Source: Peptococcaceae bacterium (GTDB taxonomy: Bacteria > Bacillota > Desulfotomaculia > Desulfotomaculales > Desulfocucumaceae). Taken from it: DNA of 24,000 bases. Where the stretch lies: assembly GCA_023512435.1 (NCBI GenBank), contig JAILZP010000011.1, positions 31,630 to 55,629 on the forward strand, in the 5' to 3' direction. Of the stretch, positions 1 to 24,000 are shown one piece after another. Both the position numbers and the translations under genes were made by a program. Positions within the stretch are counted from its first letter, which is position 1; every line of letters starts with the position of its first letter. The notes under the pieces were generated by a model. It did no database searches. It worked only from the letters and a program-made list of their open reading frames with translations, and was not told the origin of the DNA.

Positions 1-31
1 TCAATTGTTCTTCAATCAACCCGACAGTCAT
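1..31 (-). CDS. 5' end of an unidentified CDS running off the left edge (MTVGLIEEQL...)
   Basis: ATG at 31-29 on the minus strand, preceded by GAGGAG (40-45) with an 8-nt spacer. Co-oriented with and directly downstream of the transporter gene. Only 10 codons are visible. Confidence 0.3.
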   Translation of the reverse strand, partial: MTVGLIEEQL

Positions 32-103
32 GGCAAACTCTCCTCATGACAATTGATAAAGCGCTGGAATGGGTTTTTCCCGCACCGGCCGCCGCAAATC
101 CGG

Positions 104-1486
104 TCAGCAGGGCAATAAGGTGAAAACCAGGACACCGATGACGAACCAGAGAGCAGAGAATACCAAACCGTAGCCATAGAACTTTCTGAAGTCCACCCGG
201 GCAATGCCGGCCGCCACCACATACCAGAAGGGAGACATCAGGTTGCCCATCTGGTCGCCGATGCCCAGGGCCAGCATTCCCCGCTGGTAAGTTACGCCGA
301 TCGCCGCCGCTGCCTTACTGGTTACAAAGCCCTGGATGACCCACTGCCCGCCGCTGGACGGGACGAAAATGGCGATTATCGTTCCGGCGATGGCCGCCAG
401 CAGGGGGAAGGTCAGCCTGGTAGAAACGGAAGCCATGGCGGTTGCAAAGGATTCGCCCACGGTGGTGTACTGGATTATACCGGCCAGGGCGGCGTACAGG
501 TGGTAGATGATGATTACCGACCAGGAAGACTTTACGGCCTCCTGCAGGGCCCTGGTAAAGTTGTAAACGTTCTTGTGAAGCAGGAAGCACAGAAGCAGGA
601 AGATGGCGTTCAGCGAGTTCAGGTCCAGGCTCAGCTTCTTAACCGCAAAATGGTAATACAGCCAGCCCAGCAGGGCGGCGCACAGGATAAGGGTGATAAA
701 GGTGTATCTTTCCAGCCGTTCTGAATAGGTCAGCTGTTCTCGCTTAGCGTCGCCGGTGGTCACAAAGTCGCTGGTAATGTTAACCTCCGCCAGTTTTTGC
801 GATTCCGGGTAGGCGGAGATGGGGGTGGCATTTTTGGGCGCGAATAAACGGGCAGCTATAATCAGGACCAAAGTAAAAATGATTACCATGGCCACCGCCG
901 CCGGGGACCAGATAGTTGTATTTAATGACATGATCCCCGTGGTTTTCTCCAGGAAGTGGCCGGGGGTAGCCATCAGCAGGGGGCCGCTGGCGGACAAACC
1001 ATACTGCCAGACCGAGTGGGCCGCATAAAAAACAGCCAGCGTAAAAAGAAAGTCGACTTTTATCCCCTTTCTCTCAGCCTCGTTGCAGAAATAAACAGCG
1101 ATGATGGGGGCCAGGGCCACGGCCAGTCCCCAATAGAAGTAGGCCAGGATCGAAACCAGCAAGATTCCCACCACGTGCACCTGAAAGGCTGTTCTGGGTA
1201 TTCCCGACAGCGCAATGACAATACGCCTGAAAATCGGAGTGGACCCGAACACCGAGCTTAACGTGATGATCAAAGTCATCTGCATGGTGAAGGGCAACAG
1301 CATCCACAGTCCCTTGTAATAGGCGTCCATGGTTTTGGACAGAGGGTTGCCTATGACCAAGGCGATGACAAACAGGATGACCAGGAAAAAGATGGAGGCG
1401 GTAATGGCGTCCGGCACCACTCCCTCCATGAACCGCGAAAAACGAACTATTCCGCCCTGCTGTTCTTTTTGCGCACCAGCTTGCAT
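104..1486 (-). CDS. atoE: AtoE-family short-chain fatty acid transporter
   Basis: 460-aa polytopic membrane ORF. Blocks resemble E. coli AtoE from memory: RFSRFMEGVVPD near the N-terminus, LLMATPGH, VPSSGGQWVIQG. RBS is GGAGTGA, 5 nt before the ATG. Confidence 0.8.
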   Translation of the reverse strand: MQAGAQKEQQGGIVRFSRFMEGVVPDAITASIFFLVILFVIALVIGNPLSKTMDAYYKGLWMLLPFTMQMTLIITLSSVFGSTPIFRRIVIALSGIPRTAFQVHVVGILLVSILAYFYWGLAVALAPIIAVYFCNEAERKGIKVDFLFTLAVFYAAHSVWQYGLSASGPLLMATPGHFLEKTTGIMSLNTTIWSPAAVAMVIIFTLVLIIAARLFAPKNATPISAYPESQKLAEVNITSDFVTTGDAKREQLTYSERLERYTFITLILCAALLGWLYYHFAVKKLSLDLNSLNAIFLLLCFLLHKNVYNFTRALQEAVKSSWSVIIIYHLYAALAGIIQYTTVGESFATAMASVSTRLTFPLLAAIAGTIIAIFVPSSGGQWVIQGFVTSKAAAAIGVTYQRGMLALGIGDQMGNLMSPFWYVVAAGIARVDFRKFYGYGLVFSALWFVIGVLVFTLLPC

Positions 1487-1550
1487 AATTTCACTCCTTA
1501 TTATGTTGATTGACTATCAAACAAGGAACGATCATGAACGGGACTCATGT

Positions 1551-1637
1551 TCAAAAAAACCCCGCCTGGGCCGCCACCTGGGCAATCCCCGCCCCCTTGA
1601 AGCCGGGCCCGATTACGGTGATGGTTTTCACTTCCAC
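1551..1637 (-). pseudogene. 28-codon relic of a 3-hydroxyacyl-CoA dehydrogenase (N-terminal Rossmann segment only)
   Basis: My translation of the minus strand: GGAGGAG RBS, then GTG-VEVKTITVIGPGFKGAGIAQVAAQAGFF-stop. The V-I-G-x-G-x-x-G-x-G-I-A-Q pattern is the NAD-binding N-terminus of Hbd/FadB-type dehydrogenases. The ORF stops after 28 aa in the SDR-transporter spacer. Confidence 0.5.
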
Positions 1638-1653
1638 TGATACTCCTCCTGTC

Positions 1654-2421
1654 TTATTCGGTAATGTAGCCGTACACCGACCAGCCTCCGTCCACCACGA
1701 TGGCCTGACCGTTTATGTAGCTGGAATCGTCAGAGGCCAGGAACACCGCCACCCTGGCCACTTCCTCCACGTTCCCCAGACGCCCCATAGGGCAGCGCTT
1801 GGCCAGTTTGGCCTCGTCCAGCATCCCCCTGCCGATGAGGTCGGTGACCAGTTCGGTCATTATATAGCCGGGGCAGATGGCGTTTACCCGGATGTTGTCC
1901 TTTGCCCACTCCACCGCCAGCACCTTGGTCAGGGCGTTGATGCCGCCCTTGCTGGTGGAATAGGCAGCCCGGGCCGGGGCCGCCACCAGCCCGTACATGG
2001 AGGACATATTAATGATGTTGCCGGATTTCTGCTTTAACATCTGCCTGCCGGCCGTCTGGCTGCAGTAGAAGACTCCGTTCAAGTCTATGTCTATGGCCCG
2101 CCTCCAGTCCTCCAGGGGAATCCCGGCGGAGGGCTTGGCCATGGAAATCCCGGCATTGTTCACCAGTATGTCCAGCCGGTCGAATTCCGATACCACCCTT
2201 TCCACCATGGCGCTGACATCAACGGGGTCGGCCACGTTGGCTTTCACGGCTATGGACCGGCCGCCCCTCCGGCGGATCTCCTCCGCCGTTTTGTTGGCAC
2301 CCTCAAAGGTGGTGGCGTTCACCGCCACGGCCGCCCCCTCGGAGGCAAAGGCCAGGCAGATGGCCCTGCCGATGCCCCTGCTGCCTCCCGTTACCAGCGC
2401 CACCTTGTCCTTAAGCTTCAT
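1654..2421 (-). CDS. SDR-family oxidoreductase (FabG-like 3-oxoacyl reductase)
   Basis: 255 aa. Carries TGGSRGIGRAI (TGxxxGIG cofactor motif), NNAG, and the catalytic YSTSK (YxxxK). Confidence 0.9.
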   Translation of the reverse strand: MKLKDKVALVTGGSRGIGRAICLAFASEGAAVAVNATTFEGANKTAEEIRRRGGRSIAVKANVADPVDVSAMVERVVSEFDRLDILVNNAGISMAKPSAGIPLEDWRRAIDIDLNGVFYCSQTAGRQMLKQKSGNIINMSSMYGLVAAPARAAYSTSKGGINALTKVLAVEWAKDNIRVNAICPGYIMTELVTDLIGRGMLDEAKLAKRCPMGRLGNVEEVARVAVFLASDDSSYINGQAIVVDGGWSVYGYITE

Positions 2422-2433
2422 TTTCCTGCCACC

Positions 2434-3957
2434 TTACCTTTGTTTTTTCGTAAACTCCCGCTCCCTGATCGCGCGCTTTAGTATCTTCCCGGTGGAACCC
2501 TTAGGCAGGGCGTCCAGGAACTTCACATAGCGGGGGATCTTGTAGGGGGCTATCTTCGACTTGCAGTACTCCCTGATCTCCTCTTCTGTGGCTGTTTCAC
2601 CCTCCTTTAGCACCACGAAGGCCTTGACCTCTTCTCCCTTCAGCTCGTCGGGCACTCCCACCACGGCGGCCTCGGCCACCTTGGAGCAGGAGTAGAGAAC
2701 TTCTTCAACCTCCCTGGGGTAGACGTTGTAACCGCTCTTCAGGATCATGTCCTTCTTCCTGTCCACGATGAATATGTAGCCGTCCTCATCCTTGTAGGCC
2801 ATGTCGCCGGTGTGGAACCAGCCCCCCCGCATGGCCAGGGCCGTGGCCTCCGGGTCCTTGTAATAACCCTTCATCACGTTGGGGCCCCTGACCACTATCT
2901 CGCCCACCTTGTTCACCGGCAGTTCGTTGTCCTTATCGTCAAATATCTTGATCTCCACCCCGTCAATGGGTATGCCCGTAGAGGCAGGCTTGCGGGGACC
3001 TTCGATGGTGTTGAAGGCGCACACCGGAGAGGTTTCGGACAGTCCGTAGCCCTCGATGACAATGCAGTTGAACATACTTTCGAATTTGGACAACACCTCC
3101 ACCGGGATGGGTGCCCCGCCGGAAACGCACAGGCGCAAGCTGGCGGTGTTGAATTTTAGGGCGTCCGGGTGGTTGATCAGGTAAGTGAACATGGTGGGAA
3201 CACCTGTGAATATAGTGGCCCCGTTGTCCTGGATGGACTTTAGTATTTCCACCGGATCAAACCTCTGGTGCAGGATGAGGGTGCCGCCGTTGTAGATACA
3301 GGTGTTCATCACGCAGGTCTGCCCGAAGCTGTGGGCCAGGGGCAGCACAGCAATCATCCTGTCCCCGGGGTTGCCCCTGATGATACCGTTGTAGGTCAGC
3401 ACATTGGAGCTGATGTTGCCCTGGGACAGCATGGCGCCCTTGGGCCGGCCCGTTGTCCCGGAGGTGTATATGATCACCGCCGGGTCGTCCTCGCTGATTT
3501 TTACCTCCACCGGGCAATCGTCCGAAGATGAAACCAGCCTTTCAAAGTTTATGATCCCCTGGCCCTCCATGCCGGAAACAATGACGCGTTCCAGGCCGCC
3601 AACCCCGCTGATCCCCTTTTGCACCTCCGGGTAATGATCTCTGTCGGTGATAATGATCCGGGAGTCGGAGTGCCGCAAAATATAGTTGATTTCCTCAGCC
3701 CGCAGCAGCACATTAATGGGCACCACCACTGCGCCCAGTTGCTGGACGGCGTAGTAGCCGATTACAAATTCACTGACGTTGGGCAGGTACAGGGACACCT
3801 TGCTCCCGGAAGCGATGCCCAGGCCCTTCAGCCCGTTGCTCAACCTGCTGGCCAGTCCAAAAAGATCGGCGTAACTGACAGTCCGGCTTCCCTCGATGAG
3901 GGCAATCCCGCCGGGCTTACCCGTTCCTCCCCGCACGAAAATCTCCTTGACAAGCAT
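2434..3957 (-). CDS. AMP-forming acyl-CoA synthetase (fatty-acid--CoA ligase family)
   Basis: 507 aa. Carries the AMP-binding signature IIYTSGTTGRPKGAML, plus GEIVVRGPNVMKGYY, WFHTGDMAY and C-terminal GKILKR. Confidence 0.9.
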   Translation of the reverse strand: MLVKEIFVRGGTGKPGGIALIEGSRTVSYADLFGLASRLSNGLKGLGIASGSKVSLYLPNVSEFVIGYYAVQQLGAVVVPINVLLRAEEINYILRHSDSRIIITDRDHYPEVQKGISGVGGLERVIVSGMEGQGIINFERLVSSSDDCPVEVKISEDDPAVIIYTSGTTGRPKGAMLSQGNISSNVLTYNGIIRGNPGDRMIAVLPLAHSFGQTCVMNTCIYNGGTLILHQRFDPVEILKSIQDNGATIFTGVPTMFTYLINHPDALKFNTASLRLCVSGGAPIPVEVLSKFESMFNCIVIEGYGLSETSPVCAFNTIEGPRKPASTGIPIDGVEIKIFDDKDNELPVNKVGEIVVRGPNVMKGYYKDPEATALAMRGGWFHTGDMAYKDEDGYIFIVDRKKDMILKSGYNVYPREVEEVLYSCSKVAEAAVVGVPDELKGEEVKAFVVLKEGETATEEEIREYCKSKIAPYKIPRYVKFLDALPKGSTGKILKRAIREREFTKKQR

Positions 3958-4078
3958 TCCACAATCCTCCGTTGGAAATTATACTGTCGACCTGAAGGCC
4001 TCTTCCGGCCCAATCCGCCGGTACCTCCCGCTAACCGGCACCTCCCACTAAATTGACTATTCTGAAAAAATGTTATTT

Positions 4079-4094
4079 TGCAAATGATATGCCA
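4079..4094 (-). promoter_or_regulatory. sigma-54 (-24/-12) promoter for the acyl-CoA synthetase operon
   Basis: The minus strand reads TGGCATATCATTTGCA, i.e. TGGCAT-N5-TTGCA with canonical GG/GC spacing. It lies about 120 nt upstream of the ATG at 3957. A sigma-54 enhancer-binding protein is encoded immediately upstream. Confidence 0.75.
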
Positions 4095-4182
4095 TATGAA
4101 AAATTTGCGGTTAATGCGAAATATTTTCCTTAACAGAATTTTAAATGAGTCATAATTGGGTCAGTCCGGGGAGGTTTCCCTT

Positions 4183-4225
4183 AAAAAACAAGCGGCTCAC
4201 TGAGTCATTAATAACTCAGTGAGCC
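4183..4225 (-). terminator. Rho-independent terminator of the regulator gene (may double as an activator binding site)
   Basis: Perfect 12-bp inverted repeat GGCTCACTGAGT (4194-4205) / ACTCAGTGAGCC (4214-4225) with an 8-nt loop. On the minus strand it is followed by GCTTGTTTTTT. It starts 19 nt after the regulator stop. Confidence 0.6.
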
Positions 4226-4243
4226 TAAACTGAATCACAAATT

Positions 4244-6328
4244 CTACTTTGAACTTATTTTCCTTATCCTCCGGGAGACCGTGGACTGACTTATCTCCAG
4301 AACCCTGGCCACCTTTCTGGTGCTTCCGTACAGCTCCATGGCCGCCATTATAATATCCCTTTCGTAATGTTCCAGGGCCTTTTTCAACGGTATGAATTCC
4401 CTGGCCTTCCTCTGCCCGCCGCCGGCCTGCACCGCCGTTTTAATATTGGCCGGCAAGTCTGTAAAGGTGATTAAATCTCCGGGGGTGGTGATAACCAACC
4501 TTTCAATTATATTGATCAGCTCCCGCACATTCCCGGGCCAGGAATAATTCATCAGGTGGTCCACCGTTTCAGAGTCTATCACCTTTTTGGTTTTGAACTT
4601 GTCGTTGAAAATACAAAGGTAATGGCTGATCAAGGCTGAAATGTCCTCCGGCCTTTCCCTCAGTGGCGGTATTTCAATAGGGACCACATTCAGCCGGTAG
4701 TACAAGTCCTCCCGGAACCTGCCCTCCCGGGTGAGTTGAGAAATGTCCCTGTTGGTGGCGGCAATCACCCTCACGTCCACCCTTAGGGTGTCAAGTCCCC
4801 CGATCCTCATTATTTCCTGCTCCTGCAGCACTCTGAGAAGTTTGACCTGCATTTCCAGGGGCAACTCGGTCACCTCATCCAGGAAAAGGGTCCCCTTGTC
4901 CGCAATTTCAAACAGGCCGGGCTTGCCCTCCCTCTTGGCCCCGGTAAAGGCCCCCTTCTCATAGCCGAACAACTCGGACTCCAGGAGGTTGACCGGTATT
5001 GCGCCGCAGTTGATGGTAACAAACCTTCCCCGGTCGTTCCTGGGGCTGAGCCGGTGCAGCATCCTGGCCACAACCTCCTTGCCCACACCGGATTCCCCCG
5101 CGATTAGAACTGTGGAGTCCACCGAGGCCACTCTGGAAACCATGTCCAAAACATTTTTCATCAGCTTGCTGCGGGCCACCACGTCCTCCTGGAGGATCAG
5201 CTTCAGCCTCAGCTCGTTGACCTCGTTCTTGTAGCGGTTGGCCAGGTCCTTTTGCCGGATCAGGCTTTCCTTGAGCATGCTCAGCTCGGAAACGTCCCTG
5301 ACGTTGGTAACCACGTAGATAATGTTGCCCTTGTCGTCAAAGACCGGGTTCCCGGTCACTATGGTCTGCCTGCCGGTGCTTACGTTCTGCACCAGGGTCA
5401 CCGACCTCTTCTCCCTCAGCACCCTCAGGGTAACGGACTCGTCCACGGTGCCGTCCAGTTCCATGTCCCTCATGTTCCTGCCGATGCACTTTTCCCTGGG
5501 CAACCCAGTGATCCTTTCAATGGCGTCGTTCACCCGCAAGGTGGTGCCGTTGTGATCGGTGATCCAGATACCGTCGTATGAGGAATTGATAATGGCGTCA
5601 AGTTGCCTGTTCAGGCTCTTTACCCTGTTCAACTCCTCCGAGATGCTTTCCAATTCGCTGAAATCCTGGAATACCGCCACCGCCCCGATTATTTCACCAT
5701 TGTTCATGATGAGGGAATAATTGGCAAAAATCGTCTTGTCAGGAGCAATCTCGGTCTTTACATTGAACTCGGGCCGGCAGGTTTTCAGTATCCACGGAAG
5801 CCTGGACTTGGGCAGCACATCAACGATGTTCATCCCCACCGCGTTGACGCCCTCCATGCCCAGTATGCGCCTGGCCGAGGCGTTGAATATGTTGATCACC
5901 CCGTTCTTGTTCACCGCCACAATGCCGTTGTTGGTGGAGTCAATAAGGGACCGCAGGCTGGACAGGCTGTAGTGCACTCCCTTTTCATAGGAGTTTAAAA
6001 TGTCCGCCGACCTGATTACACCCAGGAATATCCTATCGCTGTCGACTACGGGCAGGATCAGCTTAAAATCCTTGGGGATGTCGATGACCAGGGTGTCCTT
6101 CAAAACAACGGGGAAACCGGTGTCCAGCACGTCTCCCACCGGCTTTCGCAGCTCCGTCTCCCCCGAGCCCAGGGCAGACGTAATTTTAAACACACCGCAG
6201 TACTTTCCTCCGTCCACCACCGGCACGATAAAAAGGTCCCGGACTGTGCACTCCTCCAAGGCGCCGCCGACGGTTTCGCCGGGAGACAAAACCAGTTCGG
6301 CTTCACTCATAATGTCCTGCACCAGCAC
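4244..6328 (-). CDS. sigma-54-dependent transcriptional activator (CBS pair - PAS - PAS - AAA+ - Fis-type HTH)
   Basis: 694 aa. Carries Walker [24 protein letters not shown] (GAFTGA sigma-54 contact motif) and a C-terminal HTH ([20 protein letters not shown]). The N-terminus is CBS-like, followed by two PAS-like segments. Confidence 0.9.
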
Positions 6329-6559
6329 ATTCCTTCCCCCTTAATACCCTTTAAGCCGTCCTTTCAACAACTTACTTTTCGTCATCCAAAATTCGTTCCG
6401 TCAGGAATTTTAGATTTCCCCCGGTGATGAACCGGGCAGGACAATCACATAGTTCAGGGCCTTTACGGCGTTGATAATGGTATATACCGCCATCAACCGG
6501 CAGGCCAGCCCGGCCAAGTCCCAGATTTTATCAAGGGCAACCCGTTTCTGATTGCTTCC

Positions 6560-7152
6560 GCAACCATGCGGCCCTGCGGTTCCAATCTACTGATGAAAAA
6601 ATTACAATTGAAAACATTATCACCCGGATGGAATAAAAAGTCAACCAAACGATATACTGCAAACCTGGATTATCTATTTTTCATTGCAATATTGATCCAA
6701 ATAGCTCAAATAAAAAATAAGCATGGAAGTTTCGTTATCATAATCATATTTACTTATACCTTGCTTAATAAATAATTCCAGCTGTAATTTATTGCTATTT
6801 GAGTAGACACTTCCTGTTTTTGTTTCAAAGAAATCGTCTTCTCGCCCGCCCACATGCACATAATCATTCTGGTAATATAAGATGCTTTTGTCATTTCTAA
6901 CAAGTTTATACACAACAAATTTTAATTTGTCTGCAGTTAATTTGAGTTGATTATTCCTTAAGCAATGAACAATATTATATGCAATATGCCGCAAAGTGGG
7001 GCCTACCAATTCTATTGCGGATGTTTCCATAAATCTAGGGATTACTTTATGCTTATACTTTATTATTAATGGATCTTGTCATCCCTGACCCAGCATTCCC
7101 CGGCGTGGTAAAGGCAGTTGACACTGGGCAGGAATATGAACTTAATATGAAC
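6560..7152. other. AT-rich segment, likely foreign or inserted DNA
   Basis: Hand counts: 6601-6660 is 20/60 G+C and 6661-6720 is 14/60. A flanking coding line (7801-7860) is 38/60. The right edge carries a tandem 11-bp duplication, AATATGAACTT x2 (7133-7154). Boundaries are approximate. Confidence 0.5.
6674..7030 (-). CDS. hypothetical protein (orphan ORF inside the AT-rich segment)
   Basis: 118-aa ORF with AT-rich codon usage. I saw no recognisable motif and no convincing Shine-Dalgarno upstream of the ATG. Confidence 0.35.
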   Translation of the reverse strand: METSAIELVGPTLRHIAYNIVHCLRNNQLKLTADKLKFVVYKLVRNDKSILYYQNDYVHVGGREDDFFETKTGSVYSNSNKLQLELFIKQGISKYDYDNETSMLIFYLSYLDQYCNEK

Positions 7153-7389
7153 TTATCGTAAGTTGCCTCCAAAAACCGCTTTATTAAACTCATCCGAAGT
7201 GACGTCAACAAATTTCACTTCAACTTTATCACCAAATTTTTCTTTAAACACAAGTCCCAGTTCCTCAGTTTCATCCTTCATAGTCTTTGCTGGGCCGCAT
7301 CCAGCGGCACCCGACCCGCAGCCTCACCCGCCGGACTGAACCGGTTCGTTCACACCAAATACTTTGACCGCAATTTTTTGCATTTCCAT
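7153..7389 (-). CDS. small Cys-rich ars-operon ORF with an in-frame TGA (candidate selenoprotein or pseudogene); ArsD/YuzD-like layout, probably 3'-truncated
   Basis: Not in the ORF track because TGA splits it. My translation: GGAGG-N8-ATG, then MEMQKIAVKVFGVNEPVQSGG[TGA]GCGSGAAGCGPAKTMKDETEELGLVFKEKFGDKVEVKFVDVTSDEFNKAVFGGNLR-stop. The TGA is at 7326-7324. The ORF starts 20 nt after the arsR stop on the same strand. A GC-rich hairpin follows the TGA (7288-7320). Confidence 0.4.
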
Positions 7390-7409
7390 CTTCACATCCT
7401 CCATTTGCG

Positions 7410-7844
7410 TTATTCGTTATCATGTAATGCGTTCAGGTTTTTTTGAGCCCCCGCAGGGAGTAATTTCCCCCTCAATTTGCAGTATGACATTTCGTCATTC
7501 TGCGCCGGTGATGCCGGAACACCCTTGTTTACCCTCTCTTCCACGATGCTTAAGACCAGTTCTTTATATCTGTTATGGTTCTCCACCATTTTATGGCCGA
7601 TAATGGAGTAGTACATCCACTTGCCTTTTTTCCTGTTGGATATCAGCCCGGCTTTTCTTAAAATACCGAGATGGTGCGAAACCGCCGGCTGGGACATGCC
7701 CAGCCGGTCCACCAGTTCGCAGACGCACATTTCATGATCCGTCAGCAAGCTGATTATTCTCATCCTGGTAACGTCCGACAGCGCGCTGAAGTAACCGCAC
7801 AATTCCCGCACGTCCCGCTTCCCGATCAGGCTGCCGCCGTTCAT
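7410..7844 (-). CDS. arsR: ArsR/SmtB-family metalloregulator with the CVC arsenite-sensing motif
   Basis: I place the start at MNGGS... (ATG 7844-7842), which overlaps the acr3 stop as ATGA. The HTH reads [35 protein letters not shown]. The longer track ORF (to 8099) runs antisense-frame through acr3 and is rejected. Confidence 0.85.
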
Positions 7845-8905
7845 CCCGCATCCCGCAATTCGTGGCTGAAGTATTTGCGTCTGAAATAAAGGGCCACGTT
7901 GACAAGGCTGATCAGCACCGGAACCTCCACCAGCGGGCCGATTACAGTGGCGAAGGCCTGGGCGGAGTGGATGCCGAAGACAGCCACAGCCACGGCGATG
8001 GCCAGCTCGAAGTCGTTGCTGGCGGCGGTGAAGGCAATGGTGGTGGTTTTTCCGTAGTCTGCCCCGATCCACTTTCCAAGGTAAAAGGTCACCAGCCACA
8101 TGAAAACAAAGTATATGGTCAGGGGAATGACAACCCTGATTACTTCGAGGGGCAGGGTGACAATCAGGTCGCCTTTAAGCGAGAACATTACCAGGATTGT
8201 AAACAGCAGGGCAATAAGCGTTATCTTGCTGATCCTGGGAATGAAATTCTTCTCGTACCATTCCCGGCCCCTGGATTTGACCAGCACCGCCCTGGTAATG
8301 TAGCCGGCAATGAAGGGAATACCCAGGTAAATGAACACGCTCTTGGCGATTTCGGCCATGGACACGTTGACCAAAACGCTTTTCAGGCCCAGCCAGGCCG
8401 GAATGACCGCAAGAAACACGTAGGCGTAAATGGAATATGTGAGCACCTGGAAGATGGCGTTGAAGGCCACCAGCCCGGTGACGTATTCCGGGTTTCCGCC
8501 GGCCAGGTCGTTCCACACCAGCACCATGGCGATGCAGCGGGCCAGGCCCACCAGGATGACCCCGGCCATTAAATCCGGCTTGTCCTGCAAAAGCAAAACG
8601 GCCAGGACGAACATGACGACGGGTCCCACAATCCAGTTTTGAACGAGCGACAGGGTTAAAAGCTTTTTATCCATGAAAACGGTGGGAAGTTCCTCGTAAC
8701 GCACCTTGGCCAGGGGGGGGTACATCATTAAAATAAGGCCGATGGCGATGGGTATATTTGTGGTGCCCACCTGAAATTTACCCCAGAAACCGGCGATCTG
8801 CGGGTATACATAACCTGCCCCCACTCCCACGGCCATGGCCAGGAAGATCCACAGGGTTAAATACCGGTCCAGGAATGAAAGTCTGCGTGTCACTGTTTGA
8901 GCCAT
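7841..8905 (-). CDS. acr3: ACR3-family arsenite efflux transporter
   Basis: 354-aa polytopic membrane protein. The N-terminus [25 protein letters not shown] and overall length are typical of Acr3. RBS is GGGAGG, 9 nt before the ATG. Confidence 0.9.
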
Positions 8906-8961
8906 AAATTATAACCTCCCTATACATTTATATCTGATTGAAAGGACCCTGAACAAAGTCT

Positions 8962-9005
8962 TTCCGCACGTCGGAATTAATATTACGAACCGCCGGTCAT
9001 GGCAA
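8962..9005 (-). promoter_or_regulatory. putative sigma-A promoter of acr3-arsR with an operator-like inverted repeat at the start site
   Basis: The minus strand reads TTGCCA (9005-9000), a 17-nt spacer, then TATTAA (8982-8977). This is followed immediately by TTCCG-N5-CGGAA (8976-8962). Identified by eye only. Confidence 0.4.
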
Positions 9006-9023
9006 AAACATCCCTCCCTCTAT

Positions 9024-9049
9024 AACGCATAAACTTTTGTTTATGCGTT
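9024..9049. promoter_or_regulatory. perfect 11-bp inverted repeat (candidate ArsR-family operator or second hairpin)
   Basis: AACGCATAAAC-TTTT-GTTTATGCGTT. It lies just upstream of the putative -35 of acr3 and just downstream of the preceding terminator. Confidence 0.35.
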
Positions 9050-9054
9050 GTTCT

Positions 9055-9088
9055 ATAAAAAATGGGATGTTGCGTATCCCATTTTTTT
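9055..9088 (-). terminator. Rho-independent terminator after the thioredoxin-like gene
   Basis: Stem ATGGGAT (9062-9068) / ATCCCAT (9076-9082) with a 7-nt loop. It is flanked by A-run and T-run, so it is bidirectional in shape. It abuts the stop codon at 9087-9089. Confidence 0.6.
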
Positions 9089-9611
9089 ATTTTCCCATTT
9101 CCTCCCTTATCCACTTTGAAATCTCTTCCGGTTTGGGTACTTTACCTGTGGATTTAATCTTACCGTTTATAATCAGCCCCGGGGTCATCATCACACCCAG
9201 TTCCACGATTTTGCGCGGGTTTTCCACCTTTTCCACCGAAGCCTCCACTCCCATTTCTTCCAGGACCCTAAGCACTGCGCTCTCCAGGGTCTTGCAGTTT
9301 TTGCATCCCGGTCCCAAAACCTTGATCTCCATTCTTCTTTCCGACCCCCCAACACTTTCTTTTTTTATTTCCGAAATGTGCTTTTTATATTCCGCCAACA
9401 GGGCCTCGCCGTATTTATCCCTGGCGGAATCAGGGAAATAATTCCGCCTTCTGAACCTCGACAACAGTTCGGAGATGCGCCGGTCTTCAGTCAGGGGCTC
9501 CAGATCCGCAACCTCACGGATTACTTCGTCAAGCCCGAAGACCCCTATGTTATTGCCCCCGACACTGAACATTTTCGGTCTCGGTGAACGCGGCTCGCAG
9601 CAGCCGCCCAT
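9087..9611 (-). CDS. MTH895/ArsE-type thioredoxin-like protein with a roughly 95-aa N-terminal extension beginning MGGCC
   Basis: The C-terminal 80 aa, MEIKVLGPGCKNCKTLE...MTPGLIINGK, are a close paralog of the 80-aa ORF at 12934-13176 (CxxC in GPGCKNC). I place the start at ATG 9611-9609. The further-upstream track extension overlaps the CcdA remnant in another frame. Confidence 0.7.
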   Translation of the reverse strand: MGGCCEPRSPRPKMFSVGGNNIGVFGLDEVIREVADLEPLTEDRRISELLSRFRRRNYFPDSARDKYGEALLAEYKKHISEIKKESVGGSERRMEIKVLGPGCKNCKTLESAVLRVLEEMGVEASVEKVENPRKIVELGVMMTPGLIINGKIKSTGKVPKPEEISKWIREEMGK

Positions 9612-9645
9612 GATCCTCACGCCCCTTTCCAACTGATTTACCGAA

Positions 9646-9834
9646 TCAGGTATTCGTCCACAAAAACCACAGCCCCAGGACGATAAGCACCATCCCGCCA
9701 ATCTTTTGCAAAACCTCGCTCCAGTTTCCTATGACCTGAATGTTCTTTAAAAGCCCGGTGAAAGTCCCCGCCAGGAGCAGGGGAATGCTCCTGCCAATAG
9801 AGTACAGGAACAACAGCAAGAACCCGTAAATATT
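9646..9834 (-). pseudogene. C-terminal remnant (62 codons) of a CcdA/DsbD-family thiol-disulfide transmembrane protein
   Basis: My translation: NIYGFLLLFLYSIGRSIPLLLAGTFTGLLKNIQVIGNWSEVLQKIGGMVLIVLGLWFLWTNT-stop. This matches the last two TM helices of CcdA (LYSxGxxIPxLL ... GGxxLIxxG). There is no start codon. It begins in frame directly after the TAG of the upstream ArsR gene. Confidence 0.6.
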
Positions 9835-10215
9835 CTATGCAGGTTGCGAATCTGATTTTTGACCTGTTTTACAATTTATTATGCAACTGTCGTTTTCCAG
9901 CTTTTCCAATCTCGCACTCTCCTCTTTGAATTCCGGCAGCTGCCCGATGTCCACCCTGAGAAACTCCAGGAAATCGTTTAACGTTCTCTCCGTAATGTCC
10001 CCGTTTAACATATAGAAAGTTTTTTGAGCTTCCTTGGCTTCCCTGAGGATGGTGGCCTCCTTTAATACTTTGAGATGCTGCGAGATCCTGGGCTGGCTTA
10101 TTCCCAGCACCGACTCCAGTTCACAGACGTACATCGGCCTTACGGCCAGCAGCCTCAGTATTCTGAGGCGGGTCGGCTCACCCAGGGCCTTAAATATCTT
10201 GACAAACAGTTCCAT
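9835..10215 (-). CDS. ArsR/SmtB-family transcriptional regulator (second copy, single Cys in the sensing helix)
   Basis: 126 aa. Reads LGEPTRLRILRLLAVRPMYVCELESVLGISQPRISQHLKVLKEA. The C-terminal tail carries CxxxC (DSCIINC). Confidence 0.85.
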   Translation of the reverse strand: MELFVKIFKALGEPTRLRILRLLAVRPMYVCELESVLGISQPRISQHLKVLKEATILREAKEAQKTFYMLNGDITERTLNDFLEFLRVDIGQLPEFKEESARLEKLENDSCIINCKTGQKSDSQPA

Positions 10216-10238
10216 ACCGCACCCCCATAAATAACTGC

Positions 10239-10251
10239 TTATATAATAATA
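10239..10251. promoter_or_regulatory. 13-mer TTATATAATAATA upstream of the second arsR (shared with 12415-12427)
   Basis: Exact 13-nt identity with the site upstream of the permease gene. Here it is embedded in the palindrome ATAATATTAT, 24 nt upstream of the ATG. Confidence 0.4.
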
Positions 10252-10284
10252 TTATCCATATGCACGTGTCAAATGCTTTTCCGG

Positions 10285-11265
10285 TTATTGCATAGCTTTT
10301 TCTCTCCGGAAAACACTTGGTGACCAGCGAAGTATCCAGGCCATTACCGGCATCTGGATGAGCGGATTGACGGCCAGCATAACCACCGTCAGGGGTGAAA
10401 AGAATTGGGAGGCCAGGCCGATGGCCAGCGAAATGTTTTTTCCGGTAACGCTGTATATCAGCGCTATTTCATCCTTCGCCGGTAATTTTGCCCTGCGGGC
10501 CAGCCAGACGGAAACGGCGAACTGCAAGATGTAAAAAACCAGGATCGCCGGGACGATTATGAATATGCTGTGCCAGATGGAGACAATCCTCGGGGCGCCC
10601 AGGGCCATCGAGATAAAGACAATCCCGAACATGCCCAGCATGGACAAAGGGGGCAATACCGGCCTGACGTTCATGAAGCCCTGTTCGCCCTTGGCTTTGA
10701 TGATCAGCCTCCTGGTTATGTCACCGGCAATCATGGGAATGAGGATTACCAGGATAGTCCCCTTGAACATGGCCAGGGCGTCAATTGAAATGAGGGAGTG
10801 GGCCAAGATCAGCATGCTCACCGGAATGGTCAGGATGCTCAGGGTAAGCGACAGGGCTACGATAACCAGGGCCAAGGCCACATTCCCCTTGGCAAACCCG
10901 GTCCACCCCGCCACCATGCCGGCGCAGGGGGTGACGCTCAAAAGAAGTAAAGCAGCAGCGAAGTCCGGGTGTCCCCGGAAGGCAGCCAGCGCCACCAGGA
11001 AGCCCATCAGCGGCGAGATGACAAAATTGAGCAACAACGACAGGGAGATGGGCCGCAGGTTTTTGGCCGCCTTGACCGTCTCCTCCACCCTGATGCCCAC
11101 CATCATGGGGAAGATCATCAAAAAAAGGGTAAAGTTTATATACTCCTTCAACCCCTTTGAAAATTCCGGGGCAAACCACCCCACGGCGGCTCCGGACAAA
11201 ATTGACAGCGCAATCAGGTAGATCATGTTTTTATCAAAAAACTTGGCTATCCCCTGCAGATTCAC
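10285..11265 (-). CDS. BASS/SBF-like (ACR3-related) membrane carrier
   Basis: 326-aa polytopic protein with the overall pattern of bile-acid:sodium-symporter-fold arsenical-resistance-type proteins. GTG start with AGGAGG 8 nt upstream. Confidence 0.7.
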   Translation of the reverse strand: MNLQGIAKFFDKNMIYLIALSILSGAAVGWFAPEFSKGLKEYINFTLFLMIFPMMVGIRVEETVKAAKNLRPISLSLLLNFVISPLMGFLVALAAFRGHPDFAAALLLLSVTPCAGMVAGWTGFAKGNVALALVIVALSLTLSILTIPVSMLILAHSLISIDALAMFKGTILVILIPMIAGDITRRLIIKAKGEQGFMNVRPVLPPLSMLGMFGIVFISMALGAPRIVSIWHSIFIIVPAILVFYILQFAVSVWLARRAKLPAKDEIALIYSVTGKNISLAIGLASQFFSPLTVVMLAVNPLIQMPVMAWILRWSPSVFRREKAMQ

Positions 11266-11336
11266 TCCCTCAACCTCCTGCGCGGTTTTTCATTAAGATA
11301 ACAACTTTACCGGCTGATTATCCTTAACAACCCGGC

Positions 11337-12380
11337 TTAACCTGCAATATATCCGAAGAACATGCCGGTGATGGTGGACAGGGCAACCACCAGCAGGACA
11401 TAGACCGATGTCTTCTTCACCCCCATCACCCGGCCGATGACAATCATATTGGGCAGGCTTAAGGAGGGTCCGGCCAACAGCAGCGCCAATGCCGGTCCCT
11501 TGCCCATGCCCATGTCCAGTAATGCCTTCACAATGGGCACTTCAGTCAGGGTGGAGAAGTACATCAGGGCGCCAAAAACCGATGCCACGGCGTTGGACGC
11601 AAGGCTGTTTCCGCCCACCGCGGCTTCCACCCATTGCTGCGGGATGACCGCCTTAAGCATCCCGGCCACAAATACACCGATCAATAACACCGGGAAAATC
11701 ATTTTTACAAACTTCCAGGTCTCCCTCAGCCAGTCCACGACCTCATCCTTGCTGTACCAGAAAGCCAGAACCAGAACCATTGAATTTAACAGAGTAATCA
11801 GGATGGCAATCTTGGACCACAGGGGAATACCGGCGGTCCCGAAGAGGAGTATGGCCACCAGCACTCCGAAGAAGGCCAGCAACTGGATCACCGGCTTGCC
11901 TTCCCCGCCGGCGAACATGCTCTCGTCTTCTTCCTTGAATTTTTCCTCTTTCCTGAAGATAAGCGCCATCAACAGGCCTATTATTATGGAAAAGCTAATG
12001 GCCCCCACGGCCCGGGCCAGGCCAAGCTCCCAGCCCATTTTGCGGGCGGTGAGCACTATGGCCAGTATGTTGATGGCCGGGCCGGAAAACAGGAAAGTGA
12101 CCGCCGGACCAAGGCCGGCGCCTTTTTTATGAATACCGGCAAACAGGGGCAATATAGTACATGAACACACCGCCAGGATGGCCCCTGAAACCGAAGCAAC
12201 GCCATAGGCCGTGGTTTTTTTGGCCCTGGGGCCGAAATATTTGATCACGGCCCCGGTGGAAACCACCGCCGCTATCCCGCCGGCGATGAAAAAGGCGGGC
12301 ACCAGGCACGTCAGCACGTGGGCCGACAAATACTCCAGAAGTTCATTCACACCGCTCATCAAGATGTTTGTAATGATCAT
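11337..12380 (-). CDS. DUF318/COG0701 permease (ArsP-like)
   Basis: Polytopic. It has a Cys pair in a TM helix (AVCSCTILPLF) as in ArsP-type permeases. I prefer the ATG at 12380 (GGAGG 9 nt upstream) over the track's TTG at 12389, which abuts the RBS. Confidence 0.75.
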   Translation of the reverse strand: MIITNILMSGVNELLEYLSAHVLTCLVPAFFIAGGIAAVVSTGAVIKYFGPRAKKTTAYGVASVSGAILAVCSCTILPLFAGIHKKGAGLGPAVTFLFSGPAINILAIVLTARKMGWELGLARAVGAISFSIIIGLLMALIFRKEEKFKEEDESMFAGGEGKPVIQLLAFFGVLVAILLFGTAGIPLWSKIAILITLLNSMVLVLAFWYSKDEVVDWLRETWKFVKMIFPVLLIGVFVAGMLKAVIPQQWVEAAVGGNSLASNAVASVFGALMYFSTLTEVPIVKALLDMGMGKGPALALLLAGPSLSLPNMIVIGRVMGVKKTSVYVLLVVALSTITGMFFGYIAG

Positions 12381-12414
12381 TGTTTCCAACCTCCGATAAT
12401 ATATTAGATATTTA

Positions 12415-12427
12415 TTATATAATAATA
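12415..12427. promoter_or_regulatory. 13-mer TTATATAATAATA upstream of the permease gene (shared with 10239-10251)
   Basis: Exact repeat of the arsR-2 upstream 13-mer. It is followed by a near copy, TTATATATAAATA, 3 nt later. It lies 35 nt upstream of the ATG at 12380. Confidence 0.4.
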
Positions 12428-12463
12428 CCGTTATATATAAATATCAACCCTCATTTTTTGAAG

Positions 12464-12499
12464 CCAAAAAATTGCCACCGGATTTTTTAATCCGGCGGC
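12464..12499 (-). terminator. Rho-independent terminator ending the cysteine desulfurase-to-DGC operon
   Basis: Minus-strand RNA: GCCGCCGGAUU-AAAA-AAUCCGGUGGC, then AAUUUUUUGG. The single imperfect position is a G-U pair on the minus transcript but an A-C mismatch on the plus transcript. This supports minus-strand function. Confidence 0.65.
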
Positions 12500-12524
12500 A
12501 GAAGATAATTATACTCCCACAAGT

Positions 12525-12899
12525 CTACCTTCCCAGCTGCCTGCGGATATCGGAACATACCATATTTATATCTTCCGGCAGCAGGTTGAAGTCGTGATTT
12601 TTCTTAATTCCCAGATCTGTGGCAACCACATGGTCGGTCACGTTGAAACCGGCGTGTTCCAGCGTCTTTTTGGCGCAGCAGGCCTGGCAGCCGTCTATGG
12701 CCACAATGCGCCTGGCCGCTTTGGCCGACTCAATAAAGCTGTCCAGATGCCCGCCGATTCCGGCCAGGCAGTACAGCTTGCCCACCCCGGCCCTGGTCAG
12801 ATCCACCCCGGCCTGGTTCGCTATCTGCCCGACGTTGGATCCTCCGGAGCAGGGAAAAATCAAAATTTCAGTGGCTTCGCAGGTGCATGTATTAGACAT
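12525..12899 (-). CDS. DGC-domain putative zinc-binding protein
   Basis: 124 aa, Cys-rich (CTC, FPCSGG, YCLAG, IDGCQACCAKK including the DGC signature). RBS is AAGGAG, 7 nt before the ATG. Confidence 0.75.
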   Translation of the reverse strand: MSNTCTCEATEILIFPCSGGSNVGQIANQAGVDLTRAGVGKLYCLAGIGGHLDSFIESAKAARRIVAIDGCQACCAKKTLEHAGFNVTDHVVATDLGIKKNHDFNLLPEDINMVCSDIRRQLGR

Positions 12900-12933
12900 T
12901 TAACTTCTCCTTTCCGTTAATTGATTATCTATT

Positions 12934-13176
12934 TTATTTCATTTCTTCTTTGATCCATCTGGCTATGTCCTTGCGGGAGGGAACCCGCCCGAAAACCTTG
13001 ACCTTGCCGTTAATCACCAGTCCCGGGGTCATCAGGATGCTGTACTGCATTATTTTTTCCATGTCCTCCACTTTTTCCACGTCGGCATCAACTCCGATTT
13101 CCTCCAGTGTTTTTCTTACCTCCCTCTCCAGCTCGTGACATTTCTTGCATCCGGGTCCGAGCACCTTGATTTCCAC
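12934..13176 (-). CDS. MTH895/ArsE-family thioredoxin-like protein (redox-active disulfide protein 2 type)
   Basis: 80 aa: MEIKVLGPGCKKCHELE...MTPGLVINGKVKVFGRVP. CxxC sits in a thioredoxin-fold context. GTG start with GGAGGAG 9 nt upstream. Confidence 0.85.
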   Translation of the reverse strand: MEIKVLGPGCKKCHELEREVRKTLEEIGVDADVEKVEDMEKIMQYSILMTPGLVINGKVKVFGRVPSRKDIARWIKEEMK

Positions 13177-13214
13177 ACCTCATCACTCCTCCAGTTTAGC
13201 AAATTAGTATATGT

Positions 13215-13760
13215 TTAAGATATTTCATATCCGAGGGCGGCCACTATCTCCAGCATGGGATCCTTCAGGTCCCGGTATTCGTCCCTGAACAGCGGCAGGC
13301 AGTTCTTAATCTGCTGTTCTCCCAGCAGGAGTTTGGTGGCGAAGGCCAGGCAGGTCATCTCACCGCAGTCCCTGCAATTGGTCTTTGGAAGCCAGCCGTA
13401 AATCTCCAGGGGTTTGGGGCGTGATTTAAGCTCATAACTGGGAACAATCTTTTCCCTGCGGTCCCAGGTGTCGTTGATCAGGTCCTTTAACCAGTCCAGC
13501 ACCTGGTAGGCGTCTGTGGCGTTCACCGCCTTGGCCATTGTTACGCGGTCCGGGTATAGCGTTATCAGGCGAACGTCTTTGGTGAACGTAAGGTTTTGCG
13601 CGTGCCTGTTGTAGGTGGCGTTTTTGATTACCGTATTCAGGTACGGCATAACCCCGCTGATGTCGTTTGACAATTCCGCCTTGACCCTGACTTTGTTGGC
13701 AACCACAATGCATGGTTCGATAAAAACTATATCAATCCTCTCCAGAAGCAAATCAATCAC
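13215..13760 (-). CDS. Fe-S-binding protein with a CO dehydrogenase/acetyl-CoA synthase gamma-subunit-type 4Fe-4S motif
   Basis: 181 aa. LPKTNCRDCGEMTCLAFATKLL matches the N-terminal Fe-S domain of AcsC/CdhE-type corrinoid Fe-S proteins. The preceding roughly 120 aa carry no motif I recognise. The start codon is ambiguous (GTG 13760 or TTG 13751). Confidence 0.65.
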   Translation of the reverse strand: MIDLLLERIDIVFIEPCIVVANKVRVKAELSNDISGVMPYLNTVIKNATYNRHAQNLTFTKDVRLITLYPDRVTMAKAVNATDAYQVLDWLKDLINDTWDRREKIVPSYELKSRPKPLEIYGWLPKTNCRDCGEMTCLAFATKLLLGEQQIKNCLPLFRDEYRDLKDPMLEIVAALGYEIS

Positions 13761-13769
13761 CGCCTTTAC

Positions 13770-14915
13770 CTATTTGCCCGCCAGTTCTTCCAGGGCTTTG
13801 GCCAGATAGTCTATCTCCCCGGCGGTGTTGAAGTAACCCAAACCCACCCTTACGGTACCGCGGTCAATAGTGCCTATGGTGCGGTGGGCGCAGGGGGCGC
13901 AGTGCAGCCCGGCCCTGACCATTATCCCGTATTCCATGTCCAGCCTGTGAGCCAGGTCCTCGGGCCTGTACCGCCCCAGGTTGAAAGAAAGCACTCCCAC
14001 TGTCCGATCGGGTTCAAGTGGGCCGTACAGTGTCATCCCCGGTATTCTTTCCAGTCTTTCGACGGTGTACCGCTTCAGTTCCATTTCGTGCCGCCTGATC
14101 CTGTCAATACCCTCGTTCAAAATAAATCTCACCGCCTCCCCCAGCCCGGCCAGCCCGGCCACGTTTGGAGTACCCGGTTCGTAGCGGTCGGGCAGATCGT
14201 CGGGCATCCTTTCCAGAATTGAATGTCCGCCGGTACCCCCTTCTTTTAAAGGTCTCGGGGAAAATCCCTCTCTTATGTAAAGCCCTCCTGTGCCCTGCGG
14301 GCCCAGCAGGCCCTTGTGGCCGGTAAAAGCCAGCAAATCCACGTTCATTGACTGAACATCAATGGGGTAAACTCCGGCCGTTTGCGCGGCGTCAACCAGA
14401 AAACATATTTTCCTCCTGCGGGCTTCCGCTCCTATTATCTCAACCGGCATCAAAGCGCCCGTCACGTTGGAGGCGTGAGTCATGACAATCATTTTCGTAT
14501 CGGGACGCAAGGATTCGACCACTCTGCCGGGGTCAAGGCGGCCCTCCGGAGAACAGGAAACGGCCGTTATCCGGATGCGTTCCCGGCTTTCCATCACCTT
14601 CAGGCAGCGCCAGACCGCATTGTGCTCCATGGAGGTGGTAACCACGTGGTCCCCCGGGCCGATCAGCCCTTTCACGGCCAGATTTATAGACTCGGTCACA
14701 TTGGCTGTAAAGATTATTCTCCCGGCGTCAGCGACGTTAAACAACTTCGCGAGGTATTTACGGACGTCAAAAATTATCCTGTCAGCCTCCAGTGCCCGGC
14801 GGTACGCGCCGCGTCCCGAGCTGACCCCGACTTTCCGCATAAAATCATATACCGCCCGGTAAACCTTTTCCGGCTTTGGCCATGACGTGGCCGCGTTGTC
14901 GAGATATACCTCCAA
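13770..14915 (-). CDS. class-V aminotransferase-fold cysteine desulfurase family protein
   Basis: 381 aa. Reads YLDNAATSWPKPEKV at the N-terminus, FTGHKGLLGPQGTGGLY (PLP-lysine region) and RAGLHCAP (active-site Cys loop). TTG start with GAGGGA 5 nt upstream. Confidence 0.85.
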   Translation of the reverse strand: MEVYLDNAATSWPKPEKVYRAVYDFMRKVGVSSGRGAYRRALEADRIIFDVRKYLAKLFNVADAGRIIFTANVTESINLAVKGLIGPGDHVVTTSMEHNAVWRCLKVMESRERIRITAVSCSPEGRLDPGRVVESLRPDTKMIVMTHASNVTGALMPVEIIGAEARRRKICFLVDAAQTAGVYPIDVQSMNVDLLAFTGHKGLLGPQGTGGLYIREGFSPRPLKEGGTGGHSILERMPDDLPDRYEPGTPNVAGLAGLGEAVRFILNEGIDRIRRHEMELKRYTVERLERIPGMTLYGPLEPDRTVGVLSFNLGRYRPEDLAHRLDMEYGIMVRAGLHCAPCAHRTIGTIDRGTVRVGLGYFNTAGEIDYLAKALEELAGK

Positions 14916-15029
14916 AGCAATCCCTCATTAAATTAATCATTGAAGCATGGTTATATCATTATATGCTTATTATTTCATGTTATCACAATAACTTCAAAAT
15001 GACAATAACTGTTTTCTTTGCCTTTCCGG

Positions 15030-15242
15030 CCAGGGGCTGAGTATGCCATAGGCGGAATCACTGCCCATTTTCTATACCGCCGCCGGAGAACATTTGCCAC
15101 GGACGCCGCCCCGGTAACCGAAGGCGGCATGGATGCTGCTGTCGCAGAAGGCACTGCCGGTAATCCCCTGTCATGCATCAGGCCCATGATTGATCACCTG
15201 CCCGAAAATTACAAACAGGCCATCATTAGAGGTGAACAATAA
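15030..15242 (+). pseudogene. internal fragment of an ECF-type sigma-70 factor
   Basis: The tail of the 74-aa track ORF reads ...ITAHFLYRRRRTF...IDHLPENYKQAIIRGEQ-stop. This resembles the end of region 2 (IDYLRRRRR) and the start of region 4 (LPENYRxVIxLR) of ECF sigma factors. The N-terminus and HTH are missing. Confidence 0.35.
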
Positions 15243-15268
15243 AAATCAGCCGGCAGAGTCATTTGATT

Positions 15269-15293
15269 TTCCTGTCCATCAGGAATTTTTTTT
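15269..15293 (+). terminator. hairpin plus T-run (terminator left behind by the sigma relic)
   Basis: TTCCTG-TCCAT-CAGGAA followed by TTTTTTTT. Confidence 0.45.
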
Positions 15294-15382
15294 AACTTCT
15301 TTTCAAAGACACCTGAATATGGTATTTTAACCTATATAGATTTTTAATATATATATGTGTTATACCTATAGAGGTGGTAAAT

Positions 15383-15772
15383 TTGTGTAGAAATTTGGCA
15401 CCAGGTAATGGAAGCGGGGGCTGCCGGTGTCAGGTGGGACCGATGGAACGATTTATGCAGCCGTGCCTGCTCTTGCTTCTTCACGAGCGCACCGCCGCCC
15501 ACGGATACGAGTTGATTCAGCACCTGCAAGAGTTCGGTTTTAACGAGAATGATGCGGATCCCGGCACGGTTTACCGTAATCTGCGCAGGATGGAGGAGGA
15601 AGGAACTGTCACTTCCCATTGGGACACCGGTAAGGCAGGTCCCGCCAGGCGTATATACCAGTTAACTCCGGAAGGTGAAAAAGTACTGCACCAGTGGGCG
15701 GGGCACATAAGCCACAATATCAGGCGCTTGTCAAAATTTATGGAAAAATACAATCATAATTTCCCCAGATAA
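15383..15772 (+). CDS. PadR-family transcriptional regulator with a Cys-rich N-terminal extension
   Basis: FMQPCLLLLLHERTAAHGYELIQHL...PGTVYRNLRRMEEEGTVTSHW...RRIYQLTPEGEK is a typical PadR wHTH. It is preceded by (M)CRNLAPGNGSGGCRCQVGP. I prefer the TTG at 15383 (GAGGTG 6 nt upstream). The track starts at GTG 15374, inside the RBS. Confidence 0.85.
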   Translation: MCRNLAPGNGSGGCRCQVGPMERFMQPCLLLLLHERTAAHGYELIQHLQEFGFNENDADPGTVYRNLRRMEEEGTVTSHWDTGKAGPARRIYQLTPEGEKVLHQWAGHISHNIRRLSKFMEKYNHNFPR

Positions 15773-15818
15773 TGACTTAACTGTTTTTTCTAATTCTTTT
15801 ACCGGGAGTTGAGCAAGT

Positions 15819-16295
15819 TTGTTCAATGTAATCTTATTTACACTGACTTTAGCCGCACTTATCTATTCATTCATAAAAGACCGGCAGAAGACACGGCAAG
15901 CACTAAAAATTGCCTATAACTCCTTCCGCAATATACTTCCCAGTATGCTTGGCATCATCGGTCTAATCGGGTTAATGCTGGCTTTGGTACCCAAGGAGAC
16001 TATTGAGGGGTTATTTGGTAACAACAGTCCGGCCGGTATATTGATCATTTCTGCTGTGGGCTCGGTGACGCTTATACCCGCCTTTATCGCTTTTCCCCTG
16101 GCGGCTTCACTACTTCAGGCAGGGGCAAGTATAATGGCGGTTTCGATCTTCATTACCACCCTGCTGATGGTCGGGGTACTTACTGCTCCTATGGAGATTC
16201 AATACTTCGGTAAAAAGTTTACCATCCTGCGGAATGTCTTCAGCCTGGCGGCGGCCCTCGGGATAGCTGTTATTATGGGGGTGGCGCTGCAGTGA
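15819..16295 (+). CDS. permease half-protein (COG0701/DUF318-like, part 1)
   Basis: 158-aa polytopic protein with a TTG start. It overlaps the next ORF by 4 nt (GTGA), which implies translational coupling. Confidence 0.65.
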   Translation: MFNVILFTLTLAALIYSFIKDRQKTRQALKIAYNSFRNILPSMLGIIGLIGLMLALVPKETIEGLFGNNSPAGILIISAVGSVTLIPAFIAFPLAASLLQAGASIMAVSIFITTLLMVGVLTAPMEIQYFGKKFTILRNVFSLAAALGIAVIMGVALQ

Positions 16296-16822
16296 AAGAG
16301 CATTTGAAAAAGTACTCTCTTTTTATGTTAATTGTAGTTATTGACTTGATACTCCGCTGGCGGGTGCCCACTGCGGGGAGCACCGCCGTCAGCAGCTCTA
16401 TTGACTACCTTGTGGAAATGCTCCTATTTATCCCCCCTGTCTTTGTCCTGGTGGGGCTTTTGGACGTCTGGGTACCGAGAAAAATTGTGGAAAAGCACGT
16501 CGGCCCTGATTCAGGCGCCAAGGGAGTGGTCATATCAATTCTGGTGGCCACCGCCGCGGCTGGACCGCTTTACGCAGGGTTCCCGGTAGCTGATGCCCTG
16601 CTTAAAAAGGGCTGCCGCCTGGCCAACGCCGTTATCTTTCTTGGAACGTGGGCAACTATAAAGATTCCCATGCTGATGATGGAGATAAAATTCATGGGCC
16701 CGTCCTTTGCCCTTACCCGTCTTATCCTTACAGTACCGGCAGTAATCATTATTGGTTACCTGGTTGAAAAGATTGTTGGAAGCGGGAAAAGACTTAAGCA
16801 AGGTAAAATGAAGCGGTGTTGA
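16292..16822 (+). CDS. permease half-protein (COG0701/DUF318-like, part 2)
   Basis: 176-aa polytopic protein. The segment GPLYAGFPVADALLKKG resembles the GxPxYxxxxxxxPxxxxLxxKG block also seen in the permease fragment at 18238-18543. Confidence 0.65.
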   Translation: MKEHLKKYSLFMLIVVIDLILRWRVPTAGSTAVSSSIDYLVEMLLFIPPVFVLVGLLDVWVPRKIVEKHVGPDSGAKGVVISILVATAAAGPLYAGFPVADALLKKGCRLANAVIFLGTWATIKIPMLMMEIKFMGPSFALTRLILTVPAVIIIGYLVEKIVGSGKRLKQGKMKRC

Positions 16823-16838
16823 TAAATAATCTTGAAGG

Positions 16839-17063
16839 CTATTTCTGGTGTTTTGCGATGATGGCCGCCCCTTTTTTAATATAGTTACAGGGTATGAACG
16901 TGAATGCCAAGTTCTTTTGCCACTGCTGACGCCGGACGCTTTTGTTCAAGCACAATACGGATCGCTTCTTCTTTAAAATGCTTGTCAAATCTCTTAATGA
17001 TGAACACCCCCTGGCTTTATTGTACCAGCCATTCCTCGTGTCCATCAAATCGGGTTATGGTCA
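16839..17063 (-). mobile_element. remnant of an IS3-family insertion sequence (left end plus frameshifted, truncated orfA HTH)
   Basis: My minus-strand translation: ...KRFDKHFKEEAIRIVLEQKRPASAVAKELGIHVHTL-stop. It continues in another frame as CNYIKKGAAI.... This is the classic IS3 OrfA HTH (LGIxxxTLxNWxKK) broken by a frameshift. The putative terminal repeat TGACCATAACCCGATTTGATGGACACG starts at 17063 and resembles IS3/IS150-type ends (TG...TGGAC) from memory. Confidence 0.5.
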
Positions 17064-17122
17064 ATGTCTGCCTGGCCACCATGGAAAATATTGCGTTTCT
17101 TAGATGTCTATGACGGATATCG

Positions 17123-17431
17123 CTATAACAATGCCTTAATTTTTATCTTTCCCTTTTGGGCTAAACGGCTAATAAAGAAAATCACGCTACCCTCGTTAAT
17201 TTTTAACTTTTCGGCAATATCACTGGTCTGGACTTCACCCTTACTTTTAATTAAAGTTAAAATTTCTTTTTCGACCTCTTCCACCCAATCTTCAAATAAG
17301 GCCCGCACTTCCGGCGTCGCGTAGCTTCCCATTTCTGCCGCCTTAGCTACTGATTCAGTCATATATTTGCACATTTCCATGGGGTTCATCCCACCCATCA
17401 TGCCGCCCATCATACCCATTTGTTCTTTCAT
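17123..17431 (-). CDS. small protein with a Met-rich N-terminus and a C-terminal winged-helix-like domain
   Basis: 102 aa. MKEQMGMMGGMMGGMNPMEMCKYM..., then ...ILTLIKSKGEVQTSDIAEKLKINEGSVIFFISRLAQKGKIKIK. Strong RBS AAGGAGGG 7 nt before the ATG. It lies 45 nt downstream of the third ArsR-family gene. Confidence 0.6.
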   Translation of the reverse strand: MKEQMGMMGGMMGGMNPMEMCKYMTESVAKAAEMGSYATPEVRALFEDWVEEVEKEILTLIKSKGEVQTSDIAEKLKINEGSVIFFISRLAQKGKIKIKALL

Positions 17432-17476
17432 TGTTATGCCCTCCTTGGTTTATTTCTTAAATCTTTTCGTATTCTT

Positions 17477-17791
17477 TTAATTTCCTCGTTTAATTCCATT
17501 ATCCCGGTTTTCTTTAATTGTGTACCTTTTAAATTCACCAAATAAATCCAACAAATCTGCCTTGTCTAACTGGTAGTAAATAAACGCCCCTTGTCGTTCG
17601 GCCTTTACAATACCCGCATCTCTTAAAGCTCTTAAATGAAAGGAAACAAGGGTTTGGGAAAGGCTTGTGGTTTCGATAATCTCAGATACAGAACGTTCAC
17701 CTTTGCCAATAGCAAGTAAAATCCTAAGGCGATTGGCATCTCCCAGAATTTTGAATAATTTAGCTAGCTGTTCTACCATCGAAAACATCAT
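17477..17791 (-). CDS. ArsR/SmtB-family transcriptional regulator (third copy, no Cys in the HTH region)
   Basis: LAKLFKILGDANRLRILLAIGKGERSVSEIIETTSLSQTLVSFHLRALRDAGIV. The start is ambiguous (ATG 17791, 17788 or 17779). The track's GTG 17806 lies within the AGAGGTG RBS. Confidence 0.8.
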   Translation of the reverse strand: MMFSMVEQLAKLFKILGDANRLRILLAIGKGERSVSEIIETTSLSQTLVSFHLRALRDAGIVKAERQGAFIYYQLDKADLLDLFGEFKRYTIKENRDNGIKRGN

Positions 17792-17846
17792 CCAAAAACA
17801 GAGCACCTCTTATAACTGATGTTAACCTATCTTAATATTAGCCTTC

Positions 17847-17871
17847 GCTCATATTAGTCTGTGCTCATATT
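17847..17871. promoter_or_regulatory. direct repeat GCTCATATT x2 upstream of the third arsR-family gene (candidate operator)
   Basis: GCTCATATT at 17847-17855 and 17863-17871 (16-nt phase). A TAATATTA palindrome lies nearby. It is 56-80 nt upstream of the start. Confidence 0.3.
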
Positions 17872-17964
17872 CTATTCACTTTCCGATTTATTGTCAAGAC
17901 CTGATTAAAATAGTTCAAAAAAATATTGCGTTCCGCCCAACGGGCGTTATTTGAAAGGGAGGCG

Positions 17965-18171
17965 TCATTTCTGCCCGTCCAGTTCAGACCTTCTGATCAG
18001 GTAGTGCTGTTCAGGGGACAAGGGCATCCCGTCTTCAACAATAGTTTTACTGAAGAAGTGGCAATCCCACTGTTCAACTTCATTCTTTGGCACTGTTCTG
18101 CCGGTCAGAAAACACCTTGTTCCAATTGCATCCGGCACGGCAAGTCCGCAATCCGAACAATTGCCCATCAT
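17965..18171 (-). CDS. hypothetical Cys-rich small protein (68 aa)
   Basis: MMGNCSDCGLAVPDAIGTRCFLTGRTVPKNEVEQWDCHFF... has CxxC plus two further Cys. RBS is GGGAG, 5 nt before the ATG. A weak hairpin (CGCCC-GTT-GGGCG) and a T-run lie downstream. Confidence 0.5.
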   Translation of the reverse strand: MMGNCSDCGLAVPDAIGTRCFLTGRTVPKNEVEQWDCHFFSKTIVEDGMPLSPEQHYLIRRSELDGQK

Positions 18172-18237
18172 ATCATCTCCCGTTTTTATGGCCTATTATT
18201 CCATATTTATGATACATCCTCCAGTCAAGTCCGCTTC

Positions 18238-18543
18238 GTACCGGAAGAACTGGTGGTTAAAATCGCAGGGACGGGTAATCCCTTCGCTATTCCGGTGGCT
18301 GCCCTGATCGGTGTGCCCATGTATATCCGTGCGGAAACCATAATCCCCATCAGCGCAGTACTCCTGGATAAAGGAATGAGCATGGGCGCCGTAATGGCCC
18401 TGGTAATTGGCGGAGCGGGCGCCAGTATCCCGGAAACAATTATCCTGGCCTCCATTTTCCGTCGTGAACTGGTGATATCCTTTATCCTTGCCGTACTGGC
18501 GGTGGCTATTCTGGCCGGTTATTTCTTTGATTTAGTACTGTAA
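18238..18543 (+). pseudogene. 3' fragment (about 101 codons) of a DUF318/COG0701 permease
   Basis: VPEELVVKIAGTGNPFAIPVAALIGVPMYIRAETIIPISAVLLDKGMSMGAVMALVIGGAGASIPE... is the C-terminal third of this permease family. The upstream part of the 205-aa track ORF is non-membrane, lacks similarity, and overlaps the 68-aa gene antisense. Confidence 0.6.
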
Positions 18544-18560
18544 GGAGGGAATGTAAGATC

Positions 18561-18752
18561 ATGAACGATAAGAAAAAAGATGGCCGCAAGGGCTTTCTGG
18601 GTTTGTTCGGTAAGCCCAAAAAAGGTTGCTGCAACATGGATATAGTTGAAGTTGACGCCAAGGAAAAGCAAAAGAGAAGTCGGGGATGCTGTGACATCGA
18701 AATTCTGCCGATAAAAGATGACACGGTAGAAGCGGGCAATGATATAAAAGTC
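18561..18752 (+). pseudogene. 5' part of a GCC-motif / thioredoxin-like gene, truncated at about 18752
   Basis: AAGGAGGG RBS, then MNDKKKDGRKGFLGLFGKPKKGCCNMDIVEVDAKEKQKRSRGCCDIEILPIKDDTVEAGNDIKV. The sequence breaks exactly where ArsE-type proteins continue (IKV)LGxGCxxC. Beyond this point the opposite strand encodes an RT remnant. Confidence 0.45.
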
Positions 18753-19013
18753 CATCTTTCAAAAAGTACGGGCACGTTAGATAAAATGAAATACTGCTTC
18801 CAGCCTCTGAGTACCGGGTTAATCTCAGCTAATATGCCGTCAATGCCATGGTACAGCCTCTCCCGGAAGATGATATCACGAATACGTTGATGCAAACGGT
18901 TGTACGCCTTGTCGCCGGGTTTGATATAGAGACGCTTGATGTATCCGTTACCTAATTTGATGCTGTAGCCAACCGGGCGGTGCCAGGCAGTATCAAGTTT
19001 GATTCATCAAGAC
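18752..19013 (-). pseudogene. remnant of a group II intron reverse transcriptase/maturase (thumb/X region only)
   Basis: My minus-strand translation: IKLDTAWHRPVGYSIKLGNGYIKRLYIKPGDKAYNRLHQRIRDIIFRERLYHGIDGILAEINPVLRGWKQYFILSNVPVLFERW. The motif INPVLRGWKQYF matches the conserved LNPxxRGWxNYF of intron maturases. It is bounded by stops upstream and loses similarity after ERW. Confidence 0.6.
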
Positions 19014-19027
19014 TTTTTTGTCCAACT

Positions 19028-19079
19028 CCTGTCCGACTTTTGTCCGACACCTTGTCCGACTAGTCCCGGAAACCCGCGT
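19028..19079 (+). repeat. four to five tandem direct repeats of TTGTCCGAC with 11-12 nt phasing
   Basis: TTGTCCAAC 19028, CTGTCCGAC 19039, TTGTCCGAC 19050, TTGTCCGAC 19062, degenerate TAGTCCCGG 19071. An inverted GTCGGAC copy lies at 19291-19297, on the other side of the tRNA. Confidence 0.8.
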
Positions 19080-19128
19080 AAATCAAGGGGTACTTGCGGA
19101 ACCATCGGCCTGGCTTCCGCAAAATATT

Positions 19129-19169
19129 AATGCCCGCAAACCCTTGATTTCAGCGGCTTCGCGGGCATT
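19129..19169 (-). terminator. hairpin downstream of the tRNA 3' end
   Basis: AATGCCCGC (19129-19137) pairs with GCGGGCATT (19161-19169) around a 23-nt loop. On the minus strand it is followed by AATATTTT. The long loop makes this weak. Confidence 0.35.
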
Positions 19170-19173
19170 TTAC

Positions 19174-19248
19174 TGGTGCGCCCGGCAGGAATCGAACCTG
19201 CGCTCCCGGCTCCGGAGGCCGGCGCTCTATCCCCTGAGCTACGGGCCT
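19174..19248 (-). tRNA. tRNA-Arg (anticodon CCG), with the top two acceptor base pairs mismatched
   Basis: Hand-folded minus strand: AGGCCCG-TA-GCTC-AGGGGATA-GAGC-G-CCGGC-CTCCGGA-GCCGG-GAGC-GCAGG-TTCGATT-CCTGC-CGGGCGC-A-CCA. The D, anticodon and T arms are perfect. The acceptor pairs at 3-70 to 7-66 only (A1/C72 and G2/G71 clash). A canonical 5' end would be GCGCCCG. Confidence 0.75.
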
Positions 19249-19308
19249 AGGTTTTTCGCACTTTCCCGGCTTCAACCCCCTTTTTGAAGCGTCGGACTCC
19301 CCGGAAAT

Positions 19309-20268
19309 GTGGTGTTGGAAATGGGCCGCAGGCTCATGAAAGTCACTCCTAAAACAGACCGTCCTTGGGATGATTGCTTGAAGGAATTCCTTTTGGTGAA
19401 AGAAGCGGGTGGCCAAGCCCCGCGCACCTTGGCCGACTATCGTTATCACGTCAACCTATTCTTTAAACATCACCCTGAAGCATGGGCTAATTATAACGCG
19501 CTTCGGCAAGCAGTGCTTGAATACTTTGCCATAAGCGCAAAACTTTCTCCCACAACATACAACCTCCGGCGCAAATACCTGAAAGGTTTCTTCGCCTGGG
19601 CCGTATCGGAAGGGATTATCCCGGCCAACCCCATCGATGGGTTGAAGGCCCGTAAGACGGAGGGCCGCATCCGGCATGTCCCGGAGGATGTCCTGCAAAA
19701 GCTCCTGGAACTGCCTAACCGCTCCACTTATGCCGGACTAAGAGATTATGCCCTGCTGCTCCTGTCCCTGGATACCGGCATACGCCCCGGCGAGGCTCTA
19801 GGGCTGCTACCGGGAGACATAAATCTGCCCAGCCTGGAAGTTCGTGTCCGGGCCGATATAGCGAAAACCCGGACAAGCCGCACCTTGCCAATCAGCCAGG
19901 AAACGGCGGCGGCCATCCGAAAACTGTTCTCCGTCCGGCCCGAAGAATGGGGGAATGCCCCTGTTTTCTGCTCTGACAAAGGTAAGCCTCTAAAGGAAAA
20001 CGGCTGGCGGCAACGGCTGGACAAGTATAAAAAAAGGCTGGGTCAGGACATAAGCCCGTATGACCTGCGCCATGCCTTTGCACTTCTATACCTGCGCGGA
20101 GGTGGGGATGCTTTCCATCTCCAGCGGATGATGGGACATTCTGACATGGAAATGACAAAGCACTACCTCGAATTCACCAAGGCCGACCTGAGAGAAACAC
20201 ATTCCCAGGCCAGCCCACTGAACCGGCTCCTGCCAAAAACGCATAGAGCTAGAAAGATAAAAACCTAA
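19309..20268 (+). CDS. int: tyrosine-type site-specific integrase
   Basis: 319 aa. Carries an N-terminal SAM-like core-binding region (TLADYRYHVNLFF), a catalytic domain with LLLLSLDTGIRPGEAL (Arg I), and PYDLRHAFALLYLRGGGDAFHLQRMMGHSDMEMTKHY (HxxR ... H ... Y). The start is ambiguous (GTG 19309, ATG 19318 or ATG 19336). Confidence 0.9.
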   Translation: MVLEMGRRLMKVTPKTDRPWDDCLKEFLLVKEAGGQAPRTLADYRYHVNLFFKHHPEAWANYNALRQAVLEYFAISAKLSPTTYNLRRKYLKGFFAWAVSEGIIPANPIDGLKARKTEGRIRHVPEDVLQKLLELPNRSTYAGLRDYALLLLSLDTGIRPGEALGLLPGDINLPSLEVRVRADIAKTRTSRTLPISQETAAAIRKLFSVRPEEWGNAPVFCSDKGKPLKENGWRQRLDKYKKRLGQDISPYDLRHAFALLYLRGGGDAFHLQRMMGHSDMEMTKHYLEFTKADLRETHSQASPLNRLLPKTHRARKIKT

Positions 20269-20501
20269 TTTTGTACTGGCGTATTACCGCTAGCATTTTT
20301 CTTCTCTGCCACCCACTTCGCCAGTTGCGCCGCCGCATCTACCGCCGCTTCAGCGGCCACATATCCCATACAGGCCATGAGCACGGTATTCACCGCTTCA
20401 TCAGGTATGTCAGGGTAATAGGCTTTCAGACCGGCGACGATTGCCGCAGCCAGGGCCATGAGAAACTTCCTTGACTTCAGGCGCTCAAGCAATGGTCTCA
20501 T
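20265..20501 (-). CDS. small two-helix membrane protein (holin-like or lysis accessory)
   Basis: 78 aa with two hydrophobic segments (FLMALAAAIVAGL; VLMACMGYVAAEAAV). Its ATG overlaps the amidase stop as ATGA. Confidence 0.5.
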   Translation of the reverse strand: MRPLLERLKSRKFLMALAAAIVAGLKAYYPDIPDEAVNTVLMACMGYVAAEAAVDAAAQLAKWVAEKKNASGNTPVQN

Positions 20502-21202
20502 TGTCCTTTCACCACCTTAAGCAGATTTAGCGCAACTGCCAGCACGAACCACTTCGGCGCTGTTTCGTCCGGGTCGTGGTCTTGTGTGATTAAACCGGCT
20601 TGTTTAGCCTTTTCGATAATATCAAACTTCCATTGTTCCGGCATGGTTTGATTTCCTCCTTCTGGCAGAGCAATCCCTAAATATTCCGCAATTCCGGCAG
20701 CAATAGCCTGGGCCGCATGTTGTTGAAAATCTTCTGAAGCCAAAAGAGATTCTTCCTGCATGTTGCTAATGAATGCAATTTCAGCCAATGCCGCCGGGCA
20801 TTCGGTCAGGCGCAAAACGGCGAAATTGGCTTGTTTTACGCCCCGGTCGGCCAGCCGCAGGGCGGCCACCAAGTTTTTTTGTAGGAGAGCGGCCAGCTTT
20901 TTCCCCTCTTCGCTGCCGGGGTAAAAGTAAGTTTCCGTCCCCTGGGCTTTCGGGTTGGCGGCGCTGTTGCAGTGGATTGAGACGAAGCAATCGGCCCCCG
21001 CCTTATTCGCCACGTCTGCGCGGGGGGCAAGGTCTATGTCGTCGTCCCCCTCCCGCGTCAGGATAACTCCCGCTACGGGTTTGAGAATGCTTTTTACCTT
21101 CAGTGCCACAGCCAGGGTAACATCTTTTTCCTGCACGCCAGACTGCCCAATCGCCCCAGGGTCACGCCCACCGTGACCGAGGTCGATAACTACCTTAAAC
21201 AC
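20498..21202 (-). CDS. N-acetylmuramoyl-L-alanine amidase (Amidase_3-type endolysin)
   Basis: VVIDLGHGGRDPGAIG ... SIHCNS ... TETYF are typical of Amidase_3. I prefer the GTG at 21202 (GAGGTG 7 nt upstream) to the track start at 21217. A short C-terminal domain may bind the cell wall. Confidence 0.85.
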   Translation of the reverse strand: MFKVVIDLGHGGRDPGAIGQSGVQEKDVTLAVALKVKSILKPVAGVILTREGDDDIDLAPRADVANKAGADCFVSIHCNSAANPKAQGTETYFYPGSEEGKKLAALLQKNLVAALRLADRGVKQANFAVLRLTECPAALAEIAFISNMQEESLLASEDFQQHAAQAIAAGIAEYLGIALPEGGNQTMPEQWKFDIIEKAKQAGLITQDHDPDETAPKWFVLAVALNLLKVVKGQ

Positions 21203-21479
21203 GTTTAAGCACCTCACTTTCTAATGGCTCAGGAGCGATTTCCGTTTGCTGTTGAATTGTTTGCACCCGCTGGCTCCGGTTAAACCATATCGTTGCGCTT
21301 TCCTGGACGAAGTACCCGCCCAGGATAATGCCCAAAAGCGGTACCAATGTTTGCACCACGGCCAGGGCGTCCTTGCTGCTCAATGCCTTCCAGCAGAAAA
21401 ATAAAAAAGTGCCGCTAAAGCCGACGGCAAGCAGGTCTTTGAAGCTAAACTCATATGGTCGGCTGAAAAAATTCTTCAT
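21195..21479 (-). CDS. putative holin (two TM segments)
   Basis: I place the start at MKNFFSRP... (ATG 21479, 5 nt after the upstream stop). TM segments are LLAVGFSGTFLFFCW and LVPLLGIILGGYF. It lies immediately upstream of and overlaps the amidase gene. Confidence 0.5.
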   Translation of the reverse strand: MKNFFSRPYEFSFKDLLAVGFSGTFLFFCWKALSSKDALAVVQTLVPLLGIILGGYFVQESATIWFNRSQRVQTIQQQTEIAPEPLESEVLKRV

Positions 21480-21483
21480 CCTA

Positions 21484-21723
21484 TCACCGCCTTGCCCGCT
21501 CCAGTAGCTCGTCAATCTTTGCCTCCTGGCGGGTAAGGCTTATCTGAATAGCCTGCACCACAGCCGTCACTTGCTCCAAGGCTTTTGTGTTATTCTGGAT
21601 CACCTCTGCCAGTTCATCATTTCTTCGCCCATCAAAATAGCGGGCCACCACAAATATCAGGCCCGCTACAGCGAAAAAGCCTACCCCATATTGTGCAACC
21701 TCTGCCCAAGGCAATGATACCAC
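21484..21723 (-). CDS. membrane-anchored coiled-coil protein (same position as XhlA in the PBSX lysis module)
   Basis: 79 aa with an N-terminal TM (YGVGFFAVAGLIFVV) and then a heptad-like helix. It is the first gene of the lysis cluster. The start is ambiguous (GTG 21723 or TTG 21714). Confidence 0.4.
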   Translation of the reverse strand: MVSLPWAEVAQYGVGFFAVAGLIFVVARYFDGRRNDELAEVIQNNTKALEQVTAVVQAIQISLTRQEAKIDELLERARR

Positions 21724-21730
21724 CCCCCAG

Positions 21731-21758
21731 CAAAACTAAAGCCGCCTACTTCGGCGGC
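21731..21758 (-). terminator. hairpin plus T-rich tail between the tail and lysis modules
   Basis: Minus strand: GCCGCC-GAAGTA-GGCGGC, then TTTAGTTTTG. It overlaps the stop codon of the 62-aa ORF. Confidence 0.4.
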
Positions 21759-21934
21759 ATGAGGTCTAGTATCTCGATTACCACGTCCAGCTTGGCGTCC
21801 ATGTCTTCCAGCTTTAGCTGGCCCTTCGCCTTCTTCTCGGCGAGGGCGGCGAGTTTGGCCTGGAACTGTTTTCGTTTCTCTATCTTGGGGTCGGCAAAGA
21901 CTACTTTGTTACCGTTAACCTGCTTCAACCGCAT
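21746..21934 (-). CDS. small charged phage protein (62 aa)
   Basis: Lys/Glu-rich helical ORF packed between phage genes. No motif recognised. Confidence 0.4.
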   Translation of the reverse strand: MRLKQVNGNKVVFADPKIEKRKQFQAKLAALAEKKAKGQLKLEDMDAKLDVVIEILDLMPPK

Positions 21935-22262
21935 AAATGGTCACCTCGTTTAGTCGAGTTATCGTCGGTTCTCCTGCCCTGATGCGGATAGTGCCTGGCG
22001 TTGTTGCTGTTATTTGGAGAGTTGCGGTGCGGTTTTTAGGGTCTACTGGCATTGTGGCAATTGGTTCACCTGTGTCGGTGTGGTGGAAAGTGATTTCTGT
22101 TAATGTCGGTTCAACATTAGCAGTTACTATTGCAACATCAACACCATCCGAGGCAATTAAATATTTATCAGTTGAAACTATGGCTTGCAGGGTTTCGTAG
22201 ACCCAGCTTCCCTCCGGCTCCACACAAATAATATCAAGTCCCTCCAACCACAACTCGGCCAT
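21915..22262 (-). CDS. phage structural-module hypothetical protein
   Basis: I place the start at MAELWLEGL (ATG 22262, 5 nt after the upstream stop). The sequence is beta-rich (ATLQITATTPGTIRIRAG). No motif recognised. Confidence 0.45.
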   Translation of the reverse strand: MAELWLEGLDIICVEPEGSWVYETLQAIVSTDKYLIASDGVDVAIVTANVEPTLTEITFHHTDTGEPIATMPVDPKNRTATLQITATTPGTIRIRAGEPTITRLNEVTIYAVEAG

Positions 22263-22267
22263 TCCCG

Positions 22268-23170
22268 TTATACCCCTTTCTTGCAAAGAATAATTGCTCC
22301 ATTTCCCCCCGCACCGCCACTTGCACGACCATAATAAGGTGATGCATAACCTCCTGCTCCTCCCGTAGAGGATATAGTTCCATTGTTCGCCAATGAACGG
22401 TAAACAATTATAATTCCGCCGCCTCCGCCCCCGCCTCCACCGGAAGCATCACCTTGCTGTACATTTTGCCCAGCTATTCCATCTGAACGAATAGCCCCGC
22501 CGGAGTTTATTGTTAAGTTAATGCATTCAATAACCAGTGCTCCGCCACCAGCACCACCAGCACCAGAAATACCTATTCCATTTCTCGCACATGCAGCGCC
22601 AGAACCTCCACCAGCACCGATAATATTTACTAAATCTGTTCTGACAAGTTGCCATAGCGTCGCTGTGTTGTTACTCGCTCCCACACCACCATTTCCTGCA
22701 TACGTGGTAACATAAACACCCGGAGTCCCACGGGAGCCCCCAGATACATCGGTGTCTCCACCCTTACCACCATAAGCGCCATCGCCAGAGCCACCACCAC
22801 CTCCACCAGCACCACCAGCACAAAAACTCCCATTACTTCCTGCATTTCCACTCACGCCGCCAGTACTTGCTGTAACCGCTGCGCCCCCAGGGGCACCTTT
22901 CCCGGACATCGACAACAACCCGCTTATGGTAATGTTTCTGGCAAGAATAATCAGCCCACTTTTCAAGGATGTAACGGTGACCCCCGCCGGGATAGTTAGG
23001 TTATCAAAGCGATACAAATATTTATCTAAGGTTTGGTTGGTACTGGGAGAAAAGTCACCGTCAGCCCCATCGCCAGCAAAAGGGAGCCAGGGAGCCATAA
23101 TAGATGACTGCCCCACTAACTCGTCTCTCAGCAAGATTAGTTGCCCTAAAATAGTACCGTGAACAAACAT
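22268..23170 (-). CDS. glycine-rich phage tail fibre / receptor-binding-type protein
   Basis: 300 aa with long runs such as AGGAGGGGGGSGDGAYGGKGG, GAGGGSG and ASGGGGGGGGGIIIV. These are interspersed with short beta-like segments, as in beta-helical tail fibres. Its start overlaps the upstream stop (TAATG). Confidence 0.55.
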   Translation of the reverse strand: MFVHGTILGQLILLRDELVGQSSIMAPWLPFAGDGADGDFSPSTNQTLDKYLYRFDNLTIPAGVTVTSLKSGLIILARNITISGLLSMSGKGAPGGAAVTASTGGVSGNAGSNGSFCAGGAGGGGGGSGDGAYGGKGGDTDVSGGSRGTPGVYVTTYAGNGGVGASNNTATLWQLVRTDLVNIIGAGGGSGAACARNGIGISGAGGAGGGALVIECINLTINSGGAIRSDGIAGQNVQQGDASGGGGGGGGGIIIVYRSLANNGTISSTGGAGGYASPYYGRASGGAGGNGAIILCKKGV

Positions 23171-23928
23171 TATGAAGCGACCCCCTTCAGCACAACATTG
23201 CCGCTTCTGGTAAGCGACAATTTTTGCCGAATACCAGATGAACCATCAGCGGCTGGGATATACAAATATATTGCAGATAAATACCTTAGCCAAGTATTAG
23301 TGTCAATTGTATACTCGTAGGTGAGACAAGCATTTCCACCGGCAATTTCATGGTATGGAATTGACGTTACGCCAACACCGCTGAACACCTTGAAATGTAT
23401 CGCGTTCTCCGCCGTCCAAGCACCGGAGCCGCCCCTGGCCCGGTAGTAGCAGGGGTAGTTCGCGTCTTGAGAAGTTTCGCCGTGAAGGTGAAAATGATTG
23501 TTTGCATCTCCATTTCCCCGTACAATCAGCCAGTATTGGCTTCCTGACGTAAGCCCCTCCAGTGCAATCGGTATGCTCCAGTAGCTGCGTCCGGTCGGGA
23601 TGAATTCTTTGGGCAAAGTCATGCTTTTTAGCAATGTTCCGTCTGTGCCGGATGGATTAAACCCGCTTCTCAATTCCACCACCAAGTCCGCCCCGGCTCC
23701 GTGCTTGACCAGCTCAAACTCCACCCGTGCCACCTCGGTTGTGCCGGTGGCGGTGAAGCGGATGGCGTGGTCATAGGACGCACAATCAAATTCCGCCGTA
23801 CCGCTTCCGGTTTTGGCGTCGCGCTGGGTGCCTTCGTAAATCAGATAAAAGTCCTGGAGCGAAAGAAGCGAATTCATTGTTGTTTCGTCCAGGACGGTTT
23901 GCCCGTTTTTGAATGCGTATAAAGGCAA
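23170..23928 (-). CDS. phage tail/baseplate-region hypothetical protein
   Basis: 252-aa beta-rich ORF with a TTG start and AAGGAG 10 nt upstream. The call rests on position only. Confidence 0.45.
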   Translation of the reverse strand: MPLYAFKNGQTVLDETTMNSLLSLQDFYLIYEGTQRDAKTGSGTAEFDCASYDHAIRFTATGTTEVARVEFELVKHGAGADLVVELRSGFNPSGTDGTLLKSMTLPKEFIPTGRSYWSIPIALEGLTSGSQYWLIVRGNGDANNHFHLHGETSQDANYPCYYRARGGSGAWTAENAIHFKVFSGVGVTSIPYHEIAGGNACLTYEYTIDTNTWLRYLSAIYLYIPAADGSSGIRQKLSLTRSGNVVLKGVAS

Positions 23929-23942
23929 TTTAGGTCATCTCC

Positions 23943-24000
23943 TTACCCTGCCGAGAAAGTTATCCTCACTTCTATCGTCAGAACCTGATTCGCAGCTTTA
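23943..24000 (-). CDS. 3' end of an upstream phage gene entering from the right edge (...KAANQVLTIEVRITFSAG)
   Basis: Open frame to the window edge, ending at TAA 23945-23943, which overlaps the RBS of the next gene. The frame choice is tentative. Confidence 0.3.
   Translation of the reverse strand, partial: KAANQVLTIEVRITFSAG

What the first reader, a model, noticed from the sequence alone, without database searches (positions are those of the whole stretch)
7153..7389. In-frame UGA in the Cys-rich loop of an ars-operon ORF, followed by a SECIS-like hairpin: candidate selenocysteine-containing metalloid-binding protein
- **Operon context:** a well-initiated ORF (GGAGG-N8-ATG) starts 20 nt after the arsR stop. 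It reads MEMQKIAVKVFGVNEPVQSGG-UGA-GCGSGAAGCGPAKTMKDETEELGLVFKEKFGDKVEVKFVDVTSDEF....
- **Position of the UGA:** the TGA (7326-7324) sits inside a Gly/Cys loop (U-G-C-x6-C-G-P). The frame stays open and protein-like for 56 more codons, which is unusual for a random nonsense mutation.
- **Architecture:** a short beta strand, a Cys loop ending CGP, a helix, then an xVEVKFVDV strand. This is the layout of ArsD-type (VFDPAMCCSTGVCGP...) or YuzD-type thioredoxin-fold metallochaperones. The similarity is architectural only.
- **Hairpin:** the RNA after the UGA can fold. U4-A36, G5-C35 and C6-G34 pair, A33 bulges, then GGGUCG pairs with CGGCCC (one G-U). The 14-nt apical loop starts GGU and spans 7288-7320. 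This resembles bacterial SECIS geometry.
- **Significance:** a Sec residue in an As(III)-type binding site would be new, as far as I know.
- **Caveat:** the gene also looks 3'-truncated by the AT-rich insert, so it may be a decaying pseudogene.
Basis: partly seen in the sequence, partly recalled or inferred. Interest (0 to 1): 0.7.

Follow-up and report, generated by a model that had tools for sequence, protein, structure and literature searches.

The report
Broken copy of new selenoprotein gene
The in-frame UGA is a real selenocysteine codon, with its own insertion hairpin, in a small arsenic-operon protein family that no selenoprotein catalogue lists, but the copy in this window has lost its last third to a deletion and is almost certainly a dead gene.

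Summary
On the minus strand, ATG 7389 is followed by an in-frame TGA at 7326-7324 and 56 more open codons to TAA 7155-7153.

The UGA is not a random nonsense mutation. The same column carries TGA in 49 distinct DNA versions of the gene (Peptococcaceae, Desulfotruncus, Desulfoscipio, Syntrophomonadaceae and metagenomes). Other homologues carry Cys there.

A hairpin starts 16 nt after the UGA (5-bp stem, 5-nt loop; window 7308-7294). It is supported by compensatory changes and meets the published bacterial SECIS (bSECIS) model. All five pairs form in 44 of 49 Sec forms but in only 1 of 7 Cys forms.

The intact protein is about 113 aa and has a thioredoxin fold. It is distantly related to DUF1462/YuzD and ArsD. 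It recurs in operons with ArsR, ACR3, ArsP-type permeases and MTH895/ArsE thioredoxins. It matches no NCBIfam model and none of the 119 families in a 2026 catalogue.

The window copy is a relic. A deletion of about 190 bp removed codons 69 onward and fused the gene out of frame to a fragment of the next gene (gcvH-like). That fragment is itself frameshifted and cut off. Metalloid binding is plausible but unproven.

The parts
7398..7402 (-). Shine-Dalgarno GGAGG, 8 nt upstream of the ATG
   Evidence: Read directly from the sequence.
7153..7389 (-). Only codons 1-68 are homologous to the family. The last 10 codons (NKAVFGGNLR) are an out-of-frame reading of the next gene's remnant.
7186..7389 (-). 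Retained 5' two-thirds (residues 1-68 of about 113) of the ArsD/YuzD-like Sec/Cys thioredoxin-fold gene
   Evidence: tblastn with the L013 protein matches residues 1-68 (72% identity, E = 8e-22), and nothing in the window matches residues 69-120. The window is collinear with L020 at 76% nucleotide identity across ACR3-ArsR-gene.
7324..7326 (-). UGA, the selenocysteine codon of the family. This is the family's only invariant Cys/Sec column.
   Evidence: TGA occupies this column in 49 distinct DNA versions, and Cys in L007, L028, L037, L079-L082 and many database proteins.
7294..7308 (-). bSECIS-type hairpin core: GCCGC (7308-7304), loop UGGAU (7303-7299), GCGGC (7298-7294). It can extend to 7311-7292 by two G-C pairs across a 1-nt bulge. 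The loop starts 20 nt after the UGA.
   Evidence: The fold gives -13.1 kcal/mol, z = -2.36. RNAalifold finds the same 5 pairs in 47 sequences, 3 of them with compensatory changes. Covariation is 0.497 against 0.175 shuffled (0 of 500) and 0.08-0.17 for slid controls. All 5 pairs form in 44/49 Sec forms against 1/7 Cys forms. The hairpin meets all four constraints of the bSECIS model quoted in PMC13188914.
7176..7181 (-). Deletion junction. About 190 bp present in relatives is missing here: the last ~46 codons of the gene, the spacer, and the first codons of the next gene.
   Evidence: Window 7402..7181 aligns with L013 5880..6101 and window 7176..7078 with L013 6291..6378. Window ..7190 aligns with L020 ..1536 and window 7143..7078 with L020 1754..1819.
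7078..7176 (-). 5' remnant (about residues 4-34) of the downstream GcvH-like gene
   Evidence: tblastn with the L013/L020 downstream protein gives 77% identity, E = 3e-10. The full L020 protein matches PF01597 GCV_H at E = 9e-31. Residues 35-128 are absent from the window.
7133..7154 (-). Exact 11-bp tandem duplication (AAGTTCATATT, two copies) that frameshifts the GcvH-like remnant.
   Evidence: Repeat D6 in the repeat finder. Removing one copy restores KRFLEATYDKFIFLPSVNCLYHAGECWVRDD, which matches the relatives.
6400..7077 (.). AT-rich block (37% G+C against 53% in the operon) where homology to related loci ends. It holds one 118-aa ORF (6674-7030, minus strand) with no family.
7410..7844 (-). 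arsR (144 aa). Its ATG overlaps the ACR3 stop (ATGA). It lies immediately upstream of the finding.
   Evidence: PF01022 HTH_5 at E = 4e-19. Coordinates. The order ACR3-ArsR-gene is the same in L020.
7841..8905 (-). ACR3 arsenite efflux transporter, first gene of the ACR3-ArsR-gene block
   Evidence: TIGR00832 acr3 equivalog, 452 bits against a cut-off of 283.

Best explanation
Window 7389-7153 (minus strand) is the decayed 5' two-thirds of a gene from a small Sec/Cys thioredoxin-fold protein family. The intact protein is about 113 aa and is distantly related to ArsD and to DUF1462/YuzD.

In intact members the UGA is decoded as selenocysteine. A 5-bp/5-nt-loop hairpin starting 16 nt downstream, inside the coding sequence, has the geometry of a bacterial SECIS element. 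It would recruit SelB with Sec-tRNA(Sec); that step is inferred from established knowledge of bacterial Sec insertion.

The Sec sits in a flexible Gly/Cys loop between strand 1 and helix 1 (U-G-C-x6-C-G-P). This is the place where ArsD carries its As(III)-binding cysteines.

The gene recurs co-directionally with ArsR, ACR3, ArsP-type permeases and MTH895/ArsE thioredoxins. Its most likely job is therefore to bind or hand over a thiophilic metalloid such as As(III), or to do the associated thiol/selenol redox chemistry (inferred).

In this window the gene is no longer intact. A deletion of about 190 bp removed codons 69-113, including the nearly invariant LPLTVINGxPRFHGG segment. It fused the rest out of frame to a fragment of the next gene (gcvH-like). 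That fragment carries an 11-bp duplication and is cut off by AT-rich DNA. The UGA and the hairpin are preserved fossils in a pseudogene.
For: Sec codon:
- TGA is in the same column in 49 distinct DNA versions, with conserved protein sequence on both sides.
- Cys occupies that column in other members, and it is the only invariant Cys/Sec column.
- Public gene calls of Sec forms are either cut to 75-87 aa, starting at the Met after the UGA, or read the TGA as Trp.
- TGA is a normal stop elsewhere in the window.

SECIS:
- Two methods find the same hairpin, with compensatory changes in 3 of 5 pairs. The wobble base of the Cys codon covaries with the first base of an Ala/Thr codon.
- All four bSECIS model constraints are met: 5-nt loop, 5-bp stem, G at loop position 2, 20-nt spacing, -13.1 kcal/mol.
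- The hairpin is kept in 44/49 Sec forms and 1/7 Cys forms.
- Sec-type selD lies next to the gene in one subgroup, so those hosts decode Sec.

Fold and relatives:
- AlphaFold2 gives pLDDT 80.7 with a b-a-b-a-b-b-a topology and a disordered loop at residues 19-28.
- Foldseek finds thioredoxins, 1xg8 and ArsD 3mwh/3kgk.
- The family profile matches 1xg8 at E = 2e-4.
- hhalign against an ArsD gives 91% probability, E = 1e-6.
- 27 of 55 members touch DUF1462.

Context:
- L013-17, L020, L028, L031-34, L037, L042, L080 and L082 place the gene with ArsR/ACR3.
- L044, L051 and L053-75 place it with ArsP_1 permease and Trx3.

Decay in the window.
Against: - No experiment shows Se in any member.
- The source genome of the window could not be identified. 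Its selA/B/C/D genes, and a possible intact paralogue, are therefore unknown.
- The hairpin overlaps conserved codons (xGCGP/CCP), so part of its conservation is protein-driven. The Sec and Cys sets are not phylogenetically independent, and there are only seven Cys DNA examples.
- Loops such as AUGUU and UUGUU in some members put the G at position 3, outside the strict bSECIS rule.
- For function: some members have no ars neighbours (D. arcticus). One subgroup sits beside selD/TusA-DsrE and yabP-yqfD. The number of loop cysteines varies from 1 to 4. ArsD itself is not found by plain sequence search.
Confidence: 0.8

Rival explanations
1. The family is a thiol/selenol oxidoreductase rather than a metalloid chaperone. 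The conserved C-G-P Cys at the N-terminus of helix 1 (compare thioredoxin W-C-G-P-C) and the loop Sec form a selenenylsulfide. This would relay reducing equivalents within the CcdA/DsbD, Trx2 and MTH895-thioredoxin modules that surround it, or to an arsenate reductase.
For: - Thioredoxin fold.
- The best sequence relative is the putative disulfide oxidoreductase family DUF1462/YuzD.
- Neighbours are very often thioredoxin-like proteins and DsbD/CcdA.
- Most catalogued bacterial selenoproteins are redox proteins (PMC13188914).
Against: - There is no CxxC/UxxC. The spacing between Sec and the conserved Cys is 7-9 residues across a disordered loop.
- The tightest and most widespread linkage is to ArsR and metalloid exporters.
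- The loop aligns with ArsD's metalloid-binding cysteines.
Confidence: 0.3
2. The family handles selenium rather than arsenic. It would be a selenide/perselenide carrier serving SelD, or selenium detoxification through the adjacent permeases.
For: In about 12 loci the gene lies divergently next to a Sec-type selD and a TusA/DsrE fusion protein. The Gly-rich G-G-U-G-C loop recalls the Gly-rich Sec/Cys loop of SelD; this resemblance is from memory and is a lead only.
Against: - That context is limited to one subgroup (motif G-U-G-P-x-x-S-A-G-C-G), where the gene is co-directional with the sporulation genes yabP-yqfD, not with selD.
- The other subgroups, including the window type, sit in ArsR/ACR3 or ArsP operons. 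One sits in a full arsC-arsD-arsA-arsR-gene-acr3 operon.
Confidence: 0.12
3. The window copy is still a working gene that makes a shortened 78-residue selenoprotein.
For: The start codon, Shine-Dalgarno sequence, UGA, hairpin and an open frame to a TAA are all intact. The retained part is 72% identical to relatives.
Against: - It lacks strands 3-4, the last helix and the nearly invariant LPLTVINGxPRFHGG segment of the thioredoxin fold.
- Its last 10 residues come from another gene read out of frame.
- The neighbouring gene is frameshifted and truncated.
- A second deletion of about 1.1 kb hit the same operon.
Confidence: 0.06
4. The UGA is a plain stop: either a nonsense mutation, or the end of a 21-codon leader with the rest translated from the internal Met. 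The hairpin is then a by-product of G+C-rich Gly/Cys codons.
For: Gene callers split the gene at this point. The wider region folds no better than shuffles.
Against: - The same TGA persists across sequences down to 42% identity, with conserved residues on both sides, including the 14 residues between the TGA and the first Met.
- Cys forms are single ORFs.
- The hairpin covaries at synonymous sites and is lost in Cys forms.
Confidence: 0.02

Closest known systems
ArsD arsenic metallochaperone (PF06953; PDB 3mwh, 3kgk)
   Same: - Small thioredoxin-fold protein without a CxxC.
- The cysteines sit on the loop between strand 1 and helix 1 and end in V/G-C-G-P.
- A ...LPL(L/T)V(L/I)(D/N)G... strand follows later in the sequence.
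- It is encoded in ars operons.
- hhalign of the family profile against an ArsD gives 91% probability, E = 1e-6, with the family's C-G on ArsD's C18-G.
- Foldseek TM-scores normalised to the target are 0.61-0.65, rmsd 3.3-3.5 A.
   Different: - It is not found by the Pfam or NCBIfam ArsD models.
- It uses Sec or Cys at an extra, invariant position upstream.
- Most loci have no ArsA partner. In L082 a canonical ArsD-ArsA pair sits beside it, so it is not simply an ArsD substitute.
- As(III) binding is untested.
DUF1462 / YuzD, putative disulfide oxidoreductase (PF07315; PDB 1xg8, S. aureus SA0798)
   Same: - It is the best relative by sequence: the family profile matches 1xg8 at E = 2e-4 over residues 30-115.
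- 27 of 55 members touch PF07315 at E <= 0.01.
- Some public records name Cys forms 'disulfide oxidoreductase YuzD' or 'UCP010603'.
- Same size and fold.
   Different: - Most members, including the window copy, score below Pfam's threshold.
- YuzD has a CxxC, and only its second Cys aligns with the family's C-G-P Cys.
- No YuzD selenoprotein is reported in the library searched.
- The host clade and operon context differ: anaerobic Desulfotomaculia and Syntrophomonadaceae, in ArsR/ACR3 operons.
Thioredoxin_3 'Sec.1/Sec.2' selenoproteins of Brachyspira (PF13192; PMC5330540)
   Same: Small thioredoxin-like proteins with a Cys/Sec residue in a short N-terminal stretch (U-x-C or C-x-U) and a bSECIS after the TGA. 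NCBI annotation also missed or truncated them. Members of the same PF13192/MTH895-ArsE family flank our gene in many loci.
   Different: It is a different family. Only 1 of 55 of our members touches PF13192, weakly at E = 0.003.
Catalogued metal(loid)-related bacterial selenoproteins (Sec-ArsM, Sec arsenate reductases, SaoB/SaoC/SaoT, MbdU; PMC13188914 Table 1)
   Same: Sec in proteins of arsenic or mercury handling, with Sec proposed as a metal ligand. All were found by the same comparative logic.
   Different: None of the 119 listed families is DUF1462-, YuzD- or ArsD-like. None of their NCBIfam models matches this family. The best NCBIfam hit is VcpD, at about 17 bits against a cut-off of 90.

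Membership tests
Bacterial selenoprotein gene (UGA-Sec with in-ORF bSECIS) | In-frame UGA with conserved coding sequence on both sides across homologues | tested here: met
   49 distinct DNA versions carry TGA 36 or 39 nt before the K-T-M codons, at identities down to 42%.
Bacterial selenoprotein gene (UGA-Sec with in-ORF bSECIS) | Cys-containing homologues with Cys aligned to the UGA | tested here: met
   It is the only invariant Cys/Sec column in A1 and A2. Cys forms include L007, L028, L037, L079-L082 and 73 of the 120 listed proteins.
Bacterial selenoprotein gene (UGA-Sec with in-ORF bSECIS) | Stem-loop just downstream that fits the bSECIS model: 3-9 nt loop, 4-16 bp stem, G in the first two loop positions, 16-37 nt from the UGA, MFE <= -7.5 kcal/mol | tested here: met
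   In the window the loop is UGGAU, the stem is 5 bp (plus 2), the spacing is 20 nt and the energy is -13.1 kcal/mol. The model is as quoted in PMC13188914. A minority of relatives have the G at loop position 3.
Bacterial selenoprotein gene (UGA-Sec with in-ORF bSECIS) | The structure is under selection: compensatory changes, and loss when Sec is replaced by Cys | tested here: met
   3 of 5 core pairs covary. The covariation score is 0.497 against 0.175 shuffled (0/500) and 0.08-0.17 for slid controls. All 5 pairs form in 44/49 Sec forms against 1/7 Cys forms.
Bacterial selenoprotein gene (UGA-Sec with in-ORF bSECIS) | selA, selB, selC and selD in the same genome | not testable with these tools
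   The source genome was not found in any collection. The only tRNA in the window is tRNA-Arg. In relatives, a Sec-type selD lies next to the gene.
Bacterial selenoprotein gene (UGA-Sec with in-ORF bSECIS) | Complete reading frame in this window | tested here: not met
   Only residues 1-68 of about 113 are present. There is a deletion of about 190 bp and an out-of-frame fusion to the next gene's remnant.
Bacterial selenoprotein gene (UGA-Sec with in-ORF bSECIS) | Selenium actually incorporated (75Se labelling or mass spectrometry) | not testable with these tools
   This needs an experiment on an intact orthologue.
DUF1462 / YuzD (PF07315) | Match to the Pfam model above its gathering score | tested here: inconclusive
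   The window copy has no hit. 27 of 55 members hit at E <= 0.01, best 1e-5. Two have a precomputed PF07315 hit. The family profile matches 1xg8 at E = 2e-4.
DUF1462 / YuzD (PF07315) | CxxC motif before helix 1 | tested here: not met
   The family has U/C-x-C...C-G-P. Only the last Cys aligns, with the second Cys of C-A-S-C in 1xg8.
ArsD (PF06953) | Match to the ArsD family model | tested here: not met
   There is no PF06953 or ArsD NCBIfam hit for any member. Only a profile-profile link exists, at 91% probability.
ArsD (PF06953) | Three-thiol As(III) site on the strand 1-helix 1 loop (Cys12, Cys13, Cys18 in R773 ArsD; established knowledge) | tested here: inconclusive
   The window type has U22, C24 and C31 in the equivalent loop, and the C-G aligns with ArsD C18-G. 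The ligand count varies between subgroups, from U plus 1 Cys to U plus 3. Binding was not tested.
ArsD (PF06953) | Works with an ArsA ATPase encoded alongside | tested here: not met
   ArsA was seen only in L082, where a canonical ArsD is also present. ArsA was not among the neighbour queries, which recovered ACR3, ArsP-type permeases and thioredoxins next to the gene.
Any catalogued prokaryotic selenoprotein family (119 in PMC13188914 Table 1; NCBIfam 20.0) | Match to the family's model, or listing under a DUF1462/YuzD/ArsD-like name | tested here: not met
   The table has no such entry. No NCBIfam model comes near its cut-off. GenBank and RefSeq records of Sec forms are 77-80-aa 'hypothetical proteins'.

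The most novel reading that the evidence does not exclude
Intact members of this family are selenol-based metalloid chaperones, an ArsD-like protein that uses a Sec-Cys-Cys loop. They would capture As(III) or Sb(III) through an As-Se bond and pass it to ACR3 or ArsP-type exporters. Those exporters have no known chaperone, so this would be the first Sec-dependent step in arsenite efflux.
Probability: 0.3. Interest if true: 0.7.

Novelty: new member of a known kind. Interest (0 to 1): 0.5.

Why it matters
- The finding adds a selenoprotein family to the bacterial list. Current annotation splits or truncates it: cultured Desulfotruncus and Desulfoscipio genomes carry it as 77-80-aa hypothetical proteins.
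- The family comes with a compact SECIS that is supported by covariation and could seed a search model.
- It ties selenium use to arsenic-resistance operons of anaerobic Firmicutes. It points to a possible chaperone or redox partner for ACR3 and ArsP-type exporters, which is testable in cultured strains.
- For this window specifically, the locus is a decaying operon. The UGA-containing ORF should be annotated as a selenoprotein pseudogene, neither as two small ORFs nor as a functional gene.

Tried and rejected
- The word-index protein search with the 78-aa window product found nothing. The family only appeared after DNA-level locus scans and a profile search.
- An exact look-up of the window's ACR3, tried to identify the source genome, found nothing on record. 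The window itself was in neither the genome nor the metagenome scans, so selABCD could not be checked.
- Alignment A2 (both subfamilies) was too diverse for a locus scan. The narrower A3 worked.
- Pfam and NCBIfam on the window copy and on full-length members gave no family above threshold.
- Rfam gave no match in 6900-7600.
- A whole-region fold z-score is uninformative here (-0.04 and -0.39).
- I searched the window for the missing C-terminus and for the rest of the gcvH-like gene. Both are absent.
- Literature searches for YuzD/DUF1462 with selenoprotein, selenocysteine with ACR3/ArsD, and VcpD returned nothing relevant. Haft & Tolstoy 2025 is not held.
- I considered that the Brachyspira 'Sec.1/Sec.2' thioredoxin-like family might be the same thing. 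It is PF13192, a different family.
Full report
**1. The observation**

On the minus strand the sequence reads GGAGG (7402-7398), 8 nt, ATG (7389). The ATG is 20 nt after the arsR stop. The ORF continues MEMQKIAVKVFGVNEPVQSGG, TGA (7326-7324), GCGSGAAGCGPAKTMKDETEELGLVFKEKFGDKVEVKFVDVTSDEFNKAVFGGNLR, TAA (7155-7153). TGA is an ordinary stop for 5 of 22 family-supported ORFs in the window, including the ACR3 gene just upstream, so there is no global reassignment of the codon.

**2. Is the UGA meaningful?**

The window product alone matched nothing: Pfam, NCBIfam and the word-index search were all empty. DNA-level scans did find relatives.
- Seven loci came from species-representative genomes: Peptococcaceae MAGs, Desulfotruncus arcticus and D. 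alcoholivorax, Syntrophomonadaceae, and a Peptostreptococcaceae MAG.
- Sixty-two more came from metagenomes.

In 49 distinct DNA versions an in-frame TGA occupies exactly this column, 36 or 39 nt upstream of the conserved K-T-M codons. Protein sequence is conserved on both sides, at identities down to about 42%. Other members have Cys there: L007, L028, L037 and L079-L082. In protein alignments this is the only invariant Cys/Sec column.

A profile search found 245 proteins in two length classes.
- Full-length proteins of 105-125 aa have either Cys or 'W' at that column. The 'W' comes from gene callers reading TGA as Trp.
- Fragments of 75-87 aa start at the Met after the TGA.

An exhaustive HMMER search gave 353 cluster representatives at E <= 1e-3. 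Among the best 150, about 40 look like Sec forms and 86 like Cys forms. This is the classical comparative signature of a selenoprotein family.

**3. The hairpin**

His helix is not conserved: 43.6% of cells pair against 44.5% shuffled, and covariation is 0.116 against 0.122.

I anchored 47 Sec-type sequences on the K-T-M codons. This reveals a smaller hairpin inside his 14-nt loop, with a 5-bp core and a 5-nt loop. In the window it is GCCGC (7308-7304), UGGAU (7303-7299), GCGGC (7298-7294).
- RNAalifold predicts the same five pairs. Three of them show compensatory changes (GC, AU, UA, GU).
- For the helix I named, the covariation score is 0.497 against 0.175 +/- 0.022 in shuffles (0 of 500) and 0.08-0.17 in slid controls.
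- One covarying pair links the wobble base of the Cys codon (TGC/TGT) to the first base of an Ala/Thr codon. Protein constraint alone does not explain that.
- The window hairpin is stable: -13.1 kcal/mol, z = -2.36.
- It meets all four constraints of the published bSECIS model: loop 3-9 nt, stem 4-16 bp, G in the first two loop positions, 16-37 nt from the UGA, and MFE <= -7.5 kcal/mol (PMC13188914).
- All five core pairs form in 44 of 49 Sec forms but only 1 of 7 Cys forms.

Two caveats apply. The sequences are related to one another, and a minority of loops (AUGUU, UUGUU) carry the G at position 3.

**4. What the protein is**

Intact members are about 113 aa and end ...KNYPxIxxILxxVRLPLTVINGxPRFHGGL.... 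AlphaFold2 on a 55-sequence alignment gives pLDDT 80.7 and a thioredoxin-like b-a-b-a-b-b-a topology. The Sec/Cys loop (residues 19-28) is disordered.

The nearest relatives are as follows.
- Foldseek finds thioredoxins, 1xg8 (DUF1462, S. aureus SA0798) and ArsD (3mwh, 3kgk).
- The family profile hits 1xg8 by sequence at E = 2e-4.
- 27 of 55 members touch DUF1462 at E <= 0.01.
- hhalign against a bona fide ArsD from locus L082 gives 91% probability, E = 1e-6. It places the family's C-G on ArsD's C18-G.

No NCBIfam model comes near its cut-off; the best is VcpD at about 17 bits against 90. The family is a member of neither by the curated thresholds.

**5. Context**

Neighbour mapping across about 80 loci shows three recurring, co-directional arrangements.
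- (a) ArsR-(Trx2-CcdA-small Cys protein)-ACR3-(ArsR)-GENE-GcvH-like. This includes L020, which has exactly the window's order ACR3-ArsR-GENE. It also includes L082, with arsC-arsD-arsA-arsR-GENE-acr3.
- (b) ArsR-ArsP_1 permease-MTH895/ArsE thioredoxin-(DGC)-GENE-thioredoxin-CcdA.
- (c) GENE between a divergent Sec-type selD (motif PG-U-AxK) with TusA/DsrE, and yabP-yqfD.

The window's ACR3 is a clear equivalog: 452 bits against a cut-off of 283. The link to ArsR-regulated metalloid export is therefore conserved across lineages, not a peculiarity of this window.

**6. The window copy is a relic**

tblastn finds only residues 1-68 (7389-7186). Residues 69-113 are nowhere in the window.

DNA alignment shows the window is collinear with L020 from ACR3 through ArsR into the gene, at 76% identity. 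It then jumps: window 7181/7176 corresponds to L013 6101/6291. About 190 bp are missing. The missing stretch holds the last ~46 codons, the spacer and the first codons of the next gene.

What follows (7176-7078) is the 5' end of the GcvH-like gene. It is frameshifted by an exact 11-bp tandem duplication at 7154-7133. It ends at 7078, where a 37%-GC block begins.

The same operon has a second deletion of about 1.1 kb that removed Trx2 and the first 160 residues of CcdA. His own refutation criterion, several disruptions in this copy, is met. The UGA and SECIS here are fossils.

**7. Mechanism**

Shown:
- a Sec/Cys column;
- a covarying SECIS-type hairpin;
- a thioredoxin fold;
- ars-type synteny;
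- truncation of the window copy.

Inferred:
- SelB/tRNA(Sec)-dependent decoding at the hairpin, from established bacterial Sec biology;
- a role for the U-x-C...C-G-P loop as a three-ligand site for As(III)-type metalloids, by analogy with ArsD Cys12/13/18 and operon context, at about 0.45;
- alternatively, a selenenylsulfide redox centre, at about 0.3;
- a selenium-handling role, suggested by the selD-adjacent subgroup, at about 0.12.

**8. Novelty**

The 2026 catalogue of 119 prokaryotic selenoprotein families (PMC13188914, Table 1) lists no DUF1462-, YuzD- or ArsD-like family. The superficially similar 'Sec.1/Sec.2' thioredoxin-like family of Brachyspira is PF13192, a different family. GenBank and RefSeq annotate the Sec forms as truncated hypothetical proteins.

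Sec in arsenic-related proteins as such is not new: Sec-ArsM and Sec arsenate reductases are listed there.

**Verdict.** This is a new member (family) of a known kind, thioredoxin-fold bacterial selenoproteins with an in-ORF SECIS. It is seen here as a pseudogene. The interest is moderate.

Noticed in passing
window 7078-7176 (minus), duplication 7133-7154: This is the 5' remnant of a GcvH-like gene, the gene that follows the selenoprotein gene in L013, L017, L020 and L022. An exact 11-bp tandem duplication (AAGTTCATATT, two copies) frameshifts it, and it is cut off at 7078. Why a GcvH-like protein is a conserved partner in these ArsR/ACR3 operons is unexplained.
   Followed up: yes
window 9830-9886 (junction); CcdA fragment 9649-9828 (minus): This is a second deletion in the same operon. 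Compared with L013, about 1.09 kb is missing, covering the Trx2 gene and the first 160 residues of CcdA/DsbD. Only CcdA residues 161-220 remain, so the whole operon looks to be decaying.
   Followed up: partly
window 9420-9611 (minus), within ORF 9087-9701; L013 4279-4482: This is a small domain that starts with vicinal cysteines (GCC[D/E]P...MF.(I/V)GGN.IGV..LDEVIREV...). It is conserved between CcdA and ACR3 in related loci and has no Pfam or NCBIfam model. Here it lies in one ORF with an MTH895/ArsE-family thioredoxin (9087-9332).
   Followed up: partly
window 6400-7077: This AT-rich block (37% G+C against about 53% in the flanks) lies between the gcvH-like remnant and the sigma-54 activator gene. 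It has one 118-aa ORF (6674-7030, minus strand) with no family match. No terminal repeats were found that would mark a mobile element.
   Followed up: partly
window 19174-19248 and 19309-20268: tRNA-Arg(CCG) lies directly beside a tyrosine recombinase (phage-integrase family), which is the usual mark of a genomic-island boundary.
   Followed up: no
window 10285-12899 and 15819-18543: The window holds further metalloid-type modules:
- a second ACR3-like SBF transporter (10285-11265);
- an ArsP_1/SaoE-like permease (11337-12389);
- a DGC-domain protein (12525-12899);
- another ArsR (17477-17806);
- ArsP_1-type permease pieces split over three ORFs (15819-16295, 16292-16822, 17926-18543).
   Followed up: partly
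L008 4585-5560 (minus); also L023, L025, L036: selD genes next to the family gene carry an in-frame TGA (motif ...PG-U-A[A/S]K...). In the one locus with gene calls (L008) it was called as a 304-aa fragment that starts after the TGA. This is another selenoprotein gene truncated in public gene calls.
   Followed up: partly
L082 4001-4351: This is a Cys form embedded in a full arsC-arsD-arsA-arsR-GENE-acr3 operon. It still has all five pairs of the hairpin, which may reflect a recent Sec-to-Cys replacement. A 'CC_Se_fam' protein is encoded at the start of the same cluster.
   Followed up: no
L006 3911-4628: One Syntrophomonas contig carries two tandem copies of the family gene, a Sec form (GGG-U-SCSGC) followed by a Cys form (GGCNCSGC).
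   Followed up: no

What the first reader, a model, noticed from the sequence alone, without database searches (positions are those of the whole stretch)
12525..14915. Four-gene operon (cysteine desulfurase, ACS-gamma-type Fe-S protein, ArsE thioredoxin, DGC protein) embedded in the ars island: candidate uncharacterised sulfur-transfer/metalloid module
- **Operon structure:** the genes are tightly spaced (gaps of 9, 38 and 34 nt), each has its own RBS, and a strand-specific terminator closes the unit at 12464-12499.
- **Cysteine desulfurase:** a PLP enzyme that generates persulfide, or selenide from Sec.
- **Fe-S protein:** it carries the LPKTNCRDCGEMTCLAFATKL motif, otherwise known from the corrinoid Fe-S protein of acetyl-CoA synthase, fused to about 120 aa of unknown function.
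- **Other members:** a CxxC thioredoxin-like protein and a Cys-rich DGC putative Zn/metalloid-binding protein.
- **Hypothesis (inference only):** none of the four is a canonical ars gene. Together they could mobilise sulfur and relay thiol/redox chemistry immediately upstream of three carriers. Possible roles are forming or processing thiolated or Fe-S-bound metalloid species, or repairing Fe-S clusters damaged by As(III).
Basis: inference. Interest (0 to 1): 0.65.

Follow-up and report, generated by a model that had tools for sequence, protein, structure and literature searches.

The report
Uncharacterised sulfur/Fe-S genes in arsenic island
Four real, co-transcribed genes join two gene pairs that recur next to arsenic-export genes in oxygen-avoiding bacteria from many phyla, and one pair (a cysteine desulfurase plus a small iron-sulfur protein) has no known function and appears nowhere in the papers I could search.

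Summary
Four minus-strand genes sit at 12525-14915 with gaps of 9, 38 and 34 nt: a TIGR01977 cysteine desulfurase, a 181-aa protein with a PF04060 Fe-S domain ("FeSp"), an ArsE-type thioredoxin and a DGC protein. A conserved promoter-like block precedes them and a clean terminator follows at 12500-12463.

The conserved units are two pairs, not the four-gene set.

- **CSD→FeSp:** in 80 FeSp-anchored genome loci from at least 12 phyla, 61 carry ars-type genes on the same strand within 5 kb. A dedicated desulfurase clade lies directly upstream of FeSp in 16 loci.
- **Carrier fusion:** in 29 other loci FeSp carries a weak Se/S-carrier-like N-terminal domain instead. Only one locus has both.
- **ArsE→DGC:** this pair is already known as the tail of arsR-arsP-arsE-DGC operons, which are arsenic-induced in P. 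mercurii ND132.

All four genes together occur only in the window's close relatives and, reordered, in two other Bacillota.

Housekeeping Fe-S assembly is not supported. The most likely function is sulfur delivery to an arsenic-specific Fe-S/thiol redox protein that works with ACR3 and ArsP efflux. The chemistry is untested, and no arsenic-responsive operator was found upstream. This is a new variant of a known kind, of moderate to high interest.

The parts
14916..15010 (-). Promoter region of the four-gene unit. It holds the promoter-like site GTGATA-17-TATAAT at 14986-14958 and the direct repeat AGTTATTGT x2.
   Evidence: One search found the promoter scan hit. One search shows this is the only block of the 458-nt spacer conserved with L114. 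One search shows it does not share the AT-rich element of the arsP and arsR promoters.
13770..14915 (-). SufS-like (group II) class-V PLP cysteine desulfurase of the TIGR01977 family, 381 aa. It carries the GHK (PLP lysine) and RAGLHCAP (catalytic cysteine) motifs.
   Evidence: Aminotran_5 E 2.9e-91; TIGR01977 464.8 bits (cut-off 377); SclA 372.5 (cut-off 525); best solved relatives are SufS/CsdB; it falls in the clade of FeSp-linked desulfurases.
13215..13760 (-). 'FeSp', 181 aa (178 aa if it starts at the TTG at 13751). The N-terminal alpha+beta domain of about 115 aa has an invariant Cys17. The C-terminal domain is a 4-Cys [4Fe-4S] domain of the CFeSP/RnfB type (Cys129, 132, 137, 154).
   Evidence: family and alignment. 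AF2 pLDDT 89.9; match to the CFeSP N-terminal cluster domain, 42-44% identity, hmm E 2.4e-11; the N-domain occurs almost only together with the FeS domain.
12934..13176 (-). ArsE/MTH895-type thioredoxin-like protein, 80 aa, with the CKKC redox motif.
   Evidence: Thioredoxin_3 E 1.8e-28; TIGR00412 107.3 bits (cut-off 62). It lies next to DGC in 19 of 80 FeSp loci and in L119-L121.
12525..12899 (-). DGC-domain protein, 124 aa. Invariant residues are Cys5, Cys7, Cys17, Cys44, Cys75 and His82; Asp69 and Cys71 of the DGC motif are conserved in at least 90% of sequences.
   Evidence: PF08859 E 7.9e-36; 2214 homologues, about 60% identity is common. AF2 pLDDT 86.6, a flavodoxin-like alpha/beta model with no solved homologue.
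12463..12500 (-). Intrinsic terminator that closes the unit.
   Evidence: 12-bp stem, 7 G-C pairs, T-tract; inverted repeat, 92% complementary.
11337..12389 (-). ArsP_1 permease with a CSC motif, in the next transcription unit. Its own promoter-like sites lie at 12447-12414.
   Evidence: ArsP_1 E 1e-82; promoter-like sites.
10285..11265 (-). SBF/ACR3-like carrier, below the acr3 equivalog cut-off.
   Evidence: SBF E 2.4e-37; acr3 114.5 bits against a cut-off of 282.8.
9835..10215 (-). ArsR/SmtB metalloregulator.
   Evidence: Its promoter shares TATTATTATATAA with the arsP promoter.
7841..8905 (-). True ACR3 arsenite efflux transporter. An ArsR gene follows it, inside ORF 7410-8099.
   Evidence: TIGR00832 452.3 bits (cut-off 282.8). 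ArsR domain in the downstream ORF.
15374..16822 (+). Divergent PadR regulator (15374-15772) plus a split ArsP_1 permease pair (15819-16295 and 16292-16822).
   Evidence: The same PadR divergence is seen in L118. The same split pair follows FeSp in Thermincola potens.

Best explanation
The unit is an accessory sulfur / Fe-S / thiol-redox module of an anaerobe's arsenic-resistance island. It is made of two separately conserved gene pairs placed under one promoter.

**Pair 1: desulfurase and FeSp.** A dedicated SufS-like PLP desulfurase takes sulfur from cysteine as an enzyme persulfide (selenium from selenocysteine is not excluded). I infer that it passes this sulfur to the downstream protein FeSp. 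FeSp has a substrate- or partner-binding alpha+beta domain with one invariant cysteine, plus a CFeSP-type [4Fe-4S] electron-transfer domain. In phyla without the adjacent desulfurase, FeSp instead carries a Se/S-carrier-like N-terminal domain. Delivery of S (or Se) to FeSp is therefore the conserved theme. FeSp almost always sits beside ACR3, ArsP or a DsbD/thioredoxin relay. I infer that its cluster supplies electrons to turn over a Cys17 persulfide or Cys17-S-As adduct, producing sulfide- or thiol-bound As(III) for the efflux carriers, or keeping the thiol relay reduced.

**Pair 2: ArsE and DGC.** This is the usual 3' end of arsR-arsP-arsE-DGC operons. A CxxC thioredoxin-like protein and a six-cysteine protein presumably bind or reduce arsenical-thiol adducts destined for ArsP.

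**Shown versus inferred.** Shown: gene identities, intact catalytic and ligand residues, the operon anatomy, and the conserved linkages. Inferred: who passes what to whom, and the substrate.
For: **Genes and anatomy.**
- Gene identities and transcription-unit anatomy.
- The desulfurase has the PLP-lysine and catalytic-cysteine motifs (sequence) and SufS-type relatives.
- FeSp keeps all four CFeSP cluster ligands plus an invariant Cys17.

**FeSp-anchored loci.**
- 61 of 80 loci, from at least 12 phyla, carry ars-type genes on the same strand within 5 kb: ACR3/SBF 38, Trx_3 37, ArsP 29, ArsR 28, DGC 22, DsbD 17, ArsC 14, ArsM 8, ArsD 3.
- The gene directly upstream is the desulfurase in 13 loci or DsbD in 12. 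The gene directly downstream is ACR3 in 17.

**Control.** Desulfurase-anchored metagenome loci whose desulfurase is more distant (below about 450 bits) have no ACR3, ArsP, Trx_3 or DGC nearby under the same pipeline.

**Dedicated desulfurase clade.** FeSp-linked desulfurases form one largely coherent clade.

**Carrier fusion.**
- The N-terminal extension of the roughly 268-aa FeSp forms gives PF11823 Se_S_carrier as top Pfam hit in 6 of 6 sequences tested. The best score is 26.9 bits, above the gathering score of 25.
- The fusion is present in 29 loci and an adjacent desulfurase in 16. Both occur together only once.

**DGC-anchored loci.** Desulfofundulus kuznetsovii, Desulfolucanica intricata and a MAG all show Trx_3-DGC adjacency with ArsP, ACR3/SBF and FeSp within a few kb.

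**Other support.**
- Thermincola potens JR has ArsR-Trx_3-ArsP-x-CSD-FeSp-split ArsP.
- The arsR-arsP-arsE-DGC operon is arsenic-induced in P. mercurii ND132.
Against: - No experiment bears on FeSp or this desulfurase clade.
- The unit has no ArsR next to it. It lacks the AT-rich element shared by the arsP and arsR promoters. It is divergent from a PadR gene, so arsenic induction here is unproven.
- 19 of 80 FeSp loci show no ars gene nearby. Several have unrelated neighbours such as a LysR regulator, an ECF sigma factor or hydantoinase B.
- All four cluster ligands are cysteines, so the cluster has no open iron site for sulfide chemistry.
- The Se_S_carrier assignment is below the Pfam threshold in 5 of 6 sequences.
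- Desulfurase adjacency versus carrier fusion is confounded with phylogeny (Bacillota versus Omnitrophota/Planctomycetota).
- ArsP, ACR3-like and ArsR families also serve other metals, so the true substrate could be Sb, Se, Te or another soft metal(loid).
Confidence: 0.5

Rival explanations
1. Arsenite-proof Fe-S maintenance. As(III) poisons Fe-S clusters and their assembly. On this reading the desulfurase plus FeSp is an inducible mini-system that rebuilds or replaces a damaged cluster, or FeSp is an arsenic-tolerant electron carrier whose own cluster needs a private sulfur supply. ArsE and DGC keep thiols reduced. No sulfur reaches arsenic.
For: - The desulfurase lies immediately before a 4-Cys [4Fe-4S] protein.
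- The pair occurs in some loci with no detectable ars neighbour: L006, L014, L017, L024, L042, L067.
- A radical SAM/SPASM enzyme, which needs Fe-S clusters, lies next to FeSp in L119, L121 and L068.
- One representative has a PyrK-like NAD/[2Fe-2S] module fused to or adjoining the FeSp N-domain.
Against: - No scaffold or carrier (IscU, SufU, SufBCD, NifU, A-type) is in the window.
- FeSp resembles no known scaffold.
- Most FeSp genes (64 of 80) have no adjacent desulfurase.
- Repair alone does not explain the Se/S-carrier fusion and the tight adjacency to ACR3, ArsP and DsbD.
Confidence: 0.2
2. FeSp is a sensor or regulator. Its Fe-S cluster or Cys17 senses redox state, sulfide or metalloid, and its TBP-like domain binds DNA or a partner to control ars genes. 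The desulfurase merely matures the sensor.
For: - JGI names family members 'ArsR family metal-binding transcriptional regulator'.
- The N-domain's nearest folds are single TBP repeats: TMq 0.30-0.39 on the whole query, about 80-98 aligned columns, most at rmsd 2.7-4.0.
- PF04060 domains serve as sensory modules in Clostridiales sigma-54 activators (PMC6615313).
- The window's unit lacks its own ArsR.
Against: - No HTH or other DNA-binding family was detected.
- The fold match is weak, with no hit at E <= 0.001.
- 28 of the 80 loci already encode an ArsR on the same strand within 5 kb.
- Its position inside operons next to transporters, and its S-carrier fusion, are atypical for a regulator.
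Confidence: 0.1
3. Selenium handling. The TIGR01977 enzyme acts as a selenocysteine lyase. FeSp, ArsE and DGC traffic selenide, either for As-Se detoxification chemistry or for a selenium need unrelated to arsenic.
For: - TIGR01977 was defined around EF_2568, a probable selenocysteine lyase (PMC2276186).
- The SclA model scores 372.5 bits.
- The FeSp N-terminal extension hits the Se/S carrier family.
- TsoR-like and TsoA-like genes (a selenoprotein system) lie nearby at 17123-17806.
Against: - The SclA score is below its cut-off of 525.
- No selD, selA/B, YedE/F or in-frame TGA genes were seen in the window.
- The conserved neighbours are ars genes, not selenium genes.
Confidence: 0.1
4. Housekeeping genes that lie near ars genes by chance, or four independent genes that do not form a functional unit.
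For: - The four-gene set as such is rare: 2 of 80 loci plus close relatives.
- 19 of 80 FeSp loci lack ars neighbours.
Against: - Linkage is seen from three independent anchors: FeSp, the desulfurase and DGC.
- The control loci are negative.
- The housekeeping desulfurase models fail.
- The unit has short gaps, one conserved promoter block and one terminator.
Confidence: 0.04

Closest known systems
arsR-arsP-arsE-DGC operon ('operon C') of Pseudodesulfovibrio mercurii ND132 (bioRxiv 10.1101/2022.10.17.512643)
   Same: - The PF13192 ArsE thioredoxin is directly followed by a PF08859 DGC protein, with an ArsP_1 permease and an ArsR in the same cluster.
- That operon is up-regulated by As(III) and As(V).
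- The same block recurs in L119-L121 and in many FeSp loci.
   Different: - In the window, arsE-DGC are transcribed behind a desulfurase and FeSp rather than behind arsR-arsP. A terminator separates them from arsP.
- The ND132 description mentions no desulfurase or Fe-S protein.
- The function of ArsE and DGC is itself only presumed.
SufS/SufE(U) and CsdA/CsdE cysteine desulfurase-acceptor pairs; selenocysteine lyase SclA (EF_2568)
   Same: - It is a group II class-V PLP enzyme with the HK lysine and HCA catalytic cysteine, followed directly by a small cysteine-bearing protein that could accept the persulfide.
- It belongs to the TIGR01977 family, as EF_2568 does.
   Different: - The acceptor candidate FeSp is unrelated to SufE, SufU or CsdE and carries its own [4Fe-4S] domain.
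- The SufS, CsdA, IscS, NifS and SclA models all score below their cut-offs.
- The genomic context is ars, not suf/isc or selD.
N-terminal [4Fe-4S] domain of the corrinoid iron-sulfur protein large subunit (AcsC/CdhE; PDB 2ycl, 4djd) and RnfB
   Same: - A 33-50 residue LPKTNCxxCGxxTCLAFA...C motif with all four cysteine ligands.
- 42-44% identity and rmsd about 3 A over 54 residues.
   Different: - FeSp lacks the TIM-barrel and corrinoid-binding parts (181 aa against about 445 aa; NF003195 57 bits against a cut-off of 306).
- The domain is attached to an otherwise unknown alpha+beta domain.
- There is no acetyl-CoA pathway context.
ArsD arsenic metallochaperone (delivers As(III) to ArsA/ArsB)
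   Same: A small cytosolic cysteine-bearing protein encoded right next to an arsenite efflux component. FeSp is directly upstream of ACR3 in 17 loci.
   Different: - There is no sequence or fold relationship.
- ArsD has no Fe-S cluster and uses three cysteines.
- ArsD co-occurs with FeSp in only 3 of 80 loci.
- A chaperone role for FeSp is speculation.
SAO (selenocysteine-assisted organometallic) locus of Clostridioides difficile (bioRxiv 10.1101/2022.07.06.499078)
   Same: It has the same design logic: an ArsP-family efflux permease with a CSC motif, a small thioredoxin-like protein, a Cys-rich or DsrE-like sulfur-relay-type protein and Fe-S proteins, in anaerobes.
   Different: - The window's proteins fail the SAO models: SaoE 108 bits (cut-off 325) and SaoT 19 bits (cut-off 65).
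- The window has no MerB-like SaoL, no ABC importer and no selenoproteins.

Membership tests
TIGR01977 cysteine desulfurase family (class-V aminotransferase, group II) | Full-length match above the curated cut-off | tested here: met
   464.8 bits against 377, covering model positions 1-376 of 376. Aminotran_5 E 2.9e-91.
TIGR01977 cysteine desulfurase family (class-V aminotransferase, group II) | PLP-binding lysine and catalytic cysteine loop present | tested here: met
   Sequence...AFTGHKGLLGPQG... and ...VRAGLHCAPCAH.... These correspond to the SufS HK and R-x-G-H-H-C-A motifs. The motif identity rests on my own knowledge of SufS.
TIGR01977 cysteine desulfurase family (class-V aminotransferase, group II) | Desulfurase (or Sec lyase) activity | not testable with these tools
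   This needs an enzyme assay with Cys and Sec.
Selenocysteine lyase SclA (NF040779) | Score above the curated cut-off | tested here: not met
   372.5 bits against 525.
Housekeeping desulfurases SufS / IscS / NifS / CsdA | Equivalog-level score and a partner scaffold or acceptor gene nearby | tested here: not met
   scores against cut-offs: SufS 265 and 198 (475 and 661), NifS 171 (531), CsdA 160 (494), IscS 144 (548). No SufE, SufU, IscU, SufBCD or NifU was found among the window ORFs.
PF04060 FeS domain (CFeSP/RnfB-type [4Fe-4S]) | Domain match above gathering score, with four conserved cysteine ligands | tested here: met
   46.7 bits against 23. C132 and C137 are invariant; C129 and C154 are conserved in at least 90%; aligns to the cluster domain of 2ycl/2h9a.
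PF04060 FeS domain (CFeSP/RnfB-type [4Fe-4S]) | Actually binds a [4Fe-4S] cluster | not testable with these tools
   This needs UV-vis, EPR or Moessbauer spectroscopy on purified protein.
Corrinoid Fe-S protein large subunit (AcsC/CdhE, NF003195) | Full-length protein with TIM-barrel and corrinoid-binding domains | tested here: not met
   57 bits against 306; only model positions 4-55 of 450 matched. The protein is 181 aa.
MTH895/ArsE thioredoxin-like family (TIGR00412 / PF13192) | Score above cut-off and a CxxC motif | tested here: met
   107.3 bits against 62. Sequence GPGCKKCH.
DGC domain family (PF08859) | Domain match and conserved cysteines, including the DGC motif | tested here: met
   122.8 bits against 27. 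C5, C7, C17, C44, C75 and H82 are invariant; D69 and C71 are conserved in at least 90%.
DGC domain family (PF08859) | Zinc (or metalloid) binding | not testable with these tools
   Only predicted. There is no solved homologue.
ars resistance cluster | ArsR-family regulator plus an arsenite efflux carrier in the same neighbourhood | tested here: met
   ACR3 at 7841-8905 scores 452.3 bits against 282.8. ArsR genes lie at 7410-8099, 9835-10215 and 17477-17806. ArsP_1 lies at 11337-12389.
ars resistance cluster | Arsenate reductase ArsC present | tested here: not met
   No LMWPc or ArsC family hit was found among the window ORFs scanned. ArsC is present in 14 of 80 related loci.
ars resistance cluster | Induction by arsenic, or an ArsR operator at this unit's promoter | tested here: inconclusive
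   The 13-nt element shared by the arsP and arsR promoters is absent upstream of the desulfurase. The operon is divergent from PadR. Expression data are needed.
arsR-arsP-arsE-DGC operon type (ND132 operon C) | arsE directly followed by the DGC gene, with arsP and arsR in the same transcription unit | tested here: inconclusive
   arsE-DGC adjacency is met (34-nt gap). arsP and arsR follow, but only after a terminator and their own promoter, and the order differs.
SAO system (SaoE/SaoT) | Equivalog scores for SaoE and SaoT | tested here: not met
   SaoE 108.4 bits against 325; SaoT 19 bits against 65.

The most novel reading that the evidence does not exclude
FeSp, supplied with sulfur (or selenium) by a dedicated desulfurase or by its own fused carrier domain, could be the missing enzyme that puts S or Se onto As(III) or methyl-As(III). 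It would make thio- or seleno-arsenicals inside anaerobic cells for export through ACR3 or ArsP. That would be a new, widespread ars gene pair and a genetic handle on biogenic thioarsenicals in sulfidic environments. A variant of this reading is a [4Fe-4S]-driven, thioredoxin-independent reductase that acts on arsenic-thiol adducts.
Probability: 0.15. Interest if true: 0.8.

Novelty: new variant of a known kind. Interest (0 to 1): 0.6.

Why it matters
Arsenic resistance is among the best-catalogued detoxification systems, yet its gene lists come mostly from aerobes and facultative organisms.

- **An unassigned ars-linked family.** FeSp forms about 330 clusters at 50% identity and has at least 587 genomic matches. 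It sits inside ars clusters of strict anaerobes from at least a dozen phyla. It has no assigned function, no NCBIfam model and no paper in the library I could search.
- **A sulfur link.** FeSp either follows a dedicated cysteine desulfurase or is fused to a sulfur/selenium-carrier-like domain. This ties sulfur mobilisation to arsenic handling in the organisms and habitats (sulfidic sediments, aquifers, paddy soils) where thiolated arsenicals form and where arsenic mobility matters.
- **Practical gains.** If confirmed, it would add new ars genes and give markers for metagenomic surveys. It could also explain how anaerobes protect or exploit thiol and Fe-S chemistry under arsenic stress.
- **A correction.** Part of the family is annotated in JGI data as an 'ArsR family ... 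transcriptional regulator', which nothing here supports.

Tried and rejected
**Searches that found nothing useful.**
- The Rfam scan of the whole window found no riboswitch or leader in the 458-nt spacer upstream of the desulfurase.
- An exact-sequence look-up of the 181-aa FeSp failed because callers use the 178-aa start. The DGC protein located the same contig instead.
- DGC has no solved homologue by sequence. Its model gives only generic flavodoxin-like matches with E >= 0.013, so no function could be drawn from them.
- The TBP-like match of the FeSp N-domain is weak. I did not treat it as evidence of DNA binding.
- A profile of the N-terminal extension against PDB gave only spurious phycobilisome-linker hits. 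The Se/S-carrier call rests on Pfam alone.
- A search for N-domain relatives with other architectures found essentially only the two known forms. The exceptions were one PyrK-like and one desulfurase-tail junction, which may be gene-call artefacts.

**Ideas considered and set aside.**
- Radical SAM/SPASM as a core partner: it appears in only 1 of 80 loci, plus L119 and L121.
- A shared operator between this unit and the arsP or arsR promoters: not found.

**Literature.** Six of the eight full-text searches looked for DGC/arsenic, the Pfam and TIGR accessions, the COG name, or cysteine desulfurase with ars genes. They found only the ND132 preprint and unrelated papers. A 2018 review of ars genes mentions neither a desulfurase nor an Fe-S protein. 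This shows absence in the held library, not proof of novelty.

**Readings rejected.**
- An acetyl-CoA-pathway CFeSP: only the 33-residue domain matches.
- Membership of the SAO system: the models fail.

Full report

Yes. The minus strand carries four ORFs at 13770-14915 (381 aa), 13215-13760 (181 aa), 12934-13176 (80 aa) and 12525-12899 (124 aa). They are separated by 9, 38 and 34 nt, and each is preceded by a purine-rich ribosome-binding motif.

All four give strong, full-length family matches:
- Aminotran_5 at E 2.9e-91, with TIGR01977 at 464.8 bits (cut-off 377).
- PF04060 FeS at residues 124-156 (E 2.6e-12).
- Thioredoxin_3 and TIGR00412 'MTH895/ArsE' at 107 bits (cut-off 62).
- PF08859 DGC at E 7.9e-36.

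It has a 12-bp stem with 7 G-C pairs at 12500-12473, followed by a T-tract, on the minus strand only. No minus-strand terminator lies inside the unit.

A promoter-like site (GTGATA-17-TATAAT, 14986-14958) lies in the only part of the 458-nt upstream spacer that is conserved in a relative whose proteins are 85-90% identical. Gene callers start FeSp in relatives three codons later, at the TTG at 13751, giving 178 aa.

**2. What surrounds it?**

Downstream, behind the terminator and its own promoter-like sites (12447-12414), the minus strand carries:
- an ArsP_1 permease (11337-12389);
- a weak ACR3-like SBF carrier (10285-11265);
- an ArsR (9835-10215);
- a remnant of a DsbD membrane protein (9646-9819);
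- a second Trx_3 ORF (9087-9701);
- a true ACR3 (7841-8905, 452 bits against a cut-off of 283);
- another ArsR.

Upstream and divergent are a PadR regulator and a split ArsP_1 permease pair (15374-16822). Further right lie a TsoR-like ArsR, a TsoA-like gene, a truncated ArsP_1, tRNA-Arg, an integrase and an amidase.

No ArsC, ArsA, ArsD or ArsM is in the window. The region is therefore a metalloid-efflux island with one bona fide arsR-acr3 unit. 'ars island' is a fair label but not a complete one.

**3. The proteins themselves.**

*The desulfurase.* It is a group II (SufS-like) enzyme with the GHK lysine and RAGLHCAP cysteine loop. Its nearest solved relatives are SufS and CsdB. It fails every housekeeping equivalog model (SufS, IscS, NifS, CsdA, DndA) and also the SclA selenocysteine-lyase model, which scores 372 against a cut-off of 525.

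*FeSp.* It is a well-defined family with 232 homologues by word-indexed search. Invariant positions include Cys17, Arg25, Pro39-Tyr40-x-Asn42, Arg64, Asp83, Asn96, Cys132 and Cys137. Cys129 and Cys154 are conserved in at least 90% of sequences.
- The AlphaFold model is confident (pLDDT 89.9).
- The C-terminal 55 residues superpose on the [4Fe-4S] domain of the corrinoid Fe-S protein (2ycl, 4djd; 42-44% identity). A family profile finds the same chains at E 2.4e-11.
- The N-terminal domain is an alpha+beta sandwich. Its nearest, weak, neighbours are single TBP repeats, and no match reaches E 0.001.
- A library-wide search with the N-domain alone finds 329 clusters at 50% identity. Nearly all have one of two lengths: about 175-190 aa (N-domain plus FeS) or about 265-280 aa with an extra N-terminal domain.
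- That extra domain returns PF11823 'putative Se/S carrier' as top Pfam hit in six of six sequences. One scores above the gathering threshold at 26.9 bits; the other five score 11.7-22.5 bits.

*DGC.* It has six conserved cysteines and a histidine. Its confident model is flavodoxin-like (pLDDT 86.6). It has no solved homologue.

**4.

*Anchored on FeSp (80 genome loci from at least 12 phyla).* 61 loci carry ars-type genes on the same strand within 5 kb.

| Neighbour | Loci |
|---|---|
| ACR3/SBF | 38 |
| Trx_3 | 37 |
| ArsP | 29 |
| ArsR | 28 |
| DGC | 22 |
| DsbD-like | 17 |
| Desulfurase | 16 |
| ArsC | 14 |
| ArsM | 8 |
| ArsD | 3 |

The gene directly upstream of FeSp is most often the desulfurase (13 loci) or a DsbD-like protein (12). 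The gene directly downstream is most often ACR3 (17).

*Anchored on the desulfurase (33 metagenome loci).* Only the closest relatives (about 58% identity or more) sit with FeSp, ACR3 or ArsP. More distant TIGR01977 members have none of these nearby, which serves as an internal negative control for the pipeline. In a tree, FeSp-linked desulfurases form one largely coherent clade.

*Anchored on DGC.* Three genomes were checked: Desulfofundulus kuznetsovii, Desulfolucanica intricata and a MAG. All show Trx_3-DGC adjacency with ArsP, ACR3/SBF and FeSp within a few kb. D. intricata also has the desulfurase-FeSp pair.

Thermincola potens JR has ArsR-Trx_3-ArsP-x-desulfurase-FeSp followed by the same split permease pair seen in the window.

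*The four-gene set itself.* The order found in the window occurs in its close relatives (L114 and L118). All four genes are within reach in only two other loci, in a different order: L003 (Moorellales) and L012 (Alkalibaculum). The conserved units are therefore two pairs, desulfurase→FeSp and ArsE→DGC. The window fuses them under one promoter.

**5. A pattern that speaks to mechanism.**

Of the 80 FeSp loci, 16 have the desulfurase directly upstream and 29 have the carrier-like domain fused to FeSp. Only one locus has both. Two different ways of bringing a sulfur or selenium donor to the same protein is what one expects if FeSp receives S or Se.

Two caveats apply. The split follows phylogeny (Bacillota against Omnitrophota/Planctomycetota). 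The carrier assignment is sub-threshold in most sequences.

**6. What is already known.**

The ArsE-DGC pair is not new. A preprint on P. mercurii ND132 describes arsR5-arsP-arsE(PF13192)-DGC(PF08859) as an operon up-regulated by As(III) and As(V), with the function of both proteins unknown.

TIGR01977 was defined around a probable selenocysteine lyase next to selD.

The SAO locus of C. difficile is an analogous design (ArsP-like exporter, small thioredoxin-like protein, sulfur-relay-like protein, Fe-S enzymes). The window's proteins fail its models.

I found nothing on FeSp or on a desulfurase in ars clusters across the full-text searches, and nothing in a 2018 review of ars genes.

**7. Most likely working, and rivals.**

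My best reading (confidence about 0.5) is an accessory sulfur / Fe-S / thiol-redox module for metalloid detoxification.
- The desulfurase loads sulfur onto FeSp.
- The [4Fe-4S] domain of FeSp provides electrons to turn over a Cys17 persulfide or Cys-S-As adduct.
- The product, or the reducing power, serves the adjacent ACR3, ArsP or DsbD-thioredoxin machinery.
- ArsE and DGC handle arsenical-thiol adducts for ArsP.

Only the anatomy and the linkages are shown. The flow of sulfur and electrons is inferred.

The rivals are:
- private Fe-S maintenance under arsenite stress (0.2);
- FeSp as a sensor or regulator, as one database name suggests (0.1);
- selenium handling (0.1);
- chance adjacency or housekeeping (0.04).

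Points against my own reading:
- The unit has no ArsR and lacks the 13-nt AT-rich element shared by the arsP and arsR promoters.
- 19 of 80 FeSp loci have no ars neighbour.
- The cluster has four cysteine ligands, so it has no open iron site.

**8. Verdict.**

This is a new variant of a known kind: an ars island carrying a conserved, uncharacterised desulfurase/Fe-S module. It is a good, testable lead for arsenic microbiology in anaerobes. It is not a categorically new system.

Noticed in passing
window 9087-9819 (-): ORF 9646-9819 matches only the last ~50 residues of a DsbD_TM membrane protein. The next ORF (9087-9701) has its Thioredoxin_3 domain only at aa 124-198, after a 123-aa unmatched extension. 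Together they look like the decayed remnant of the DsbD + thioredoxin relay that is intact in related loci (L115, L116, L120, L121).
   Followed up: partly
window 15819-16822 (+); L116 10598-11625; L119 15569-16378: An ArsP_1 permease is encoded as two overlapping half-size genes (158 and 176 aa) behind PadR. The same split pair directly follows FeSp in Thermincola potens and occurs in Desulfofundulus kuznetsovii. It is therefore a conserved two-gene form rather than a frameshift.
   Followed up: partly
window 17123-18543: Three features sit together. The ArsR at 17477-17806 is TsoR-like (85.7 bits, cut-off 115). The 102-aa gene at 17123-17431 matches only the C-terminal 84 positions of the selenoprotein TsoA model and lacks the Sec-motif region. 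ORF 17926-18543 matches only the C-terminal third of ArsP_1, so it is probably truncated.
   Followed up: no
window 19174-21217: tRNA-Arg(CCG) at 19174-19248 (-) is immediately followed by a tyrosine integrase (19309-20268), an N-acetylmuramoyl-L-alanine amidase and unannotated small ORFs. This is probably the edge of a prophage or integrative element abutting the metalloid island.
   Followed up: no
window 12390-12472 and 10216-10290: The promoter regions of arsP and of arsR (9835-10215) share a 13-nt AT-rich element, TATTATTATATAA, that overlaps their -10 regions. It is a candidate ArsR operator. It is absent upstream of the desulfurase operon.
   Followed up: partly
L121 10011-12434; L068 7980-12461; L119 10896-13389; L001, L047, L049, L057, L061: In several Thermodesulfobacteriota-type loci, FeSp is followed by a diverged paralogue (about 110 bits). 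In three loci a radical SAM/SPASM enzyme lies beside FeSp.
   Followed up: partly
P0369 (288 aa) and P0245 (208 aa): One representative joins a PyrK-like NAD_binding_1 + [2Fe-2S] module to the FeSp N-domain. Another joins the tail of an Aminotran_5 enzyme to FeSp. These are either real fusions or gene-call artefacts. If real, they hint at the electron donor and the sulfur donor.
   Followed up: no
window 7410-8099 (-): The 229-aa ORF overlaps the end of acr3. The ArsR domain occupies only residues 103-170, so the real arsR gene probably starts near 7830, downstream of acr3 (order acr3-arsR).
   Followed up: no
window 104-6328 (-): The left part of the window is unrelated to metalloids. It carries an SCFA transporter, a short-chain dehydrogenase, an AMP-dependent ligase and a sigma-54 PAS-domain activator, which looks like a fatty-acid or aromatic-acid utilisation unit.
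   Followed up: no

What the first reader, a model, noticed from the sequence alone, without database searches (positions are those of the whole stretch)
19028..19297. Helically phased GTCCGAC repeats on both sides of the tRNA core: attP-like arm-site architecture next to the integrase
Four good copies and one degenerate copy of (T)TGTCCGAC lie in direct orientation with 11-11-12-nt spacing at 19028-19079. This is on the 3' side of the tRNA. One inverted copy (GTCGGAC, 19291-19297) lies between the tRNA 5' end and the integrase start. Next to it is a GCTTCAA-N8-TTGAAGC hairpin at 19269-19290. One-turn phasing and presence on both flanks of a tRNA-derived core are what arm-type binding sites of tyrosine integrases, or sites for an excisionase or accessory factor, look like. 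If both arms flank one core, this locus resembles an unrecombined attP rather than an attL or attR. That would imply the DNA to the left, including the junk region and possibly the ars island, belongs to the same mobile element or to a circular replicon.
Basis: partly seen in the sequence, partly recalled or inferred. Interest (0 to 1): 0.6.

Follow-up and report, generated by a model that had tools for sequence, protein, structure and literature searches.

The report
Relic integrase arm beside prophage junction
The phased GTCCGAC repeats are real, but they are most likely the leftover integrase-binding arm of an older mobile element beside a tRNA gene, into which an unrelated prophage later inserted; this is an ordinary case of elements stacking at a tRNA hot spot, not an unrecombined attP.

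Summary
There are three perfect GTCCGAC copies and one 6/7 copy at 19020-19060, spaced 11-11-12 nt. They form the only such cluster in the 3.18-Mb assembly.

The interpretation does not hold.
- The tRNA-Arg(CCG) here is a displaced copy with a broken acceptor stem and no promoter. A 76-nt identical block sits on contig C21. There it forms the intact tRNA with its native promoter, and prophage genes lie on its other side. The locus is therefore a recombined prophage junction.
- The adjacent 319-aa integrase is Xer-like along its full length and has no arm-binding domain.
- The lone GTCGGAC at 19291 overlaps a CGGACT motif that recurs upstream of this integrase's homologues.

The array belongs to a conserved module: 3-4 phased repeats, a 25-nt block, a terminator, then the tRNA 3' end. 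Relatives lacking this phage carry it, at 96-97% identity in two other species whose promoter flank is only 53-69% identical.

In seven elements of a different integrase family, the same motif occurs as a doublet after int and as the array beside the cognate intact tRNA.

The array is therefore most likely the distal arm of an older element that has decayed or is unassembled. This is known biology, and binding is untested.

The parts
19018..19060 (+). Array of four direct repeats: TTGTCCAAC at 19018, CTGTCCGAC at 19029, TTGTCCGAC at 19040 and TTGTCCGAC at 19052, with an 11-11-12 nt period. Inferred to be the arm-type sites of the distal (P) arm of an older integrative element, here called E1.
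   Evidence: Searches show the sequence and its uniqueness in the genome. Searches show conservation in G016 and G018. Searches show that the same kind of array co-varies with a doublet placed after int in seven elements. Searches show a doublet of the same motif next to an integrase in G151.
19062..19104 (+). Conserved block of the arm, with core CCGGAAACCCGCGTAAATCAAGGGG. An inverted copy occurs in the int-proximal arm of related elements. Probably an accessory-factor site; the function is inferred.
   Evidence: Searches show the block in 16 modules at 5 tRNA species, starting a constant 107-109 nt from the tRNA 3' end in 15 of 16. Searches show the inverted copy 20 nt from the core in int-proximal arms.
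19094..19171 (.). Two hairpins: TTGCGGAA/TTCCGCAA at 19094-19122, and TGCCCGC/GCGGGCA at 19131-19167 with flanking A and T runs. The second is a bidirectional terminator for the tRNA and is carried as part of the arm.
   Evidence: Read directly from the sequence. The terminator is conserved in position in all modules.
19171..19246 (-). 76-nt identity block, the att core of the prophage. It covers tRNA-Arg(CCG) nucleotides 3-75 plus 3 nt downstream. The window copy (tRNA call 19174-19248) has A1 and G2 instead of G1 and C2 and has no promoter, so it is a displaced pseudo-copy.
   Evidence: One search gives a 100% match to C21:3560-3635. Searches show the acceptor-stem mismatch and the native promoter only on C21. 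One search is the ARAGORN result.
19247..19308 (+). Int-proximal arm of the prophage. It holds the inverted repeat at 19269-19290 and GTCGGACTCCCC at 19291-19302. CGGACTCCCC and CCCCCTTTTT each recur in the phage's other arm (C21:3505 and C21:3511).
   Evidence: CGGACT lies at -80 to -85 in 7 of 19 homologous integrase loci, against a background of 0.03 per 110 nt.
19309..20268 (+). Prophage tyrosine integrase, 319 aa as an ORF, with a likely ATG start at 19336. It is Xer-like and has no N-terminal arm-binding domain.
   Evidence: Pfam Phage_integrase plus SAM_1. PHROG integrase. Aligns to the XerC-like structure 4a8e over residues 15-312.
20265..24000 (-). Start of the prophage body: small membrane protein, Amidase_3 endolysin, holin-like genes and tail-fibre-like genes. 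It continues to the end of contig C25 with tape measure, major head, portal, large terminase and replisome organiser genes.
18506..18985 (-). 5'-truncated remnant of a group II intron maturase. Similarity to the G016/G018 arm stops at 19002, so this marks where the older element is broken off in this genome.
   Evidence: Pfam GIIM. Alignment break. The ORF that follows the arm in G018 has no homologue anywhere in G000.

Best explanation
The locus is a composite scar of two unrelated integration events at one tRNA-Arg(CCG) gene.

Step 1 (inferred from comparison). [quoted passage not shown] The crossover lay in the T-loop-to-CCA segment. As in every member of that family, the element replaced the tRNA's 3' trailer with its own distal arm: a terminator, a conserved ~25-nt block, and four 11-bp-phased direct repeats (here TGTCCGAC). 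These repeats are the arm-type sites that the integrase N-domain would bind to build the intasome. Two more copies of the motif normally sit just after the int gene, at the element's other end.

Step 2 (shown only as absence). That element's body and int end were lost or are unassembled. The arm now abuts a group II intron remnant.

Step 3 (shown). A siphovirus-type prophage with a Xer-like integrase recombined with the same tRNA through a 76-nt core. This moved the promoter and the first two tRNA nucleotides to the far end of the prophage (contig C21). It left here a displaced tRNA copy with the old element's arm on one side and the phage's int arm on the other.

The resemblance to an attP with two arms comes from this stacking. 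The array is most likely inert today.
For: Recombined junction:
- A 76-nt exact duplicate lies at C21:3560-3635.
- The C21 copy has G1-C2, the promoter conserved in 12 relatives, and host mdh beyond it. The window copy has A1-G2.
- C21:1-3461 carries HTH, ImmA, SLATT and TIR genes.
- C25 to the right of int carries lysis, tail, head, portal, large terminase and replication genes.

The array is not the phage's:
- It is 96-97% identical in G016 and G018, which lack this integrase, while their promoter flank is only 53-69% identical.
- Modules of the same design lie 3' of tRNA-Arg, Pro and Val genes across the order.

The array looks like arm-type sites:
- In at least 25 loci of the other integrase family, the order is int stop, 2 direct repeats at 11-12 bp period, block, 20 nt, tRNA 3' core.
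- In G096, G117, G066, G069 and G057, on single contigs, the same motif recurs as a 3-4x array next to the intact cognate tRNA, 10-44 kb upstream. G030 and G001 show the same pairing across two contigs.
- Four to five motif classes co-vary between the two arms.
- The distance from block to tRNA is fixed at 107-109 nt in 15 of 16 modules.
- A TGTCCGAC doublet follows an integrase of this family in G151.
- An HTH_17 Xis-like gene precedes int in G001.

The phage integrase has no arm-binding domain: it aligns to a XerC-like structure over residues 15-312.
Against: - No protein-DNA binding has been tested.
- No partner doublet, no 24-nt tRNA-Arg core copy and no integrase of the family exists in the G000 assembly, which is 88% complete. 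The older element is therefore inferred only from its arm.
- The N-terminal domain of the other integrase family has no Pfam hit. Its only link to a known arm-binding domain is a weak alignment to lambda Int that starts at Int residue 41.
- Some genomes carry well-kept arrays with no matching doublet: G033, G022 and G151 lack the partner. In G002 the module directly follows copA.
- C25 and C21 are not physically joined in the assembly.
- An assembler could mis-pair flanks across a 76-nt repeat. Read evidence could not be obtained.
Confidence: 0.72

Rival explanations
1. The locus is an intact, unrecombined attP. The GTCCGAC copies on both sides of the tRNA core are arm sites for the adjacent integrase or its excisionase, and the DNA to the left belongs to the same element or replicon.
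For: Repeats and a matching heptamer do lie on both sides of a tRNA-derived core next to an integrase. The contigs are not closed, so topology is unknown.
Against: - A second core copy has phage genes beside it and carries no repeat motif.
- The left arm is conserved at 96-97% in species that lack this integrase.
- The integrase has no arm-binding domain.
- The right-hand heptamer overlaps the family-specific CGGACT motif.
- Genes to the left are metabolic and ars genes plus decayed fragments, with no phage genes.
Confidence: 0.03
2. The array is a set of iterons or operator boxes: binding sites for a replication initiator or a winged-helix or response-regulator protein. On this view it acts as an origin or as a promoter element for a short transcript that ends at the bidirectional terminator. 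It would not be a recombination arm.
For: - An 11-bp period of TGTC-type repeats is also typical of iterons and of OmpR/PhoB-type boxes (my own knowledge).
- The prophage's own origin, inside its replisome-organiser gene, uses the very similar unit TTGTCTGCA.
- Non-coding TGTCCGAC arrays occur in unrelated viral contigs.
- Arrays outnumber integrases in some genomes.
Against: - The motif recurs specifically as a doublet immediately after int, on the other side of the tRNA core, and co-varies with it in seven elements.
- No rep gene is consistently adjacent. Neighbours range from TcpC to DUF3987 to copA.
- No promoter is conserved.
- The fixed 107-109 nt distance to the tRNA end fits intasome geometry.
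Confidence: 0.1
3. The module encodes a structured small RNA on the + strand (repeats, block, hairpins, terminator) that is conserved next to tRNA genes.
For: Hairpins and a terminator are present. The palindrome GGGTTCC-N4-GGAACCC is kept in many modules, with some compensatory change.
Against: - Rfam finds only the tRNA.
- No promoter is conserved.
- The block also occurs in inverted orientation in the other arm, just after int, where it would be in a different transcript.
- The repeat unit changes wholesale between lineages while the copies within one array stay uniform. This is the pattern of a co-evolving protein site.
- No dedicated covariation test was run.
Confidence: 0.04
4. An assembly artefact. 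The 76-nt repeat was mis-paired, so the true population holds an intact host locus (array, tRNA, promoter, mdh) plus an episomal or otherwise located phage attP (ImmA, arm, core, arm, int).
For: - This is a draft MAG-like assembly of 80 contigs.
- C25 and C21 do not overlap.
- The phage attP would then have CGGACTCCCC on both arms.
- In this phage the core is inverted relative to int when compared with 19 homologues, which is unusual.
Against: - Both contigs read through the repeat in the integrated configuration, and a 76-nt repeat is normally spanned by reads.
- This rival would change only the junction. The array would still be on the host or older-element side.
Confidence: 0.08

Closest known systems
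Arm-type sites of heterobivalent tyrosine integrases (lambda P1/P2/P'1-3, mycobacteriophage L5, HP1, Tn916, phage mv4)
   Same: Short direct repeats at about one helical turn, on both arms of attP, at fixed distances from a core that overlaps a tRNA 3' end. The integrase carries an extra N-terminal segment. An Xis-like HTH gene lies next to int. General architecture as summarised in bioRxiv 10.1101/2023.11.06.565760.
   Different: - Here only the distal arm survives and no cognate integrase is in the genome.
- This family has a 4+2 site layout.
- It carries its own tRNA terminator inside the arm.
- It has a ~25-nt block repeated in inverted orientation on the two arms.
- None of this has been tested biochemically.
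Tandem accretion of integrated elements and CIME-type relics at tRNA genes (Streptococcus ICESt1/ICESt3-type; review PMC5704250)
   Same: A first element integrates at the 3' end of a tRNA and decays. A second element with a distantly related integrase then integrates at the same gene, giving hybrid junctions (for the model; for this locus).
   Different: A CIME keeps both attL and attR, whereas only one arm is found here. The second element is a prophage whose core spans almost the whole tRNA and which lies on the tRNA's 5' side, so the two elements flank the displaced copy.
Prophage attL/attR at tRNA genes with a displaced partial tRNA copy
   Same: A direct repeat of tRNA sequence lies at both prophage ends. 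One copy is functional and the other is truncated.
   Different: The identity block is unusually long at 76 nt (tRNA nucleotides 3-75 plus 3). The integrase sits on the 5' side of the displaced copy and is divergent from it. In contrast, 19 homologous integrases sit 130-190 nt downstream of an intact tRNA in the same orientation.
Iterons of phage and plasmid replication origins
   Same: Tandem TGTC-type repeats with an 11-12 bp period. The resident prophage's own origin has TTGTCTGCA repeats.
   Different: The window array is not in or next to a replication gene, and its relatives pair with doublets placed after int across an att core.

Membership tests
Arm-type (P-arm) sites of a heterobivalent tyrosine integrase | Several short direct repeats, roughly helically phased, within ~200 bp of the att core | tested here: met
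   Four repeats with an 11-11-12 nt period, 111-153 nt from the tRNA 3' end.
Arm-type (P-arm) sites of a heterobivalent tyrosine integrase | The same motif is present in the other arm, next to the integrase gene of the same element | tested here: inconclusive
   Met in seven related elements with 4-5 motif classes. For the window's own motif no partner exists in G000, G016 or G018. A TGTCCGAC doublet after an int of this family exists in G151.
Arm-type (P-arm) sites of a heterobivalent tyrosine integrase | A cognate integrase with an N-terminal arm-binding domain | tested here: inconclusive
   Family members have ~65 extra N-terminal residues before the SAM-like domain and align to lambda Int from its residue 41. 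The N-terminus has no Pfam hit. No member is in G000.
Arm-type (P-arm) sites of a heterobivalent tyrosine integrase | The integrase N-domain binds the repeats, and the repeats are needed for recombination | not testable with these tools
   Needs EMSA, footprinting or in vitro recombination.
Unrecombined attP of the adjacent integrase | Both arms belong to the same element as the integrase | tested here: not met
   The left arm is 96-97% identical in G016 and G018, which lack this integrase. The phage's real second arm is on C21.
Unrecombined attP of the adjacent integrase | No attL/attR pair, meaning no second core copy bounded by the element's genes | tested here: not met
   C21:3560-3635 is a 76-nt exact copy with phage genes on its inner side.
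Unrecombined attP of the adjacent integrase | The integrase is able to read arm sites | tested here: not met
   The 319-aa protein aligns to a XerC-like structure over residues 15-312 and has no extra N-terminal domain.
Prophage junction (attL/attR) in a tRNA gene | Direct repeat of the core at both ends, phage genes between them, and one intact plus one truncated tRNA copy | tested here: met
   Caveat: the two ends are on separate contigs with no overlap, and reads were not available.
CIME / tandem accretion | A decayed first element that retains att sites, with a second element integrated at the same target | tested here: inconclusive
   One arm of the first element is retained and its neighbouring cargo is missing. 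No second att site of the first element was found.
Replication-origin iterons | Repeats lie within or next to an initiator gene and an AT-rich unwinding region | tested here: not met
   No replication gene adjoins the array here or consistently in relatives.

The most novel reading that the evidence does not exclude
The module may define an undescribed attP architecture for a large clade of Bacillota integrases. In this architecture the element brings its own tRNA terminator. A ~25-nt block, repeated in inverted orientation at fixed distances on both arms, would be the docking site of a dedicated accessory factor: the HTH_17 Xis-like protein or a host nucleoid protein. Orphan four-site arms left at tRNA genes would stay functional as integrase sinks or landing pads that steer later integrations and tandem stacking. 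That would explain why they are kept intact in genomes without a matching integrase.
Probability: 0.2. Interest if true: 0.45.

Novelty: new member of a known kind. Interest (0 to 1): 0.3.

Why it matters
For this genome, the result corrects the annotation in three ways.
- The tRNA-Arg in the window is a pseudo-copy, and the working gene is on another contig.
- The prophage boundary is at 19247.
- The ars and junk region does not belong to the prophage.

More generally, it gives a sequence-level description of both att arms for an integrase clade found in about a quarter of the genomes of this Peptococcaceae/Desulfotomaculia-type order. The description covers motif classes, spacing and a shared block. 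Few integrase/attP systems have been dissected outside Gammaproteobacteria, so this gives ready-made substrates for binding and recombination assays. It also gives a simple signature for delimiting islands at tRNA genes in these genomes. It does not reveal a new kind of mechanism.

Tried and rejected
- Rfam scan of 18800-19400 at a permissive E-value found only the tRNA.
- An IMG/VR scan for three phased GTCCGAC copies gave 95 hits. All were coding repeats or unrelated non-coding arrays, and none had the conserved block.
- A scan of species-representative genomes with a strict block pattern gave only 8 hits, mostly relatives already known. It was useful mainly for organism names such as Peptococcaceae and Desulfocucumis.
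- Searching IMG/VR with either integrase gave only 26-32% identical relatives, or none, so no free attP could be examined.
- A pattern search for a GTCCGAC doublet in the family found only the three arrays themselves.
- I looked for a second tRNA-Arg 3' core within 10-20 kb of the module in G001, G005, G014, G018 and G033 and found none.
- G027 has a 6.4-kb interval between a partial and a full tRNA-Arg, but its far end has no array.
- No contig-end overlaps link C25 to C21.
- Synteny with G001 to delimit the left-hand island found only the ACR3 gene shared, so no boundary could be set.
- The integrase N-termini had no Pfam hit even at E = 1.
- I considered Tn7- or Mu-type transposon ends and DnaA or CtsR boxes, and dropped them on repeat length and spacing. 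This rests on my own knowledge and was not tested.
- I did not fold the integrase N-domain, because the locus came from a tool whose sequences the folding tool does not accept.

Full report
**Observation**

The + strand reads GTCCAAC at 19020 and GTCCGAC at 19031, 19042 and 19054, each preceded by TT or CT. The period is 11-11-12 nt. The next candidate, GTCCCGG at 19063, matches only 4 of 7 positions and is really the start of a different conserved block. The whole 3.18-Mb assembly holds 303 copies of the heptamer on both strands, and this is its only cluster of three. GTCGGAC at 19291-19297 and the GCTTCAA-N8-TTGAAGC inverted repeat at 19269-19290 are exactly as described. ARAGORN places tRNA-Arg(CCG) at 19174-19248 on the minus strand.

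**The tRNA is a displaced copy and the locus is a recombined prophage junction**

- Window 19171-19246 (tRNA nucleotides 3-75 plus 3 nt downstream) is 100% identical to C21:3560-3635.
- The C21 copy starts G1-C2, which pairs with the 3' strand of the acceptor stem. The window copy starts A1-G2, which does not.
- Beyond its 5' end, the C21 copy has the TTGCA...TATAAT promoter found in 12 relatives, followed by malate/lactate dehydrogenase. The window copy has phage DNA there.
- The other side of the C21 copy (C21:1-3461) carries Cro/CI-type HTH, two ImmA-type peptidases, a SLATT protein and a ThsB-type TIR protein, with PHROG matches.
- To the right of the window integrase, contig C25 runs through a lysis cassette, tail genes, tape measure, major head, portal, large terminase, ParB-like, helicase loader and replisome organiser genes to its end.
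- The prophage is therefore at least 36 kb, bounded by the two 76-nt copies.
- No GTCCGAC or GTCGGAC occurs in C21:1-6000.

**The adjacent integrase is not a plausible reader of arm sites**

It has a SAM-like domain at residues 32-102 and a catalytic domain at 125-289. It aligns to a XerC-like structure over residues 15-312, which leaves no room for an arm-binding domain.

Nineteen homologues (44-55% identity) in the same order normally sit 130-190 nt downstream of an intact tRNA or tmRNA gene, in the same orientation. In the window the core is inverted relative to int. This is unusual and unexplained.

In 7 of those 19 loci, CGGACT lies 80-85 nt upstream of the start. The background is 0.03 per 110 nt. 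The window's GTCGGACTCCCC contains this motif, and CGGACTCCCC recurs in the phage's other arm on C21. The 'inverted copy' therefore belongs to the phage's own int-upstream region. It is not a copy of the array.

**The array belongs to a mobile, conserved tRNA-flank module**

A search of 40 relatives found window 19002-19246 at about 98% identity in G016 and G018, which belong to another genus. In both, similarity ends exactly at the edge of the prophage core. Neither genome has a homologue of the window integrase at the threshold used.

| Comparison | Identity |
|---|---|
| Array-side flank, window vs G016 and G018 | 96-97% |
| Promoter-side flank, C21 copy vs G016 and G018 | 53-69% |
| Promoter-side flank, G016 vs G018 | 61% |

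The flank has therefore moved horizontally.

Other genera carry the same design with a different repeat unit: GTCTGAA, TGCCTGA, GGTCTGCAT or GGTCTGCC. The order is 3-4 repeats, then a block resembling AGTACCGGAAACCCGCGwAAATCAAGGGTTCC, then a bidirectional terminator, then the tRNA 3' end. The tRNA is not only Arg(CCG) but also Pro(CGG), Pro(GGG), Val(CAC), Val(GAC) and Val(TAC). The distance from block start to tRNA end is 107-109 nt in 15 of 16 modules, even though the intervening terminators differ.

**Link to a second integrase family**

Integrases of about 360-400 aa, whose N-terminus starts like MAQIRRRGPNKYLI, were found in 43 of the 161 other genomes of the order searched; G000 itself had no match.

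- In at least 25 loci, the gene is followed by two direct repeats with an 11-12 bp period, then an inverted copy of the block, then 20 nt, then a 20-24-nt tRNA 3' end (T-loop to CCA), then an older flank.
- The doublet motifs, read on the module strand, are TGTCTGAC, TGTCCGAC, GGTCTGCC, GTCTGCA and TGCCTGAC. This is the same spectrum seen in the arrays.
- On single contigs, the doublet after int and a 3-4x array of the same motif lie on the same strand, 10-44 kb apart. The array sits beside the intact tRNA whose 3' end matches the partial copy at int. The cases are G096 (Pro-GGG, 44 kb), G117 (Val-TAC, 16 kb), and G066, G069 and G057 (Val-GAC; 19, 19 and 10 kb).
- G030 (Arg) and G001 (Pro-CGG) show the same pairing across two contigs.
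- G001's int is preceded by an HTH_17 excisionase-like ORF.
- The integrase aligns weakly to full-length lambda Int from Int residue 41. Its N-terminus has no Pfam hit.
- A doublet with the window's own motif follows such an integrase in G151.

This two-arm layout, with co-varying repeats, fixed spacing, adjacency to int and a tRNA 3' core, is how attP of heterobivalent integrases is organised (and my own knowledge of lambda, L5 and Tn916). I therefore read the window array as the distal arm of such an element.

**What is missing**

G000 has no integrase of this family, no second GTCCGAC doublet and no 24-nt tRNA-Arg core copy. The 410-aa ORF that follows the arm in G018, upstream of a TcpC conjugation gene, has no homologue in G000. 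Similarity to G016 and G018 stops at 19002, where a 5'-truncated group II intron maturase begins. So the older element is truncated or unassembled here.

Whether the ars genes further left were its cargo cannot be decided. Only ACR3 is shared with the congeneric G001 at this locus.

**Synthesis**

The first element leaves its arm at the tRNA. The prophage then integrates into the same tRNA and displaces the copy that carries that arm. This matches the published model of decay followed by accretion at tRNA genes (PMC5704250). It also explains why the locus mimics an attP.

**Rivals**

- Iterons or regulator boxes remain possible, because similar TGTC-type arrays serve as the prophage's own origin and because some genomes hold orphan arrays. 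But this rival does not explain the doublets placed after int.
- A small RNA is unlikely, given the inverted block in the other arm and the absence of any Rfam match or conserved promoter.
- An assembly mis-pairing would alter only the junction, not the origin of the array.

**Verdict**

The arm-site idea survives, but for a different and absent integrase. The result is a new, well-documented member of a known kind.

Noticed in passing
G000:C25:77870-77990 (L003:7870-7990), outside the window: Six to eight TTGTCTGCA repeats, direct and inverted, with a 12-bp period. They lie inside the prophage's replisome-organiser / O-like gene (L003:7362-8312, minus strand), next to a DnaC/IstB-like loader. 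This is probably the phage origin. The unit resembles the arm-repeat motifs of the other integrase family.
   Followed up: partly
window 19247-19308 and G000:C21:3462-3559: The two arms of the prophage attP share CGGACTCCCC and CCCCCTTTTT in direct orientation. CGGACT is conserved 80-85 nt upstream of int in 7 of 19 homologues, often as half of an inverted repeat. It is a candidate operator or accessory site for the Xer-like integrase family.
   Followed up: partly
window 19171-20268: In this prophage the tRNA-derived core is 76 nt long and inverted relative to int, and int abuts the lysis cassette. In contrast, 19 homologous integrases sit just downstream of an intact tRNA or tmRNA in the same orientation. 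The rearranged att-int module is unexplained.
   Followed up: partly
G000:C21:1858-2975 (L001): A SLATT/DUF4231 gene and a ThsB-type TIR gene sit at the prophage end next to attR, between two ImmA-like peptidase genes. They look like a phage-borne defence cassette.
   Followed up: no
G000:C1:1300-1600 (L022): A second relic module in the same genome. It has degenerate repeats (TGTCTGAC, TGCCTGAA, TATCCGAAC), the conserved block and a terminator, joined to only the 3' 45 nt of a tRNA-Val(CAC). This is the displaced flank of yet another integration.
   Followed up: partly
window 18506-18985 (-): A remnant of a group II intron maturase (GIIM domain only), 5'-truncated about 17 nt from the edge of the conserved arm.
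   Followed up: partly
G018:C97:15220-17400 (L016:520-2684): In G018, the same arm (97% identical) is followed by a 410-aa membrane or secreted ORF with no Pfam hit and then a TcpC conjugation protein. This suggests the TGTCCGAC-type element there is conjugative.
   Followed up: no
L193 (G044:C6, around 108457-109536): Downstream of one integrase's tRNA-Arg core lies a complete older module with a different motif (GGTGTGC x3). This is layered relics of successive integrations at one tRNA.
   Followed up: no
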